DNA of 64,000 bases from Oscillospiraceae bacterium (GCA_015065295.1 SVQN01000004.1:3047-67046), one strand, 5' to 3'. Positions 1-64,000 are shown, numbered from the stretch's first letter. Notes: generated by a model not told the origin, from the letters alone. Translations and numbers: made by a program.

Positions 1-380
1 TCGCTGGTGCTGGTCAGCTGGGTAACTGCGATCAGTGCGGGACGGGTGCCGTCGGGTCTGGTCAGACCTTCGAGAGCCGCTTCCATCATCGCACGTCCGC
101 CGGCTGCGTGGAGGTTGGTCATGTCAACGTCGAGCTGGGACAGAACTGCCATCGTCTTCTTGACGGTGTTCGGAATGTCGTGGAGCTTCAGGTCGAGGAA
201 GATCTTGTGGCCGCGTCTCTTGATTTCGCGCACGATTTCCGGACCTGCTGCGTAGTACAGTTCCATACCGATCTTGCAGAACGGCTTTCTGGGTTCGCCT
301 TCAAACTTGTCCAGGAATGCGTAGGTAGCTTCTGCGGACGCAAAGTCGCAGGCGATGATAACGTCTCTCTTCATATCCAT
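1..380 (-). CDS. pyrF: orotidine 5'-phosphate decarboxylase, N-terminal ~126 aa (gene runs off left edge)
   Basis: Hand translation of the minus strand from ATG 380-378 gives [26 protein letters not shown]...[20 protein letters not shown], with the PyrF DLKxHDIPNT signature. It is absent from the ORF track because it is truncated. The ATG overlaps the pyrD stop (TAATG). Confidence 0.85.
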
Positions 381-1291
381 TAGTGTGCACCTCCGATGAT
401 ATCACTCAGTTTTTCAATTCCGTATTTTTCCATAACGCCGGGGAGATTTTCAATAATATCCTTACAGATATAGGGGTTCACAAGGTTTGCCGCGCCGACT
501 TCAACCGCAGCAGCACCGGCGAGCATCATTTCGATCACGGATTCCGCGGACGATACGCCGCCCATGCCGATGATCGGAATCTTGACCGCTTCGTATACCT
601 GATATACCATGCGTACCGCAATCGGGAAGATCGCGTCGCCGGAGAAACCGCCCATTTTGTTGGCGATGATCGGCTTTTTCGTCTTCAGGCTGATCCGCAT
701 ACCGAGCGCGGTGTTGATCATCGCAATGCCGTCCGCACCGGCTTCTTCACACGCCAGCGCGATTTCGACGATGTTCGTTACGTTCGGAGTCAGCTTGACG
801 TACAGCGGCTTGTCTGCAACCGCCTTGACCGCGCGGGTGACTTCCGCCGCCATTTCGGGGGTCGTGCCGAAGCCCATGCCGCCGCCGTGAACGTTCGGAC
901 AGCTGATGTTCAGCTCGATCAGACCGATCTGATCGCAGCCTCTCAGCTTTTCCACACAGTGTACATATTCTTCCACGGAGAATCCGCCGATGTTCGCTAT
1001 AACCGGCTTGTGGAAGTATTTTTTCATCTCGGGAAGCTCAACCGCGAGGACGTGGTCGATGCCGGGGTTCTGCAGACCGACGGAGTTAATCATGCCGGCG
1101 GTGCATTCCGCGATACGGGGCGTCGGATTGCCGAACCGTGCGTCGCGGGTCGTACCCTTGAAGGAGAAACTGCCGAGAATGTTGATGTCGTAGAGTTCCG
1201 CGAATTCCTTGCCGAATCCGAACGTGCCGGATGCGGGGATGATCGGATTGTCCAGAGTCAGACCGGACAGAGTTACTTTCAGATCAGCCAT
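380..1291 (-). CDS. pyrD: dihydroorotate dehydrogenase B, catalytic subunit
   Basis: 303 aa with a class-1B DHODH pattern ([33 protein letters not shown]). A GGGAGG RBS precedes it. It lies 1 nt after the pyrK stop. Confidence 0.93.
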
Positions 1292-1292
1292 C

Positions 1293-2039
1293 TCACTTTG
1301 CCTCCCAGAGAATGTCGTTTTTCATGAGGATCGGACCGTCCTTGCAGATGCGCTTGTAGCCCGTGATGGTCTTGCAGGAGCATCCCATGCACGCGCCGAA
1401 GCCGCAGCCCATGCGTTCTTCAAAGGAGAACTGTCCGTCGGTTCCTTCGGGAGTCGTACGCCATACGGCTTTCAGCATCGGTTCCGGACCGCAGGTGCAG
1501 ACGTGCGTATAGGTCATGTCCTGCATGGCCGTGGTGACAAAGCCCTTGATGCCCATGGAGCCGTCTTCGGTCGCTACGGTCAGTTCCGCGCCGAGTGCCT
1601 TGAATTCGTCGCAGAGGATCGCGTCGTCTGCCGTACGGAAGCCGCAGATGACCTTGACCTTCTTGCCTTCCGCAACGAGAGTCTTTGCGAGGAGGTAGAG
1701 CGGAGGAACGCCGACACCGCCGCCGACGAGAACGGGTTCATCGCCGGTCAGGGATGTGTCATATCCGTTGCCGAGGCCGGTGAGAACGTCGAGCTTCACG
1801 CCCGCGCCGTAAGCGGCCATCTGTTCGGTGCCTTCGCCGACCACCTTGTAGATGATGGTCAGTTCGTCCCCGTTCACGTCGCAGACGGAGATCGGACGGC
1901 GGAGGAACTTGCCTTCGAGGAGAATATTCACGAACTGACCGGGACGGGTGATGTCCGCGGTATCCCCCGTGAGCACCATTTTGTAGGTGTCACGGGCGAT
2001 TTTTACGTTGGACTGTATTTCAAAAATTGTCTGTTTCAT
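1293..2039 (-). CDS. pyrK: dihydroorotate dehydrogenase electron-transfer subunit
   Basis: 248 aa with a ferredoxin-reductase-like fold and a C-terminal 2Fe-2S Cys cluster (CGFGACMGCSC). It sits between carB and pyrD. Confidence 0.9.
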   Translation of the reverse strand: MKQTIFEIQSNVKIARDTYKMVLTGDTADITRPGQFVNILLEGKFLRRPISVCDVNGDELTIIYKVVGEGTEQMAAYGAGVKLDVLTGLGNGYDTSLTGDEPVLVGGGVGVPPLYLLAKTLVAEGKKVKVICGFRTADDAILCDEFKALGAELTVATEDGSMGIKGFVTTAMQDMTYTHVCTCGPEPMLKAVWRTTPEGTDGQFSFEERMGCGFGACMGCSCKTITGYKRICKDGPILMKNDILWEAK

Positions 2040-2055
2040 GATGATTCGGATACCC

Positions 2056-5000
2056 TTATTCGTTGATGGTGGAGATGCCCATCGTTACTTCTTCGAGAAC
2101 GTCGAGGAGAACCTTGACGGTGTCGAGAGCGGTGAACATCGTTACGCCGTTTTCAACCGCGCACTGACGGATTTCGTGACCGTCGGACAGAACGCCGGTG
2201 GAGCCGTAGTCACGGGTATTGATGACGTAGGTGACATAGCCCTGACGGATGGAATCGAGGATTTCTTCGCTTCCTTCGATGATCTTCTTGCGGGTTCTGG
2301 TGCGGATGCCGTGTTCCTTGAGGAACTGTGCGGTACCGTGGGTTGCTTCGATGTTGAAGCCCATGCGGTAGAAGCGTTCGATCAGCGGGAGAGCTTCTTC
2401 CTTGTCCTTGTCCGCAACGGTGACGAGCAGGGTACCGTAGTTGACAACCTGCATACCGGATGCCTGAAGTGCCTTGTAAAGCGCGCGGGTCATCTTCTTG
2501 TCGTAGCCGATTGCTTCGCCGGTGGACTTCATTTCGGGAGAGAGGTATGCGTCGAGACCGCGCAGCTTGGAGAAGGAGAATGCGGGAGCCTTGACGTACC
2601 AGCGATCCTTTTCCTTCGGGTAGATTTCGGTGATGCCCTGTTCCCGCAGCGAGACGCCGAGGATTGCAAGGGTACCGATGTCCGCGAGGCTGTAGCCGGT
2701 GGACTTGGAGAGGAAGGGAACGGTTCTGGAGGAACGCGGGTTGACTTCGATGACGTAGACGAAGTCGTTGGAGTCAACGATGAACTGGATGTTGTAAAGA
2801 CCGACGATGCCGATGGAAAGACCGAGCTTCTTGGTGTAGTCGAGGATGGTGTCCTTTGCCGCCTGCGAGATCGAGAAGGTCGGGTAAACGGAGATGGAGT
2901 CACCGGAGTGAACGCCCGTACGTTCAACAAGTTCCATGATGCCGGGTACGAAGACATCCGTACCGTCGCAGACTGCGTCTACTTCGACTTCACGGCCGAC
3001 AATGTACTTATCCACAAGAACCGGACGGTCTGCGTCGAGCGCAACGGCGGTTTCGAGGTAGTGACGGAGCATTTCTTCGTTGGCAACGATCTGCATTGCG
3101 CGGCCGCCGAGAACGAAGGAAGGACGTACGAGAACCGGATAACCGATGCGGGCTGCGGTCTTGACGCCGTCTTCGATGTTGGTGACGGCCTGGCCGGTCG
3201 GCTGGGGGATGCCCTGTTCCTTGAGGAGCTTTTCGAATGCGTCGCGGTTTTCCGCACGGTCGATCGCTTCCACGCTGGTGCCGATGATGTTGACGCCGCG
3301 CTTCTGGAGACCTTCCGCAAGGTTGATCGCGGTCTGACCGCCGAGACCTGCGATAACGCCGTACGGCTTTTCCAGGTCGATGATGTTCATAACGTCTTCG
3401 ATGGTCAGCGGTTCAAAGTAGAGCTTGTCGGAGCAGGTGTAGTCGGTGGAAACGGTTTCGGGGTTATTGTTGATGATAATGGCTTCGCAGCCGCTGTTCT
3501 TGATGGTCATGACCGCGTGAACGGTGGAGTAGTCGAACTCAACGCCCTGACCGATACGGATCGGGCCGGAACCGAGAACGATGATCTTCTTGCGGTCGGA
3601 TACGACGGATTCGTTTTCGTCCGCGTAGGTGGAATAGAGGTAGGGGATGTAGGATTTGAATTCGGCTGCACAGGAGTCGATGGTTTTGTAAACCGGACGG
3701 ATGTCCTGTTCGCGGCGGAAGTTCCATACAGCGTCTTCGGTGGTATTCCAGAACTTTGCAACCGCGCGGTCGGAGAAGCCGTACTTCTTGACGTAGCGGA
3801 GAACTTCGGCATCCATCGGATGGTCGGCTGCGAGCTTTTCGAGTTCGACGATGTGACGGATCTTTTCGATGAACAGCATATCGATCTGGGTCGCGTCGCA
3901 GATGAGACCGGCGTCGATCTTGCGGCGGAGGAGTTCCGCGATGGCATAGATGCGGTCGTCCGTACCTACGGTAATGTAGGAGAGAAGATCATCGGTGGAG
4001 ATGTTGTCGAACTTGGGCAGGTGCATGTGGTACGCGCCGATTTCGAGGGAACGGATTGCCTTGAGAAGGCTTTCTTCCAGACTGCGGCCGATGGACATGA
4101 CTTCGCCGGTCGCCTTCATCTGGGTGGAAAGGCTGTTGTTTGCGTCGGAGAACTTGTCGAACGGGAAGCGCGGCATCTTGGTGACAACGTAGTCAATGGA
4201 CGGCTCGAAGCACGCCGGTGCAGATGCGAGCTGGATTTCGTCGAGGGTCAGACCGATGGCGATCTTTGCGGTAACGCGTGCGATTGGGTAGCCGCTGGCC
4301 TTGCTTGCGAGAGCGGAGGAACGGGAAACACGCGGGTTGATTTCGATGAGGTAGTAGTCGAAGGACTGCGGGTCGAGAGCGAACTGGACGTTGCAGCCGC
4401 CTTCGATACCGAGCTTGCGGATGATCTTCAGCGCGGAGTCGCGGAGAAGGTGATATTCTTTATTGGTGAGCGTCTGGCTGGGCGCGACAACGATGGAGTC
4501 CCCGGTGTGGATGCCGACGGGGTCGATGTTTTCCATGGAGCAGATGGTGATCGCGGTGTCGTTGGAGTCGCGCATGACTTCAAATTCGATTTCCTTGTAG
4601 CCCTTGATGCTCTTTTCCACAAGAACCTGGCTGACCGGAGAGAGCTTCAGCGCATTCTTGAGGAGCGGGAGAAGTTCTTCATCGTCGGAAGCGAAGCCGC
4701 CGCCGGTACCGCCGAGGGTGAATGCGGGACGGAGAACGACCGGGAAGCCGATTTCGTGAGCCGCCGCGATGCCTTCTTCGAGGGAGTTTGCGATGAGAGA
4801 GGGAAGAACGGGTTCGCCGATTTCCTGGCAGAGTTCCTTGAAGAGTTCACGGTCTTCCGCCTTTTCGATGCTTTCCGGAGGCGTACCGAGCAGTTCGGTC
4901 TGGCATTCGCGGAGGATGCCCTTCTTGGCGAGCTGCATTGCAAGGTTCAGACCGGTCTGACCGCCGATGCCGGGGATGATTGCGTCCGGACGTTCGTAGC

Positions 5001-5235
5001 GGATGATCTTCGCAACGTATTCGAGGGTCAGGGGTTCCATGTAGATCTTGTCCGCAACGGACGGGTCGGTCATGATGGTTGCGGGGTTGGAGTTGACGAG
5101 GATGACTTCGCAGCCTTCTTCGCGGAGTGCGAGACAAGCCTGAGTTCCGGCGTAGTCAAATTCCGCCGCCTGACCGATGACGATCGGACCGGAACCGATC
5201 ACCATTACTTTTTTGATATTCTCTTTCTTCGGCAT
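2056..5235 (-). CDS. carB: carbamoyl-phosphate synthase large subunit
   Basis: 1059 aa. The N-terminus MPKKENIKKVMVIGSGPIVIGQAAEFDYAGTQA is typical of CarB, and the ATP-grasp halves are duplicated. Confidence 0.97.
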   Translation of the reverse strand: MPKKENIKKVMVIGSGPIVIGQAAEFDYAGTQACLALREEGCEVILVNSNPATIMTDPSVADKIYMEPLTLEYVAKIIRYERPDAIIPGIGGQTGLNLAMQLAKKGILRECQTELLGTPPESIEKAEDRELFKELCQEIGEPVLPSLIANSLEEGIAAAHEIGFPVVLRPAFTLGGTGGGFASDDEELLPLLKNALKLSPVSQVLVEKSIKGYKEIEFEVMRDSNDTAITICSMENIDPVGIHTGDSIVVAPSQTLTNKEYHLLRDSALKIIRKLGIEGGCNVQFALDPQSFDYYLIEINPRVSRSSALASKASGYPIARVTAKIAIGLTLDEIQLASAPACFEPSIDYVVTKMPRFPFDKFSDANNSLSTQMKATGEVMSIGRSLEESLLKAIRSLEIGAYHMHLPKFDNISTDDLLSYITVGTDDRIYAIAELLRRKIDAGLICDATQIDMLFIEKIRHIVELEKLAADHPMDAEVLRYVKKYGFSDRAVAKFWNTTEDAVWNFRREQDIRPVYKTIDSCAAEFKSYIPYLYSTYADENESVVSDRKKIIVLGSGPIRIGQGVEFDYSTVHAVMTIKNSGCEAIIINNNPETVSTDYTCSDKLYFEPLTIEDVMNIIDLEKPYGVIAGLGGQTAINLAEGLQKRGVNIIGTSVEAIDRAENRDAFEKLLKEQGIPQPTGQAVTNIEDGVKTAARIGYPVLVRPSFVLGGRAMQIVANEEMLRHYLETAVALDADRPVLVDKYIVGREVEVDAVCDGTDVFVPGIMELVERTGVHSGDSISVYPTFSISQAAKDTILDYTKKLGLSIGIVGLYNIQFIVDSNDFVYVIEVNPRSSRTVPFLSKSTGYSLADIGTLAILGVSLREQGITEIYPKEKDRWYVKAPAFSFSKLRGLDAYLSPEMKSTGEAIGYDKKMTRALYKALQASGMQVVNYGTLLVTVADKDKEEALPLIERFYRMGFNIEATHGTAQFLKEHGIRTRTRKKIIEGSEEILDSIRQGYVTYVINTRDYGSTGVLSDGHEIRQCAVENGVTMFTALDTVKVLLDVLEEVTMGISTINE

Positions 5236-5239
5236 TGTC

Positions 5240-6328
5240 TTACTCTCCCTTCATGAGTGCAATGAATTGATCGAACAGGTAATCGCTGTCCTGCGGGCCG
5301 GGATTGCTTTCCGGATGATACTGTACGGAGAACACGCGGTCTGCGGGGCAGGAGAGCCCTTCGATGGTGTTGTCGATAACGTTGACATGGGTGATCGTCA
5401 TGGTGTCCGCGATGCTTTCGGGATTGACGACGCACGCATGACCCTGCGAGGTGATTTCAATCTTGCCGGTCGCAAGGTTTCTGACGGGGTGATTGCCGCC
5501 GTGATGACCGAACTTGAGCTTGGTCGTGGTCGCGCCGTACGCCTTGGCGATGATGAGGTGGCCGAGGCTGATACCGAAGACCGGAACCTTGCCGCGGAGT
5601 TCGCGGACGGTTTCCACAACGGGCTTGACATCGTCGGAGCTGCCGGGGCCGTTGGAGATCAGTACGCCGTCCGGCTTCATCTTGAGGATTTCAAAAGCGG
5701 TGGTGTTCCACGGAACCACGGTTACATTGCAGCCGCGTTCGTTGAGTGCGCGGATGATGCTGGTCTTGATGCCGCAGTCCACGGCAACGACGTTGTACTT
5801 GTGGTTTGCGGTGCGGGAGTACCACTTCTTGCGGCAGCTTACGCGCATCACCTGATCGTGCGGGATCGGGGTGCAGGCGATTTTTTCGAGAGCTTCTTCG
5901 GTGGGAAGATCAATGTCCACGATGATGGCACGGCAGACGCCGTTGTCACGGATGTGGCGGGTCAGCGCGCGGGTGTCGATGCCTTCGATGCCCGGAATGT
6001 CGAAGTCTTCCATGACTTCGGAGAGGGTCTTGGTGTAGCGGAAATTGGAAGGCTGGTCATTGTATTCGCTGACCACCAGGCCGCCGAGGGTCGGAACCTT
6101 GGATTCAAAATCCTCGTCCGTGATCCCGTAGTTGCCGATGAGCGGGTAGGTCATGACGGCGATCGCGTCGGTGCAGGACGGATCGGAGATCATTTCCTGA
6201 TACCCGACAACAGCCGTATTGAAGAAAAGTTCACAGGCGTGTTCGGTCTTGGCACCGAAGCCGCGTCCGGGATATACCGAACCGTCTTCCAGAACCAGTT
6301 TTCTGTTGAGTGTCATTTTGTCAGCCAT
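5240..6328 (-). CDS. carA: carbamoyl-phosphate synthase small (glutaminase) subunit
   Basis: 362 aa with a CPSase small-chain N-domain and a class-I GATase domain (GISLGH, QYHPE). GGAGG RBS. It lies directly upstream of carB. Confidence 0.95.
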   Translation of the reverse strand: MADKMTLNRKLVLEDGSVYPGRGFGAKTEHACELFFNTAVVGYQEMISDPSCTDAIAVMTYPLIGNYGITDEDFESKVPTLGGLVVSEYNDQPSNFRYTKTLSEVMEDFDIPGIEGIDTRALTRHIRDNGVCRAIIVDIDLPTEEALEKIACTPIPHDQVMRVSCRKKWYSRTANHKYNVVAVDCGIKTSIIRALNERGCNVTVVPWNTTAFEILKMKPDGVLISNGPGSSDDVKPVVETVRELRGKVPVFGISLGHLIIAKAYGATTTKLKFGHHGGNHPVRNLATGKIEITSQGHACVVNPESIADTMTITHVNVIDNTIEGLSCPADRVFSVQYHPESNPGPQDSDYLFDQFIALMKGE

Positions 6329-7572
6329 ACTGTTTTACCTCCGCATACTGTCAGTTTGCATTTTCCGTAAACTTTTTCACCGGCAAAGGGGGTCGCATGA
6401 CCCATCGAGAGGAAATCCGCCGGATCAATGGTATATTCTTCGTTCAGGTCGAAGACCGTGAAGTCATTTTCGTTTTTGGGGAGACCGAAGCGTTCTCTGG
6501 GAGCGTCCGTCATCATGTGAACGATGCGTTCCAGCGGGACGATGCCGGTCTTTACAAGTTTGGTATAAAGGATGGGGAACGCGCATTCGAGTCCCACCAC
6601 ACCCATCGGGCTTTTTTCGAGTCCGCGCGACTTTTCTTCATCGGAATGCGGCGCGTGGTCGGTGGCGATCATGTCGATCGTGCCGTCGAGAACCCCTTCG
6701 ATGAGCGCGTCGCGGTCGGCTTTTGAGCGGAGCGGCGGGTTCATCTTGAAGCGTCCGTCTTCGATGAGGTCGTCGTCGGTGAGGGTCAGGTAGTGCGGCG
6801 CGGTTTCGCAGGTCACGTCCACGCCGTTTTTCTTTGCTTCACGGATCAGCGCGACGGCTTCCTTCGTGGAGATGTGGCAGACGTGGTACTTTACCCCGGT
6901 TTCCGCCGCCAGCTTCAGGTCGCGTTCGATCTGCTTCCATTCGCTTTCGGAGCAGATGCCGCGGTGACCGTGCGCTTTGGCGTATTCCCCGTCATGGATG
7001 TAGCCGCCGAAGAGCAGGTCGTTTACTTCGCAGTGCGCCGCGATGATTTTGCCGAGCTTTTTCGCTTCGAGCATCGCTGCACGCATCATGTCATCGTTCT
7101 GCACGCCGCGTCCGTCGTCCGAGAACGCGCAGACGTCGGGAGCCATCGCCGCAAGGTCTGCCATGTCGATCCCCATTTCGCCGATGGTGATTGCACCATA
7201 CGGATGAACATGGATGACCGCATTGTCGCGGATTTTGCCGAGCTGCTCGCCGAGATGTTCCGCAGAATCGGGAACGGGCTTCAGATTCGGCATGGAGCAG
7301 ACGTCGGTATAGCCGCCGTGAGCAGCCGCACTGGTTCCTGTGGCAATCGTTTCCTTATAAGAAAAGCCCGGCTCACGCAGATGAACATGCACATCAGCGA
7401 AACCGGGAAACAAAACGGAACCACGAATATCAATTTTTTCGGAAACGTCAGAAAACGCATCAGAACCAGCGTCCGACACGGGAAGTACACGGGAAGAAGT
7501 TTCGGAAACGAGAACAAACACGTCATCCATGACGCCGTTTCTGTACGCTTTTCCTCCGGTAAGAAGAGTCAT
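6313..7572 (-). CDS. pyrC: dihydroorotase
   Basis: Amidohydrolase metal motif DVHVHLREPG. The ORF track starts at TTG 7593, but AAGGAGG lies 6 nt before ATG 7572 (MTLLTGG...), so I prefer 7572. The 3' end overlaps the carA start by 16 nt. Confidence 0.9.
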   Translation of the reverse strand: MTLLTGGKAYRNGVMDDVFVLVSETSSRVLPVSDAGSDAFSDVSEKIDIRGSVLFPGFADVHVHLREPGFSYKETIATGTSAAAHGGYTDVCSMPNLKPVPDSAEHLGEQLGKIRDNAVIHVHPYGAITIGEMGIDMADLAAMAPDVCAFSDDGRGVQNDDMMRAAMLEAKKLGKIIAAHCEVNDLLFGGYIHDGEYAKAHGHRGICSESEWKQIERDLKLAAETGVKYHVCHISTKEAVALIREAKKNGVDVTCETAPHYLTLTDDDLIEDGRFKMNPPLRSKADRDALIEGVLDGTIDMIATDHAPHSDEEKSRGLEKSPMGVVGLECAFPILYTKLVKTGIVPLERIVHMMTDAPRERFGLPKNENDFTVFDLNEEYTIDPADFLSMGHATPFAGEKVYGKCKLTVCGGKTVWLTK

Positions 7573-7741
7573 AAGAACCTCCTTGAACTTCAATCACACA
7601 ATTCGTATTCGTACCAGAAACCGACCGATTCCGACCGGTTTTTCCATAAAAAAAGGGGATCGTCCTACACGCTGATATTCCGATTTCCATCGACCGTCCC
7701 GGCGAGTTTCTGTGTACCCATAGTATCTCTTAATTCAAGTT

Positions 7742-7771
7742 ATTATACCATAAATCATACAGGAAGGTCAA
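7742..7771 (-). promoter_or_regulatory. Putative promoter of the pyr operon
   Basis: Minus strand: TTGACC-18 nt-TATAAT, ~165 nt upstream of the pyrC start. Confidence 0.4.
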
Positions 7772-7883
7772 TAGTGAACATGAGAAATTTTCGGGAAGAT
7801 GTACCGGAATTTTTGATCGGTTCCTACAAAGGGAAAAAACAGAGGAAAATCCCGGGGAATTTTCCTCTGTTGAAATACCATTT

Positions 7884-9017
7884 TCAGCCAAATAACCGCT
7901 TGTAGATATCGGACATTTCGCCGCGTGTGATGACGTAGGGGCTGTTTGCGTAGTTGCCCGCGTCCGCGACACGGTCGATGAGTTCTTCGCGTTCCGCAGC
8001 GTCGATTTCGAGGTCGAGCAGACCGCTCATTTCGGGAATGCGGCGGATCATGTCGTCGGCGGTGGTGCCGAGATGTGCGGCGAGCTTTTCGATTTTTTCT
8101 TCGCCGGCGGAGGTCAGCAGATTGTAGCGGAGGTACGCGCCTTCAAAAATCGCGCACGCTCTGCCGTGGGGGATGCCGCGCGTCAGGGTCAGGCTGTAGC
8201 CGAGGGGATGCGGGAATCCGGTGCCGGTGTAGTCGATGGCAATCCCGGCGGCGCAGGAAGCGTTGGTGAGCTTTTCGCGCTGAACCTTGGTGAATCCGCC
8301 CGCGTCACGTTCGCCGTCCGTGTACATTCCGTTGAAGAGAACATCCCAGATTTCGTGTGCGGCGTACAGCGCAGCTTCTTCGGAAACGGCGGTGGACTTG
8401 GGAGAGAGATACGATTCGATGGCATGAGCGAGTGCGTCCAGCGCGGTGGAAACGGTGTAGTTTTCGTCAAGGGATGCGGTATACTTCGCGGAAACGAACG
8501 CATCCTTCGCATACGCGGACGAAGCCTTGAAGGTCTTTTTCTTCGCGCCGTCGGCAATCGTCAGAACGGAATAGCGGTTGACTTCGCTGCCGGTTCCGGC
8601 GGTCGTCGGGATGGCGATCAGCGGAAGACCGTCGGCGGTACGCTTGGAATCATCGAAAATATCCATAACGCCGCAGGACGGATTGGCTGCGTACGCCGCG
8701 ATGGCCTTTGCCGCGTCCAGTGCGGAACCGCCGCCGATGGCGATGACAAAATCACAGCCTTCGGTACGGGCAAGTTCGCCGCCTTCGTGACAGAGCGGTG
8801 CCGGCGGATTTTCGGGAATGACCGGGAAGCGGACGTAAGTCGCACCGACAGAAGCGAGAGCGGCGGCAACGTCGTCCATCGCGCCGCAGAGATCAGCGGA
8901 ACGGCGGCCGGATACAACGAGCGCACGGCGTCCGAGGCCGGCAAAGAGCGAAGCATTTTCGGTTACGCAGTTCTCACCGGTGAGAACAGTAACCGGCTTG
9001 TGAGCAGAAAAATCCAT
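7884..9017 (-). CDS. iron-containing (group III) alcohol dehydrogenase
   Basis: 377 aa with GGGSALDAAK and Fe-ADH His motifs. GGAGG RBS. Confidence 0.85.
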   Translation of the reverse strand: MDFSAHKPVTVLTGENCVTENASLFAGLGRRALVVSGRRSADLCGAMDDVAAALASVGATYVRFPVIPENPPAPLCHEGGELARTEGCDFVIAIGGGSALDAAKAIAAYAANPSCGVMDIFDDSKRTADGLPLIAIPTTAGTGSEVNRYSVLTIADGAKKKTFKASSAYAKDAFVSAKYTASLDENYTVSTALDALAHAIESYLSPKSTAVSEEAALYAAHEIWDVLFNGMYTDGERDAGGFTKVQREKLTNASCAAGIAIDYTGTGFPHPLGYSLTLTRGIPHGRACAIFEGAYLRYNLLTSAGEEKIEKLAAHLGTTADDMIRRIPEMSGLLDLEIDAAEREELIDRVADAGNYANSPYVITRGEMSDIYKRLFG

Positions 9018-9223
9018 GATTTCCTCCGGGGAATCTATAAAAAATAAAGTATTTTCTGGTAAGTACAGGAAATAAATTTCAGCCTGATAAGTGTATCATA
9101 CTCCCCCGGTCCGGCGCAAGAGCAATTTCGTGGATTTTTCCGGAGGCGGAATACCGGACGATTGTAGGAAATTACAAGGTTTTGTGAAAATCCGTAAAAA
9201 AACGTGAGTTCGATGGAATTCTC

Positions 9224-9276
9224 GGGGAAAACTTTTTTGAAAAAAAGTTTTCCCCGAACCCCTTTCAAAAAACTTC
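9224..9276 (+). repeat. Rep-1 copy A1 (hairpin + tail)
   Basis: GGGGAAAACTTTTTTGAAAAAAAGTTTTCCCC-GAA-CCCCTTTCAAAAAACTTC. Confidence 0.9.
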
Positions 9277-9350
9277 AAACTGGGTAAAATGATAAAGTTT
9301 GTGCAGATTTTTTGTTGGATTTGCACCGCACCTTGTTGATTCATTTGTCT

Positions 9351-9404
9351 GAAAGTTTTTGAGGTGGGGTTTGGGGAGGAACTTTTTTCAAAAAGTTCCT
9401 CCCC
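9351..9404 (-). repeat. Rep-1 copy A2 (inverted relative to A1)
   Basis: GAAAGTTTTTGAGGTGGGGTTTGGGGAGGAACTTTTTTCAAAAAGTTCCTCCCC. The stem variant GGGGAGGAAC/GTTCCTCCCC stays complementary. Confidence 0.85.
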
Positions 9405-9418
9405 ATCGAACTCACGTT

Positions 9419-9450
9419 AAAAAAGGCACCGCCGGAACAGCGATGCCTTT
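9419..9450 (-). terminator. Rho-independent terminator of the 9460-10044 gene
   Basis: Minus strand: GGCATCG-9 nt loop-CGGTGCC followed by T6. It lies 10 nt after the stop. Confidence 0.75.
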
Positions 9451-9459
9451 GAAATCCGT

Positions 9460-10044
9460 TTAACGGAAGCGTTTTTTGATTTCTTCCAGATCGTGAAGAA
9501 CCTTTTTGCAGACGTGCAGAACATACCCGGAAATCATCAGCCCGACGGAGCAGAGAATCACGGGAATGCTCATCCCGCCGATCACGATTTCCAGGATCAG
9601 TGCTGCCGCTCCGATCAGAATCAGCGCGCACATTACAACGGTCAGCAAGCCGCCGTAGGGTTCGCGGTGCAGATCGAGCGGTTCGTCCACGGGCAGCTCC
9701 ATCTGCGGAAGCGCGAAGGAATCGTCCTGCGGGAACAGCTCTTCCGCGAGTTTCGCCGGTTCTGCGTCCCGTGCGGCGGCAGCTTTCACAGCTTCACGTT
9801 CCTCGCGTTCGCGGAGCTTTTGACGGTCGTGCAGTTCACAGATTTTCAGGAGGTATTCCATCCCCTTGTCCGTCACACCGGCGTTCCGCAGATTTTTTTC
9901 GTTGGAAAGCAGACGGCGCGTGGAGGACGATGTGGATGCGTCCATGAATTTGATGAACGGGAGCATGAACTTTTTGCAGCTGTCGCAGAGTCGGGTCTTG
10001 TCGCCGGACGGAATGTCACATCCACAGTTATAGCATTTCGGCAT
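9460..10044 (-). CDS. hypothetical membrane protein with N-terminal zinc ribbon
   Basis: 194 aa. It has CxxC...CxxC at the N-terminus (CYNCGC...CDSC), a charged coiled middle and two C-terminal TM helices. GGAGG RBS. No family recognised. Confidence 0.6.
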   Translation of the reverse strand: MPKCYNCGCDIPSGDKTRLCDSCKKFMLPFIKFMDASTSSSTRRLLSNEKNLRNAGVTDKGMEYLLKICELHDRQKLREREEREAVKAAAARDAEPAKLAEELFPQDDSFALPQMELPVDEPLDLHREPYGGLLTVVMCALILIGAAALILEIVIGGMSIPVILCSVGLMISGYVLHVCKKVLHDLEEIKKRFR

Positions 10045-10093
10045 GGGAAAACCTCCTCATTCATAAGATTTCTGTCAGCGGATGTTCGCCTGT

Positions 10094-11938
10094 TTATTCC
10101 GCAGCGAACGGGATTTCGGTCAGGCGGAGCGTCGTGGAGCCGTAGGGGATGAACTTCATCGTGCGGACATCGCCTTCGGGCTTGACGGACGCGGGAACCA
10201 TATTGGCGATCATGTTGTAGCCTTCGAGCCAGCCCCAGTTCACGGGAACGACCGGAACGTCAAGCGTAACCGGCGGGCAGGCGGTGTCAAACGGCATATC
10301 GGAAACAACGCCGGTTTCGGTAACGGCAACGTCGCCCTTGGCGAACGCGAACTGCCAGTCGGTCGTCGGACGGATTTCCCAGTCGCAGTAGGGGAACTTG
10401 CGTTCGACGTTATTGCGGACGTATTCGAGCTTCGTCCATTCTTCACCGATGGCGAGGGAGTACACGAGCGGACCGCGTTCGATGACGAACATATCGCGCG
10501 GACGGGAAACGTATTTTACGTCAAAGTCCATTTCAAGCTTGACAACGGACGTGCCGCTCCATACGCGCTTGAGAGAAACAAGCGTACCGGGTTCGACCTC
10601 TTCGCCGTCGATCTTTGCGGATGCGGCGCACGCGGGAATGCGGAGGCTGAGCGTAAAGTCGCAGTCGCCGTCGGCGGTTACGATGTAATTGACGCTGCTG
10701 CCGAACGGGTAGAGGGTTTCGGATTCCACGGTGACATTCACGCCGTTCAGAACAGTCGTCAGCTTCGCGGGAGCAATTGCGGCGGAAACGATGCCGTCGT
10801 CGGACTTCATGAAGGTGGACATGGCGAATTTCGGCCAGCCCTGGTTGAAGTTGGCGGTGCAGCAGCCGTAGTTGGGTTCCAGACCGAAGAGGTGGGATTC
10901 GGTGCTGTTGGTGCGGAAGATGTTCTTGCCGCCCGCGAGGTTCACGCACGCCACCTGATTGACGAGCTGGTCGTACTGGTGAGACCACATATCGGGAGAA
11001 ATGGTCGCGGGAAGCGCGTTGAACGCGAGCTTTTCGAGACGGTCCGCCCAGATCGGGTTGCCGGTGATGGCATAGAGAATTTCGTAGGAGAACATGGCTT
11101 CGGTCACGCCGCAGAGCTCGGTACCCTGAATCGGGCTGTCGCCGGAGAGACATTCGTCACCGGTGAAATGACCGACGGCGGTACCGTGGTATGTAAAGAG
11201 CTGGTTCAGCATGAATTCGGAGAAGCTGTCGTCCGCCTCATCCCCGTCGAGGAGAGATGCCAGACCGCCTTCCTTGATCGCCATGCCCTGATTGACGACA
11301 TGGGATTCCCACAGCCACTGATTGATCGGTTCCTTGTATTTCCAGTCGGCGTAGATTTCTTCGTACTTCATGCCCTGTTCGCGCAGGAGACGTGCAAGGT
11401 CAAGGAGCCATTCTTCCTTGTACATATCGTAAATCTGGAAGATCGGGAGCAGGCATTCGAACCAGCGGGAGTGCGCCCACGAGAAAATCGGATACTGTTC
11501 GATGTGTGCCTTGAGGTTCTTCAGGGACTTGTAAACCACTTCGGGAACGCGTTCGTCACCGGAGCAGTCGTAGTAGAGCATGAGAACCTTGTCGATGAGA
11601 TAGAGTGCCCACATATCGTAGGTCGGACGTTCTTCGACGGTGCAGGGGCAGAGCCAGCCGTCTTCGCACTGACCGGCAAGAATCGCGTCGATGTACTTCT
11701 TCGCGCGGGCGATCTTGTCCTCGTCGTCGAGGAGGTATGCGAGCGGAATGAACCCGTCGAGCCAGTAGGGAACACGTTCCCAGCCTTCGCAGTTTCCGCC
11801 GATCCAGCGGCTTTCGCGGATGTCGGGCCAAACCTTGTCAAGGTTGCCGGACAGACCGTTTGCCTGCACTTCGAGCTGCTTGCGGAGCCATCCGGAGGCT
11901 TTCAGCTCGGTGGTGTTGAAAAGTTTGTACTTCTGCAT
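10094..11938 (-). CDS. glycoside hydrolase, GH127/GH146-like (DUF1680, beta-L-arabinofuranosidase family)
   Basis: 614 aa with no signal peptide. The N-terminal pattern EGWERVPYWLDGFIPLAYLLDD...QCEDGW resembles DUF1680/GH127-type proteins. Family assignment is from memory. Confidence 0.6.
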   Translation of the reverse strand: MQKYKLFNTTELKASGWLRKQLEVQANGLSGNLDKVWPDIRESRWIGGNCEGWERVPYWLDGFIPLAYLLDDEDKIARAKKYIDAILAGQCEDGWLCPCTVEERPTYDMWALYLIDKVLMLYYDCSGDERVPEVVYKSLKNLKAHIEQYPIFSWAHSRWFECLLPIFQIYDMYKEEWLLDLARLLREQGMKYEEIYADWKYKEPINQWLWESHVVNQGMAIKEGGLASLLDGDEADDSFSEFMLNQLFTYHGTAVGHFTGDECLSGDSPIQGTELCGVTEAMFSYEILYAITGNPIWADRLEKLAFNALPATISPDMWSHQYDQLVNQVACVNLAGGKNIFRTNSTESHLFGLEPNYGCCTANFNQGWPKFAMSTFMKSDDGIVSAAIAPAKLTTVLNGVNVTVESETLYPFGSSVNYIVTADGDCDFTLSLRIPACAASAKIDGEEVEPGTLVSLKRVWSGTSVVKLEMDFDVKYVSRPRDMFVIERGPLVYSLAIGEEWTKLEYVRNNVERKFPYCDWEIRPTTDWQFAFAKGDVAVTETGVVSDMPFDTACPPVTLDVPVVPVNWGWLEGYNMIANMVPASVKPEGDVRTMKFIPYGSTTLRLTEIPFAAE

Positions 11939-11970
11939 TATTGAGTCTCCTTTGTAGGATAAAAATTACG

Positions 11971-12077
11971 GGACTAAGGGCTAATGGTGAAGGGTGAATG
12001 ACTATATCAGAACGTCCGTCAGCGGACAGACATAAAGTTTCATATAGCCATTCACCATTAGTCATTAACCATTAGCC
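11971..12077. repeat. Rep-2 copy P1 (CTAAGG/GTGAATG palindrome)
   Basis: GGACTAAGGGCTAATGGTGAAGGGTGAATGACTATA...TATAGCCATTCACCATTAGTCATTAACCATTAGCC. The right arm encodes the last 4 codons and the stop of mtnN. Confidence 0.9.
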
Positions 12078-12751
12078 AGTTCAATAACTGCCTTGGCGGA
12101 GTTCTTTGCTGCCATTTTCGCAAACGCCGGGTAGTCTTCGCACGCACCGCCGTCGGCATCGTCGGAAATTGCGCGGATCACGGCGAACGGTACCTTGTTG
12201 ACGTAGCAGACCTGACCGATTGCCGCGCCTTCCATTTCACAGGCAATCGCGCCGAACGTGTCCGCAATGCGTTTTTTGGTTTCCTGATTGCCGATGAACT
12301 GGTCGCCGGTCGCAATGGTGCCGGTGACGGTGTTGATACCCATCGACTTGACGATCGCGGAGATTTTTTCCGCCAGTGCCGCGTCGGCGGGGATTTCGAC
12401 GATGTTGATGCCGGAAATGAGTCCGACGGGATCGCCGAGTGCGGAGGTGTCCATGTCATGCTGAACCATTGCGGAGGAAACCGCAACGTCGCCGACGGAC
12501 AGTTTTTTGGTGAGCGTTCCGCCGACGCCGGTGTTGATGACCGCGTCGGGGGCATATTTCACGATCATCGTCTGGGCGCAGATCGCCGCGAACACCTTGC
12601 CGATGCCGCAGACCGCCAGAACGATATCGGTAGTTCCGATTTTACCGAGGCAGTATTCCATACTGCCGCAGGTTTCGCGGACGATATCGGTCATCGCCGC
12701 TTCAATGAGTTCCGCTTCGATCTTCATCGCCGCGATAATTCCGAGTTTCAT
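12065..12751 (-). CDS. mtnN: 5'-methylthioadenosine/S-adenosylhomocysteine nucleosidase
   Basis: 228 aa: MKLGIIAAMKIEAELI, GIGKV, EMEGAAIGQVC. The stop codon lies inside the right arm of Rep-2 copy P1. Confidence 0.9.
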   Translation of the reverse strand: MKLGIIAAMKIEAELIEAAMTDIVRETCGSMEYCLGKIGTTDIVLAVCGIGKVFAAICAQTMIVKYAPDAVINTGVGGTLTKKLSVGDVAVSSAMVQHDMDTSALGDPVGLISGINIVEIPADAALAEKISAIVKSMGINTVTGTIATGDQFIGNQETKKRIADTFGAIACEMEGAAIGQVCYVNKVPFAVIRAISDDADGGACEDYPAFAKMAAKNSAKAVIELANG

Positions 12752-12770
12752 AAAAAACCTCCAGTTTTTT

Positions 12771-12878
12771 GACTAAGGACGAATGGGGAATAGTGAAGGA
12801 CTATGCCGGAACTTTATGTCGGTCAGCCTGACGGACAATTTGTCATAGTCATTCACCCTTAGTCCTTAGCCTTTAGTC
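12771..12878. repeat. Rep-2 copy P2
   Basis: GACTAAGGACGAATGGGGAATAGTGAAGGACTAT...ATAGTCATTCACCCTTAGTCCTTAGCCTTTAGTC. It contains the nadE stop, and its left end abuts the mtnN RBS. Confidence 0.9.
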
Positions 12879-14768
12879 AATTTTCATTTCCCATCCGCAG
12901 GCATCGCTGGGCATTTTCCAGTCTCCTCTGGGCGACAGTGCAACCGAACCGACCTTCGGGCCGTCCGGGAGCGCACTGCGCTTGAACTGCTGCGAGTAGA
13001 AGCGGCGGAGGAAGGTGTTCAGCCATTTCTTGATGGTTTCATCGTCGAATTCGCCCGCGAAGGCCGCTTTTGCCTTGCGGAAAATCTTGTCCGGTTCTTC
13101 GCCGTGACGGACAAAGTGGTAGAGGAAGAAGTCGTGCAGGTCGTAGGGGCCGACGATGTCTTCGGTCTTCTGCGCGATTTCGCCGTCCTTGGACGGGAGA
13201 AGTTCCGGGCTGACGGGGGTCGCCAGAACGTCGCGGAGAACGGCGGCAAGCGCGGGCTGACCGTTTGCTTCGCATTCGTCCGCATAATAAGAGACAACAT
13301 GGCGCACAAGCGTCTTTGGAACGCCGCCGTTCACGCCGTAGTTGGACATGTGGTCGCCGTTGTAGGTCGCCCAGCCGAGCGCGAGTTCGGACAGGTCGCC
13401 GGTGCCGATGACAAGACCGTTTTCGGCGTTGGCGATGTCCATAATGATCTGCGTACGTTCGCGCGCCTGCGAGTTTTCGTAGACGACGGACAGGTCGTCC
13501 GGATTGTGTCCGATGTCGCGGAAGTGGATGTCCACCGCTTCCTTGATGTCGATCGCGCGGAATTTCGTGCCGAATTCGATTGCCATAGCTTCCGCGTTGG
13601 AGCGGGTACGGCTCGTTGTGCCGAAGCAGGGGAGAGTCACGGCGGTGATGTCGGTGTGCGGACGTCCGAGAATATCGAGCGCACGGGCGGTCACGATCAG
13701 CGCGAGGGTGGAGTCAAGACCGCCGGAGAGGGCAATCACGCAGGTCTTCGCGTAAGCCGCGCGGATCCGCTTTGCCAGTCCGTGCGACTGGATTTCGAGA
13801 ATCCGCGCACACGCCGCACGTTTTTCTTCCGTACCTTCCGGAATGAACGGACTGCGCGCAATCACGCCGGTGAGGTCGGTTTCGCGGTTGTCAAGGGAGA
13901 ACGTACACCAGTAACCGTCACCGATATCTTTCGGGAATGTGTTCATCTTCATGCGGTCGTGCGCGAGATGCTGAACGTCCGCAACAGCGGTAATCAGTTT
14001 TTTGCCGCTGAACGGGGGATTTTCCGCAAGGATCGTCCCGTTCTGCGCGATCAGGCTGTGACCGGAATAGACGCAGTCGGTCGTGGATTCGTCGGAACCC
14101 GCGTTCGCGTAAACGTAAGCCGAAACGAGACGTCCGGATTCCGCTTTAACGATCGTACGGCGGTAGTCCTCCCGTCCGACGGTTTCAGGGGACGCGGCAA
14201 GGCTGACGATGACGGTCGCGCCTTTTTCGGCAAGCTGTCCGGCAGTGTCGGAATCGCCGAGCACACAGCCGACCACAAGATTGTCCTGCTCTTCACAGAC
14301 AAACATCTGGGTGTCACGGCAGAGAATCTGGTCGCCGCAGAGATTCAGCAGGGTGTACTGCCCGTCTGTAAACGGCGTGAACCAGCGGAGTTCGGAGGAA
14401 TCGCCGTAATTCGGGAGAACAGTCTTCGGCGTAACGCCGAGAATATGTCCGTCGGAGATTGCAACGGCGCAGTTATACAGTTTGCCGAGAATTTTCAAAG
14501 GTGCGCCGACAAAGGTCAGCATTTTCTTTCCGGCGGTATGATTCTTGATCTGTTCCAGCGCGGTCAACGTATTTTTAATGAGAGAATCGGTCAGGAAAAG
14601 GTCACCGCAGGTCGCGCCGGTGAGAGAAAGCTCGGGGAACGCGAGAACGTGAACGCCGGCTTCGTAAGCCTCGTCAATGAGCGCGGTGTGAGCGGGGACA
14701 TTTTTTGTCGGCGCGGCAACGAGAAGCTCCGGCTGTGCCGCCGCCAGTTTGATAAATCCGTGATACAT
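12873..14768 (-). CDS. nadE: NAD+ synthase (glutamine-hydrolysing)
   Basis: 631 aa with an N-terminal CN-hydrolase domain and a C-terminal ATP pyrophosphatase motif (SGGLDS). The stop codon is inside Rep-2 copy P2. Confidence 0.9.
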   Translation of the reverse strand: MYHGFIKLAAAQPELLVAAPTKNVPAHTALIDEAYEAGVHVLAFPELSLTGATCGDLFLTDSLIKNTLTALEQIKNHTAGKKMLTFVGAPLKILGKLYNCAVAISDGHILGVTPKTVLPNYGDSSELRWFTPFTDGQYTLLNLCGDQILCRDTQMFVCEEQDNLVVGCVLGDSDTAGQLAEKGATVIVSLAASPETVGREDYRRTIVKAESGRLVSAYVYANAGSDESTTDCVYSGHSLIAQNGTILAENPPFSGKKLITAVADVQHLAHDRMKMNTFPKDIGDGYWCTFSLDNRETDLTGVIARSPFIPEGTEEKRAACARILEIQSHGLAKRIRAAYAKTCVIALSGGLDSTLALIVTARALDILGRPHTDITAVTLPCFGTTSRTRSNAEAMAIEFGTKFRAIDIKEAVDIHFRDIGHNPDDLSVVYENSQARERTQIIMDIANAENGLVIGTGDLSELALGWATYNGDHMSNYGVNGGVPKTLVRHVVSYYADECEANGQPALAAVLRDVLATPVSPELLPSKDGEIAQKTEDIVGPYDLHDFFLYHFVRHGEEPDKIFRKAKAAFAGEFDDETIKKWLNTFLRRFYSQQFKRSALPDGPKVGSVALSPRGDWKMPSDACGWEMKID

Positions 14769-14787
14769 AAAAACCTCCGGGTTTTTT

Positions 14788-14895
14788 GACTAAGGGCTAA
14801 TGGTGAATGGTGAATGACTATGGCAAAACGTTAAGTTTTCCGGATTGACATACAATTTGGATTAGTCCTTAGTCATTCACCCTTAGTCCTTAGTT
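14788..14895. repeat. Rep-2 copy P3
   Basis: GACTAAGGGCTAATGGTGAATGGTGAATGACTAT...TAGTCCTTAGTCATTCACCCTTAGTCCTTAG. Lies between the trxB stop and the nadE RBS. Confidence 0.9.
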
Positions 14896-15832
14896 ATTTA
14901 TTGAGCCATTCTTCGGCGAGGGAAATTGCCGTTGCGCCGTCCGCACAGGCGGTGACGATCTGGCGCAGATGCTTCGTGCGTACGTCGCCTGCGGCAAATA
15001 CGCCTTCCACGGAGGTACGGCAGGTTTCGTCCGCTACGATGTAGCCCGACGGGTCAAGTTCGACCTGTTCCGCAAACAGCGCGGTGTCGGGGGTACGTCC
15101 GAATGCCGCAAAAACGGCGGAGCAGGAGAGTTCGCGCGTTTCGCCGGACATTTTGTCGGTGTAAACGAGTGCGGATACCTTGCCGCCTTCGCCCCTGATT
15201 TCCGAAATGAGCGCGTTCTTGACAAATTCGATGTTTTCCTTCGCTTCCGCACGCTTGACGGAATGCGCCGCTGCACGGAATGCGTCCCGGCGATGGACGA
15301 GATAGACTTTTTCGCAGATGTTCGAGAGATACAGCGCATCTTCAAATGCCGTGTCGCCGCCGCCCGCCACAACGACGGTCTTTCCCTTGAAGAACATACC
15401 GTCGCAGGTCGCGCAGTAGGAAACACCGCGTCCTTCGTATTCGAGTTCGCCGGGGATGCCGAGCTTGCGCGGGGACGCACCGGTCGCAAGAACCACCGCG
15501 CGCGCCGCAACAACGCTGTCGTCGCCGGAGTCAATGTCCGCACCGTCCACGGCAATGTATTTCGTATCGCCGGACAGACGGACGGCGGTGACTTCGCCGA
15601 ACATGGATTCCGCACCGAAGCGTTCCGCGCCTTCCATCATTTTTTCGGCAAGCTCAAACCCGCTGACCGGGCCGAATCCGGGATAGTTTTCCACATTGGA
15701 CGTGATCGCCATCTGTCCGCCGGGAGCCAGCTTTTCGATGACAACCGCAGAATATCCGGCACGTCCGGCATACAATGCGGCGGTATATCCGGCGGGACCT
15801 CCGCCGACGATTGCAATATCGTAAGTTTTCAT
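14894..15832 (-). CDS. trxB: thioredoxin-disulfide reductase
   Basis: 312 aa with GGGPAG FAD motif, CATCDG redox centre and GGGDTA NADPH motif. The stop abuts Rep-2 copy P3. Confidence 0.93.
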   Translation of the reverse strand: MKTYDIAIVGGGPAGYTAALYAGRAGYSAVVIEKLAPGGQMAITSNVENYPGFGPVSGFELAEKMMEGAERFGAESMFGEVTAVRLSGDTKYIAVDGADIDSGDDSVVAARAVVLATGASPRKLGIPGELEYEGRGVSYCATCDGMFFKGKTVVVAGGGDTAFEDALYLSNICEKVYLVHRRDAFRAAAHSVKRAEAKENIEFVKNALISEIRGEGGKVSALVYTDKMSGETRELSCSAVFAAFGRTPDTALFAEQVELDPSGYIVADETCRTSVEGVFAAGDVRTKHLRQIVTACADGATAISLAEEWLNK

Positions 15833-15897
15833 GAGATACCTCGTTTATTTGGAAGAAAATATACAACGCAAAAGAAAAAAGAAGGGATATCATATTT

Positions 15898-15926
15898 ATT
15901 ATACACGAAAACCCGCATGAATACAA
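15898..15926 (-). promoter_or_regulatory. Putative trxB promoter
   Basis: Minus strand: TTGTAT-17 nt-TATAAT. Confidence 0.5.
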
Positions 15927-15936
15927 GAATCCCCAT

Positions 15937-15966
15937 AAAAAAAGCGGCATTTTCTGAGAATGCCGC
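15937..15966 (-). terminator. Rho-independent terminator of the APH-fold kinase gene
   Basis: Minus strand: GCGGCATT-CTCAGAA-AATGCCGC followed by T7. Confidence 0.8.
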
Positions 15967-15975
15967 ACAATAATT

Positions 15976-17034
15976 TTATTGGAGGGACGTTCGGAAGCGT
16001 CCGTCATCGGTTTCGGTTATGTCCGCAAGCATCTGAGCCAGCAGCCGGTTGGCCGATTCATAGTCTTCTTTTTCCGCCAGTTTTCCAAGGGAATTTTCAT
16101 TATATATGATTCGTGTAAACCACAGCGCATGATATAACGTATAGATAATCCATGCCGCATCCGCTTCCTCGTCATTCAGTTGTCTGCGGGACAGATACCC
16201 GTTCAGCAGGGCGGGGAAGAAGTGCTCGCGGCAGCCTGGATTCGTTCCTTCGGGAAGATCCATTTCATACGCCGTCAGAAGACCTTCCATGACAAGGTCG
16301 GAAACCAGGACTTCATCGCCGGCGTTGTTGTAATCGAACACGGTCAGCTCATCCTCGCCGTAAACGAGATTGTTGATGGAGATATCTCCCTGAACCGCCG
16401 CTTTCGGCAGACGATCCCAGACAGACCGCAGTGCTTCCAGTTTTTCTTCTCTGTGTTTTTGAATCTGCCGGACGATCTCCCGGTCGAGATGCTCATTTTC
16501 ACATATCCTGCAGAAATCTTCGTATGCATCCACGTCATTCCAGTATGCCGCCGAAAACAGGGTTCCGCATCCGATCGTACACCGGTTCTCAAGCGAGAGA
16601 ATGTGCATCCGCGCCAGCAGTTCGCCGATCTTATAGGAAATTTCCGTATTGATTTCCGTGATTTCATCTCCGCACCAGTCCTCAACCGTTACATTGCACG
16701 GATAATTTTTGCAGACACAGACATTGCAGAATTTCCCGTTTGCCGTATACCGTCCGGGCGTGCGGATGCCGTTCTGCCGCAGAAATTCGGAAAACGCGCT
16801 CTGGTTTTCGATTTTTTCGCGTTCCTTCAACAGGTCATCCTCTTTGATACTGACCATTTTCAGAACGACCCGTTTTCCGCAGTCCGGAAGAACCGATACA
16901 ACAAATTTTGCGTTGTACCCGCATTCTTCATAATAGCTCAGATAATCGTTCCGTTCACTGAATCCCGTCTCAAACCCATACAGTTCAAGAACGGCTTTGA
17001 TATCGCCTTCCGGTAACTTTTTGGTATCATCCAT
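15976..17034 (-). CDS. APH/choline-kinase-fold phosphotransferase (possible sugar 1-kinase)
   Basis: Kinase-like motifs QGDISINN (Brenner-like) and FDYNNAG. The track ORF (to 17148) reads through Rep-1 copy B ([14 protein letters not shown]), so I start at ATG 17034 (MDDTKK...). AT-richer than its neighbours. Confidence 0.7.
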   Translation of the reverse strand: MDDTKKLPEGDIKAVLELYGFETGFSERNDYLSYYEECGYNAKFVVSVLPDCGKRVVLKMVSIKEDDLLKEREKIENQSAFSEFLRQNGIRTPGRYTANGKFCNVCVCKNYPCNVTVEDWCGDEITEINTEISYKIGELLARMHILSLENRCTIGCGTLFSAAYWNDVDAYEDFCRICENEHLDREIVRQIQKHREEKLEALRSVWDRLPKAAVQGDISINNLVYGEDELTVFDYNNAGDEVLVSDLVMEGLLTAYEMDLPEGTNPGCREHFFPALLNGYLSRRQLNDEEADAAWIIYTLYHALWFTRIIYNENSLGKLAEKEDYESANRLLAQMLADITETDDGRFRTSLQ

Positions 17035-17074
17035 ACTTGATTTTCCCTGATTTTTATTTTTTTCTTTCCAGATG

Positions 17075-17127
17075 GAAGTTTTTTGAAAGGGGTGTGGGGA
17101 AAACTTTTTTTCAAAAAAGTTTTCCCC
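17075..17127 (-). repeat. Rep-1 copy B
   Basis: GAAGTTTTTTGAAAGGGGTGTGGGGAAAACTTTTTTTCAAAAAAGTTTTCCCC. Lies between the SBP1 stop and the kinase start. Confidence 0.9.
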
Positions 17128-17148
17128 ACGAAACAATATTTGATTCAA

Positions 17149-18705
17149 TTAACCTTCCGGGAAGAAGAATTCGTTGGTCTTGGCGAGCTGCTTGGTGGTC
17201 GCCTTGGTCATCTTCTGGAGAGTGGAGGCGATGGCGTCGGAACCGGCAGTGATCGCGTTGTTGACGGTGCTGCGGATGGAGACGCTGCCGAAGTGGATGT
17301 TGTAGTAGAGTTCGTCGAAGACGAGGTGGAGCATACGGACGGTATCCTGGTCGCGGGCAACCTTACCGGTCAGGGTTACGTTGACGTACGCGTCGACGAC
17401 GGTGTCATGCGATGCTGCGGAGAAGACGTCGAGAACGTGGAGGGTACGGGCCGGGTCTTCAGAGGTTACGGGGATCATCTGCATGAAGGGGTTCAGAATG
17501 ATGGAGTAGTAACGATCCTGGTCTTCGTTGTACTTCGGAGGCGGGAGAACGCCGAAGTCGGCTTCCATGTCGCGGAGTACGCGGGTCCATGCCATACATT
17601 CGGAGTAGAAGAGCGCGCCGTTTTCGGTGAAGATGGTTTCCTGAGCACGGTCGCCGAGACCGCGGAGGTGGCTTGCATGAGCGGAGGAACGGACGTCAAA
17701 TACGGCGTTCTGCTGAGTGAAGAGGAGGTTGATGACCTTGTTGTACATATCCACAAAGTTTTCGCCGGCGGTACCGTCGATGAGTCGGCCGGTGTCGGGA
17801 TCCTTCGTGACAAACTTCGCACCCATGCCGCACATCAGAAGGTCGGACATGATTTCGGTGTAGCTGATCCAGCCGTACTGGTCCATGTCGGTCATCTGGC
17901 CGTCGCCGTCCTTGTCCGAGATAACGGACGTGCAGAGTTCGGTGAACTTGTCAACCGTCCACTGGTTGTTGTCTACGAGGTCATAGGGATTTTCCAGACC
18001 GTGCTGGGAAAGCATTTCCTTGTTGAAGTACAGGGAACGGATACTGTCGAAACGGGTGGTGTCCGCGTCGCTGGTCATGAAGTACAGCTGATTGTTGATG
18101 GTCAGGCTGTCGCGCGCGTTCTGATCCCACCATACGTTGGAGAAATCTACGCCTGCGTCGGGAGCGATGGTGTTCAGGTCGAAGACATTGCCTTCCATGG
18201 CAACCGCATAGCAGTTCATGAGGGTGACGTTGCCGTAGTCGAAGTCGTTGGAGCCGGACTTGACCGCGTTCTTGAGAATGTTCATGGAGTCGCCGTCATG
18301 AAGTTCCACGATGCTGATGTTGAGGAATTCTTCGGTACGGTTTTCACGTTCAATGAACGCGTCGTTTACGGGTTCACCGGTCGTTTCTTCGGGGGAGATG
18401 GAGTTGTAGGAATACCAGCTTGCGGTACAGCCGTTGAGAATGGTGTATTCGTAGCCTTCGTAGTCCTTCTTCTGTACGCCTGCGGTCCAGTCGTAGTCGG
18501 CTTCGATGGCGATCAGACCTTCGCCTTCGCCGGAACCTTCGGCAGCCGCGTCGCCGCCTTCCGCAACGGTTTCTTCGGCCGCGTCGGGAGCGGTGGTGGG
18601 AGTGGTTTCATCCGCATTGGTGCTGCTTTCGGAACAGCCGGTCAGAACGGTAGACGCCAGCATGATCGCGCAGAGCAGAGCGGAGAGGAGTCTCTTGGAA
18701 TTCAT
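17149..18705 (-). CDS. extracellular solute-binding lipoprotein (SBP paralog 1)
   Basis: 518 aa with a signal peptide and lipobox (VLTGC) and an acidic low-complexity linker. It shares blocks with the other six paralogs (VNDA, WWDQ, DKDGDGQMTDMDQYG). GGAGG RBS. Confidence 0.85.
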   Translation of the reverse strand: MNSKRLLSALLCAIMLASTVLTGCSESSTNADETTPTTAPDAAEETVAEGGDAAAEGSGEGEGLIAIEADYDWTAGVQKKDYEGYEYTILNGCTASWYSYNSISPEETTGEPVNDAFIERENRTEEFLNISIVELHDGDSMNILKNAVKSGSNDFDYGNVTLMNCYAVAMEGNVFDLNTIAPDAGVDFSNVWWDQNARDSLTINNQLYFMTSDADTTRFDSIRSLYFNKEMLSQHGLENPYDLVDNNQWTVDKFTELCTSVISDKDGDGQMTDMDQYGWISYTEIMSDLLMCGMGAKFVTKDPDTGRLIDGTAGENFVDMYNKVINLLFTQQNAVFDVRSSAHASHLRGLGDRAQETIFTENGALFYSECMAWTRVLRDMEADFGVLPPPKYNEDQDRYYSIILNPFMQMIPVTSEDPARTLHVLDVFSAASHDTVVDAYVNVTLTGKVARDQDTVRMLHLVFDELYYNIHFGSVSIRSTVNNAITAGSDAIASTLQKMTKATTKQLAKTNEFFFPEG

Positions 18706-18761
18706 GAAATACCTCCGGAATGGAAATGTAAAGAGAGTTGAGTAATATCAACATTAAATTG

Positions 18762-18790
18762 ATTATAACATAAAGTAGAAAGGGAATCAA
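18762..18790 (-). promoter_or_regulatory. Putative SBP1 promoter
   Basis: Minus strand: TTGATT-17 nt-TATAAT. Confidence 0.5.
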
Positions 18791-18816
18791 GAGCGTTTTG
18801 ACAAAATTATGGCCGG

Positions 18817-18845
18817 TTGACACAGGACGTTTTCTGTGATATACT
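18817..18845 (+). promoter_or_regulatory. Putative promoter of the methyltransferase / FAD oxidoreductase / SGNH operon
   Basis: TTGACA-17 nt-TATACT. Confidence 0.55.
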
Positions 18846-18883
18846 TTGCTTGAAAGAACAGGAATCAGCAGGGAGAAATTTCG

Positions 18884-19642
18884 ATGGACAATACTGCGAA
18901 ATTTACCGGCCGTGCAGAGGTGTATGCCGCGAGCCGTCCGGGATATGCGCCGGAATTATTCGATTATATGGAACAGTCGCTGAATCTTCCCTCCGGCAGC
19001 GTGATTGCGGACATCGGTTCGGGGACGGGAAAATTCACCGCGCAGCTTCTGGAGCGCGGGTATACGGTGTATGCTGTCGAACCGAATGCCGATATGCGGC
19101 GCAAGGCGGAAGAACTTCTGGCGGGGAATCCCGGTTTTCATTCCGTGGACGGTCGGGACAGTGCGTTCGGCCTTCCTGCGGAACTGGAGGGAACGGTGGA
19201 CTGTGTGACGGCGGCGCAGGCGTTTCACTGGTTCGGCGCAGCTGCATTTGCGGAGGAATGCCGGCGGTTCCTGAAGCCGGGCGGGTATGTCGTGCTGGTC
19301 TACAACCATCGGGATGCGGACGCGCCGGTCATCCGTGAGAATGCGGAGATCTGCCGGACGTATTGCCCGGGATTCACCGGGTTCAGCCACGGGATGGATG
19401 CGGCGGATTTTGAGGGATTTTTCCGGGGCAGCTGTCAGACGATCCGGTTTGACAACTCTTTGGAATATGACTGCGATATGCTCATCAATCGGATGCTGTC
19501 CGCTTCTTACGGTTTGAAGGATACCGATGAAGGATACGGGGAGTTTCTTGCTGCACTGAGAAAATTGTTTGAAAAATATCAGGAAAACGGACGGATGAGG
19601 ATTCCGAACTGTACAATGGCGTATTACGGAACGATGATCTGA
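18884..19642 (+). CDS. class I SAM-dependent methyltransferase
   Basis: 252 aa with motif I IADIGSGTGKFT. Confidence 0.8.
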   Translation: MDNTAKFTGRAEVYAASRPGYAPELFDYMEQSLNLPSGSVIADIGSGTGKFTAQLLERGYTVYAVEPNADMRRKAEELLAGNPGFHSVDGRDSAFGLPAELEGTVDCVTAAQAFHWFGAAAFAEECRRFLKPGGYVVLVYNHRDADAPVIRENAEICRTYCPGFTGFSHGMDAADFEGFFRGSCQTIRFDNSLEYDCDMLINRMLSASYGLKDTDEGYGEFLAALRKLFEKYQENGRMRIPNCTMAYYGTMI

Positions 19643-19655
19643 TGAGGAGAAAAAG

Positions 19656-21029
19656 ATGAACAAAACCTACGATGTTATTATTGTCGGGGCAGGTCCTGGC
19701 GGGATTTATGCGGCTTACGAACTGACGAAATGCGCGCCGTCTCTCCGCGTCGGTGTGTTTGAAGCCGGACACGCGCTCGAAAAACGCCGCTGTCCCATTG
19801 ACGGCGACCGCGTGAAGTCGTGTATCCGGTGCGGAACCTGTTCGATCATGTCCGGGTTCGGCGGTGCAGGTGCGTTCTCCGACGGGAAATACAACATTAC
19901 CAACGATTTCGGCGGTACACTGTACGAACACATCGGCAAACAGCAGGCACTGAATCTCATGCGCTATGTGGACGACATCAACATGAGCCACGGCGGAGAG
20001 GGAACGAAAATGTATTCCACCGCCGGAACGAAGCTCAAGACGGAATGCCTCAAAAACAAGCTGAATCTGCTCGACGCGTCGGTGCGCCATCTCGGGACGG
20101 ACATCAACTACATCGTTCTGCAGAATCTCTACGAGGAGCTGAAGACCAAGGCGGATTTCTATTTCGATACCCCCGTGACGGCGATCGAAGCCCTCGACGA
20201 AGGCTACCGCGTGATCTGCAAAGACGGAGCGTATGAGTGCGGTAAGTGCATTATTTCCGTCGGACGGAGCGGCAGCAAATGGATGCAGACGGTCTGCAAG
20301 GCACTGGATATCCCCACCAAATCGAACCGTGTGGACATCGGCGTCCGCGTGGAACTTCCGGCGGTGATTTTCGCACACCTGACGGACGAGCTGTACGAAA
20401 GCAAGATTGTTTACCGGACGGACAAATTCGAAGACCTTGTGCGGACGTTCTGCATGAATCCGAACGGCATCGTTGTCAACGAAAATACCAACGGTATCGT
20501 CACGGTCAACGGCCACAGCTATGAGGACCCGGCGAAAAAGACGAACAATACCAACTTTGCCCTGCTCGTTGCCAAGCATTTTTCAGAACCCTTCAAGGAC
20601 AGCAACGAATACGGCGAAAGTATCGCCAGACTGTCGAATATGCTCGGCGGCGGGGTCATTGTCCAGCGGTTCGGCGACCTCATCCGGGGACGGCGCAGCA
20701 CGGAAAAGCGCATCGCGGAAGGTCTGGTCACGCCGACCCTTGCGGCAACGCCCGGCGACCTCAGCCTTGTCCTGCCGAAGCGGATTCTCGACGGCATTAT
20801 CGAAATGATCTTCGCCCTCGACAAAGTCGCGCAGGGAACGGCAAACGAGGACACACTCCTGTACGGCGTGGAAGTCAAGTTCTATAATATGGAAGCGGAC
20901 ATTGACGAAAATCTCGAAACCAAGCGGAAGGGACTGTACATCATCGGCGACGGAAGCGGCGTGACCCACTCGCTTTCGCACGCATCGGCAAGCGGCGTAT
21001 ACGTTGCAAGAAAAATAACAGAGGACTAA
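19656..21029 (+). CDS. FAD-dependent oxidoreductase (COG2509-like)
   Basis: 457 aa with DVIIVGAGPGGIYAA dinucleotide fold and a Cys-rich CPIDG...CIRCGTCS segment. The stop TAA is part of Rep-2 copy P4. Confidence 0.75.
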   Translation: MNKTYDVIIVGAGPGGIYAAYELTKCAPSLRVGVFEAGHALEKRRCPIDGDRVKSCIRCGTCSIMSGFGGAGAFSDGKYNITNDFGGTLYEHIGKQQALNLMRYVDDINMSHGGEGTKMYSTAGTKLKTECLKNKLNLLDASVRHLGTDINYIVLQNLYEELKTKADFYFDTPVTAIEALDEGYRVICKDGAYECGKCIISVGRSGSKWMQTVCKALDIPTKSNRVDIGVRVELPAVIFAHLTDELYESKIVYRTDKFEDLVRTFCMNPNGIVVNENTNGIVTVNGHSYEDPAKKTNNTNFALLVAKHFSEPFKDSNEYGESIARLSNMLGGGVIVQRFGDLIRGRRSTEKRIAEGLVTPTLAATPGDLSLVLPKRILDGIIEMIFALDKVAQGTANEDTLLYGVEVKFYNMEADIDENLETKRKGLYIIGDGSGVTHSLSHASASGVYVARKITED

Positions 21030-21129
21030 GGACGAATGGTTAAGGGTGAATGGCTAAAAGAGATTATCCGTCTGTTTGCTGACGGGGGATTCGGTATAGT
21101 CATTCACCATTCACCTTTAGCCCTTAGCT
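21024..21129. repeat. Rep-2 copy P4
   Basis: GACTAAGGACGAATGGTTAAGGGTGAATGGCTAA...TATAGTCATTCACCATTCACCTTTAGCCCTTAGC. Its first TAA is the stop of the FAD-oxidoreductase gene. Confidence 0.9.
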
Positions 21130-21146
21130 AAAAACGGAGGTTTTGT

Positions 21147-22010
21147 ATGCACTTCATCATCTGTACCGGCGATTCCCATACATGGGGACAGGGACCGGCG
21201 GGGCTGCTCGAACATTTTTCCGATCCGGGCGTTCAGGCGGGGGAACTGCGCCCGTCGCCGTTTGACGTACCGTTTTACGTCAATCTGGTGCGGGACGAAG
21301 TGAACCGGCGGACGGGTTCGTCGGTCTGCGAAGAAGAACCGCGCACCGTGATCGAAGGCGAATACCGGACGGGACAGGTCTGCGGAGCCGCACGGTTTGT
21401 CTTCCGGTTTGACGGCCACAACAATTATAAGGTGGCGACCGTCATTGACGGCGTGAGCCGCAGTCCGCTGATTCAGGCGCGGACGGACGAAACCGGCGGA
21501 CTTGTCATCACCGTCCCCGAACCGATGCACCTCTACCGCGCGGAATATTATTCCGGCGATTATGCCGTCATCAACGCGGGCGTGGGAAGCTGCACGACCC
21601 GGCGGTATCTCGAACAATTCTACGATTCGTATGTGAAGCTGTTTGACCCGTGCTGCATCGTCGCGGAGGCGCACAGCATCAACGACTGGCTGAATCACAT
21701 TCCGCCGGACGAAGTAAAGGCGAATCTGACGAACATTCTCACCGGCTGTCCGGACGCTTATCCGATCCTCATGACCGTACAGGAGATCGAAGGCCCGACT
21801 GCCGCGCCGTTTTCGGAAATCGACTATGCGGAGTACATCCGCGTCAGCCGCGAAACGGCGGAGGAACAGGGATTCGCTCTGGTGGATGCAAACCGCATCA
21901 TCGGACACGCGCATTTCTCGGACAACTGGCATCCGGACGAGGAAGGTCACGCGATCTATGCAGGAGAAATCATGAAGGCACTGGAATCCGGCGGGATTCT
22001 CGGAAAGTAA
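21147..22010 (+). CDS. SGNH/GDSL-family hydrolase
   Basis: 287 aa with block I CTGDSHTWG and block V DNWHPDEEGH. Confidence 0.75.
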   Translation: MHFIICTGDSHTWGQGPAGLLEHFSDPGVQAGELRPSPFDVPFYVNLVRDEVNRRTGSSVCEEEPRTVIEGEYRTGQVCGAARFVFRFDGHNNYKVATVIDGVSRSPLIQARTDETGGLVITVPEPMHLYRAEYYSGDYAVINAGVGSCTTRRYLEQFYDSYVKLFDPCCIVAEAHSINDWLNHIPPDEVKANLTNILTGCPDAYPILMTVQEIEGPTAAPFSEIDYAEYIRVSRETAEEQGFALVDANRIIGHAHFSDNWHPDEEGHAIYAGEIMKALESGGILGK

Positions 22011-22051
22011 GAAAACAGACGCAGGAAAACGAAAACCTGCGTCTGTTTTTT
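22011..22051. terminator. Bidirectional terminator between convergent SGNH and membrane-protein genes
   Basis: ACAGACGCAGG-10 nt-CCTGCGTCTGT, flanked by an A-run on the left and T5 on the right. Confidence 0.8.
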
Positions 22052-22494
22052 CAATATTTTTTGCTGATATACCGGAAAATCACCTGTTCAGCGGCACCCT
22101 GCAGAATCATATAGCACGCCAGCACGAGGGTGAGCGTATCCGCATATTCGAGCAGTCCGAAGGCGTCCAGAATCGCACAGCCGATAATCATGACCACAAG
22201 GAGTTCCTGCCCGAACTGGTAGGTGTAACAGCCGGTTTTCTCACGGAGCCGGACCTGCCGTTCGTCATTTTCTTCGATTTCTTCGTATTCGATTTTTTCA
22301 CGATAGAAATCACGGGAGCGGGGCGAATTGTAATAAAAATACCGGATGACCGTCATTCCGCCGAGGACAAAATAAGTCGAAGCCAGACCGGTCAGCCGTC
22401 CCGTGGTCAGAATCGCCGGATGAAGTGTCAGCAGAAACGCGATTGCCGCGATGAGGATGCAGGCGATTCCGTCGATCAGATGCCGTTTATTCAT
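22051..22494 (-). CDS. small multi-pass membrane protein (partner of XRE regulator)
   Basis: Start taken at MNKRHL (ATG 22494), which overlaps the XRE stop (ATGAATAA). It has 4 predicted TM segments. Confidence 0.65.
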   Translation of the reverse strand: MNKRHLIDGIACILIAAIAFLLTLHPAILTTGRLTGLASTYFVLGGMTVIRYFYYNSPRSRDFYREKIEYEEIEENDERQVRLREKTGCYTYQFGQELLVVMIIGCAILDAFGLLEYADTLTLVLACYMILQGAAEQVIFRYISKKY

Positions 22495-22696
22495 GATTGG
22501 TACTCCTTTCCCACAGAAAAATTTCTTCAATCGGTTTCCCGAAATATTCCGCGATTACAAACGCCAGTTCCAGCGAGGGATTGTACTTTCCGGTTTCAAT
22601 CGAGCTGACCGTCTGTCTCGAAACCCGGATCGCCCGCGCAAATTCGTACTGGCTGATTCCGCGTTCCTTCCGCAGCTCCTCCACTCGGTTCTTCAA
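22487..22696 (-). CDS. XRE-family HTH transcriptional regulator (short, ~69 aa)
   Basis: KNRVEELRKERGISQYEFARAIRVSRQTVSSIETGKYNPSLELAFVIAEYF. The likely start is TTG 22696, preceded by GGTGGTG; the track ORF starts at TTG 22717. Confidence 0.85.
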   Translation of the reverse strand: MKNRVEELRKERGISQYEFARAIRVSRQTVSSIETGKYNPSLELAFVIAEYFGKPIEEIFLWERSTNHE

Positions 22697-22711
22697 ACAA
22701 TCACCACCCGA

Positions 22712-22775
22712 TGTCAAGTTTCCTTTACAATTCGATTATAGCATACTTCCGATGATTTGTCAAGGTTCCTTTACA
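22712..22775 (-). promoter_or_regulatory. Candidate operator: 18-nt direct repeat overlapping -35 and the early transcribed region
   Basis: TGTCAAGTTTCCTTTACA (22712-22729) and TGTCAAGGTTCCTTTACA (22758-22775) match at 17 of 18 positions. Confidence 0.4.
22735..22763 (-). promoter_or_regulatory. Consensus promoter of the XRE / membrane-protein operon
   Basis: Minus strand: TTGACA-17 nt-TATAAT. Confidence 0.65.
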
Positions 22776-22783
22776 TAAAACCG

Positions 22784-22822
22784 AAAAAACAGACGCAGAG
22801 TTTCCCGCTCTGCGTCTGTTTT
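22784..22822 (-). terminator. Terminator of SBP2
   Basis: A6-CAGACGCAGAG-TTTCCCG-CTCTGCGTCTG-T4. On the minus strand the hairpin is followed by T6. Confidence 0.8.
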
Positions 22823-22843
22823 ACATGAATGAGGAAAGAAAAT

Positions 22844-24349
22844 TTACGGATTTGCTGCTTCAAGCTGTTCGGTGAAGAACTTCTGGAGACGTTCCACATA
22901 CTTTTTCTGCGGCTTGGAGTTCTTTGCATCCCACGAAGCAACGTCGGTGTTCGGAGTAGCCGCGTTGAACAGGTCGCTGAACATCTTGTTGTACGAGCTT
23001 GCGTAGTTGCCGAAGAGGTAGGTGAAGCTGATAATGACATTTTCGTGAATGATGTCAAGCATCTTCGCGTCGTCGGTCTGGTCGGCGTAGCGGTTCTTCA
23101 TGGCGATTTCATAGAATGCCGGATATACCTGCTTGTAGCCTTCCGCGTTCAGAGCTTCGACAACAATACCGATGTTTTCCAGATAATCCTTCTGAACGGT
23201 GATCGGAACAACGATCGGACGGTCGGTGGAACCGCCGTAATAATGTTCCTGGGTTTCGTCCAGCTTCGGCATCGGAAGAATACCGTAGGTTACTTCGGAA
23301 TCACTGAAGGTGGTGACAGCCGTGTTGATGGTTTCATAGAGGAACATCGCGCGTCCGTCCTTGAAGATGTTTGTGGATTCGCCGTTCAGGAAACCGCCTT
23401 CCCCGAAGAGAAGATTGTAGTACTTTTCGGCGAGAGAGGCGTTCTTTTCCACATCAAAGTTGTAGTAGAGATTGCCGTTTTCGTCCTTGCAGTAGGGTTC
23501 GACGTTGAAGGCTTCCATACAGCCGTAGTAATAGGTCATGGAAGCATAGCCGTACTGGTCGCCGACATCACGGGTACCGTCGCCGTTGAGGTCAACGTAA
23601 GCACTGTCGGAGATGTTTTTCAGCTCGTCCAGCGTCCAGTTGCCTTCGTATACGGTGTTGTACGGAAGAGCGATGTTCATGTTGTTCATGAGGTCCTTGT
23701 TGAAGAATACAACGCGGGTCTGGGCAAGGTTGTTGTAGGAGATGTTGTTGAACATCATGTACATCTGTCCGAGAACGGTCATACTTTCGAGGGTAGATTC
23801 CGGCCACCACGGCTTTTCAAAATCGAGATGGGGAAGATCGTATACGTTGAGGAAGTATGCCTGAAGGGAAGCGTTTGCCATGTTGACGTCGTGACCCTGC
23901 GCGAGTTCGCAGCTGTCGTCGCCGGCAACGATTGCCTGCTTGAGTGCGTCTACCTGGTCAACTTCGGCGAAGCTGGCTTCGGTCAGAGCAACGTCAACGT
24001 TGAAGCGTTCTTCGACGTTGAGGATTTTCTGGTAAACGGCGTCGTTGACAACATTACCGGTCAGCTCGTCCGCCCAGGTCTGGGAGCGGTTCAGGTCGGT
24101 GCCGAAAATGGTCATGCGGAACTGCCAGCCGTCCATATCCTTTTCGGGAAGGGTATCGGGGATAGCGGCGAGGGCTTCGGCAGCGTCGAGCTGTTTTTCG
24201 GTTTCGGCTTCCGCTGCGGGATCGGTGACTTCGGATGTGGTCGGCGCGGTATCTGCGGCGGTATCGTCTGCGGCATTGTCGCTGCACGCGGGAACGGTCA
24301 GCATGGAGAGAGCCAGCAGAAGCGCGAGGGTGCGTTTCTTGGATTTCAT
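22844..24349 (-). CDS. extracellular solute-binding lipoprotein (SBP paralog 2)
   Basis: 501 aa, lipobox VPAC. Highly similar to paralog 3 along its full length. It has its own promoter and terminator. Confidence 0.88.
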   Translation of the reverse strand: MKSKKRTLALLLALSMLTVPACSDNAADDTAADTAPTTSEVTDPAAEAETEKQLDAAEALAAIPDTLPEKDMDGWQFRMTIFGTDLNRSQTWADELTGNVVNDAVYQKILNVEERFNVDVALTEASFAEVDQVDALKQAIVAGDDSCELAQGHDVNMANASLQAYFLNVYDLPHLDFEKPWWPESTLESMTVLGQMYMMFNNISYNNLAQTRVVFFNKDLMNNMNIALPYNTVYEGNWTLDELKNISDSAYVDLNGDGTRDVGDQYGYASMTYYYGCMEAFNVEPYCKDENGNLYYNFDVEKNASLAEKYYNLLFGEGGFLNGESTNIFKDGRAMFLYETINTAVTTFSDSEVTYGILPMPKLDETQEHYYGGSTDRPIVVPITVQKDYLENIGIVVEALNAEGYKQVYPAFYEIAMKNRYADQTDDAKMLDIIHENVIISFTYLFGNYASSYNKMFSDLFNAATPNTDVASWDAKNSKPQKKYVERLQKFFTEQLEAANP

Positions 24350-24399
24350 GGGAAAATCTCCTTATAGTTTTGGAATGAAGTGAGAATTAACATCTATAT

Positions 24400-24428
24400 A
24401 TTATATCACACCTTCCGGAATCCGTCAA
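24400..24428 (-). promoter_or_regulatory. SBP2 promoter (duplicate of the 26497 promoter)
   Basis: Minus strand: TTGACG-17 nt-TATAAT. The surrounding GCAAATTTTCTTGACGGATTCCGGA block is shared with 26509-26545. Confidence 0.6.
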
Positions 24429-24447
24429 GAAAATTTGCGGAAAAGCG

Positions 24448-24487
24448 AAAAAACAGACACAGAGCGGGAAACTCTGTGTCTGTTTTT
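24448..24487 (-). terminator. Terminator of SBP3
   Basis: A6-CAGACACAGAG-CGGGAAA-CTCTGTGTCTG-T5. It is the same hairpin as at 22790, with the loop inverted and one compensated base pair. Confidence 0.8.
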
Positions 24488-24509
24488 ATGGAAATTAAAG
24501 AAAGAAAAT

Positions 24510-26018
24510 TTACGGATTTGCCGCTGTAAGCTGTTCGGTGAAGAACTTCTGCAGACGTTCCACATACTTGTTCTGAACCTTTTCGTTCTTCGCTGCCCAC
24601 GAAGCAACGTCGGTGTTCGGAGTAGCCGCGTTGAACAGGTTTTCAAACAGGATGTTGTACGCGCTTGCGTAGTTGCCGTAGAGGTAGGTGAAGCTGATGA
24701 TGACATTGCCGTGAACAAGGTCGAGCATCTTCGCGTCGTCGGTCTGGTCGGCATAACGGTTCTTCATGGCGATTTCATAGAACGCCGGGTATACGTTCTT
24801 GTAGCCTTCCGCGTTCAGAGCTTCGACTACAATACCGATGTTGTCCATATTGGTCGTCTGGACGGTGATCGGAACAGCGATCGGACGGTCGGTGGAGCCG
24901 CCGTAATACTGATCCTGCGATTCTTCCAGCTTCGGCATCGGAAGGATACCGTAAACGACATCGGAATCGCTGAATTTGTTGACCGCTTCGTTCAGCGTTG
25001 CATAGTAGAACATGGCACGGCCGTCGGTGAAGACCTTCGTGATCGTGTCATAGTCGGTTTTGAGACCGCCCTGACCGAAGAGGAGGTTGTAATACTTTTC
25101 AACAAGCGCGGAGGTTCTTTCCACGTCAAGGCTGTAGTAGAGATTGCCGTCTGCATCCTTGCAGTACGGTTCAAGGTTGAAGGGCTCCATGCAGCAGTAG
25201 AAGTAGGTCGGAGAAACGAAGCCGTACTGGTCATCCGGGTCACGGTTACCGTCGCCGTTCAGGTCAAGATACGCACTGTCGGAGAGGGTCTGGAGTTCGT
25301 CCAGCGTCCACTTGCCTTCGTAGACGGTGTCATACGGATGCGCGATGTTCATGTCGTCCATGAGAGTCTTGTTGAAGAACATGACGCGGGTTGCCTCAAG
25401 GTTGACGTAGGAGATGTTGTTGAACATCATGTACATCTGTCCGAGAACGGTCATACTTTCGAGGGTTGCTTCCGGCCACCACGGTTTTTCAAAATCGAGA
25501 TGGGGAATCTTGTAGACATCGTAGAAATACGCTTGAAGCGCAGCGTTTGCCATGCTGATATCGTGACCCTGCGCGAGTTCACAGCTGTCGTCGCCGGCAA
25601 CGATCGCCTGCTTGAGGACATCGACGCTGTCCACGCTGGCAAGGCTGGTTTCGGTCAGAGCAACATCCACATTGAAGCGTTCTTCGACGTTCAGAATCTT
25701 CTTGTAGACTGCATCGTTGACGACGTTGCCGGTTGCTTCTTCGGCATACGTTTCGGCACGGGTCTGGTCAGTGCCGAAAATGGTCATGCGGAACTGCCAG
25801 CCGTCCATATCCTTTTCGGGAAGGGAGTCGGGGATGGCGGCGAGGGCTTCGGCAGCATCGAGCTGTTCTTCGGTTTCAGCTTCCGCTGCGGGATCGGTGA
25901 CTTCGGCGGAGGGAGCGGTGGGTTCATCGCCGTTTGCCGCGGATTCGCCGCAGGAAGGAACGGTCAGCATGGAGAGCGCAAGCAGAAGAGCGATGAGGGA
26001 ACGTTTCTTGGTAGTCAT
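24510..26018 (-). CDS. extracellular solute-binding lipoprotein (SBP paralog 3)
   Basis: 502 aa, lipobox VPSC. AAGGAGG RBS. It lies 30 nt after the DUF4375-like gene. Confidence 0.88.
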   Translation of the reverse strand: MTTKKRSLIALLLALSMLTVPSCGESAANGDEPTAPSAEVTDPAAEAETEEQLDAAEALAAIPDSLPEKDMDGWQFRMTIFGTDQTRAETYAEEATGNVVNDAVYKKILNVEERFNVDVALTETSLASVDSVDVLKQAIVAGDDSCELAQGHDISMANAALQAYFYDVYKIPHLDFEKPWWPEATLESMTVLGQMYMMFNNISYVNLEATRVMFFNKTLMDDMNIAHPYDTVYEGKWTLDELQTLSDSAYLDLNGDGNRDPDDQYGFVSPTYFYCCMEPFNLEPYCKDADGNLYYSLDVERTSALVEKYYNLLFGQGGLKTDYDTITKVFTDGRAMFYYATLNEAVNKFSDSDVVYGILPMPKLEESQDQYYGGSTDRPIAVPITVQTTNMDNIGIVVEALNAEGYKNVYPAFYEIAMKNRYADQTDDAKMLDLVHGNVIISFTYLYGNYASAYNILFENLFNAATPNTDVASWAAKNEKVQNKYVERLQKFFTEQLTAANP

Positions 26019-26048
26019 GGGAAAACCTCCTTATATCATGTAAAGAAA

Positions 26049-26444
26049 TTATGGATGCGCCGGGAAAAATTCGCTGAGGTTCTTCGTTATGTACGCCTGT
26101 GTTGCGTCGGTGAGGGACGGTTCGAATTTGTAGAACGCCATGTCGGTTTCGACGTAATCGTCGTTCGCACCGTGAGCGACGGAATGGAGATAGTTTTCCG
26201 CCATGGCATCTCCGTGAACCGTACGAAGAGCGGCAGCCAGTTCATCGGGCGCAACATCGGAATACATATCGTGGTAACTGACATAGCCGCCGCTGTTCAT
26301 TTCCGCGTCGTAATTGAAGCAGAGGACGGCGATGCGCTGAACGGGTGTGAGGTCGTCGCGGGTGGGATACGTGCAGTAGGTATCGATGAAGGCGTTCCAT
26401 GGATCGTTTTTTTCGGGGAAGTCGCGGAAGCTGTCAGGGTTCAT
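26049..26444 (-). CDS. DUF4375/DMP19-like small cytoplasmic protein
   Basis: 131 aa. The pattern TPVQRIAVLCFNYDAEMNSGGYVSY resembles the DMP19 C-terminal/DUF4375 family. This is a weak call from memory. Confidence 0.45.
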   Translation of the reverse strand: MNPDSFRDFPEKNDPWNAFIDTYCTYPTRDDLTPVQRIAVLCFNYDAEMNSGGYVSYHDMYSDVAPDELAAALRTVHGDAMAENYLHSVAHGANDDYVETDMAFYKFEPSLTDATQAYITKNLSEFFPAHP

Positions 26445-26496
26445 GGGAAAACCTCCTTGGGATTTTTGGAAAAAATGATAATTTTATGACAGTTCC

Positions 26497-26525
26497 ATTA
26501 TAGCATACCCTCCGGAATCCGTCAA
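26497..26525 (-). promoter_or_regulatory. Promoter of the DUF4375-like / SBP3 operon
   Basis: Minus strand: TTGACG-17 nt-TATAAT. Confidence 0.6.
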
Positions 26526-26557
26526 GAAAATTTGCGGAAAACGACGGTTTTACGGTT

Positions 26558-27379
26558 TTACTTATACTGTTTCCGGAATACGGCCGGCGATATTCCTTCC
26601 GTACGCCGGAATACACTGCAGAAATGCGAGGTATTGACATAGCCGTTTTCCAGCGCAACATCGGCAATGGATTTATCCGTTCCGATCAATGCGTTTTTTG
26701 CGGCGATTATCCGCTGATTGGAAATGTACTGCATGACGGTCATGTTGATCTCCTCCCGGAACCGGCGGCACATATAATATTTGCTGATGTGACAGTGGCG
26801 GGCGATCTGATCCAGCGATAAATCGTCCCGGAGATGAGTATTGATGTAGGTCAGCATCGTATTCATCAGCGGGTCGGCGTGATATACAGCGGTGATATCC
26901 GGTACAAGCGTATCGGAAAAATAGGAAATCATCTGTAAAATCAGACCGGCACTCCGGGCATCGTTCGTATGGAGCGGATTCTTTATTATTTGTGAAGCCT
27001 CTTCAAAAAAATGTTCAATTCTTGCAATTTTCTCCGGTTCCCTGCATTCCGCTGACCATGAGGTCTGCTCAAGGTTTTCGAGAAGATGCAGACTTCCGCA
27101 GGCGGTCAGTATGTTCCGGACCGAATGCCGCGAGAAGACCAGTTTGCTCCGAATATAGTTCTCCGGAACCGAGGGATGGGTGTAGTGAAGCATGAGCGGC
27201 GGAATAAAATACAGGCGGCTGGATTCCAGACGATACAGGGTATCTCCGAGAAGAATGTTTCCGTTCCCTTGAACAACCCATAAAATTTCACATCCGTCAT
27301 CATGAACGTGCTGACGTCCGTACAGGGAATCCTGACCGATCTCGCGGATATAAACCTGTTCGATCCATTTGTTTTCCAA
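26558..27379 (-). CDS. AraC-family transcriptional regulator (cupin + HTH)
   Basis: 273 aa with a C-terminal AraC HTH (ALENGYVNTSHFCSVFRRTEGISPAVFRK). TTG start with AAGGAG RBS. Divergent from SBP4. Confidence 0.88.
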   Translation of the reverse strand: MENKWIEQVYIREIGQDSLYGRQHVHDDGCEILWVVQGNGNILLGDTLYRLESSRLYFIPPLMLHYTHPSVPENYIRSKLVFSRHSVRNILTACGSLHLLENLEQTSWSAECREPEKIARIEHFFEEASQIIKNPLHTNDARSAGLILQMISYFSDTLVPDITAVYHADPLMNTMLTYINTHLRDDLSLDQIARHCHISKYYMCRRFREEINMTVMQYISNQRIIAAKNALIGTDKSIADVALENGYVNTSHFCSVFRRTEGISPAVFRKQYK

Positions 27380-27569
27380 GGGATTCTCCTTCCTGTTTGT
27401 ACAATTTCACTGTAAGTATATCACATTTCCTGCTGCTTTTCAATATTTTTATCAACGAATACAGCAAGATAAGAACATTATTGTGCAAGAATTTTATATA
27501 TGATTTGTGTTTCCGTATGTTATAATAAAAATATACTATTTTTTATAATTTTCAGAAAGGAGCATTCCC

Positions 27570-29045
27570 ATGTTCAACAAAAAACGTCTTGTTTCCCTGA
27601 TCCTTCTTGCACTGCTGCTCGGCTCCTGTTCTTCCGCAACGGATGACACCTCCGGAGATACCTCGGCTCCCACGTCTGCCGATACTGCGGCGGAAGTGAC
27701 CGAAGAAGCGGCCGAAGAAACTGTCCCTGAGGAGACCGAACCGGACTGGTATGCCAACATTCCCGAAGGCACGACGTTTGACGGCTACACCTTCTCCGCG
27801 CTCAGCTACGACTACTCCAACGGCAACTGGAGCATCTATCTTGCTCCGGCGGAAATGATCGGCGAAGTTCTCAACGACGCGGCGTATCAGCGCAACACCG
27901 AAGTGGAGGAACTTCTCGGCATTGAAATCGAAGAAATTCTCGACGGAAATTCCGAAACCAGCTTCAAAAACTCCATAATGGCGGGGGACGGCGAGACCTA
28001 TGACCTGATCGCTTTCTGGTCTCCCGGCGACCGCGCGTCGTTCATCACTTCCAACCTCGTTTATGACTGGAAATCTCTCCCGAACACTGATCTGACCGCC
28101 GCATGGTACAACCAGACCGCAAACGACGCCTACGAATTTGTCGGTAAGCAGTATTTCGCGGTCAGCGACTATACCTTCCCGGTTCACCAGCATTTCCGCA
28201 TCCTGTTCAACAAGGATTTAATGAAAGACCTGAATCTGGAACTCCCCTACGAATCGGTTCACAACGGAACGTGGACATTCGACAAGATGATGGATTATAC
28301 CTCCGGTGTGTACAGTGATCTCGACGGCAACGGTCAGGCAGACCTGAACGACCGGTACGGCATTGTTCTCAACGCGGCATTTACATCTATCTTCCCTATC
28401 AACAGCGGCGAACTTCCCGTGACCTGTACGGACGAAGGATTCCAGTTCAACCTGTACTCCGACCGCATCATCAGCATTGTTGAGAGAATGCAGGCGTTCC
28501 GCACGAATCAGGACGTTTACCTGAATCTTGCGGGCGGCAACACGCAGTACGAAATTTTCCAGGCGGGCAACGCGATCTTTGAACCCTACGGTTCCGACCC
28601 GAAGCTGCTCCGCGACATCGAATTCGACCTCGGCTACCTGCCCTATCCGAAGTTTGACGAAAATCAGGAAGACTATGTTGTCTGGTCGTCCGGCGGCATG
28701 ATGGCTCTTCCGGTCACGCTGACCAATGCGGAACGTACCGGCGCGATCATCGAAGCCCTCAGCGCGGGTTCCAGCAAATATGTCAAGGATGCTTTTGTCG
28801 AACAGTATATCGAAGGCAAGGTTCTGCGTGACGAAGATTCCCAGATTATCTACCGCATGATGCGCGACAAGGCGACTTACGACCTCTCCTACAACATTGA
28901 CCCGTCCGGCAAGATCGGGGAATACAAGTGGTACTCTACGTTTGTAAATGATGCCGCAGCAAATCCCGCAAGCTACTGGGAATCCCAGCAGAAGGCGATC
29001 AACAAGACCTACAACAATCTGTTTGAAAAGATCAAGGGCAACTGA
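27570..29045 (+). CDS. extracellular solute-binding lipoprotein (SBP paralog 4)
   Basis: 491 aa, lipobox LGSC, DLDGNGQADLNDRYG loop. First gene of the sialic-acid-related cluster. Confidence 0.85.
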   Translation: MFNKKRLVSLILLALLLGSCSSATDDTSGDTSAPTSADTAAEVTEEAAEETVPEETEPDWYANIPEGTTFDGYTFSALSYDYSNGNWSIYLAPAEMIGEVLNDAAYQRNTEVEELLGIEIEEILDGNSETSFKNSIMAGDGETYDLIAFWSPGDRASFITSNLVYDWKSLPNTDLTAAWYNQTANDAYEFVGKQYFAVSDYTFPVHQHFRILFNKDLMKDLNLELPYESVHNGTWTFDKMMDYTSGVYSDLDGNGQADLNDRYGIVLNAAFTSIFPINSGELPVTCTDEGFQFNLYSDRIISIVERMQAFRTNQDVYLNLAGGNTQYEIFQAGNAIFEPYGSDPKLLRDIEFDLGYLPYPKFDENQEDYVVWSSGGMMALPVTLTNAERTGAIIEALSAGSSKYVKDAFVEQYIEGKVLRDEDSQIIYRMMRDKATYDLSYNIDPSGKIGEYKWYSTFVNDAAANPASYWESQQKAINKTYNNLFEKIKGN

Positions 29046-29065
29046 CAGAAACACAGGAGGGCATT

Positions 29066-30097
29066 ATGCAGAAATTTATCGTATCCAAAGACCCGGCGAT
29101 CTATGAAGCATGGCCGGATGTATGCCGCTGTGACAACGACCGGCTGATCTGCGTATTCAGCGAATGCACGCATCACGTCAACCGGGAACTGGCGCGGGTG
29201 ACCTACGTCATTTCCGACAACCGCGGTCGGACGTGGGGCGAAAAGCACTACCTGACCGAACCCGGAAAACGCGACTCGTTCTTCAACTGCGCCCGCATTT
29301 CCCGTTTTGCGGACGGTACGCTGGTGATCGTGTGCGACCTCATCAGCGATGGGGACGAAAACGGAAGAAATGTACAGGTATTCCTGTGGTTCAGCCGCGA
29401 CAACGGCGAAACGTGGTCGGAACCCGTGAAGACGGCCGCGAGCGGGATCGTTCCGGAACGTCTGACCGAACTTTCCTGCGGACGCTGGCTTCTGGCGGCG
29501 CACACGATGAATCCCGAAACGGGCAAACTGTGCCAGTATCTCTGGTACAGCGACGACCGCGGACAGACGTGGTCGGACCGCGTGACAGTCGCGGACGATC
29601 CGCGCTATAATCTCTGTGAAGCGGGACTTCTGGTCGTGGACGACGACACGATTGTCTGCTTCATGCGGGAAAATTCCATGCAGGGATGGGACGGCTTCAA
29701 GGCGATTTCCCATGACCGGGGCGAAACATGGGAAGGCGTGTACAACGTTCCCCTTCCGGGATGCCATCGTCCGACGGTGGGATGGCTCGCTGACGGAAAT
29801 GTCCTCGTGACCTATCGTTTCCTTCAGGGCGGCAGCGGCTTCTTCGGTGCATACCAGAACGTCATGGGTGCGCTGATCGACCGGGCAAGCGTTCTGGAAA
29901 CGGTTCGCAATCGCCAGACCGCGCGCATTTTCCCGCTGTCCTACGACCGCAATCTGCACTCCGACTGCGGCTACACCGGCTGGGTGCAGTTCGACGACGG
30001 CGAAATTCTGATCGTAAACTATCTGAAGGACGATGCTCCCAAGGCATGGATCGAAGCAATCTCGCTCCGTCCGGATGAGCTGCTGATTGTGAACTGA
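29066..30097 (+). CDS. BNR/Asp-box repeat beta-propeller protein (sialidase-like), no signal peptide
   Basis: 343 aa with four Asp-boxes: SDNRGRTW, SRDNGETW, SDDRGQTW, SHDRGETW. No FRIP motif seen. Confidence 0.75.
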   Translation: MQKFIVSKDPAIYEAWPDVCRCDNDRLICVFSECTHHVNRELARVTYVISDNRGRTWGEKHYLTEPGKRDSFFNCARISRFADGTLVIVCDLISDGDENGRNVQVFLWFSRDNGETWSEPVKTAASGIVPERLTELSCGRWLLAAHTMNPETGKLCQYLWYSDDRGQTWSDRVTVADDPRYNLCEAGLLVVDDDTIVCFMRENSMQGWDGFKAISHDRGETWEGVYNVPLPGCHRPTVGWLADGNVLVTYRFLQGGSGFFGAYQNVMGALIDRASVLETVRNRQTARIFPLSYDRNLHSDCGYTGWVQFDDGEILIVNYLKDDAPKAWIEAISLRPDELLIVN

Positions 30098-30140
30098 CCC
30101 GTCAGCCGGGCGGAATTTTGGTCAAATCCCGGATGACCGC

Positions 30141-30169
30141 TTGATTCTCCACCCGATCTGTGCTATAAT
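30141..30169 (+). promoter_or_regulatory. Putative nanA promoter
   Basis: TTGATT-17 nt-TATAAT. Confidence 0.55.
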
Positions 30170-30223
30170 GAAAAAAACACCGAATTCCATACAGAATTTC
30201 ACGATACTTTGGAGGATATCACC

Positions 30224-31102
30224 ATGAAAAGAATCGGCGGAGTTATTCCCGCAATTTTCACCCCGTTCGCAAAGGACGGCAGCGTCAACACCGAACAGCT
30301 CATCAAACTGGCGGAATTCAACCTCGCGCAGGGCGTTTCCGGCTTCTACGTCAACGGAAGCTCCGGCGAAGCGTTCCTTCTGTCCGATGAAGAACGCCGT
30401 CACGTTTACAAGACCGTGAAGGAAACCGTCGGCGACCGCGCAGCCTGCATCGCGCACGTTGGCTGCATTTCGACCGCACAGGCGATCGGCTTTGCCAAGT
30501 ATGCGGCAGAACTGAAGTACGACGCGGTTTCCGCGGTTGCTCCGTTCTACTACAAGTTCTCCGCGAAGGAAATCATGAAGTATTACTTCGACATCGTGGA
30601 TGCCTGCGGTATGCCGCTTCTGATTTACAACATTCCCGCGCTTTCCGGCGTGGAACTGTCCTTTGACGACATCTGCACGCTTCTGAAGGACGAACGCATC
30701 GTCGGGGTCAAGTACACCGCGTCCGACTTCTTCAAGATGCAGCGCATCAAGAACGCGTTCCCGGACAAGGTCATGCTCAACGGCTACGACGAAATGTTCG
30801 CGTGCGGCATGATGTCCGGTGCGGACGGCGGTATCGGCTCGACCTACAACTTCATGGCTGGCAAGTTCATCAAGATCATGGAACTCTTCGCAAAGAAGGA
30901 CATCGAAGGAATGCAGGCGATCCAGAACGACGCGAACCTCGTCATCGCGGAACTCCTGAAGTACGGCGTCATGCCCGGCTCCAAGGCAATCCTCGACACG
31001 TTCGGTCTCGACATGGGCGACAGCCGTCCTCCGTTCTCCGCTCTGACCGATGAACAGAAGAAGGCCCTGACCGACTATGTGGTGCCGCTGATTAAGAAAT
31101 AA
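30224..31102 (+). CDS. nanA: N-acetylneuraminate lyase (DapA/NanA family)
   Basis: GVIPAIFTPF...GFYVNGSSGEAFLLS...VGVKYT (Schiff-base Lys) closely parallels E. coli NanA. GGAGG lies 8 nt before ATG 30224; the track starts at TTG 30209. Confidence 0.85.
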   Translation: MKRIGGVIPAIFTPFAKDGSVNTEQLIKLAEFNLAQGVSGFYVNGSSGEAFLLSDEERRHVYKTVKETVGDRAACIAHVGCISTAQAIGFAKYAAELKYDAVSAVAPFYYKFSAKEIMKYYFDIVDACGMPLLIYNIPALSGVELSFDDICTLLKDERIVGVKYTASDFFKMQRIKNAFPDKVMLNGYDEMFACGMMSGADGGIGSTYNFMAGKFIKIMELFAKKDIEGMQAIQNDANLVIAELLKYGVMPGSKAILDTFGLDMGDSRPPFSALTDEQKKALTDYVVPLIKK

Positions 31103-31110
31103 AGTTTTTC

Positions 31111-31170
31111 GGGGAAAACCTTTTTAAGGAAAAGGTTTTCCCCGAACCCCTTTCCAAAACCTTTTTGAAC
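31111..31170 (+). repeat. Rep-1 copy C
   Basis: GGGGAAAACCTTTTTAAGGAAAAGGTTTTCCCC-GAA-CCCCTTTCCAAAACCTTTTTGAAC. Lies between nanA and the sialidase gene. Confidence 0.9.
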
Positions 31171-31189
31171 AGGGAGGAGATAGTATATT

Positions 31190-32179
31190 ATGAAAGTTTT
31201 GAATGACAGAGTGATTTACACGGCCGGGGAGAACGGGTTCTGTCACAACCGGATTCCGGGGATTGTGGTCTGTGCCGACGGGACGATGCTGGTTTATTAC
31301 GAATGCCGCATGGGACGGAACGACTGGTCGGTGTCCGAAATCGGGATGAAGAAATCCGTTGACGGCGGCAAGACGTGGTCGGAGGAGGTCTATATTGCCT
31401 CCGGCGAAGGCAAAAATACTGTCAACAATCCCGTGATGGCGGTGATGGAGGATGGTAAAATCGTGTTCGTGTGGCTGGAGAATTACAAGCGGCCGTTCTG
31501 CAAGTTCAGCTATGACAAGGGCGAAACGTGGACGGAGCGCGTGGAGATCATGGACGCGTTTGAAGAATTCCGACCGGACTATGCGTGGACGGTCGCGGCG
31601 ACGGGTCCCGGTCACGGTACGGTGACGAAGGACGGGCGGATCGTGCTGACGGTCTGGCTGACCTCGAACATTACCAACATTTTCGCGCACCATCCGAGCG
31701 TTGCGGCGACGATGGTCAGCGATGACGGCGGCGAAACGTGGCACCGCGGGGACATTCTGCCGATCACGGATGTTCCCGACCCGAACGAAGCGTGCATGGC
31801 GGAAACGTCGCGCGGACTGATTATGAACATCCGGAACGTGTCGGACAGACATCGCCGGTACATTGCGGTTAGCCCGGACGGAGCGACGGGATGGCACGAT
31901 CTGCACTTTGCGGAAAATCTGCCCGACCCGATCTGCGCGGCGGGCATGACGGCGAAGGACGACGTTCTGTATTTCTCGAACTGCGTATCGGAGGAAGGGC
32001 GCGTGAACGTATCGCTGTCCCGTTCGGCGGACTTCGGGGAAACGTGGGAACGTGTGCTGCTGAACGAAAGCGGCGGCTACAGCGATGTGTGCGTGAACCC
32101 CGTGACGGGAACGGCGTTTGTGGTATACGAATCGCAGCACGAAAACGAAATCCGCGTGGCGGAAGTGGAGATTGGCTAA
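31190..32179 (+). CDS. exo-alpha-sialidase (GH33-like), no signal peptide
   Basis: 329 aa with an RIP motif (HNRIPGIVV) and Asp-boxes SVDGGKTW, SYDKGETW, SDDGGETW, SADFGETW. The stop is inside Rep-2 copy P5. Confidence 0.85.
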   Translation: MKVLNDRVIYTAGENGFCHNRIPGIVVCADGTMLVYYECRMGRNDWSVSEIGMKKSVDGGKTWSEEVYIASGEGKNTVNNPVMAVMEDGKIVFVWLENYKRPFCKFSYDKGETWTERVEIMDAFEEFRPDYAWTVAATGPGHGTVTKDGRIVLTVWLTSNITNIFAHHPSVAATMVSDDGGETWHRGDILPITDVPDPNEACMAETSRGLIMNIRNVSDRHRRYIAVSPDGATGWHDLHFAENLPDPICAAGMTAKDDVLYFSNCVSEEGRVNVSLSRSADFGETWERVLLNESGGYSDVCVNPVTGTAFVVYESQHENEIRVAEVEIG

Positions 32180-32258
32180 GAGCTAAGGACTAAGAGTGAA
32201 TGACTAAGGCTGAACCTGCCGTCTGTCAGAGGACGGGGAGTTCAGCCTTGTTTTTTTT
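32174..32258 (+). repeat. Rep-2 copy P5 (left arm + short terminator hairpin variant)
   Basis: GGCTAAGAGCTAAGGACTAAGAGTGAATGACTAAGGCTGAAC...GTTCAGCCTT followed by G and T8. Confidence 0.85.
32206..32258 (+). terminator. Terminator of the sialidase gene (inside Rep-2 P5)
   Basis: AAGGCTGAAC...(inner CCGTC/GACGG)...GTTCAGCCTT followed by G and T8. Confidence 0.8.
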
Positions 32259-32270
32259 GCGGCAGAAATT

Positions 32271-32723
32271 TTATGGTTCAATTCGTTTCCCGCGCCGGTA
32301 AACCGCATGAGTGTAGTAGTCGAGCGACATTACAATTTCGTATCCTTGAATATTTGCGAAAAAAGTAATGTCATCTGCCAGACAGAGGATATCTTTCAGA
32401 AATCCCATACATCCGGCACTGTTGAAATAATAATTGACGGATAGATGGCTTTGTGTCTGTTTGATTTTGATATCCAATTCATACATTTCAGAAATTTCTA
32501 TCGCCGTGTTTTTGAAATGTTCTGCCGTTTTTTCACGTTCCGGCAGCGGTACATATTCGGTTTCATTACACAGAATATTCCAAAATTCATCGAATGTCAA
32601 AAGTTTTCCGGTGTTTGCAGGACTTCCTGCGACAGCCGGAACTTGTTCACATTTATCGAGGATTTCCTGTGGATATGTTTTTTCGTATATCACTTTTTCC
32701 ATAAAAATTTTTTCGTCGGCCAT
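32271..32723 (-). CDS. hypothetical protein
   Basis: 150 aa from ATG 32723 (GGAG RBS). AT-rich relative to the window. No recognisable motif. Confidence 0.5.
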   Translation of the reverse strand: MADEKIFMEKVIYEKTYPQEILDKCEQVPAVAGSPANTGKLLTFDEFWNILCNETEYVPLPEREKTAEHFKNTAIEISEMYELDIKIKQTQSHLSVNYYFNSAGCMGFLKDILCLADDITFFANIQGYEIVMSLDYYTHAVYRRGKRIEP

Positions 32724-32921
32724 AATAACTCCTGTATATTGATTGAGAAGCAAGACGCGTTATTGACGGCTCAGAACCTTCCCTTTGGTGAGTTATTATA
32801 ACATATATTTTTGAATAAATCAACTCTAATAGAATTGATTTATTCCTTGTGGATGGTTCATACGTTTTCGAATGATATTTATACTATCAGAGTAAGTAAC
32901 ACGCTGATAGGAGTGATTGCG

Positions 32922-33257
32922 ATGAAACTGGAATCCATTGGCAAAAATATCCGCAAGTACCGGAAGATGAAAAAACTTCGGCAGGAAGACCTTGCGGAAA
33001 AATCGGGACTGAGTACGAACTATCTCGGTGCAATCGAACGGGGAGAGAAAATCCCGGCTCTTGAAACATTGATCGGGATTATCAACGCGCTCGGTGTGTC
33101 CGCCGATATGATCCTTGCGGATGTGATTGATACCGGATATACGGTCAAAGATTCGCTGCTGGCAGAAAAACTGGACAAGATTTCTGCGGAAGATCGTGCG
33201 AAGATATACGACGTAATTGATACGATGCTTCGGCATTCCACGCAGATAAAGCCTTGA
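32922..33257 (+). CDS. XRE-family HTH transcriptional regulator
   Basis: 111 aa from ATG 32922 (AGGAGTG RBS): IRKYRKMKKLRQEDLAEKSGLSTNYLGAIERGEKIPALETL. Confidence 0.85.
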   Translation: MKLESIGKNIRKYRKMKKLRQEDLAEKSGLSTNYLGAIERGEKIPALETLIGIINALGVSADMILADVIDTGYTVKDSLLAEKLDKISAEDRAKIYDVIDTMLRHSTQIKP

Positions 33258-33260
33258 ATA

Positions 33261-33309
33261 ACAGACAGAGCTCATCGAAGCCTTTGAGCGGTTTCGATGA
33301 GCTCTGTCT
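33261..33309. other. 17-bp-stem hairpin between convergent XRE genes (no U-tract)
   Basis: ACAGACAGAGCTCATCGAA-13 nt-TTCGATGAGCTCTGTCT. Confidence 0.6.
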
Positions 33310-33320
33310 ATATTGTAAAG

Positions 33321-34421
33321 TTATTCCCACAATCCCACGTCTTTTTTCGACTTCATCGCCGACATGAGCCGGGATACGCAGTCTTCGTACCATTCTTCTC
33401 CCGCAAATCCCGCGAACGGCTCGGATTTCAGATGATTCAGAACTCCACGGCAGGCGAGACCGTCCAGAGAGGTACTGATGGAACCGAAGTAGCCTTTCAT
33501 GAAACCGATATCCGCGATGTCAAACGAAGGATTTTCGTCAAACCGTACCGCATGGGCGACCGCTTTTTCGATCGCTTCCTTCATTTCCTTGAAATCTCCG
33601 TCACGGTTGCAAATCGCTTCCGCAAGGTCCATGTGATCGCACGCGGAAAGGTAATCGAAATAGCTTGCTTTTTCGGTTTCTGTGAACATTTCCCGGAAAT
33701 CGGCACACAGCTTTGTGAGCCGGAATCTGGTTTCCGCGTCTCCGTCGTGTTCGCAGCATTTGCCGAGACGGTCGGTAAGCAGTGCGAATTCAAACGCCGT
33801 GTGGAACAGCTTGCTGTACAGGCGGATTTTTGCGCCATCGTATTTCCCAAGCCGCATTTCGTAATCGGCCGCCTGAATGTCGTACATACTGTCGTCGAGA
33901 TAGGACAATGCCTTTTCGTATTCGCCGATACAGCCGTAGGTGAAGGAAATTTTCTGTTTCAGGTCACGGTCTTCTCCCTGATCGGTCATCCAGCAGCCGA
34001 GCTTCCGTGCCTTTTCGAGATGTTCGACAGCGCGCAGACCCGTTTCACGCTCTCGGCTGTTGGAAGCCTTTGCGGAGAGCAGACTGCCGAGACCGAGATG
34101 GAGATTGCCGTCGTTCGGATAGCGGAGGAGGGCTTCTTCATAGACGGGAATGCCCGCATTGTAGTCGAGATGGCGGAGGTATTGGTTATCCCAGCGGCAC
34201 AGGTCTTCAATCTCGTCCGGACGAAGCGCAAACCCCATCAGGAAGTCGATGGAAACTTCCAGAAATTCCGCGATTTTCGGGAGGAGAGTGATGTCCGGCA
34301 GACTGGCTTCGGTTTCCCATTTGCTGACGGCGGCGGTCGATACACCGGTGTAGGCGGCAAGGTCTTCCTGCGTCGCACCTTTGCGGCGGCGGTATTCATT
34401 GATTTTCGTTCCGATGTTCAT
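33321..34421 (-). CDS. XRE HTH regulator with long TPR-like helical C-terminal domain (RRNPP-like architecture)
   Basis: 366 aa from ATG 34421 (AAAGGAG RBS). The HTH is INEYRRRKGATQEDLAAYTGVSTAAVSKWETEASLP. The remaining ~300 aa is helical-repeat-like. Confidence 0.75.
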   Translation of the reverse strand: MNIGTKINEYRRRKGATQEDLAAYTGVSTAAVSKWETEASLPDITLLPKIAEFLEVSIDFLMGFALRPDEIEDLCRWDNQYLRHLDYNAGIPVYEEALLRYPNDGNLHLGLGSLLSAKASNSRERETGLRAVEHLEKARKLGCWMTDQGEDRDLKQKISFTYGCIGEYEKALSYLDDSMYDIQAADYEMRLGKYDGAKIRLYSKLFHTAFEFALLTDRLGKCCEHDGDAETRFRLTKLCADFREMFTETEKASYFDYLSACDHMDLAEAICNRDGDFKEMKEAIEKAVAHAVRFDENPSFDIADIGFMKGYFGSISTSLDGLACRGVLNHLKSEPFAGFAGEEWYEDCVSRLMSAMKSKKDVGLWE

Positions 34422-34488
34422 GATGGTCTCCTTTTGTTGAAGATGGAATTCCGGATTCATGAATCTCTTTTGTTCAGCTGATGGCTAT

Positions 34489-34517
34489 AGTATACCGGAA
34501 ACCGGACGAAAATGCAA
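34489..34517 (-). promoter_or_regulatory. Putative promoter of the XRE-TPR regulator
   Basis: Minus strand: TTGCAT-17 nt-TATACT. Confidence 0.5.
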
Positions 34518-34566
34518 TGGAGGCGGATTCGACTTCGGTTGAATCAGAAGTTAACCAGTAGTTGAA

Positions 34567-35301
34567 TCATCGTTTTCTCACATAAATACTCACCGAATAC
34601 AGAATCGCACTGCTTTCTTCCATTCCCATGAACTTTTCCACAGCAAATCCCGCGCGTTCCATTTCAGTGCAGTACCCCTCGCGGTTTCTCGCACGTGCGG
34701 GAACGCAGGGAATCCAGACTTCCTTTCCGTCTGCACCGTCCCTGTATGACCGCAGCTGCGGCGTGGTGTAGTCGTCGCCGGTAATTTCCTTCCAGTGGTC
34801 GAACGATTCCACGACACCCGTGTAGGCGTTGTCCCGGTAGGATTCCCGGAAAAACAGCATCGGCGCACCCGGTTTCAGAACGGTGTTGGCATTCGCAAGA
34901 TACGCGTCCCGGTCGGCATCGGTCAGGATCATGTGGAACCCCATGCAGTCGAGAGCCGCGTCGAACGTTTCCGGCAGACCCGCACGTTCCTTCACCATAT
35001 CCAGCCGTTCCACCCGCGCATCCGGAAAGTCCCGCAGACGTTCCCGCGCCTTTTCGATTGCCGACGGGGCAATATCGAACCCGCGGTACCGCACGCCGAG
35101 CTTCGACAGGATTACCCCCGCCGCACCTTCGCCGCACGCGAATTCCACCACGGTTTTTCCGGCGAGGTCGTTTTCCTCCACCCATTCAGCGAGCGTGCGG
35201 ACAAGAGTTTCGTCATCGGGGGAATGTCCCCAGAGTTCGATCCCGGCTTCAAACACGCGGCGGTACCGGTCTTCGTACGCCAGATAATACGGTTTGTTCA
35301 T
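34567..35301 (-). CDS. class I SAM-dependent methyltransferase
   Basis: 244 aa from ATG 35301 (AAGGTGG RBS). Motif I VVEFACGEGAAG. Confidence 0.75.
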   Translation of the reverse strand: MNKPYYLAYEDRYRRVFEAGIELWGHSPDDETLVRTLAEWVEENDLAGKTVVEFACGEGAAGVILSKLGVRYRGFDIAPSAIEKARERLRDFPDARVERLDMVKERAGLPETFDAALDCMGFHMILTDADRDAYLANANTVLKPGAPMLFFRESYRDNAYTGVVESFDHWKEITGDDYTTPQLRSYRDGADGKEVWIPCVPARARNREGYCTEMERAGFAVEKFMGMEESSAILYSVSIYVRKR

Positions 35302-35398
35302 GAATAACACCACCTTTATATGAAGATTTCTTTGTTGGATTGTCAGTATATCATAAAATGCAGAAAAAATCAACGCCGGAAATCATCTTAAAATAGCA

Positions 35399-35427
35399 TT
35401 GAAAAAACGGTCGTATTCTGCTATAAT
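35399..35427 (+). promoter_or_regulatory. Putative MFS promoter
   Basis: TTGAAA-17 nt-TATAAT. It gives a ~110-nt leader containing Rep-1 D. Confidence 0.55.
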
Positions 35428-35472
35428 AAGCCTTACGCGAAATTAAGGAAAACCTTAATCCCGACCCATTTT

Positions 35473-35528
35473 AAAAAGGTTTTTGGAAAGGGTTCGGGAA
35501 AACCTTTTTCCTTAAAAAAGGTTTTCCC
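35473..35528 (-). repeat. Rep-1 copy D
   Basis: AAAAAGGTTTTTGGAAAGGGTTCGGGAAAACCTTTTTCCTTAAAAAAGGTTTTCCC. Lies in the 5' leader of the MFS gene. Confidence 0.85.
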
Positions 35529-35541
35529 GAGAAAAATCATC

Positions 35542-36852
35542 ATGTTCAAAGCAAAATCCGAATTTGAAAAGAACTCGTGGCTGCTGGTTGCTTACTGCTG
35601 GCTCGCGTATGCCACCAATTACATCGGACGGAAGAATCTGTCCGTATGTCTCGCCGACATGATCGCCGAAGGAGTTACCGACAATGTCTCCGGCGGTACG
35701 ATCGGCACCTGCTTCATGCTCTGCTATGCCATCGGGCAGTTCACCAACGGCTGGCTCGGCGACCGCTTCCATCCCCGCTATATGGTCTGTACCGGGCTTC
35801 TCTGTTCCGGTCTTATGAATGTGTTTATGGGACTGAACTCCAATAACTTCCTGTTCATGATCATCTGGGCGGTCTGCGGGTTCTCCTGCTCGCTGCTCTG
35901 GTCCCCGATCATCCGCGCGGTCTCCACATGGACGACGGACGAGATCAGCCATGCGGCGGCAGCCAGCCTGTCCGCGACCATCCCGATCGGTACGATCTGC
36001 TGCTACCTCATCTGCGCGGCCGGTCTGAAGTTCTTCAGCTGGCGCGTGTCCTTCATGATGTGCGGCGCGGTGCTGATCGTCATGGCGGTCATTCTGCACA
36101 TCTGCTTCGGTACGATCAAAAATCACATGACCGAAGAAAACGCGAAGGCTCCCGTTCATCACGACAAGGCGCACCAGACTTCCGCACAGGCGAACATCAA
36201 GGTGTTCTGCGCCGGTCTGGTCTTTGCCGCTGTCGGCATTCTCTTCAACGGCATGATCAAGGACGGTCTCGACCTTTGGATCCCGACGGTTCTCGGCGAC
36301 AAGTTCATCCCGTCCTCGTCGGTTGTATCGCTGATCTGCACGATTCTTCCGCTGCTGAACATCTTCGGCGCGTATGCGGCGCGCGATGTGTTCCACCGCT
36401 TCAAAATTGACGAGCTGACGACGTGCAGCGTCATGTTTGCGGTCAGCACGATCTCTCTGGCGATCGTGACGGTGTTCATCCACATCATTCCCGCAAAAAC
36501 GGCGGAAGCGGTCATCGGTGCGGGCGATGTGATTCTGGCAATTTTCATCACGCTTCTTCTCGCGCTGTCGAGTGCATCCATGCTCGGCGCAAATACGATG
36601 CTCCTGACGTTCATCCCGCTGCACTTCGGCAAAGTCGGACGTGCGTCCACGGTAACGGGGATGCTGAACTGCTTCTCCTATGCGGCGGCAGCGGTATCGA
36701 GCATTGCGATCGGCTCTATTTCGGAAGTGTTCAGCTGGGAAGTAGTGTTCTGCGTGTTCATCGGTGCGGCGTTCGCGGGAGCGGCGGTCTGCTTCGCGGG
36801 ACACAAACAGCTCAAGCGGAAAACCGATGAGCTGGACGCGTATCATGGCTAA
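35542..36852 (+). CDS. MFS transporter
   Basis: 436 aa, ~12 TM segments, MFS loop motif GWLGDRF. The stop TAA is inside Rep-2 copy P6. Confidence 0.85.
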   Translation: MFKAKSEFEKNSWLLVAYCWLAYATNYIGRKNLSVCLADMIAEGVTDNVSGGTIGTCFMLCYAIGQFTNGWLGDRFHPRYMVCTGLLCSGLMNVFMGLNSNNFLFMIIWAVCGFSCSLLWSPIIRAVSTWTTDEISHAAAASLSATIPIGTICCYLICAAGLKFFSWRVSFMMCGAVLIVMAVILHICFGTIKNHMTEENAKAPVHHDKAHQTSAQANIKVFCAGLVFAAVGILFNGMIKDGLDLWIPTVLGDKFIPSSSVVSLICTILPLLNIFGAYAARDVFHRFKIDELTTCSVMFAVSTISLAIVTVFIHIIPAKTAEAVIGAGDVILAIFITLLLALSSASMLGANTMLLTFIPLHFGKVGRASTVTGMLNCFSYAAAAVSSIAIGSISEVFSWEVVFCVFIGAAFAGAAVCFAGHKQLKRKTDELDAYHG

Positions 36853-36931
36853 GGGCTAAGGACTAAGGGTGAATGACTGAGGCTGAATTTCCTGTCAGGC
36901 TGACAGACGGGAATTTCAGCCTTGATTTTTT
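36847..36931 (+). repeat. Rep-2 copy P6 (left arm + short terminator hairpin variant)
   Basis: GGCTAAGGGCTAAGGACTAAGGGTGAATGACTGAGGCTGAATTTCC...GGGAATTTCAGCC followed by TTGATTTTTT. Confidence 0.85.
36881..36931 (+). terminator. Terminator of the MFS gene (inside Rep-2 P6)
   Basis: GGCTGAATTTCC...GGGAATTTCAGCC (12 bp, 1 mismatch) followed by TTGATTTTTT. Confidence 0.75.
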
Positions 36932-37045
36932 GATCCTGAGGATTAATTTTTTGGAGATTGTAAAGCATAACATTGACATTTGATTTACAATATGATTGAG
37001 GATTGACTACAACGATTTTGAAAATATGCAATACAGAGCGGAATC

Positions 37046-37189
37046 ATTCGTAGGGACACGGCGTGCCGTGTCCGTCTATCAATTTGGACAAACGATATTT
37101 CGTTGGATATCCATCCAAACCGGATGTTTTATAGAAATATGCTCTGGTCAAATTGTTTGGCGGACACGGCACGCCGTGTCCCTACGAAT
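37046..37189. repeat. Perfect 29-bp inverted repeat pair flanking an 86-bp AT-rich core
   Basis: ATTCGTAGGGACACGGCGTGCCGTGTCCG (37046-37074) is the exact reverse complement of 37161-37189. Each arm is itself a hairpin (GGACACGGC/GCCGTGTCC). Confidence 0.9.
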
Positions 37190-37226
37190 CGCCATTTTGG
37201 GCTTTGCATCTTTTTTGGAAATTATG

Positions 37227-37352
37227 GTAAGGGCTAAGGACGAAGGGTGAATAACTATGTCAAACTTTATGTCTGTTGGACTTCCCGAAGGGAAGGTCCG
37301 TTTGACGGGCGATTTGACTTAGTTATTCACTCTTAGTTTTTAGCTCTTAGTC
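37227..37352. repeat. Rep-2 copy P7
   Basis: GGTAAGGGCTAAGGACGAAGGGTGAATAACTATGTCAAA...TTTGACTTAGTTATTCACTCTTAGTTTTTAGCTCTTAGTC. This is the only copy not adjacent to a stop codon. Confidence 0.85.
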
Positions 37353-37363
37353 AATTTTTTCTC

Positions 37364-37392
37364 TTGACCTTCCTTCCAATTTAATGTATAAT
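37364..37392 (+). promoter_or_regulatory. Putative promoter of the DUF512-der-plsY operon
   Basis: TTGACC-17 nt-TATAAT. Confidence 0.55.
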
Positions 37393-37437
37393 ATAAATTG
37401 TATCATTATGTTTTTTATTAAATCGGATGGATAAACT

Positions 37438-38733
37438 ATGGTTGAAATCACCGGGGTTCTGCCCCATTCGAGAGCGGCGCGCGCCGGTATCCGTGCCGGA
37501 GATGTCCTGCTCGAGATCAATTCCCATGCAATAGGCGACGTTCTCGATTACCGCTTCCGCCTTGCCGAGGATGTGGTCATCCTGAAGCTCCACCGCGGTG
37601 CCGACCTTCTGGAAGTCAGAATCAAAAAGGACACCTACGACGATATCGGTCTGGAATTCGGTACGCCCCTGATGGACAAAAAGCACCGCTGCGAAAACGG
37701 CTGCATTTTCTGCTTCATTGACCAGAATCCGAAGGGGATGCGCGAAACCATCTACTTCAAGGACGACGACAGCCGTCTCTCCTTCCTCCACGGCAACTAT
37801 ATTACCCTCACCAATATGCGCGACGAGGACATTGACCGCATCATTGAAATGCACATTTCTCCCGTCAATGTCTCCGTTCATTCGACCAATCCCGAGCTGC
37901 GCGTGAAAATGATGAAGAACAAGCGCGCCGGCGAAGTGCTCCGCTATCTCCGCAAGCTCGCGGATGCGGGAATCAAGCTGCGCGGACAGATCGTCCTCTG
38001 CCGCGGCATCAACGACGGCGACGAACTCACACGCAGTATGACTGATCTTGCAGCGTATTATCCCGCGCTTGACAGTGTTTCGGTCGTTCCTGCCGGTCTG
38101 ACCGCGTACCGCGAAGGTCTTTTCCACCTCGAACCCTTCACCGCCGAGGAATGCGCCGCCGTGATCGATCAGGTCGAATCGTTCAACGCGACCCTTGAAG
38201 AACGTCTGTTCTTCGCGTCGGACGAATTTTATATCAAATGCGGACGTCCTCTCCCGGAAGGTGCCTACTACGGGGAATATCTCCAGATTGAGAACGGCGT
38301 CGGGATGCTGACTTCGTTCGGCTCGGAATTCGATTTCATGCTGGAAAACCTCCTCGATGACGAAAAACTTGCGAAGCGGGAAATTTCCGTTGCCACCGGC
38401 GAAGCGGCGTATGACTTTATCGTCCGTCAGGTCGAAAAACTCACGTCCGCCTGCCCGAATCTGACGTGTCACGTCCATAAAGTGAAAAACAATTTCTTCG
38501 GCGGGGAAGTCACCGTCACCGGCCTTCTGACCGGTACCGATTTCGCAGATCAGCTTGCCGGAAAACCGCTCGGCGAAACGCTGTACCTCTCCCGCACGAC
38601 TCTGCGGGCCGAAGGCGACCTCTTCCTCTGCGGAATGTCCCCGGACGAATTATCCGAAACCCTCGGCGTCAACATTGAATTTATCGAAAACGACGGCAGC
38701 GAATTCTGCGTAAAACTGCTCGGTCTGGAGTAA
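37438..38733 (+). CDS. DUF512 protein (PDZ + radical-SAM-like)
   Basis: 431 aa with an N-terminal PDZ-like segment (GVLPHSRAARAGIRAGDVLLEIN) and the Cys motif CENGCIFC. It occupies the conserved position upstream of der. Confidence 0.8.
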   Translation: MVEITGVLPHSRAARAGIRAGDVLLEINSHAIGDVLDYRFRLAEDVVILKLHRGADLLEVRIKKDTYDDIGLEFGTPLMDKKHRCENGCIFCFIDQNPKGMRETIYFKDDDSRLSFLHGNYITLTNMRDEDIDRIIEMHISPVNVSVHSTNPELRVKMMKNKRAGEVLRYLRKLADAGIKLRGQIVLCRGINDGDELTRSMTDLAAYYPALDSVSVVPAGLTAYREGLFHLEPFTAEECAAVIDQVESFNATLEERLFFASDEFYIKCGRPLPEGAYYGEYLQIENGVGMLTSFGSEFDFMLENLLDDEKLAKREISVATGEAAYDFIVRQVEKLTSACPNLTCHVHKVKNNFFGGEVTVTGLLTGTDFADQLAGKPLGETLYLSRTTLRAEGDLFLCGMSPDELSETLGVNIEFIENDGSEFCVKLLGLE

Positions 38734-38774
38734 AACAAAAAATCCGCACAAACTCAAATCCACTATTTCAGTAT

Positions 38775-38851
38775 AAAAATTTTTGAAGATGGGCGTAGTT
38801 CCGCAATCGGAACTACAGGGGAAGGAACTTTTTTCAAAAAGTTCCTTCCCC
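38775..38851 (-). repeat. Rep-1 copy E (with extra inserted hairpin)
   Basis: The stem is GGGGAAGGAAC.../...GTTCCTTCCCC. An extra hairpin GTAGTTCCG-CAAT-CGGAACTAC sits between tail and stem. Located between DUF512 and der. Confidence 0.8.
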
Positions 38852-38878
38852 AAGAAAATATATTTAAGGAGAAACACT

Positions 38879-40216
38879 ATGGCAAAACCTGTGATTGCGA
38901 TTGTCGGACGGCCGAACGTCGGCAAGAGCACGCTGTTCAATAAACTCATCGGGGAACGCCGCGCCATTGTTGAGGACGTTCCCGGCATCACCCGCGACCG
39001 TATCTACGGCGAGACCGAATGGAGGGGCCGCAAACTCATGGTCATCGACACCGGCGGGATCGAGCCGAAGACCGACAACATTATTCTTCAGAAAATGCGC
39101 GAACAGGCGCAGATCGCCATTGATATGGCGGACGTCATCCTGTTCGTCTGCGATATCCGCACAGGTCTCCTCGCCGACGACCTTGACATCGGTATGATGC
39201 TCATGCGCAGCGGCAAGCCCGTTGTCCCCTGCATCAACAAGGCCGACAAGATCGGCGATCTGCCTGCGGAATTCTACGACTTCTATCAGCTCGGCTTTGA
39301 AATCGAGCCGATCGCGCTGTCTTCCCTCCACGGAAGCGGTTCCGGCGATGTGCTGGACGCGGCTCTTGCTGCCCTTCCGGATGACTTTGACTCCGAAGAA
39401 GGGGACGACGATGCCGTTTCCGTTGCCGTGATCGGAAAGCCGAACGCCGGAAAATCCTCCATCGTCAACCGTCTCTGCGGCGATGAACGCTGCATTGTTT
39501 CCGATATCCCCGGCACCACCCGCGACGCCATCGACACTACCATCGAAAACGAATTCGGCCGTTTCAACCTCATCGATACCGCCGGGATCCGCCGTCAGGC
39601 AAAGGTTGAAGACCGCGTCGAAAAATTCAGCGTCCTCCGCGCGAAGATGGCTGTCGAACGTGCCAATGTCTGCCTGCTCATGGTTGACGCGAAGGAAGGC
39701 GTGACCGAACAGGACGAAAAGATCGCCGGCATCGCACATGAAGCGGGCAAGGCGTCCATCATCTGCATCAACAAGTGGGACCTTATCGATAAGGACAACA
39801 GCACTACCAACGAATTCAACAAGAAAGTTTACGACGCGCTGTCCTATATGACCTACGCGCCGATTATGTATATCTCCGCAAAGACCGGTCAGCGTGTGGA
39901 CAAGCTGTTTGAACAGATCAACTACGTCCACAACCAGACCAATATGCGCGTGTCCACCGGTATGCTCAACGACGTTCTCGCTGATGCCGTTGCGCGTGTT
40001 CAGCCGCCGTCCGACAAAGGCAGACGTCTCAAGATTTACTATATGACCCAGATTTCCGTTGCGCCGCCGACCTTCGTTATTTTCTGCAACAACGCGGAAC
40101 TCTTCCACTTCTCCTATCAGCGGTACATCGAAAACTGCCTCCGCCAGACCTTCGGCTTCAAAGGCACCCCGATCCGCCTCATTATCCGTCAGAAAGGCGA
40201 CGAGGGTGAAGAATAA
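38879..40216 (+). CDS. der: ribosome-biogenesis GTPase Der (EngA)
   Basis: Two G domains (GRPNVGKST, GKPNAGKSS) plus a KH-like C-terminus. True start is ATG 38879 (MAKPVIAIVG, AAGGAG RBS); the track ORF start 38783 reads through Rep-1 copy E. Confidence 0.95.
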   Translation: MAKPVIAIVGRPNVGKSTLFNKLIGERRAIVEDVPGITRDRIYGETEWRGRKLMVIDTGGIEPKTDNIILQKMREQAQIAIDMADVILFVCDIRTGLLADDLDIGMMLMRSGKPVVPCINKADKIGDLPAEFYDFYQLGFEIEPIALSSLHGSGSGDVLDAALAALPDDFDSEEGDDDAVSVAVIGKPNAGKSSIVNRLCGDERCIVSDIPGTTRDAIDTTIENEFGRFNLIDTAGIRRQAKVEDRVEKFSVLRAKMAVERANVCLLMVDAKEGVTEQDEKIAGIAHEAGKASIICINKWDLIDKDNSTTNEFNKKVYDALSYMTYAPIMYISAKTGQRVDKLFEQINYVHNQTNMRVSTGMLNDVLADAVARVQPPSDKGRRLKIYYMTQISVAPPTFVIFCNNAELFHFSYQRYIENCLRQTFGFKGTPIRLIIRQKGDEGEE

Positions 40217-40920
40217 TGCTGCATTTACTTCTTCGGTATGAAGTCGGATTCATGGGACTGATCGGGTATTTCTGGAAAGACATCCCGCTTATCCCGAGTA
40301 TGCTTCTGGTGCTGGTGTATGTGCTGATCCCGTATCTTCTCGGCAGCATCAACACCGCGATCCTCGTTTCCAAACAGTTTTATCATGACGACATCCGCAA
40401 GTACGGCAGCGGAAATGCCGGATTCACAAATGTCATGCGTACTTACGGAAAAAAGGCCGCGATCATTACCTTTGCCGGCGATATCCTCAAAACCCTGCTT
40501 GCCATTCTGGTCGGCTGGTGTGTGTTCGGCTATCTGACCGCATACATTGCCGGATTCGCCTGTTTCCTCGGACATATTTTCCCCGTCTTCTACAATTTCA
40601 AGGGCGGCAAGGGTGTCCTCTGCATGGCGACCATCATGCTCATGCTCGACTGGCGTATTTTCTGCGCACTTCTCGTGGTGTTCGTCGGAATTGTCATGGC
40701 GACCAAGTATATTTCCGCCGGTTCGGTCATCTGCGCGATGATGTTCCCGCTTATGCTTAACCGTATGAACAATACCGGTATTTACATGATCGAATTCGTT
40801 GCCATCGCCATTGCGGTGATCGTGGTCATCAAGCACCGCGAAAACCTCAAGCGTATTTTCAACGGCACCGAAAGCAAGTTTAAAATCAAAAAGAGCAAAG
40901 AAACCGGAGAGGGCAAATGA
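40216..40920 (+). CDS. plsY: glycerol-3-phosphate acyltransferase PlsY
   Basis: GSINTAILVSK...GSGNAGFTNVMR signature. The start is uncertain (40216 overlaps the der stop; internal ATGs at 40252 and 40300 are also possible). Confidence 0.88.
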   Translation: MLHLLLRYEVGFMGLIGYFWKDIPLIPSMLLVLVYVLIPYLLGSINTAILVSKQFYHDDIRKYGSGNAGFTNVMRTYGKKAAIITFAGDILKTLLAILVGWCVFGYLTAYIAGFACFLGHIFPVFYNFKGGKGVLCMATIMLMLDWRIFCALLVVFVGIVMATKYISAGSVICAMMFPLMLNRMNNTGIYMIEFVAIAIAVIVVIKHRENLKRIFNGTESKFKIKKSKETGEGK

Positions 40921-42086
40921 GTATGGACAACAAAGAAAAACTCGCCGCTTTCGCCGGACTGACCGGAAAAAGTCTGACCTCCGGCGGACTGGTCAATGTG
41001 GTGTTCCATTCTCCCGCATCCGGCGATGCGCTCAAGGCAAAGGGAACACCGAAAACCATCGCGGGGAAAACCGTCCTCCAGATCGAAACGTCGCTCACCG
41101 AAGGACGTGTAACTCACGAAAATCTCACGGAAGGGGAGATTGCCTCCGCTCTTCCGAAGCAGTTTGAAACCTTCCGTAAGGCCGACCTCACCGATAAAAA
41201 CGGGACGGCATCGGTCATGATTTCGAAAAAAGGCGCGGTCACGCTTCTCGAAAAAGGGAAGATCGGTACGGCTGTCGAAAAACCGGCGGCCGATTCCGGC
41301 AACGACCGCGAAAAATCCCGTCTTCTGTCGGGAAATGAAGAATTTCTGAAAGCCCTGGATGTCGCCGACAAAAACGGCCGCATCCACGATAAAAAGCAGG
41401 CGAAGTTCCGCCAGATCTGCCGGTTTTCCGAGTATATCGCGGAAGCGGCGGCAAAGCTGAATCCGGAAGGAGAACTGTACGTCTGCGACCTCTGCTGCGG
41501 CAAGAGTTATCTCAGCTTTGCGGCGTACCATGTGCTGACCGCCGTTCTCGGACGGCAGGTGAAAATGTCCTGCGTTGACCTCAAGAAGAGCGTCATCGAC
41601 TACTGCGCGGACATTGCGAAGAAGTCCGGCATGGACGGAATGGAGTTCGTCTGCGGGGACATCAACGAGTTTGAGCCTCTGCGGAAGCCCGATCTGGTCA
41701 TTTCGCTCCACGCGTGCGATATTGCTACGGATATCGTGCTGAACTTTGCCGTGCGGCATCACGCGGAGGCGATCCTGTCCACGCCGTGCTGCCATCATCA
41801 GATGAACCGCGAAATGAACTGCCCCACGCTGGACTTCATCGCGGAACGTCCGGTCCTCCGTCAGAAGCTGGCGGACGCGGCAACGGATGCGCTCCGTCTC
41901 CTGATGCTCGACGCGGCCGGCTACAGGACCGACGCGACCGAGTTCATTGACCCGGAGGACACGCCGAAGAACATCATGCTCCGCGCACACCGCCGGAAAC
42001 ACTGGCGGGATGATTCCAGGGAAGCGGCGGACAAGCGCGAACGCTACCGTGCAGCGTACTTCTTCATGTACGGAAAAGAAATATGA
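40917..42086 (+). CDS. SAM-dependent methyltransferase-like protein
   Basis: 389 aa with an ATGA overlap with plsY. MTase-like core VCDLCCGKSYLSF...SLHACD. The stop overlaps the edge of Rep-2 copy P8. Confidence 0.65.
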   Translation: MSMDNKEKLAAFAGLTGKSLTSGGLVNVVFHSPASGDALKAKGTPKTIAGKTVLQIETSLTEGRVTHENLTEGEIASALPKQFETFRKADLTDKNGTASVMISKKGAVTLLEKGKIGTAVEKPAADSGNDREKSRLLSGNEEFLKALDVADKNGRIHDKKQAKFRQICRFSEYIAEAAAKLNPEGELYVCDLCCGKSYLSFAAYHVLTAVLGRQVKMSCVDLKKSVIDYCADIAKKSGMDGMEFVCGDINEFEPLRKPDLVISLHACDIATDIVLNFAVRHHAEAILSTPCCHHQMNREMNCPTLDFIAERPVLRQKLADAATDALRLLMLDAAGYRTDATEFIDPEDTPKNIMLRAHRRKHWRDDSREAADKRERYRAAYFFMYGKEI

Positions 42087-42192
42087 CTAAGGACGAATGG
42101 TGAATGGTGAAGGACTGGGGCTGAACTTTACGTCAGACGGACAGACTTGAAATTTCATATAGTCATTCACCCTTAACCATTAGTCCTTAGTC
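42085..42192. repeat. Rep-2 copy P8
   Basis: GACTAAGGACGAATGGTGAATGGTGAAGGACT...ATAGTCATTCACCCTTAACCATTAGTCCTTAGTC. Lies between the MTase and PHP genes. Confidence 0.9.
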
Positions 42193-42228
42193 GAAAAAAT
42201 ATATTTTTTTATTGAAAGGCAAACGAAT

Positions 42229-43506
42229 ATGGAAACAGCAGAACTTCTCAAAACCATATCCAGAGTCGATATCTCCGCCGATGAGCGTCTCGCCGCTCTT
42301 GCGGAACTCAAGAAAAAGATCGACGCAGGCGAAATTCCCACACCCGAACGCGGAATTTTCGTCAACAACCACATCCACACCTCGTACTCGTTCTCGCCTT
42401 ACACCCCCACTTCCGCTGTGTTCTACGCATGGAAGGCAGGACTGCGTACCGCCGGAATCATGGACCACGACAGTGTCGGCGGCACCAAGGAATTCATCAA
42501 GGCGGGCGAGATTATGAATATGCCGATCACCTGCGGGTTTGAATGCCGCGTGAACGTGGACGGTACCTCCCTCGTCGGACGCAAGATCAACAATCCCGAC
42601 CAGAATTCCTGCGTATACCTCGCTATGCACGGGATTCCGCACCAGAACATTGATCGTGCGGAAGAACTTCTCTCCGGCATCCGCGAAAAGAGAAATCTCC
42701 GCAACCGCAAGATGTGCGACAACATCAACGAGCTGGTGAAGGAAGTCGGCATCGTTCTCGACTTTGACGCGGACGTTTATCCGCTGTCCATGGCACACGA
42801 AGGCGGCAGCGTGACCGAACGTCATATCTGCTACGCGCTCACCAAGAAGATCACCGGCAAGTATCCGGATCGTGCGGACGCGTGCGATTTCCTCGAAAAG
42901 ATGACCGGCGTACCGCTCGGTAAGACCCGTGAAAAGCTGATGACCGCTCCCGAAGAATTCTACGAATACGACATTCTCGGCGTTCTCAAGGGACACCTTG
43001 TCGGCAAGTTCTACGTCAATGCGACCGACGAATGCATCAACATCCGTGAATTCACCGCATTTGCGAAGGAACTCGGCGCGATTTCCGCGTACGCTTACCT
43101 CGGCGACGTCGGCGAATCCCCCACAGGCGACAAAAAGGCACAGAAGTTCGAAGACGATTACCTCGACGAACTGTTCGGCGTACTCCGCGACTGCGGCTTC
43201 TCCGCCGTAACCTATATGCCGTCCAGAAATACGAAGGAACAGCTCCGCCGCGTCATGGACCTCTGCCACGCTAACGGTCTGTTTGAAATCTCCGGCGAAG
43301 ACATCAACTCTCCTCGCCAGTCCTTCATCTGCCAGGCACTTGCTGATCCGGCATACGCACACCTCCGCGAAGCGACCTACGCTCTCATCGGTCACGAAAA
43401 GGCAGCGACCGCCAACCTCGGCGATGCCATGTTTGCTCCGGCAAATACCGCATCCCTTGACGAAAAGATCAAGAAGTATGCAGCCATCGGCGGTTACGAA
43501 GGTTAA
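42229..43506 (+). CDS. PHP-domain metal-dependent phosphoesterase
   Basis: 425 aa with the PHP N-terminal His motif NNHIHTSYSFSPY. Confidence 0.7.
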   Translation: METAELLKTISRVDISADERLAALAELKKKIDAGEIPTPERGIFVNNHIHTSYSFSPYTPTSAVFYAWKAGLRTAGIMDHDSVGGTKEFIKAGEIMNMPITCGFECRVNVDGTSLVGRKINNPDQNSCVYLAMHGIPHQNIDRAEELLSGIREKRNLRNRKMCDNINELVKEVGIVLDFDADVYPLSMAHEGGSVTERHICYALTKKITGKYPDRADACDFLEKMTGVPLGKTREKLMTAPEEFYEYDILGVLKGHLVGKFYVNATDECINIREFTAFAKELGAISAYAYLGDVGESPTGDKKAQKFEDDYLDELFGVLRDCGFSAVTYMPSRNTKEQLRRVMDLCHANGLFEISGEDINSPRQSFICQALADPAYAHLREATYALIGHEKAATANLGDAMFAPANTASLDEKIKKYAAIGGYEG

Positions 43507-43549
43507 TTTCAGTTCCCAATTTTACATTATATAAAGGAGATCAGTCATC

Positions 43550-45499
43550 ATGAGCATCGAAACTCTTGTTGAATTTTCCAATCGTTACGGTAAAAATGCG
43601 GCGTTCGTTCTTGCGGGCGGCGGCAATACCTCCTATAAGAACGACGAATATCTCTACATCAAGGGAAGCGGTACCTCCCTTGCAACCATCACCGAAGCTG
43701 GCTTCGTCAAGATGGAACGCGCGAGACTTGCGAAAATCTGGGAAAACCAGTACTCCGCAGACACCGCCACCCGTGAAGCAGAAGTTCTCCGCGACCTGAT
43801 GGCATCCAAGGCAATCGGCGAAGAAGCAAAGCGTCCGTCCGTCGAAACCCTTCTGCATGATCTGTTCCCGCAGACCTACATCCTCCACGTTCATCCGTCC
43901 TCCGTCAACGCAGTGACCTGCTGCGCGGGTGCGGAAGCGAAGGTAAAGGAACTCTTCCCGGAAGCCGTATGGGTTGACGAATGCGAACCCGGCTATATCC
44001 TCGCGGCAAACTGCCGTCAGAAGCTCCTCGCATATACTGAAGCGACCGGCAAGGCGGCTAACGTTGTCTTCCTCCAGAACCACGGCATCTTCTTCGCGGC
44101 AGACTCCTCCGAAGAACTCGACGTTGTTGTTGCTTCCGTGATGGACAAGATCGCGGCTCTCCTCACCGTAAAGCCCGACTTCTCCGAATGCGAAACCGAT
44201 ACCGCAGCGGCTGCAAAGATCGCTCCCGTTCTCCGTATGACCTACGATGCAAACGGCGACGCAGTCGTTGTCTTCACCTGCAACAAGGAAATCATGAAGT
44301 ACGCGGCATCTGCGGAAGCATTTACAACCCTCCGCGAACCGCTGTCCCCCGACCACATCGTATACTGCAAGGCAGAACCCCTCTTCATCGAAGACTTTAC
44401 CGTTGCCGGCATTCAGGCGGCGTTCGCTGAACTTACCGCTCGCCGCGGCTTCCAGCCGAAGGTTGTTTTCGCCAAGGGCATCGGTATGTTCACCATCGGC
44501 AAGACCGTGAAGGAAGCGAAGACCGCTGCTGCTGTATGGCAGGATGCAATGACGATCACCACGCTGGCTGAAAACTTCGGCGGCGTACGCCACATGGCTC
44601 CCGCGATGGTTGACTTCATCGTAAACTGGGAAGTTGAAAGCTACCGCGCGAAGGTAAGCCTTGCAGGCGGTTCCGCGAAGGCTCTCGCAGGCAAGATTGC
44701 AATTGTCACCGGCAGCGCACAGGGCTTCGGTGCGGGCATTGCGAAGTACCTCGCAAGCGAAGGCGCATCCGTTGTGATCGCCGACATGAATATCGCCGGT
44801 GCGGAAAAGACCGCAGCGGAAATCACGGAAGAAACCGGCGCGGCTACCCTTGCGGTTGCGGCAAACGTATCCGACGAAGACAGCGTCCGTGCGATGATCG
44901 AAAAGACCGTTCTCACATTCGGCGGTCTCGACGTATTTGTCAATAATGCGGGCATCGTCCGTGCAGGTTCTCTCGAAGAAATGACCAAGTCGAACTTCGA
45001 ACTCGTTGCGGCTGTCAACTACACCGCATACTTCCTCTGCGCGAAGTACGCATCTGCTGTTATGAAGCTCGAACGCGCGGCTTCTCCGGAATACATGACC
45101 GACATCGTGGAAATCAACTCCAAGTCCGGTCTGTCCGGCTCCAACAAGAACTTTGCATACGCAGGCTCCAAGTTCGGCGGCATCGGTCTGACCCAGTCCT
45201 TCGCCATGGAACTGGCTCCTTACGGCATCAAGGTCAACGCTGTCTGCCCGGGCAACTTCCTGAACGGTCCCCTGTGGTCCGATCCGGAAAAGGGTCTGTT
45301 CGTACAGTACCTGAACGCAGGCAAGGTTCCCGGCGCGAAGACCGTGGAAGACGTAAAGAAGTTCTACGAATCCAAGGTTCCGCTCGGACGCGGCTGTGAA
45401 ATCGAAGACGTAGCGAAGGCCGTTCTCTACATCATCGACCAGAAGTACGAAACCGGTCAGGCAGTCCCTGTCACCGGCGGTCAGGAAATGCTCAAGTAA
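43550..45499 (+). CDS. bifunctional class-II aldolase / short-chain dehydrogenase (RhaD-like fusion)
   Basis: 649 aa with an N-terminal aldolase/adducin-like half. The C-terminal SDR half has TGSAQGFG (TGxxxGxG) and YAGSKFG (YxxxK). Confidence 0.8.
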   Translation: MSIETLVEFSNRYGKNAAFVLAGGGNTSYKNDEYLYIKGSGTSLATITEAGFVKMERARLAKIWENQYSADTATREAEVLRDLMASKAIGEEAKRPSVETLLHDLFPQTYILHVHPSSVNAVTCCAGAEAKVKELFPEAVWVDECEPGYILAANCRQKLLAYTEATGKAANVVFLQNHGIFFAADSSEELDVVVASVMDKIAALLTVKPDFSECETDTAAAAKIAPVLRMTYDANGDAVVVFTCNKEIMKYAASAEAFTTLREPLSPDHIVYCKAEPLFIEDFTVAGIQAAFAELTARRGFQPKVVFAKGIGMFTIGKTVKEAKTAAAVWQDAMTITTLAENFGGVRHMAPAMVDFIVNWEVESYRAKVSLAGGSAKALAGKIAIVTGSAQGFGAGIAKYLASEGASVVIADMNIAGAEKTAAEITEETGAATLAVAANVSDEDSVRAMIEKTVLTFGGLDVFVNNAGIVRAGSLEEMTKSNFELVAAVNYTAYFLCAKYASAVMKLERAASPEYMTDIVEINSKSGLSGSNKNFAYAGSKFGGIGLTQSFAMELAPYGIKVNAVCPGNFLNGPLWSDPEKGLFVQYLNAGKVPGAKTVEDVKKFYESKVPLGRGCEIEDVAKAVLYIIDQKYETGQAVPVTGGQEMLK

Positions 45500-45515
45500 T
45501 TGATTATAGTTTTTC

Positions 45516-45575
45516 GGGGGAAACCTTTTTGAGGAAAAGGTTTCCCCCGAACCCCTTTCCAAAACCTTTTTGAAC
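45516..45575 (+). repeat. Rep-1 copy F
   Basis: GGGGGAAACCTTTTTGAGGAAAAGGTTTCCCCC-GAA-CCCCTTTCCAAAACCTTTTTGAAC. Starts 16 nt after the aldolase/SDR stop. Confidence 0.9.
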
Positions 45576-45642
45576 TGGAAAAGGAATGGATTGGGTACAG
45601 TTCTTATAGTTGGGGTGAGACTGATAGTTTGGCTCACGGTGG

Positions 45643-45669
45643 AGAACGGTTTGGAGCCGTTCTTTTTTT
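45643..45669 (+). terminator. Terminator downstream of aldolase/SDR gene and Rep-1 F
   Basis: GAACGG-TTTGGAG-CCGTTC followed by T7. Confidence 0.7.
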
Positions 45670-45732
45670 CATACGCTTCCGCTATGGTGAAACGCTCTAA
45701 ATTTCGATTTGGTTAATTGTCCACAATGTTCA

Positions 45733-45761
45733 TTGACATTTATCGTTATTTGTAGTATAAT
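45733..45761 (+). promoter_or_regulatory. Putative blaI-like promoter
   Basis: TTGACA-17 nt-TATAAT. TGTA/TACA-rich sequence around -10 (TTGTAGTATAATTGTTGTATA) could be the BlaI-type operator. Confidence 0.55.
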
Positions 45762-45827
45762 TGTTGTATATGATTTGGCGTGTTCGGGATTTTTCCGGAT
45801 ATACGCCGTTTAAGGAGATTTCAAACC

Positions 45828-46226
45828 ATGAGAGGAAGAAGAAAAACTGTGAAAATATCCGAAGCGGAATGGAGCATTATGAAGGTTCTGTGGGACGGCT
45901 GCGCGCAGAGTGACCGCGGCATGACCCTCGGCGAAATTGTTGCGGCTCTTGCGGAAACCTCCAACTGGAGCAATACCACGATCCGCACGCTGATTATCCG
46001 TCTGGCGGAAAAGGACGCGGTCGATATCGACAAGACGACCGGTGTTTACAAGTACACCCCCCGCACCTCCAAGGAAGACTGCGTGAAGAGCGAAGTGGAA
46101 TCCTTTGTGGAACGTGTGTTCGACAATTCTGCCTACAAGCTGATGGCGTCTCTCGTACGCGAAGGACGTCTGACCGAAAAGGAAAAGAAGGATATTATCA
46201 ATATTTTAAACGAAATCGAAGATTAA
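45828..46226 (+). CDS. BlaI/MecI/CopY-family transcriptional repressor
   Basis: 132 aa from ATG 45828 (AAGGAG RBS). Winged-helix pattern SEAEWSIMKVLWD...TIRTLIIRLAEKDAV. Confidence 0.88.
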   Translation: MRGRRKTVKISEAEWSIMKVLWDGCAQSDRGMTLGEIVAALAETSNWSNTTIRTLIIRLAEKDAVDIDKTTGVYKYTPRTSKEDCVKSEVESFVERVFDNSAYKLMASLVREGRLTEKEKKDIINILNEIED

Positions 46227-46233
46227 GTGAATA

Positions 46234-46341
46234 GACTAAGGACTAAGGGTGAATGGTGAATGACTATGGTGAAATGTTATGGTATCCGGCTTGACGTACA
46301 ATTTGGATATAGTCCTTCACCCTTAACCATTAGCTATTAGC
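46234..46341. repeat. Rep-2 copy P9
   Basis: GACTAAGGACTAAGGGTGAATGGTGAATGACTAT...ATAGTCCTTCACCCTTAACCATTAGCTATTAGC. Lies between the blaI-like and blaR1-like genes. Confidence 0.9.
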
Positions 46342-46358
46342 TCACCGAAGGTGATAGT

Positions 46359-48572
46359 ATGCCGGAATTTTTAGTCCTGTTATTGATGCAGGTTACTGTT
46401 TTTTCGTCCGTTACAGCGTTGATTCTGATCGCGGTCAAGCAGATTTTTTCCTGCCGCATCCCGCCGCTGATCGGTACGATGATGTGGGTCGTCCTCCTTG
46501 CAAGGCTGGTCTGCCCGATTTTTCCGGAAAGCAGCATTTCCGTCTACAACTATATCCCCGTCGGGAGGGACATTATGTTCTCGCTGACCTATGACGTCGG
46601 CGAACAATTCGAGGAACGGGAAGCGATTTCCGCGGACAGGGAAAATCCCTACGTTCTCCGTGCGGAGGAAGCCGCTGTTGTTTCCGCAGGGGGAACCGGA
46701 ACCATGGAAGAAGCGGTTACGGCAGAGGAAAGTCATCCGGTACCGGAGAATACAAGCGTTCTGGACTGGTGTCTGACGGAGGAAGCGGCCGATTGTCTGA
46801 TCCTTGCGGTATACCTTCTCGGGATCGCCGGAACGTTGACCGGGCATCTCACGGTATATTTCCGTGCCAAGCGGAGAGCACTTCTTTTTTCGTTCCCCTG
46901 TGAGGACGAGGGACTGTATGCCGTCTACCGGGCGACTGCCGCGTCGTTGGGAATCCCGGAAAAACGTCTGCCCGAACTGCGGATGGGGACATCCTCCATG
47001 GTGGTCGGCATCGGCGGCGGACGTTCGTGCATCCTCTGCCGCGAGGAAATCGACAAGCGCGAAGCGGGGATGATGTTTGCCCATGAACTGATCCACTACA
47101 AGCATCATGACAACGCTCTGCTCCTCTTTGCGACCGTGATCGCGTGTTTTTACTGGTACAATCCGCTGATCTGGCTGGTCCGCGCGATGCTGCGGGAGGA
47201 TATTGAAGTCCTCTGCGACTCCCGTACCCTGACGGAATGCGGGATCGTCAGCACCGATTACGCGATGATGCTCTGCCGGAATTCGGCGTTCGGCGAACTG
47301 GTTTCCGCTGCCGGATGTCAGATGTCGGCGAGCGGACGGCATCTCAAAAACCGTCTCCGCACAATTTCCCGGCGAAGCCGGAGCCGCAGAAGCCGTAACT
47401 GGTTATCGCGGGCCGGATCGCTTCTGCTCTGTACGGTCATCATGATGCTGTGTCTGACCAATCCCATCGTATCGCAGAGCAGCGAATACTCGGTTTATAT
47501 CGAAAATTATGCCTCCCTGACCGGGGAAGACAAGCGTGCCATGCATTTTCAGAACGGCGTGACCGTTTCGATCTATCTGGAACAGATCGGCAATCTCCTT
47601 GCGGAGAAGACCGATACGGATATCTGGTCGCGGATCGGGGGGAATCTGGAAACGTTCAAGCGTCTCTGCGCGTCCAATGACGAACTTTCGCCGGAGATCA
47701 ACCGGGAAGTTCAGAAAATGAAAACGGACGAACTTCTGACCTCCAAAAGCTGTGCAATCCTGTCCGAAGGCGTGATTACCCTGCTGTCCTCGGAACGGGA
47801 AGTGAGCGCGGAGGAATTTCCGCTTCTGCCCGACGTGATTTCGGTGACGGATATGGATCGTCTTCTCGTGAATCTGACGGAGAGTGAAGAAAACGCCGTA
47901 TTGTCGTGCTATAACCGCGGCGTTCGCGGGGCAGACGTACAGTTCGAGAGGATTTACACCAGCGCGATGATGGAACTGATCCTGTCGCGTATCAACGACG
48001 AATGGGTGAAGCTGAAACTCAGCGGATTTTATCAGAAAATCGAAAGCGAACGTCCGGCGTCGTATGCGCTGAGTACAGCTCTGCTGGATATGCTGAACAA
48101 AGCGGGGGCGGACGAGGATGTCTACGTCCTTGACCCGAGCACCACCGAAGCGGAAGAAAACGTCCTGCGGGAGCTTCTGCGGACAGCGTCTGCCGGAGAA
48201 GACGAGGAAGTCTACTACCGCAAGAGTGCGGAGGACGGATGCGACTGGAAAACGGCGGCGTTCCTGTTCTACCGCGCGGGTTACACCCACGAAGAAATGC
48301 TCCGGAATTATGCGGAAATCGGCGACAACTACACGGAGATTGCCATGAATGCGGTGGCGTATCCGGTTGTGCGTGACGCGAATGCGGTCATGCTGACGGG
48401 GACAGCCACGGAATCCGCCGGAGATGCGATGCGGCACATCTATTCGCTCGGGATTCTCGACGCGGAAGACGGCGTTCTCGATACGGGTCACCGGCTGACG
48501 CGCGGCGAAAGTCTGGAAGCGGCGTACCGGCTGGTGTATTCGGCAGTGGAGCTTGATGTGGATGTGAACTGA
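46359..48572 (+). CDS. BlaR1-like M56 peptidase signal transducer with non-PBP extracellular domain
   Basis: 737 aa with N-terminal TM helices and an HExxH site (HELIHYKHHD). I could not find an SxxK penicillin-binding motif context in the ~370-aa C-terminal part. The last ~40 aa look SLH-like (GILDAEDGVLDTGHRLTRGESLEAAYRL). Confidence 0.8.
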   Translation: MPEFLVLLLMQVTVFSSVTALILIAVKQIFSCRIPPLIGTMMWVVLLARLVCPIFPESSISVYNYIPVGRDIMFSLTYDVGEQFEEREAISADRENPYVLRAEEAAVVSAGGTGTMEEAVTAEESHPVPENTSVLDWCLTEEAADCLILAVYLLGIAGTLTGHLTVYFRAKRRALLFSFPCEDEGLYAVYRATAASLGIPEKRLPELRMGTSSMVVGIGGGRSCILCREEIDKREAGMMFAHELIHYKHHDNALLLFATVIACFYWYNPLIWLVRAMLREDIEVLCDSRTLTECGIVSTDYAMMLCRNSAFGELVSAAGCQMSASGRHLKNRLRTISRRSRSRRSRNWLSRAGSLLLCTVIMMLCLTNPIVSQSSEYSVYIENYASLTGEDKRAMHFQNGVTVSIYLEQIGNLLAEKTDTDIWSRIGGNLETFKRLCASNDELSPEINREVQKMKTDELLTSKSCAILSEGVITLLSSEREVSAEEFPLLPDVISVTDMDRLLVNLTESEENAVLSCYNRGVRGADVQFERIYTSAMMELILSRINDEWVKLKLSGFYQKIESERPASYALSTALLDMLNKAGADEDVYVLDPSTTEAEENVLRELLRTASAGEDEEVYYRKSAEDGCDWKTAAFLFYRAGYTHEEMLRNYAEIGDNYTEIAMNAVAYPVVRDANAVMLTGTATESAGDAMRHIYSLGILDAEDGVLDTGHRLTRGESLEAAYRLVYSAVELDVDVN

Positions 48573-48581
48573 AGAAACAAC

Positions 48582-48613
48582 AAAAGCACGTTCCCGTGAG
48601 GGGCGTGCTTTTT
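48582..48613. terminator. Bidirectional terminator between the blaR1-like and lipoprotein genes
   Basis: AAAAGCACG-loop-CGTGCTTTTT. Confidence 0.7.
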
Positions 48614-48621
48614 GCATGGGA

Positions 48622-49050
48622 TTATTCGCGGATTTGGTAGAGGTAATAGGTGTCCTTGTTTTTGGTGTACACTGCGATGGCATTTTCGTTGTTGGTTACG
48701 GCGTAGAAGGGAGTGCCGACAGAGCAGTACGGCGAGGCGTTATCGGGGACAGTGTATTCTTCAAAATTCCGGATTTCGGAAGGAACGGAATTTTCAATAT
48801 AACCGAGTAACTTTCCGACATTTTCGAGCGGAACGGTTGTTTCACCCCAGTCGCCTTCGTAAGTTTGACCGTTGTATTTGACAAAATCAATCCATTCCAC
48901 CATGGCGAGCTGTCCTTCTTCCGGTTCCGGTTCTTCCGTGATGGTTTCCACAATCGGCGGGGATGCTGTTTCGGCAGTTTCGTCCGCAGTATGAGTGCAG
49001 GCGAGCAGGCAAAGGATGATACCGAGAACGATCAGCAGCAGTTTTATCAT
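48622..49050 (-). CDS. hypothetical lipoprotein
   Basis: 142 aa from ATG 49050 (GGAGG RBS). Lipobox CLLAC followed by an acidic Pro/Glu linker. Confidence 0.65.
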   Translation of the reverse strand: MIKLLLIVLGIILCLLACTHTADETAETASPPIVETITEEPEPEEGQLAMVEWIDFVKYNGQTYEGDWGETTVPLENVGKLLGYIENSVPSEIRNFEEYTVPDNASPYCSVGTPFYAVTNNENAIAVYTKNKDTYYLYQIRE

Positions 49051-49220
49051 GAGAATACCTCCGTTCGTCAAATTTTGTCAAAAAATTCATTTACCTATTA
49101 GACGTACGGACATCGCAGTTTGTTCCATGATTTCCGGAAAAAATTACACAAATTTTCAGACTATAGTTTGTTGAAAATGATCGCCCAATAATTGCTTTTA
49201 TATTATTTACAAAATACTGA

Positions 49221-49236
49221 TAATGTGTTATCATTA
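49221..49236. promoter_or_regulatory. Candidate LysR-type dyad
   Basis: TAATG-TGTTAT-CATTA, 35 nt upstream of the LysR start. Confidence 0.3.
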
Positions 49237-49270
49237 ATCATAAACTACACGGGATATCCGGGAGGGCTTT

Positions 49271-50182
49271 ATGACGATCCAACAGTGCAAATATATCCTT
49301 GCCATCGCACGTCTCGGCTCGATGAACGAAGCGGCCAAGGCTCTTTTAGTGTCGCAGGCGAGTCTTTCGACGGCGGTGCGGGAACTGGAGAACGAATTCG
49401 GCATCCACATTTTCGACCGCTCCAACAAGGGCGTACGCATCACGCGCGAAGGCTCGGAGTTCATCCGGTACGCGCGGCAGCTTCTGGCACAGTACGAAAT
49501 CATCACCGACCGCTACGAACGCGACGACAAAAAGACCGTCCGCAATTTTGCCGTCACGTCCCAGCATTACGACTTTGTCGCGGAAGCGTTCGTCCGCTTT
49601 ATGAAAAAATTCAGTTCAGACTATCATCTTTCCCTCAAGGAAGCGCGCACCATCGAGGTTATCGAGGATGTGAAGAATCTCAATTCCGACATCGGTATTC
49701 TCGCCTACCTGAAAGCACCGGCAGGCGGGTATATGGAACGGTACCTCAAGCGGAACGGTCTGGAATTCCGGCAATTGTTCGAAACCTGTCCGCACGTTTT
49801 CATGGGGCGGCACAATCCGCTTGCCTCCCGGGAAAAGCTGACCCGCGAAGACCTGACGGAGTACCCGTACATCACCTACGATCAGGGGGAAGCGGGACCG
49901 GTGGAATTCTCCGAAGAACTCTCCGAATACAGCCAGTCGAAGAAGCACATCCGCATCAACGACCGCGCGACGCTCATGAATCTGCTCCTCAGCACAGACA
50001 GCTACACTCTCGGTACGGGGGTCATGACCTCCGACCTCAACAACAGCGGCAGCGTGATCGCCATTCCGCTCCTTTCCAGCGACATCTACACGGTCGGCAT
50101 CATCAACCGCGCGGATGTCGGACTCAGCGAAGACGCGGAGCGGTTCATCAAGATTCTGTACGAAACGGTCGGGAACCGGTGA
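49271..50182 (+). CDS. LysR-family transcriptional regulator
   Basis: 303 aa with N-terminal HTH MTIQQCKYILAIARLGSMNEAAKALLVSQASLSTAVRELE. Confidence 0.9.
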   Translation: MTIQQCKYILAIARLGSMNEAAKALLVSQASLSTAVRELENEFGIHIFDRSNKGVRITREGSEFIRYARQLLAQYEIITDRYERDDKKTVRNFAVTSQHYDFVAEAFVRFMKKFSSDYHLSLKEARTIEVIEDVKNLNSDIGILAYLKAPAGGYMERYLKRNGLEFRQLFETCPHVFMGRHNPLASREKLTREDLTEYPYITYDQGEAGPVEFSEELSEYSQSKKHIRINDRATLMNLLLSTDSYTLGTGVMTSDLNNSGSVIAIPLLSSDIYTVGIINRADVGLSEDAERFIKILYETVGNR

Positions 50183-50226
50183 ACGAACGATTTTATTATT
50201 TTAAATAAATGAAAAGGAGAACCATC

Positions 50227-51717
50227 ATGAAGACGAAACGAACCCTCGCATGGATTCTTGCCCTTTTGATGCTTGCTTCCTCGCTGGCGGCGTGCAGTGC
50301 TCCCGAAGAAGCGTCGGCAGAGGAAACCGGCGCACCGTCGGCAGAAGCGGAAACGGTTCCGGAAGAGGCGGAAACCGAAGACGTGGACAGCCGTGCGTCG
50401 CTGTCGGACAATCTTCCGGAAGGACTGGATTACGAAGGCTACGAATTCCGGATCTTCACTTACTCGCCGACCGCGTATGAAGTGGAGGAACTGACCGGCG
50501 ACGTGGTCGAGGACTCCAAGTACGCGCGGAATCTGGACATTCAGGAACGATTCAACGCGGTCATCAAAGCGATCGCAACGCCCGGGATCGCGGAGCTGGA
50601 TGCCGGTCTGAAGGCGAGCGTCATGGCGGGCGACCATGCGTATGACATTGCCATCCCGCACCAGATTCAGAGCGGCCCCGGCTTCATCAACGGAGATGTC
50701 ATCCGTCCGTGGAACGACGTACCTTACATTGACGCGACCCGTCCGTGGTGGAACCAGACGATCAACGAAACCATCCGGATTCTCGACCAGCAGTATTACA
50801 TAGCGGGCTATATCACCATGCCGACGCCCTTCTGTATGTATGCGAACAAGGGTCTTCTGGCGGATTACGGCTACGAGGACATCTACGGCATCGTAAAGGA
50901 AGGCACATGGACGCTTGACAAGCTGGCGGAAATCACGTCGAAGGCATACGTTGACCTTGACGGCGGTGGTACGGTCGATACGACTGACCAGTACGGCATC
51001 AGCTTCAACAATGACAACACGACGCTGAACTTCATGTACTCGTCCGGAATGTACTCGGTTATCATCGACGAAACGACGGGTATGCCGGTTCCGAATGTAT
51101 TCAACGACAAGATGATCTCGCTCATCGACAAGATGTACAATCTGATCTACGAAGGAAACCAGACGCTGTTCACGACGTACAACACGCAGAAGGAACAGGG
51201 CATCGGCGGCTTCCACGAAGGACGGATTCTGTTCCTCTGCGGCGGTGTCGGCGACCTTGCAACGCACCGTGACGCGGACATCGACCTCGGCGTTATCCCC
51301 TATCCGAAGTGGGACGAAGCGCAGGACACCTACCACACGCACGTTGACGCATGGAACGGTATGCTCTGCATTCCGAAGACCGCGCAGGACAGCGACCTCG
51401 AGCGCACCGGCGTGATCGTCGAAGCGATGGCGGCCTACACCTACAAGTTCGTCATCCCGGACTACTACGACGTTGCTCTCGGCACAAAGTACGTCCGCGA
51501 CGAACAGTCCCGCGAAATGCTCGACCTCATCTTCGACGGTGTCGTCTACGACTTCGGCTACATCTTCGACTCCTGGAACGGCTGCACCTGGACGCTCCCG
51601 AACCTCATGACCCAGAAAAAGACCGACCTCGCCTCCTACTGGAAGGGCATCGAAAAGAAAGTCAACAAGTTCTACGAAAAGCTCTACAAGTCCGTTGAGG
51701 AAAACGCGAACGGCTGA
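50227..51717 (+). CDS. extracellular solute-binding lipoprotein (SBP paralog 5)
   Basis: Start at ATG 50227 (MKTKRTL; GGAG 9 nt upstream). Lipobox LAAC, DLDGGGTVDTTDQYG loop. Confidence 0.85.
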   Translation: MKTKRTLAWILALLMLASSLAACSAPEEASAEETGAPSAEAETVPEEAETEDVDSRASLSDNLPEGLDYEGYEFRIFTYSPTAYEVEELTGDVVEDSKYARNLDIQERFNAVIKAIATPGIAELDAGLKASVMAGDHAYDIAIPHQIQSGPGFINGDVIRPWNDVPYIDATRPWWNQTINETIRILDQQYYIAGYITMPTPFCMYANKGLLADYGYEDIYGIVKEGTWTLDKLAEITSKAYVDLDGGGTVDTTDQYGISFNNDNTTLNFMYSSGMYSVIIDETTGMPVPNVFNDKMISLIDKMYNLIYEGNQTLFTTYNTQKEQGIGGFHEGRILFLCGGVGDLATHRDADIDLGVIPYPKWDEAQDTYHTHVDAWNGMLCIPKTAQDSDLERTGVIVEAMAAYTYKFVIPDYYDVALGTKYVRDEQSREMLDLIFDGVVYDFGYIFDSWNGCTWTLPNLMTQKKTDLASYWKGIEKKVNKFYEKLYKSVEENANG

Positions 51718-51742
51718 TTGGTTTACAGGGGGATGTTTTCTT

Positions 51743-51795
51743 GGGGAAACCTTTTTGAGGAAAAGGTTTCCCCAAACCCCTTCCAAAACCTTTTT
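51743..51795 (+). repeat. Rep-1 copy G
   Basis: GGGGAAACCTTTTTGAGGAAAAGGTTTCCCC-AAA-CCCCTTCCAAAACCTTTTT. Follows the SBP5 stop. Confidence 0.9.
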
Positions 51796-51831
51796 AGACT
51801 GCGGTTGCCATTTGGTTACTGCAGATTTTTT

Positions 51832-52208
51832 CTTTTTGGGGGTAAAGAGATAAGGCGCCTTTGTGCAGCTGACAGCGGGGGCTGTCTCCAATGCATACGA
51901 ATATGGTGAAGCGAGCTCGCAGGGGCCACCGAGACCCTGCTCGCCGTAGCCGTGGAGTATGTTTTGAAATCTTGAAAGGGTTTTGAATTCAGCTACATGG
52001 TTAGTCTGACATATAGGAAACCTGTATGGCGAGTCTAAATCGAAGGTTTCCTTCACGGCGAGGGAAGTCAGGGTGGCAAGGCGTGAGCCTTGTCGCGGCC
52101 CCTGACTTCCCCAGAACGATTTTGAAAGAGTTTCAAACCAACGAAATGTCAGCGGATTGGGATATCCAAAATGGCTACGCACAGACCCAAGAAAATCCCT
52201 TATAAAAC
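51832..52208. ncRNA. Candidate structured non-coding cargo between inverted Rep-1 copies G and H (function unknown)
   Basis: No convincing ORF. It holds at least 6 local hairpins, for example the 12-bp stem GGGAAGTCAGGG (52062-52073) / CCCTGACTTCCC (52100-52111) enclosing CAAGGC-GTGA-GCCTTG. A long-range 8-bp pairing joins 51940-51947 with 52055-52062. The transcribed strand is unknown. Confidence 0.3.
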
Positions 52209-52245
52209 AAAAAATCTGCACAGTACCAAATCACTGTAGCAGACC

Positions 52246-52298
52246 AAAAAGGTTTTGGAAGGGGTTTGGGGGAACCTTTTCCTCAAAAAGGTTCCCCC
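52246..52298 (-). repeat. Rep-1 copy H (inverted partner of G)
   Basis: AAAAAGGTTTTGGAAGGGGTTTGGGGGAACCTTTTCCTCAAAAAGGTTCCCCC. Follows the Zn-ADH stop on the minus strand. Confidence 0.9.
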
Positions 52299-52326
52299 AA
52301 CGTATCCCCCGAACGAAAAATCAATG

Positions 52327-53610
52327 TTACGCTTCAACGCCAGCGTATTCGAGCAGACGCTTTTCGGCTGCGGCGCACCAGAGGTTGCCGGCTGCCTTGC
52401 AGAGAACGTCGAGATCCGCGTAGAGAGCACCGAGAGCGGTACCGGCGTTTTCTTCCGCAGCCTTGCCGAAGTCTTCGACAGCGGTGAGCGGGAGATCGAC
52501 GTGGGTGTAGATGAGCTTCTTGGCACCCTTGATCTTGGTGAGGTTGAGGGTGGTGTCCGCGCAGGCGTTCAGACCGCCGATGTGGGTAATCATGCCCGCC
52601 GGATTAATCAGCTTCTTTTCCATGAGGGCGATGGATTCCTTCATGTCGTCTGTGTTGCCGCCGGAGGTGCCGACGATGTGGGTTGCACCGTAGTGAACGT
52701 TGTAGAAGTTGAACATTGCGGAGAACGCGGTGTTGGTCGGGCCTGCGAAGAAGTTCAGACAGCCGTCACGCGCGAGGAGAGCATCGCCCATTTCAACAAC
52801 GGACTGAACCGGCGCGTAGACGAATACGTCGTTGAAGCCTTCGCCGTCCGTGAAGGAACGGAGGTATTCGGTGGGATTTTCAATCGTCGCGGTGTTGATG
52901 TAGTGCAGCTCAACGCCGTACTTTGCTGCTTCTTCCACGGTGAGCAGTTCTGCTGCGCGTGCCAGTCTCGCGTCGTCAATGTCCGTTACGATCAGGAGCT
53001 TCGGAGCGCGTCCGCCGTGAACCGCGTAGTCCGCACAGCCGAGACCCATCGGGCCTGCGCCTGCCAGAATCGCCATGTTGCCGCCTTCCACTACGCCCAT
53101 GTCGTGAACGTATACGCCCGGACGGGTGTGGTAGTTTGCGTGGTAGCCGCCGACGATGCAGCTCATCGGTTCCGCAAGGCTGCCGTAGAAGTATGCGTCG
53201 CCGTCATACGGGAGCAGACAGTCGCAGAGCATAACTTCTTCCGGAATGATGACATAAGTAGCTGCGCCGCCGCAGTACTTGTAGGAGTAACCGGGGGAAG
53301 CGAGAGAACCCTTGTAGTTGATCGCGGGCTGGATGACGAACTTGTCGCCTGCCTTGAACTGGTCAGCCCACTTTGCGCCGACCTTTACGATCTTGCCGCA
53401 GAATTCGTGACCGATGATAACCGGATTTTCCGCAACGTCGTCCGGAACTCTCTTGTGGTTGGAGCCCTGGGATGCTGCCTTATAGGAAGACATGCAGATA
53501 CTGTCGGAAATGACGCACGCGAGAATTTCGCCGTCGGTGATTTCCGGAAGTTCGAATTCTTCCATGCGAAGATCCATCTGACCGTACAGTCTTACAGCCT
53601 TAGTATTCAT
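52327..53610 (-). CDS. zinc-dependent medium-chain dehydrogenase/reductase (polyol/sugar-phosphate dehydrogenase-like)
   Basis: 427 aa with the GHEFCGKIVKVG zinc-ADH signature and a Rossmann GAGPMGLG motif. Confidence 0.75.
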   Translation of the reverse strand: MNTKAVRLYGQMDLRMEEFELPEITDGEILACVISDSICMSSYKAASQGSNHKRVPDDVAENPVIIGHEFCGKIVKVGAKWADQFKAGDKFVIQPAINYKGSLASPGYSYKYCGGAATYVIIPEEVMLCDCLLPYDGDAYFYGSLAEPMSCIVGGYHANYHTRPGVYVHDMGVVEGGNMAILAGAGPMGLGCADYAVHGGRAPKLLIVTDIDDARLARAAELLTVEEAAKYGVELHYINTATIENPTEYLRSFTDGEGFNDVFVYAPVQSVVEMGDALLARDGCLNFFAGPTNTAFSAMFNFYNVHYGATHIVGTSGGNTDDMKESIALMEKKLINPAGMITHIGGLNACADTTLNLTKIKGAKKLIYTHVDLPLTAVEDFGKAAEENAGTALGALYADLDVLCKAAGNLWCAAAEKRLLEYAGVEA

Positions 53611-53650
53611 GAGATTTCTCCTTTGGTTTGAAGATTCAAATTACAGATTT

Positions 53651-53679
53651 ATTATAACACGTTTTATAATTTCCGTCAA
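53651..53679 (-). promoter_or_regulatory. Putative Zn-ADH promoter
   Basis: Minus strand: TTGACG-17 nt-TATAAT. Confidence 0.55.
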
Positions 53680-53734
53680 TCCGGAAAATTCAACAAGATT
53701 CCACTTTGGAAATGTTGGATGTTATGAAACTATC

Positions 53735-53778
53735 AAAAATGTGAAGTGTGTTAAATTTAAAACATACTTCACATTTTT
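53735..53778. terminator. Bidirectional AT-rich terminator between trpS and the Zn-ADH promoter
   Basis: AAAAATGTGAAGT...ACTTCACATTTTT. Confidence 0.7.
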
Positions 53779-53911
53779 CAATTACAAATAATTTTGTCTC
53801 CACATCCCACTGTGCCGAGGTAACGAGGTCGCGTACGATTTTCTTGGAATTTGTATTCCAGAATTTGATGCACCGGAATTGCAGAAACTATATTTGTCTC
53901 ATTCCCTTCCC

Positions 53912-53961
53912 AAAAAGGTTTGGAAGGGGTTTGGGGGAACCTTTCCTTAAAAGGTTCCCCC
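53912..53961 (-). repeat. Rep-1 copy I
   Basis: AAAAAGGTTTGGAAGGGGTTTGGGGGAACCTTTCCTTAAAAGGTTCCCCC. Lies 8 nt after the trpS stop on the minus strand. Confidence 0.9.
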
Positions 53962-53969
53962 AAGAAAAA

Positions 53970-54977
53970 TTACCGTCTCTTCGGTTCGATGAAACCGATC
54001 TTGCGTCTTACCTTGGACATGGTGCGCGCGGCGTCGCGGCCTGCGGCTTCGGCACCCTTGGCCATGACGTCTTCGAGGTAGGCCTTGTCTGCGGAGAGAC
54101 GGGCGAATTCCGCCTGAACGGGAGCGAGCGCGTCCGCGCAGGTTTCGCCGACCGCGAGCTTGAAGTCGCCGTAGCCCTTGCCTTCGAATTCGGCTTCGAT
54201 TTCGTCTTCCGTCTTGCCGGTGAACGCACCGTAGATGGACATCAGGTTCATGATGCCGTCCTTGCCTTCGCCGCGGCGGATCTCACAGCCGGAGTCGGTT
54301 ACGGCGCGCTTGAATTTGCGGATGATGGCGTCCTTCGGGTCGAGAATGCGGACAACCGCGTTTTCGTTTTCGTCGGACTTGGACATCTTCTTCGTCGGTT
54401 CCGCGAGAGACATGATCTTCGCCGTGGTCGGGGGAATGTACGGTTCCGGAACAACGAACGTGTCGCCGTAAATCTGGTTGAAGCGGGTCGCAATGTCGCG
54501 GGTCAGCTCGAGATGCTGCTTCTGGTCAACGCCGACCGGTACCATCTCGGTCTGGTACAGCAGAATGTCCGCCGCCATCAGGGACGGGTAGGTGAACAGC
54601 CCCGCGTTGATGTTGTCGGCGTTCTTCGCGGACTTGTCCTTGAACTGGGTCATGCGGGAGAGTTCGCCGAACATGGTGTAGCAGTCGAGAATCCATCCCA
54701 GTTCCGCGTGTCCGGAAACGTGGCTCTGTACGAACAGCGTGTTCTTTTCCGGATCAAGACCGCACGCAATGTAGAGCGCGAGCGTTTCGTAGGTGCGCTT
54801 GCGGAGGTCTGCCGGAACCTGACGGACGGTGATCGCGTGTTCGTCAACTACGCAGTAGTAGCAGTGATAGGTGTCGGAGAAATCCGCAAAATTCCGGATT
54901 GCGCCGAGGTAGTTGCCGATGGTCAGCACTCCGGACGGCTGTACGCCGGAGAATACAACTTTTTTATCCTTGTACAT
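53970..54977 (-). CDS. trpS: tryptophan--tRNA ligase
   Basis: 335 aa with SGVQPSGVLTIGNYLGA (HIGH region) and KMSKS. Confidence 0.95.
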   Translation of the reverse strand: MYKDKKVVFSGVQPSGVLTIGNYLGAIRNFADFSDTYHCYYCVVDEHAITVRQVPADLRKRTYETLALYIACGLDPEKNTLFVQSHVSGHAELGWILDCYTMFGELSRMTQFKDKSAKNADNINAGLFTYPSLMAADILLYQTEMVPVGVDQKQHLELTRDIATRFNQIYGDTFVVPEPYIPPTTAKIMSLAEPTKKMSKSDENENAVVRILDPKDAIIRKFKRAVTDSGCEIRRGEGKDGIMNLMSIYGAFTGKTEDEIEAEFEGKGYGDFKLAVGETCADALAPVQAEFARLSADKAYLEDVMAKGAEAAGRDAARTMSKVRRKIGFIEPKRR

Positions 54978-55014
54978 AATATGAAAATTCCTTTGTGTTG
55001 GGATTGGTGGGAAA

Positions 55015-56514
55015 TTATTCGCCGATCAGGTCTTTCAGAGTTCTTTCCATCATCTTGCTGATGACTTTCTTCTGGGAGGCGAAGGTGGAAGCGGGTTCCT
55101 GACCGTTCAGGACGATGTTCTGGACAGCGGTGGATGCGCCGAAGGAGAATGCGTGTTCCAGTTCGTAGGAACGGTTGTCGATGACGAGGTCGAGCATTTC
55201 GATGGATTCCTTGTCGCGGAGATACTTCATGGAGAGCGCGGTTTCGTAGTATGCCGGACGGAGAACTTCACGGGACTTCGCGGACATAGCTTCCAGAATG
55301 AAGGAGCTGTCGTCTACGCTGCCTGCGCTGATCGGAATGGTGGCGTAGGAACCAACGAACCATACGACGTTGCGGTAGTTTTCCTGCTGTTCGTCATACT
55401 TCGGGCAGGGAGCGATACCGAAGTCGGTTTCCATTTCGCGGAGACGGATGACCATCTGGAGGTTGGTGATCCAGAACAGACCGCGGTTTTCTTCAAACAT
55501 CTTGGTGGTACAGAGGTGGTAGCCTTCGCTGCCGTAGTTGTGGTAGTTCAGGGAGACGTTGGTGTCGTTCATGAACTGGGAGAGATCCTTCAGAATGCCG
55601 TATACGCGTTCGTCGCCTTCAAGAGCAAAGACCGGCATATCGTTTTCGTCCTTGTCGATGAGGTGGTAGCCGGAGGTTACGAGCATCGCGGTTGCGTTTT
55701 CGTTCTGGGTCAGGTTGGCGATGGAGTCCTTGGAGTCGAGGTCGCCGTCACCGTCCAGGTCGATGGACGCGCCGGTGCAGAGGGTCTTGTAGGTGTCGAA
55801 CGTCCATTCGTCGTTTGCTACATAGTAGTAGGGAGTTTCAAAGCCGTGATCCTGAAGCACCTGAAGGTTAATCATGGTACACCACGTTGCGTCGTTGTTC
55901 AGCGTGCTGATGTCACCGGAAACCATGTAGAGCTTGTTCGCAATGCTGAGGTCGGCGATGGAACGCTGGTCCCACCATGCACGTTCAAGGTTCATGTGGG
56001 TCGCGTCTGCCATGAGGTCGGTGAGATAGCCGTTCTTGAGGAGAACACCGGCCTGATCGAGCGGGGGCATTGCAACGTCGTAGGTGGAGTCGCCCGCCGT
56101 TACCGCGTTCTGGATGGTCGGAACGAGAACGCCGTTGTCGCATTCGACTGCGGCGATATTTGCATTGTAGGTTTCGCCGACGTAGGAGTTCCGGTTGAAT
56201 ACCGCGTCGTTGAGAACTTCACCGGTCAGACTTTCGACCCAGATGCTTCCTTCCGCCCAGTCGGTGAAGGATGCCTTGGACTTGGTTGCGAAGGTAAAGG
56301 TCTTGCCGTCGAAATCCTTTTCGCCGAGTTCGGGGTCGAAGGATTCGCCTTCCTCTTCTTCAGCGACGACTTCGTCACCGGCAGAGGGAGTTTCAACATC
56401 GGATGCGGTGGTTTCACCGGCGGTGGGAGCGGCGTTGTCGGTGCTTTCCGAGCACGCGATCATGGAGGATGCCAGCATCAGCAGAGCGAGCATCAGACAG
56501 AACTTCTTTTTCAT
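55015..56514 (-). CDS. extracellular solute-binding lipoprotein (SBP paralog 6)
   Basis: 499 aa, lipobox MIAC, DLDGDGDLDSKDS loop. Confidence 0.85.
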   Translation of the reverse strand: MKKKFCLMLALLMLASSMIACSESTDNAAPTAGETTASDVETPSAGDEVVAEEEEGESFDPELGEKDFDGKTFTFATKSKASFTDWAEGSIWVESLTGEVLNDAVFNRNSYVGETYNANIAAVECDNGVLVPTIQNAVTAGDSTYDVAMPPLDQAGVLLKNGYLTDLMADATHMNLERAWWDQRSIADLSIANKLYMVSGDISTLNNDATWCTMINLQVLQDHGFETPYYYVANDEWTFDTYKTLCTGASIDLDGDGDLDSKDSIANLTQNENATAMLVTSGYHLIDKDENDMPVFALEGDERVYGILKDLSQFMNDTNVSLNYHNYGSEGYHLCTTKMFEENRGLFWITNLQMVIRLREMETDFGIAPCPKYDEQQENYRNVVWFVGSYATIPISAGSVDDSSFILEAMSAKSREVLRPAYYETALSMKYLRDKESIEMLDLVIDNRSYELEHAFSFGASTAVQNIVLNGQEPASTFASQKKVISKMMERTLKDLIGE

Positions 56515-56572
56515 GATGAGAAGAATCTCCTTTGATTTTTAAGAATATATGTAAAAATGTTGGGAAACGGGA

Positions 56573-58258
56573 TCAGGTATTCTGCTCGGCGCGAATCCGG
56601 CGCAGACGTTTCATCACGTCATTTCCGCCGCGTCCGAACAGATCGTGAAGAAGGGCATATTCCGCGTACAGGCGTTCGTAAACCGCCTGATTTTCCGGAA
56701 TCGGACGGTAAACCCTGTCCGACAGACTGCCCATGGCATTTGCCGCATCGTCAAGGGAATCGTAACCTCCGGCTTCCGCTCCTGCCGCACACGCCGCGAA
56801 AATCGCTCCGCCGAGGGACGGACACTGCGCGGAACCGGCAATGCGGAATTCCAGACCGGTCACATCCGCGTAAATCTGCATGATGAACGGATTTTTGACG
56901 GCGATTCCTCCGGCTGCACGGATTTCGTTCACGGGAACGCCGTGTTCGCGGTAGTTTTCGATAATCATCCGGGTTCCGTAAGCGGTCGCTTCCACGAGGG
57001 CGCGGAACAGGTCTTCCGGACGGGTGTTCAGATTCATGCCGATGAACAGGCCGGAGAGGTCGAAATCGGCTAAAACGCTGCGGTTGCCGTTCCACCAGTC
57101 GAGCGCGAGAATGCCGGACTGTCCGGGCTTCTGTGCGGCGGCTTTTTCGGTGAGCAGGGCAATGGGGGAAAGTCCGCGTTCGGCGGCTTCGTCACGGTAT
57201 CCGGCGGGACAGAGATTGTCCGCGAACCACGCGAAATGGTCTCCGACGCAGGTCTGACCGGCTTCGTAGCCGTAAAATCCGGGGATCAGACCGTCTTTGA
57301 CCACGCCGCAGATTCCGGAAACGGGAAGCGGTTCTTCGGAAACGAGCATGTGAACGCTCGAGGTTCCCATGACCATCGCCATCTGACCGGGAGCGGTCAC
57401 TTTCAGCGAAGGAGCCGTAACGTGCGCGTCGGAAACGGCAGCGGCAACGGCAATACCCGCACGCAGACCGAACCGTGCGGCGGCCTTTTCGGAAAGACGT
57501 CCGGCGAGGGTACCGACAGGGGTGACGGAACCGGAAAGTTTGTTCTGGAAAATATGGGCAAGACGCGGGTCGAGTTCGTTCAGAAAATCGGGAGAGGGAT
57601 ACGCGCCGTCCTGATACAATGCCTTGTAGCCGGTGACGCAGGAGTTGCGGGTGAGATTGCCCGTGAGCTGCCAGACGATCCAGTCGCCGGCATCCACGAA
57701 ATAATCGGCGGAGTCGTAAACATCGGGAGCCTTGTCGAGGGTTTCCCAGACCTTCGGCAGCATCCATTCACTGGAAACGCGGCCGCCGTATCGTGCCAGC
57801 CATGCTTCGCCGCGCCGGACGGCAAGATCGGTGATGCGGTCGGCATACGGTTCGCCGCCGTGATGCTTCCACAGCTTGACGTAGGCGTGCGGGTTGTCCG
57901 CGAAGCGTTCGTCGGGGAGGAGGCAGAGGGGCGTGCCGGTTTTGTCCGTGGGGATGAGGGTGCAGGTCGTGAAATCCACGCCGATGCCGATGATATCGTC
58001 GGCGGAAACACCGCATTTGTCCAGCAGGGCGGGAAGAATGTGATCGAGAGCGTCAAAGTAGTCCTGCGGATGCTGGAGGGCGAAATCCGGCGGGAGCTTG
58101 ACCTTGCCGTGCGGGGTGACGAGGGTCTCGTCCATGACGGCATGAGGGTAATCGAACACGGTGGTGCCGATTTCCGCCCCGTCGGACGTTCTCACCAGGA
58201 GGGCACGCGCGGAAAGGGTCCCGAAATCGAGACCGATGGTATAGGACATTCGTTCCAT
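56573..58258 (-). CDS. araB: ribulokinase (FGGY carbohydrate kinase)
   Basis: 561 aa with the FGGY N-terminus YTIGLDFGTLSARALLV. The length is typical of AraB. Confidence 0.8.
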   Translation of the reverse strand: MERMSYTIGLDFGTLSARALLVRTSDGAEIGTTVFDYPHAVMDETLVTPHGKVKLPPDFALQHPQDYFDALDHILPALLDKCGVSADDIIGIGVDFTTCTLIPTDKTGTPLCLLPDERFADNPHAYVKLWKHHGGEPYADRITDLAVRRGEAWLARYGGRVSSEWMLPKVWETLDKAPDVYDSADYFVDAGDWIVWQLTGNLTRNSCVTGYKALYQDGAYPSPDFLNELDPRLAHIFQNKLSGSVTPVGTLAGRLSEKAAARFGLRAGIAVAAAVSDAHVTAPSLKVTAPGQMAMVMGTSSVHMLVSEEPLPVSGICGVVKDGLIPGFYGYEAGQTCVGDHFAWFADNLCPAGYRDEAAERGLSPIALLTEKAAAQKPGQSGILALDWWNGNRSVLADFDLSGLFIGMNLNTRPEDLFRALVEATAYGTRMIIENYREHGVPVNEIRAAGGIAVKNPFIMQIYADVTGLEFRIAGSAQCPSLGGAIFAACAAGAEAGGYDSLDDAANAMGSLSDRVYRPIPENQAVYERLYAEYALLHDLFGRGGNDVMKRLRRIRAEQNT

Positions 58259-58378
58259 AGTGATGAGAGAATTCCTTTATTAGATAATAGTCCGGATAAC
58301 ATTATACTCCATTTTTGTATAGAAGTCAAGGAAACCGGAAAGAAACTTTTTTGAAAAGAGAAAAGCAACTGAAAACAG

Positions 58379-58407
58379 TTGCAAAAAACAGGGGGATGTG
58401 ATATACT
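58379..58407 (+). promoter_or_regulatory. Putative hicAB promoter
   Basis: TTGCAA-17 nt-TATACT. The -35 element overlaps the hairpin GCAACTG-AAAA-CAGTTGC. Confidence 0.5.
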
Positions 58408-58422
58408 ATATATTGCAAACGA

Positions 58423-58692
58423 ATGGAGGATGGGATTGTGGGACAAAAAGAAAAACTGATCCGCCGCCTGTTGTCGAAACCGAAGGATTTTACTTTTGAC
58501 GAAGTGGAAACCCTTCTTCGGTATTTGGATTATCATAGGTCGGATAAAGGAAGAACCAGTGGTTCGCGGGTTATGTTTACCAGTGAAAAGCACGCGCCGA
58601 TCATGATGCATAAACCGCATCCGCGGAAAGAATTATTGGAATATCAGATCAGGCAATTGATTGAGATTCTGAAACAGGAGGGATTGCTGTGA
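58423..58692 (+). CDS. hicA: HicA-family toxin (type II TA)
   Basis: ~85-89 aa with KDFTFDEVETLLRYLDY...GRTSGSRVMF...HKPHP. The start may be GTG 58438, after GGAGG. Overlaps hicB (GTGA). Confidence 0.75.
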   Translation: MEDGIVGQKEKLIRRLLSKPKDFTFDEVETLLRYLDYHRSDKGRTSGSRVMFTSEKHAPIMMHKPHPRKELLEYQIRQLIEILKQEGLL

Positions 58693-59027
58693 ATAATACA
58701 ATGGAATACAAGGGGTATCTCGGCAGTGTGGAATTTTCCGAGGAAGACGGAGTTTTTTACGGAAAAGTTATGGGAATCCGTGCATTGATTTCTTATGAAG
58801 GAACGAATGCCCGCGAATTGGTTGAGGATTTTCACGGCGCAGTGGAGGATTATCTGGAATTGTGTGCTGCGGAGGGCAGGGAACCGGAAAAAGCCTACAA
58901 GGGCAGCTTCAATGTCCGGATTTCGCCGGAACTCCATAAGCAGGCGGTGATTTTTGCGGCGGCGCATCAGATGTCACTGAACAGCTTTGTAGAACACGCA
59001 ATGCGGCTTTCGCTTGCGGAACAATAA
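58689..59027 (+). CDS. hicB: HicB-family antitoxin
   Basis: 112 aa with YKGYLGSVEFSEEDGVFYGKV...GTNARELVEDFHGAVEDYLELC and an RHH-like C-terminus. Confidence 0.8.
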   Translation: MNNTMEYKGYLGSVEFSEEDGVFYGKVMGIRALISYEGTNARELVEDFHGAVEDYLELCAAEGREPEKAYKGSFNVRISPELHKQAVIFAAAHQMSLNSFVEHAMRLSLAEQ

Positions 59028-59046
59028 TCGAACGGGAGTCAAAATC

Positions 59047-59571
59047 ATGAGCGTAATCTTCCTCACCGGGGCACCCGGTACCGGCAAATCCACCGTTGCG
59101 GCGATGCTTCACGAACGTCTGAAATGTCCGTGGTTTGAGTTCGGATGGATTCCGGAGTTCCGGAACCTCAATCCGCATACCGAAATTTCCTATGAGGACG
59201 AGGAACGGATGTCGTTTGAAAATCTCATGCTCGTCACGGAGAATTATCTCCGGCACGGGTTTGAAACCGTGATCCTGACCGACATCCGCGAGGAATTCAC
59301 GGACGAAGTGCGGGCAAAATTCGGCGATCGTGTGTGGGTGATTGTCCTGTACAGTACGTCCGACGAGGTGATCCGCGAACGGGTTCTCGGACGCGACAAC
59401 GGGAACGAATACCGTAATGCCGACGAAGCCGTCGAAATCAACCGCCGTTTTCTCGAACGTGCGCCGCGCGAAGGTGAAATCCGCGTCCGCTGCAATGACG
59501 TGACTGCGGAGGAAGTCGCACAGTGCATTCTCGATGCCCTTTCAATAGCAGAAAAGCCGTTACAGATGTAA
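59047..59571 (+). CDS. P-loop NTPase / small-molecule kinase-like (AAA_33-like)
   Basis: 174 aa from ATG 59047 (GGGAG RBS). Walker A GAPGTGKST. Confidence 0.65.
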   Translation: MSVIFLTGAPGTGKSTVAAMLHERLKCPWFEFGWIPEFRNLNPHTEISYEDEERMSFENLMLVTENYLRHGFETVILTDIREEFTDEVRAKFGDRVWVIVLYSTSDEVIRERVLGRDNGNEYRNADEAVEINRRFLERAPREGEIRVRCNDVTAEEVAQCILDALSIAEKPLQM

Positions 59572-59585
59572 CGGCTTTTGAACGT

Positions 59586-60374
59586 TCAGAAGAGTTCGTC
59601 AAGCAGGCGGTAATAGCGGAGAAGTTCGCGGTCGGGCGTGATTCCGAGAGCGTCGAACAGCCGGTCGGGATCAAAACCTTCGCGGACCCTGCCGCCGTAG
59701 GAACCGTTCATGTTCCACGTCAGGCTGCGGTGACAGAGAGAAATGTCCTGATACGGGTCGGCGATTCCGCTGTCCCCGAGGTCGATGAAGCCGGAAAGAC
59801 GGCCGTTTTCCGCGAAAATATTCGGCAGACAGTAGTCTCCATGGGACAATACGGGTGTTTCCGATGGACGGTTGTCGTACAGCCACGCGAGCAGATGTTC
59901 CGGAGAGGCGAATCCGCCGGGGCCGAACGTTGCAGGATCGACGGCATTCACGTCCACCTGACCGTTCACGACATGACGTTCCGCCGCCATCAGATGACGG
60001 TCGAGACGGCTGTCGCACGGACATCCGGAAATATCAGTTTTCCACAGGATGTGCATCCCTTCCGCGAGGATTTCAAGAAGAACGTCCGCGTTGTCGAGAT
60101 ATTCGTCCGCGCAGGACATTTTCCCTGGAACGCGCGACATCAGGAGATACCGCATCCCGTCGGAAACCTGCGCGTGAAGCACCTGCGGAGCGGGGAGATT
60201 TTTCGATGCCATCCACGAGAGCATGGAGACTTCGCGGTCGTGCGCGTCGGAGTATGCGCCGATTTTCAGCACCATGTCGTCGAAACAGAGTACCTGAGAG
60301 CCGGACATTCCCACGTTGTCAAGGGTGTACGGACGGTCTCCGAGGAGAGTCCGGAGTTCAGTCGGAAGGAACAT
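59586..60374 (-). CDS. aminoglycoside 3'-phosphotransferase-family kinase, APH(3')-like
   Basis: 262 aa with SHGDYCLPNIF, GFIDLGDSGIADPYQD and the C-terminus YYRLLDELF, as in APH(3') enzymes. The ATG overlaps the SBP7 stop (TAATG). Confidence 0.82.
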   Translation of the reverse strand: MFLPTELRTLLGDRPYTLDNVGMSGSQVLCFDDMVLKIGAYSDAHDREVSMLSWMASKNLPAPQVLHAQVSDGMRYLLMSRVPGKMSCADEYLDNADVLLEILAEGMHILWKTDISGCPCDSRLDRHLMAAERHVVNGQVDVNAVDPATFGPGGFASPEHLLAWLYDNRPSETPVLSHGDYCLPNIFAENGRLSGFIDLGDSGIADPYQDISLCHRSLTWNMNGSYGGRVREGFDPDRLFDALGITPDRELLRYYRLLDELF

Positions 60375-61867
60375 TATTCTTCAATAAAATTCTTAATCAT
60401 TCGTTCGTAGGTCTTGTCCATGACCTTCTGCTTGGAGGTGAATTTGGAAGCATACGCGCCGGGATCCTTGAAGAGGTCGGAAAGCTGCCATGTCCAGCCG
60501 TTCCATCCGCAGTAGAGGTACGCGAAGTCCATGACGCGGCTGTCGAGGACAATCTGCATCATTTCCACGGATTCTTCGTCGCGGGCAACCTTGGTCTGGA
60601 GCGAAACGTCAACGAACGCGGGAACGACGTTGTTCGTGGAGTACGCGGACATCGCTTCGATCAGCGCGCCGGTCATTTCGGGATTCTTGATGACGACCGG
60701 AACGGAAATGCAGTTGCATCCTGCGTCGCAGAGGGTTGCGTAGGATTCCTGTGCGGGATCGTTCTTCGGAAGGGGAAGAACGCCGAACGTGCCTTCGAAA
60801 TCGCGTGCGTGACCGTAATAGTGGTGGAGCTGCGCCGGTGCGAAGACTGCGATCTGCTGCATCATCGCGTACAGCGGGTAGCTGTGGCCGTTGAAGACGG
60901 TGCTTCCCGCCTGATTGTTCAGTTCGTAGAACTTTTCGGCAACTTTCTGGGCTTCTTCGGAGCCGAGCAGATGTTCCATGGTGTAGTCTTCGTTGATCTT
61001 CATGAACCGCAGACCCGCACCGTAGATGAGAGCCGCACCCTTGCATCCGTCGATGCCGTTGGAACCCATCGTGAAGCCGTAGCGGTCGCCTTCGTCGCGC
61101 ACACCGTCGCCGTTGATGTCGATGTAGATTTCGGAAGTGATTTCCTTCAGCTTGTCAATCGTCCATTCGCCTTCGCGGACGAGGTCATAGAGATTTTCGA
61201 TGCCCATGTCCGTGGCGATGTCCTTGTTGAAGCACATCGACCAGGTCTGACCGACGTAGCTGATGCAGAGGTCGCTTACCATCAGGTAGAGCTTGTCGTT
61301 CAGGGACGCGGATTCGATAACGGACGCGGGATACCATCTCTGGGTAAAATCGAGGTGGGGAATCTCGCTGAGGTTCATGTAATTCCCGTTCAGCGCGTCC
61401 GACGAGGTCTGGGCAAGCTGATTGAGGATGATATCGTAGGCAGGGTCGCCTGCCTGAACGGTCGCCTTGACAGTGTTGGAAACCGTCGTGTAGTCGGTGG
61501 CGAGTGGTTCCGCGAAGGAGACGTTGAAGCGTTCTTCCATTGCGGCGTTCCGGTTGTAGATCGCGTCGTTGACTACTTCGCCGGTGATTTCTTCGCTGGC
61601 AATGTCGCTGCATCCGTCGCTCTTCTGTCCGGCGATGGTAACGGTCTCGCCGCCGAAATCAAGTTCCGGAACATTGTCGGTGAGAACTTCTTCGGTTTCC
61701 GTCTCGGTTTCTTCGGCGATCACTTCGACCTCGGAGGAAACCTCTCCGGAGGTGGGAGCCGTCTCATCCGAACCGGTACCGGATTCACTGCACGAGGTCA
61801 GAACCGGATTTGCCAGCATGAGCAGCGTCAGAAAAAAGGAAAGTTTACGCAGAGCAGTTGTTTTCAT
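60374..61867 (-). CDS. extracellular solute-binding lipoprotein (SBP paralog 7)
   Basis: Start at ATG 61867 (MKTTALRKLSFF...LTSC lipobox). The track ORF (to 61945) reads into Rep-1 copy J. DINGDGVRDEGDRYG loop. Confidence 0.85.
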   Translation of the reverse strand: MKTTALRKLSFFLTLLMLANPVLTSCSESGTGSDETAPTSGEVSSEVEVIAEETETETEEVLTDNVPELDFGGETVTIAGQKSDGCSDIASEEITGEVVNDAIYNRNAAMEERFNVSFAEPLATDYTTVSNTVKATVQAGDPAYDIILNQLAQTSSDALNGNYMNLSEIPHLDFTQRWYPASVIESASLNDKLYLMVSDLCISYVGQTWSMCFNKDIATDMGIENLYDLVREGEWTIDKLKEITSEIYIDINGDGVRDEGDRYGFTMGSNGIDGCKGAALIYGAGLRFMKINEDYTMEHLLGSEEAQKVAEKFYELNNQAGSTVFNGHSYPLYAMMQQIAVFAPAQLHHYYGHARDFEGTFGVLPLPKNDPAQESYATLCDAGCNCISVPVVIKNPEMTGALIEAMSAYSTNNVVPAFVDVSLQTKVARDEESVEMMQIVLDSRVMDFAYLYCGWNGWTWQLSDLFKDPGAYASKFTSKQKVMDKTYERMIKNFIEE

Positions 61868-61911
61868 AATGTAGTTTAACCTTTCATGGAAAATCCCCTG
61901 TCCATTTATAT

Positions 61912-61986
61912 GAAAAGGTTTTTGGAATGGGGTTACAAGTTGCAAAGCAACTTGGGGAAACCTTTTTCCTTAAAAAAGGTTTCCCC
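61912..61986 (-). repeat. Rep-1 copy J (with extra inserted hairpin)
   Basis: Carries an extra hairpin CAAGTTGC-AAA-GCAACTTG between tail and stem. Located between the fucI stop and the SBP7 start. Confidence 0.85.
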
Positions 61987-62002
61987 GAAAAATTTTATTC
62001 AC

Positions 62003-63814
62003 TTAAATCGTTCTCTTGAACTGAGGACCGTAGGTGGCGCAAGCGCGGTAGTCTGCGCCTTCCTTGTCCATGCCGAATGCGTTCCATGCAGCCGGACGGA
62101 AGATCTTTTCGGTCGGTACGTTGTGCATTGCAACCGGGATGCGGAGGATGGAGCAGAGGGTGATGAGGTCTGCGCCGATGTGGCCGTAGCTGATCGCGCC
62201 GTGGTTTGCGCCCCAGTTGTTCATGACGTCATACGCGGTCTTGAACGGGGAGCCTTCCTTGCCGTCGCAGCGCGGTGCGAACCATGTGCACGGCCAGGTG
62301 TAGTCGGTTCTCTTCCAGAGAGTGTCGGTAACTTCGTCGGGAAGATTTACGGTCCAGCCTTCGGCGATCTGGAGAACCGGGCCGAGACCCTGTACGAGGT
62401 TCAGACGGATCATGGTGCAGGGCATTTCTGCCTTGGTTACGAAACGGGAGGAGTAGCCGCCGCCGCGGAAGTAGCCGAGGTCAGCGAAGTTCCATGTGGT
62501 GTTTTCCATGATGGCCTTCTGGTCCGCTTCGGTTACGTTGTACCATTCCTTGATGAGGGCGTTGCCGTTTTCGTCCTTTGCTTCCGCATTGGCGTCCACG
62601 CAGCACGCGCCGGAATTGATGAGGTGGATGAAGCCGCCGTTTTCGAGGGCTACGCCGTCTACGTCATAGCCGGTCGCTCTCTTGACTGCTTCGGGGCTCC
62701 AGTAGGTACGAACGTCAGCGAACATCTGCGGACGGTTGGTGAGGAGCTTCATGAAGAGCATGCCGAGACCGTTGAGAACGTCGTTTTCGGTAGCGAGGAT
62801 GTAGGGTTCGCGCGCGCCGTTCCAGTCGAAGGAGGAGTTGAGCATTGCTTCCGGGAAGTCGCAGTTCGGATAGAAGTCCGTCCACTGTCTCTGACCCTGG
62901 AAACCTGCGGCGATGGCGTTGTGGCCGACCATTTCTTCTTCGCAGCCTTCGGGGAGGTTCTGGTTGCCGTTCATGAGGTCCTTGATGATGACCATCATCT
63001 TAACGACGAATTCCCACTGAGCGTCCTTTTCTTCGCGGGACTTCTGCATATCTTCGGGGTTCTTGTCGAAGCCTTCGATTGCGTTTGCCTTGACCCATGC
63101 CATTGCCTTTTCGAATTCGGCCTTGTCATAGATTTCTTCGGTCATGCGGCGGATGATTTCCACTTCGTCAACGGATTCGACGCGCATACCGAGGTATTCT
63201 TCGATGAACTTGGAGTCGATGATGGAGCCGCCGATGCCCATGCAGATGGAGCCGATCTGGAGGTAGGACTTGCCGCGCATGGTCGCAGCAGCAACCGCCG
63301 CGCGTGCGAAGCGGAGCATCTTTTCCTTGACGTCTTCGGGCATATCGGTCACTTCGTCAAGATTCTGAACGTCGTGACCGTAGATGCCGAACGCCGGGAG
63401 ACCCTTCTGCGCGTGGGTAGCGAGAACGGAAGCGAGGTAAACCGCACCGGGTCTTTCGGTACCGTTGAAGCCCCATACCGCCTTGATGGTATTGGGATCC
63501 TGGTCCATGGTTTCGGAGCCGTAGCACCAGCAGGGAGTAACGGTGATGGTGATGTCAACGCCTTCCTTCTTGAACTTGGAAGCGCAGGCAGCAGCTTCGC
63601 CGACACGGCCGATGGTGGTGTCCGCGATGATAACCTTCACGGGTTCGCCGTTGGAGTACTTGAGATTTTCGGTGAGGAGCTTCTGAGCGGCCTTTGCCAT
63701 GGCCATGGTCTGGTCTTCGAGGGATTCACGAACCTTCAGGGGGCCGCGTCTGCCGTCGATGGTGGGGCGGATACCGATTACGGGATAATCGCCGACAAGT
63801 CTGGATGTTGCCAT
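62003..63814 (-). CDS. fucI: L-fucose isomerase
   Basis: 603 aa from ATG 63814. [33 protein letters not shown] parallels the E. coli FucI N-terminus. The track ORF (to 63901) reads through Rep-1 copy K. Confidence 0.92.
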
Positions 63815-63855
63815 TATGATAATTCCTTTCGAGAATAAGATTTGGGATTTTTCTC

Positions 63856-63909
63856 GGGGAAAACTTTTTTGAAAAAAAGATTTTCCCCGAACCCCTTTCA
63901 AAAAACTTC
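63856..63909 (+). repeat. Rep-1 copy K
   Basis: GGGGAAAACTTTTTTGAAAAAAAGATTTTCCCC-GAA-CCCCTTTCAAAAAACTTC. Upstream of fucI. Confidence 0.9.
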
Positions 63910-64000
63910 AGACAAATGAATTGACAGGGGTTGTCCAATGTTTTTGAAGAGGGGCGGACGAATCGCTTTCTGTAGGGAATTATACCATGAGTGACGGCAA

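Follow-up and report, generated by a model that had tools for sequence, protein, structure and literature searches.

What occupies the space between two converging genes in the genome of an uncultured Clostridia/Oscillospiraceae bacterium? We analyzed a window of 64 kb, that is, the whole stretch of DNA examined here (64,000 nt, with positions counted from its first letter). A first-pass annotation of this window had described two inverted copies of a repeat, Rep-1, enclosing a highly structured interior in a gap of about 610 bp, and had compared the arrangement with a non-autonomous mobile element or, alternatively, with an independent sRNA gene insulated by hairpins. Measured from the stop codon of the plus-strand gene (51715–51717) to that of the minus-strand gene (52327–52329), the gap is 609 nt, in agreement with that estimate. 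The plus-strand gene had been assigned to family 5 of the solute-binding proteins, which proved incorrect: its homologues are of the PF13416/PF01547 type, and the protein itself gave no match in Pfam. The minus-strand gene encodes a Zn-dependent dehydrogenase (ADH), whose homologues bear the source name L-sorbose 1-phosphate reductase. The best explanation is that the gap is the common 3′ region of the two converging genes and is largely composed of a genome-wide REP-like repeat. We hold with good confidence that the two arms are REP-like 3′-end modules with built-in terminators, inverted since the genes converge. The DNA between the arms (the cargo) may be non-genic, lineage-specific filler of a BIME/REPIN-like cluster, a reading to which we give an even chance. 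The features of the locus are as follows.

50209–51717, plus strand: extracellular solute-binding protein gene (from homologue names and from homologues with PF13416 or PF01547)
51728–51734, plus strand: outer GGGGGAT run of the left arm (from sequence and fold)
51735–51797, plus strand: Rep-1 copy in the 3′ UTR of the solute-binding-protein gene (nhmmer with the Rep-1 profile, E = 1e-19)
51796–51836, plus strand: left extension, the long-form part of Rep-1, with a hairpin at 51799–51824 followed by AUUUUUUCUUUU
51837–52203, no strand: cargo, a lineage-specific, non-coding, palindrome-rich spacer with its core at 51905–52140
52204–52246, minus strand: right extension, with a hairpin at 52245–52213 followed on the minus strand by a U-run at 52212–52204
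52245–52305, minus strand: Rep-1 copy in the 3′ UTR of the ADH gene (nhmmer, E = 6e-19)
52307–52313, minus strand: outer ATCCCCC run of the right arm (GGGGGAT on the minus strand)
52327–53610, minus strand: Zn-dependent dehydrogenase (ADH) gene (Pfam PF08240 and PF00107)

Searches with blastn and an nhmmer profile detected about 12 copies of Rep-1 in the window, at ~9219 (+), 9403 (−), 17134 (−), 31104 (+), 35535 (−), ~38850 (−), 45509 (+), 51735 (+), 52305 (−), 53968 (−), 61992 (−), and 63849 (+). The pattern of the 31-nt core matched four times in the window against zero expected, and in loci of related uncultured Clostridia/Oscillospiraceae metagenome-assembled genomes (MAGs) the density of the repeat was about four copies per 8 kb. 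A unit consists of a T-run, a perfect 14–18-bp hairpin, and a tail of the form (G/A)AACCCCTT(T)C(C)AAAA(A)C(C)TT. At the present locus, the left copy is made up of the T-run, a perfect 15-bp hairpin (51741–51775), and the tail AACCCCTTCCAAAACCTTTTT, and the right copy likewise contains a perfect 15-bp hairpin (52266–52300). When 31 copies were checked individually for their hairpins, 25 distinct 5′ arms were found, yet the stem was perfect in nearly every copy (for example, GGGGAGAAAC/GTTTCTCCCC, GGGGAGGAAC/GTTCCTCCCC, and CTGAGGAGAACC/GGTTCTCCTCAG), which shows that the hairpin itself is maintained. A column-based count of covariation in a MAFFT alignment of the copies was dropped because of register shifts.

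Rep-1 has a fixed polarity relative to genes. In all copies of the window that could be assigned (about 12 checked), it is the T-rich side that is turned to the nearest gene boundary. The repeat lies directly 3′ of the stop codon, in gene orientation, at the genes ending at 17149, 31102, 45499, 51717, 52327, 53970, and 62003, and it lies reversed just upstream of the start of an MFS gene (35542), of the gene at 38879, and of fucI (~63815). Because the T-rich side always faces the adjacent gene, an inverted Rep-1 pair arises wherever two converging genes both carry the repeat, and the appearance of terminal inverted repeats (TIRs) at such a site requires no single mobile element.

In its short extragenic palindrome and high copy number, Rep-1 belongs with the REP/REPIN type of repeat. 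REP/BIME clusters of enterobacteria are built of repetitive extragenic palindromes in alternating orientation with short conserved boxes; REP elements of Escherichia coli stabilize the upstream mRNA, and BIMEs are known to bind gyrase, IHF, and Pol I. Rep-1 resembles these elements in being a short, perfect palindrome in the intergenic transcribed 3′ regions, in occurring singly or in inverted pairs joined to other conserved segments (the TGCAGATTTTTT extension described below), and in having a hairpin that is kept via compensatory differences between copies. Unlike them, it resides in an uncultured Clostridia/Oscillospiraceae lineage, is longer (~60 nt, or ~100 nt in the long form), and carries a conserved non-palindromic tail; furthermore, the centre of the present pair, at 370 nt, is far larger than the boxes of a BIME.

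A repeat search showed that the two arms (51741–51836 and 52204–52300) are inverted repeats consisting of two paired blocks, 51741–51816 against 52225–52300 (76 nt, 87% complementary) and 51820–51836 against 52204–52220 (17 nt, 94% complementary), so the proposed bracketing of a spacer by two inverted Rep-1 copies is borne out. Both arms run further outward to GGGGGAT (51728–51734) and ATCCCCC (52307–52313). A predicted pairing joins the left GGGGGAT to the CCCC in the tail of Rep-1, and the run recurs only in the right arm and, in a shortened form, at 52186–52200. The inward extensions are related to each other, as had been noticed, and the pairing of the 17-nt block at 94% exceeds the identity of roughly 70% given for them. 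For the Rep-1 part, the notion that the arms are each other's nearest kin was dropped: their mutual identity is 89%, and their identity to the copies at 45509 and 31104 is 91%.

The extension also occurs away from this locus. The motif TGCAGATTTTTT follows Rep-1 with equal spacing at 9303 of the window, where it ends a segment 37–38 nt from AACCCCTT, and in seven loci fetched from other sequences (L031, L032, L039, L048, L049, L055, and L057). A scan of genome contigs for the pattern AACCCCTT-N30-45-TGCAGATTTTTT returned 44 matches, 37 of which were chance matches in unrelated taxa; the other seven were genuine copies of Rep-1 and came from three related MAGs (RGIG7288, RGIG1778, and fecal_MAG_213). 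Since the same motif and spacing are present at 9303 and in related MAGs, the extension is a long form of Rep-1 and is not private to this locus.

The left extension folds with −14.2 kcal/mol (z −4.3) and the right one with −14.7 kcal/mol (z −4.7), and AUUUUUU (U6) stands directly 3′ of each hairpin. Both extensions have the make-up of a Rho-independent terminator, namely, a stable stem-loop followed by a U-run and located 3′ of a gene, and both point inward, one for each flanking gene. A simple terminator scanner overlooked them because of bulges and loop size. Judging from these predicted folds, the left extension is probably the intrinsic terminator of the solute-binding-protein gene, and the right extension is likely to serve the ADH gene in the same way. 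Elsewhere, TGCAGATTT(TTT) follows Rep-1 at a fixed spacing within clear terminators (L019, L031/L057, and L048). Here, TGCAGATTT forms the 3′ half of the stem and the U-run; in L019, L031, L048, and L057, it forms the 5′ half of the stem and the loop. The terminator of L019 consists of GGGCAGTGCAGATTTGATGTTGCACTGCC followed by T7, and that of L031/L057 consists of AAAGTACCGTGC...GCACGGTACTTT followed by a U-rich tract, with a similar arrangement in L048. That is, the extension motif is conserved and the surrounding stem varies between copies. These modules share with ordinary Rho-independent terminators of converging genes a GC-containing stem-loop plus U-run located 3′ of the stop codon and directed toward the other gene, but unlike plain terminators they are embedded in a repeat module in which TGCAGATTT is conserved and the stem is variable. 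The loop of the extension, GTAGCCATTT (consensus of L001, L008, L011, and L066), is the exact complement of 52169–52178.

The 3′ UTR of each gene carries one long-form Rep-1 module, in the order T-run, perfect 15-bp hairpin, conserved C/T-rich tail, second hairpin ending in TGCAG, and U-run. By analogy with E. coli REP, which stabilizes the mRNA upstream of it, Rep-1 may be a 3′ mRNA hairpin or a terminator adjunct. The first hairpin may act as a 3′-end RNA hairpin, and the second hairpin with its U-run would act as a Rho-independent terminator. With the modules inverted by Rep-1 polarity, transcription from the two sides should stop near 51831 and 52204, respectively. The ~370 nt between the terminators would then be lineage-specific DNA, inserted or accreted, and would represent not a gene but the unusually large central part of a BIME/REPIN-like repeat cluster. 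It would most likely be transcriptionally silent or transcribed by read-through only, with little constraint on its sequence.

We compared the locus among related genomes. It was found at 100% identity in JGI contigs (99.8% in one of them), at 97.9% in an ENA contig (L011), and at 93.8% in GCA_017623875.1 (L001). Another locus, L066, in which the solute-binding protein is only 88% identical, contains the left arm and the first 115 nt of the cargo, and the segment 51909–51947 is nearly unchanged there. Sister taxa with an ADH of 91–96% identity share the neighbourhood (FGGY kinase, trpS, ADH, LysR, and M56 peptidase), with gaps behind the ADH gene of 57 nt (L013/L016), 125 nt (L014), 142 nt (L015), and 262 nt (L019), and the cargo is absent from the orthologous ADH 3′ site in all of them. 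Rep-1 stands behind the ADH stop codon in L014, L015, and L019, and L013 has a plain terminator only. The comparison is clearest for L014, in which the end of the solute-binding-protein gene is formed by a T-run and a Rep-1-like hairpin, with the reversed Rep-1 of ADH directly behind them. In L002/L003 (solute-binding protein 83% identical), the gene has its own terminator, after which comes a reversed Rep-like unit. As the sister-taxon sites, several of which possess Rep-1, are devoid of the cargo, the cargo appears to have been gained within a narrow clade, into an existing Rep-1 pair. Within the species, empty alleles were not observed.

The first-pass annotation had suggested looking for further copies of the cargo and for empty sites. 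Sister taxa supplied the empty sites, and no second copy of the cargo turned up elsewhere in the window, among the fetched loci (~0.6 Mb), or in viral contigs. In the viral contigs, two cargo patterns gave no match, and none of five matches to the arm pattern fitted the Rep-1 profile; distant-mode blastn against plasmid and phage collections also gave no match. A scan of metagenome contigs with a 20-mer of the cargo hit one unrelated high-GC contig and was uninformative, because the source locus itself was missing from that collection.

A comparison of L001 with the window gave about 2 differences per 100 nt in genes and 8 per 100 nt in 51800–52000, the latter similar to the intergenic segment 48800–49000. 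The cargo thus diverges between strains at the intergenic rate. L011 is a mosaic: from ~51896 rightward through ADH it has three differences from the window in ~3.4 kb, and leftward it resembles L001. Invariance of the core in L011 was considered as a sign of constraint and rejected, because it reflects this recombination mosaic.

All of the internal helices listed by the first-pass annotation were confirmed at their coordinates: GACAGC/GCTGTC (51871–86), GCAGGG/CCCTGC (51919–40), GGAAACC/GGTTTCC (52016–51), the 12-bp stem 52062–73/52100–111 around CAAGGC-GTGA-GCCTTG, TTTGAAA-GAG-TTTCAAA (52121–37), and the long-range pairing CTCGCCGT/ACGGCGAG (51940–47/52055–62). The core is organized as a 23-nt imperfect inverted repeat, 51925–47/52055–77, around 107 nt. 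The left end of the cargo, CTTTTTGGGGG (51832–51842), looks like a degenerate Rep-1 start, and its right end, read as the reverse complement GGGATTTTCTTGGG (52186–52200), resembles a Rep-1 start with a GGGAT prefix that is otherwise found only on the two arms; among 300 shuffles, one scored as high as the cargo ends in this likeness. Another intergenic region, 36850–37440, contains palindromes of 144 and 122 nt, and no other part of the window is as structured. As this unrelated region is of the same style, palindrome-packed intergenic DNA appears normal for this genome. The features of the cargo ends, the core, and 36850–37440 are consistent with palindromic repeat material having accreted repeatedly at one site. 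Both the insertion history of the cargo and its presumed lack of function are inferred.

Several observations count against the filler reading. The GC content of the cargo is high, its plus strand has a fold bias with a GNRA-capped hairpin, and 51909–51947 is nearly invariant in L066. It is not obvious why a segment of 370 nt should persist between two terminators. In addition, the arms share the outer GGGGGAT and the ATTTGGT..ACTG..TGCAG extension, which other Rep-1 copies lack; these arm-specific features would fit a single element having its own TIRs.

Such an element is the first of the alternatives. It would span ~51728–52313 as one non-autonomous mobile element, either a MITE or a REPIN whose centre has been enlarged, with long-form Rep-1 units as TIRs of 95–110 nt; it would have been inserted between the genes as a unit and moved in trans by a transposase encoded elsewhere, such as a RAYT/IS200-like enzyme. 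We consider this possible on the present comparisons, although unlikely. Doublets of Rep-1, forward and then reverse, do occur at several sites, with centres of 16 nt, 41 nt, and ~195 nt:

window, 9219–9403: doublet of 185 nt with a 16-nt apex
L039, 4375–4562: doublet
L057, 1469–1691: doublet with a 41-nt centre enclosed by a perfect 21-bp stem of the two extension arms
L013/L019, 4666–4975: doublet whose centre contains the trpS terminator and the ADH promoter TTGACG-17-TATAAT

The doublet at 9219–9403 is 88% identical over 195 nt to that of L039, which belongs to another MAG, and the flanking genes are unrelated. This suggests that at least short doublets spread as units in a REPIN-like manner, and it favors a mobile element here, as do the paired extension arms of the L057 doublet. 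The arm-private outer GGGGGAT/ATCCCCC with the similar extension, and the presence of the element in three diverged lineages of one narrow clade (the window, L001/L011, and L066), with its absence from the orthologous sites of sister taxa, point in the same direction. The present locus is the largest doublet seen, at 571 nt, with a spacer of ~450 nt between the Rep-1 tails compared with 16–195 nt in the others. Dispersal as a unit was not seen for the doublet with the cargo, for which this locus was the only one found.

Further points argue against a mobile element. The flanks, ...TTTACA| and |GAACGAAAAA..., contain no direct repeat, and hence no target-site duplication was found; the outermost shared bases are themselves inverted (GGGGGAT/ATCCCCC). 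The cargo has no second copy in the sequences searched, no transposase was identified, and the Rep-1 parts of the arms are no closer to each other than to other copies. Moreover, the Rep-1 behind the ADH stop codon predates the cargo, since L014, L015, and L019 have one at that position.

Comparison with known elements gives a similarly divided result. REPINs are about 100 nt long and have short spacers. They are described as REP doublets that form hairpins and are mobilized by RAYT transposases (PMC3116915, PMC3337134), with a layout of an inverted REP pair plus spacer (PMC3337134). The present locus has the inverted orientation of two units with a spacer, able to form a long hairpin, and a related doublet (9219–9403) recurs in another genome; unlike REPINs, its spacer is far longer, and the cargo-bearing doublet is single-copy among the searched sequences. 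Bacterial MITEs include the Correia elements of Neisseria, RUP and BOX of Streptococcus pneumoniae, and bcr1 of Bacillus cereus. The locus is like them in being small (~570 nt, with no coding capacity detected), bounded by inverted repeats, gene-adjacent, and variably present among related genomes, where empty sites are found, and it may likewise supply terminators or RNA-processing hairpins. It is unlike them in that it has no target-site duplication, that multiple copies of the complete element were not found in the sequences searched, and that its TIRs are independent dispersed repeats that are mostly solitary. The likeness to a mobile element that the first-pass annotation had noted holds for the geometry of TIRs plus cargo, the dispersed repeat, and the cargo-free sister sites, but there is no target-site duplication, and no second cargo copy was found in the sequences searched. 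Some tie to mobile DNA is reasonable, because the arms derive from a dispersed, doublet-forming repeat family and the cargo is missing in sister taxa.

The next alternative is that the cargo, or its core (~51905–52140), is a lineage-specific structured RNA on the plus strand. Such an RNA would be an sRNA in its own right, or it would derive by read-through and processing from the 3′ UTR belonging to the solute-binding-protein gene. We regard this as rather improbable. Compared with dinucleotide shuffles, the interior folds strongly on both strands (plus, −139.8 kcal/mol, z −3.9; minus, −123.7 kcal/mol, z −4.9), with the plus strand 16 kcal/mol stronger than the minus strand. The predicted plus-strand fold is multi-branched, with a GNRA (GUGA) tetraloop capping a 12+9-bp (21-bp) hairpin. 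The GC content of 0.50–0.52 exceeds that of other intergenic DNA in the window (0.35–0.45), and the conservation of 51909–51947 in L066 also accords with an RNA. When 849 overlapping 377-nt windows of the same 64-kb sequence were folded and the energy was regressed on GC, however, the cargo had z −1.65 on the plus strand (rank 28 of 849) and z −0.86 on the minus strand (rank 181 of 849). The description of the interior as highly structured is thus correct relative to shuffles, but relative to its own genome the fold is moderately unusual at most. The listed stems are all perfect Watson–Crick palindromes, which are expected of DNA-level inverted repeats and count against an sRNA. In a four-sequence alignment of the left half of the cargo, a comparison of low power, no pair was altered on both sides; helix 51871–86 is missing from L066 and has weaker pairing in L001 and L011, and helix 51963–87 has two uncompensated changes in L001. 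The intergenic level of substitution and the absence from sister taxa speak against an RNA as well.

Searches for a known RNA or a transcription unit agree with this assessment. Rfam gave no match in the whole window at gathering thresholds, in keeping with the earlier failure to match the interior to RNase P, tmRNA, SRP, 6S, or a riboswitch. Relaxing the search of the region to E ≤ 10 gave noise only (IhtA, RsaE, and miRNA models matching generic hairpins), and the best sub-threshold match, IhtA, reached 25.5 bits against a cut-off of 76. A scan of the window for tRNA and tmRNA found none. No sigma-70-like promoter was detected on either strand of 51600–52450; canonical promoters are nevertheless in use in this clade, such as the TTGACG-17-TATAAT that precedes ADH in L013. 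No terminator was oriented to end a cargo transcript, as both terminator-like sites point inward and belong to the flanking genes. The proposal of an sRNA gene insulated by hairpins on both sides consequently fares poorly, with no promoter, inward terminators, no Rfam family, and no covariation. A combined possibility, that the cargo is an undescribed structured RNA of ~230–370 nt inside a REPIN-like Rep-1 doublet, either as a passenger or as a young sRNA born there, is in our judgement improbable.

The interior had been described as having no credible ORF. Open frames do exist, namely, a 59-aa frame at 52026–52205 on the plus strand, with AGGA 7 nt upstream of its ATG (the Shine–Dalgarno-like AGGAAA), and a stop-free stretch of 168 codons that crosses the cargo on the minus strand, yet neither shows a coding signal. 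Both gave nothing in Pfam even at E ≤ 10, and six-frame tblastn of the cargo against all fetched loci found only the homologous DNA of L066; a pseudogene or small-protein reading was rejected on these two grounds. It is very improbable that the 59-aa frame is a small protein gene, because, despite its ORF and upstream AGGAAA, it has no promoter, traverses a 50-nt near-perfect hairpin, and, like any other ORF in the cargo, was left uncalled by the gene callers in every public contig carrying the locus. The order of the explanations is, in conclusion, filler of a repeat cluster first, a MITE moving as a unit second, and an orphan sRNA third.

The finding is mainly a caution and an aid to annotation. 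This uncultured rumen/cecum Clostridia lineage has an abundant REP-like repeat with fixed polarity at gene ends. The repeat provides hairpins and terminator modules, creates the appearance of TIRs at sites of gene convergence, and interrupts the assembly of MAGs. Knowing the Rep-1 family guards against annotating these sites wrongly as MITEs or sRNA genes. If the cargo were nevertheless an expressed RNA, against which the evidence leans, it would illustrate how an RNA gene can arise or travel in a REP cluster. The REPIN papers that we found have Pseudomonas and enterobacteria as study organisms. The interest of the locus lies mainly in the Rep-1 repeat family itself, which is a tractable REP/REPIN-like system in Firmicutes-type genomes.

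Rep-1, a REP-like repeat comprising a T-run, a perfect hairpin, and a C/T-rich tail, is very abundant, with a spacing of ~2-6 kb per copy, and is also present in loci L013-L019 and L031-L057 from related MAG and metagenome contigs. A perfect hairpin of 14-18 bp was kept in nearly all copies (n=31), which carried 25 different arm sequences. The copies in the window are as follows.
9219, 31104, 45509, 51735, 63849: Rep-1
9403, 17134, 35535, ~38850, 52305, 53968, 61992, minus strand: Rep-1

Downstream of Rep-1, sequence conservation extends to the motif (G)TGCAGATTT(TTT)G, whose structural use varies among copies.
51820-51831: motif, window
52209-52220, minus strand: motif, window
9302-9313: motif, window
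L019 ~6385-6430: motif
L031, L032, L048, L049, L055, L057: motif
At the cargo locus, where inverted Rep-1 arms enclose a non-coding cargo (51837-52203), it provides the 3' half of a stem and the U-run. In other copies it forms the 5' half and loop of a terminator stem, and in L049 it immediately precedes the RBS and ATG.

Inverted Rep-1 copies also form a doublet of 185-195 nt, found at 9205-9420 of the window and at 4365-4575 of L039 (MAG RGIG1778), with the motif TGCAGATTTTTT at the apex; in the window copy, the palindrome extends further outward (GTGAGTTCGAT / ATCGAACTCAC). The two doublets are 88% identical and the genes on either side are unrelated; the doublet looks like a REPIN-like mobile unit.

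At the cargo locus, the loop of the left extension (51804-51813) is complementary to AAATGGCTAC (52169-52178), close to the right end of the cargo. The loop reads GTTGCCATTT in the window and GTAGCCATTT in L001, L008, L011, and L066. In an adjoining pair, TTTTCTTGGG (51736-45) and CCCAAGAAAA (52186-95) are perfectly complementary. We compared the metagenome contig L011 with the window over 51797-55372: 12 positions differed within 51797-51895, many of the variants being common to L001, and just 3 differed in the following 3.4 kb. This drop in the density of differences after 51895 indicates a recombination breakpoint within the element.

Public MAG and metagenome contigs repeatedly terminate within Rep-1 or the cargo, at the following window equivalents.
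52020: end of L001 (GCA_017623875.1)
51752: ends of L008 and L009
51781: end of L011
51946: end of L066, a diverged relative
The ends of L002 and L003 belong to the same list of interrupted contigs. These repeats break up assemblies of the lineage, and the breaks may conceal further copies.

Most genes in the window are accompanied by long antisense shadow ORFs, as in the ORF pair 1987-5256 (plus) / 2056-5235 (minus). At the cargo locus, a 711-codon ORF (50086-52221, minus strand) lies antisense to the solute-binding-protein gene and continues without a stop for another 168 codons past it, spanning the arm and the entire cargo; it had no Pfam match. This frame probably arises from codon bias, but it is a trap for gene callers.

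The strongest folding of the entire window was found on the plus strand of 36850-37440, a region flanked by an MFS gene on one side and by the gene at 37438 on the other (-174 kcal/mol at a GC content of 0.42; z -5.85 relative to the genome background); the minus strand folds 31 kcal/mol more weakly. No Rfam family was found for this region, which contains the following features.
37046-37189: 144-nt palindrome with GGGACACGGCGTGCCGTGTCC at each end
37228-37349: 122-nt palindrome
36850 and 37228: direct repeat TAAGGGCTAAGGAC.AAGGGTGAAT
within 36850-37440: promoter TTGACC-17-TATAAT
within 36850-37440: terminator

In sister taxa without the cargo, the trpS-ADH spacer (L013 4650-4990, L019 4630-4990) holds two Rep-1 copies, one after trpS and one, reversed, within the ADH 5' leader, together with a terminator and the canonical promoter TTGACG-17-TATAAT; the window spacer has Rep-1 on the trpS side only. 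The T-rich side of Rep-1 lies toward the adjacent gene end in all assignable window copies. With this fixed polarity, Rep-1 follows the gene orientation in 3' UTRs and the reverse orientation in 5' leaders, and therefore an mRNA between two Rep-1 copies would carry complementary ends.
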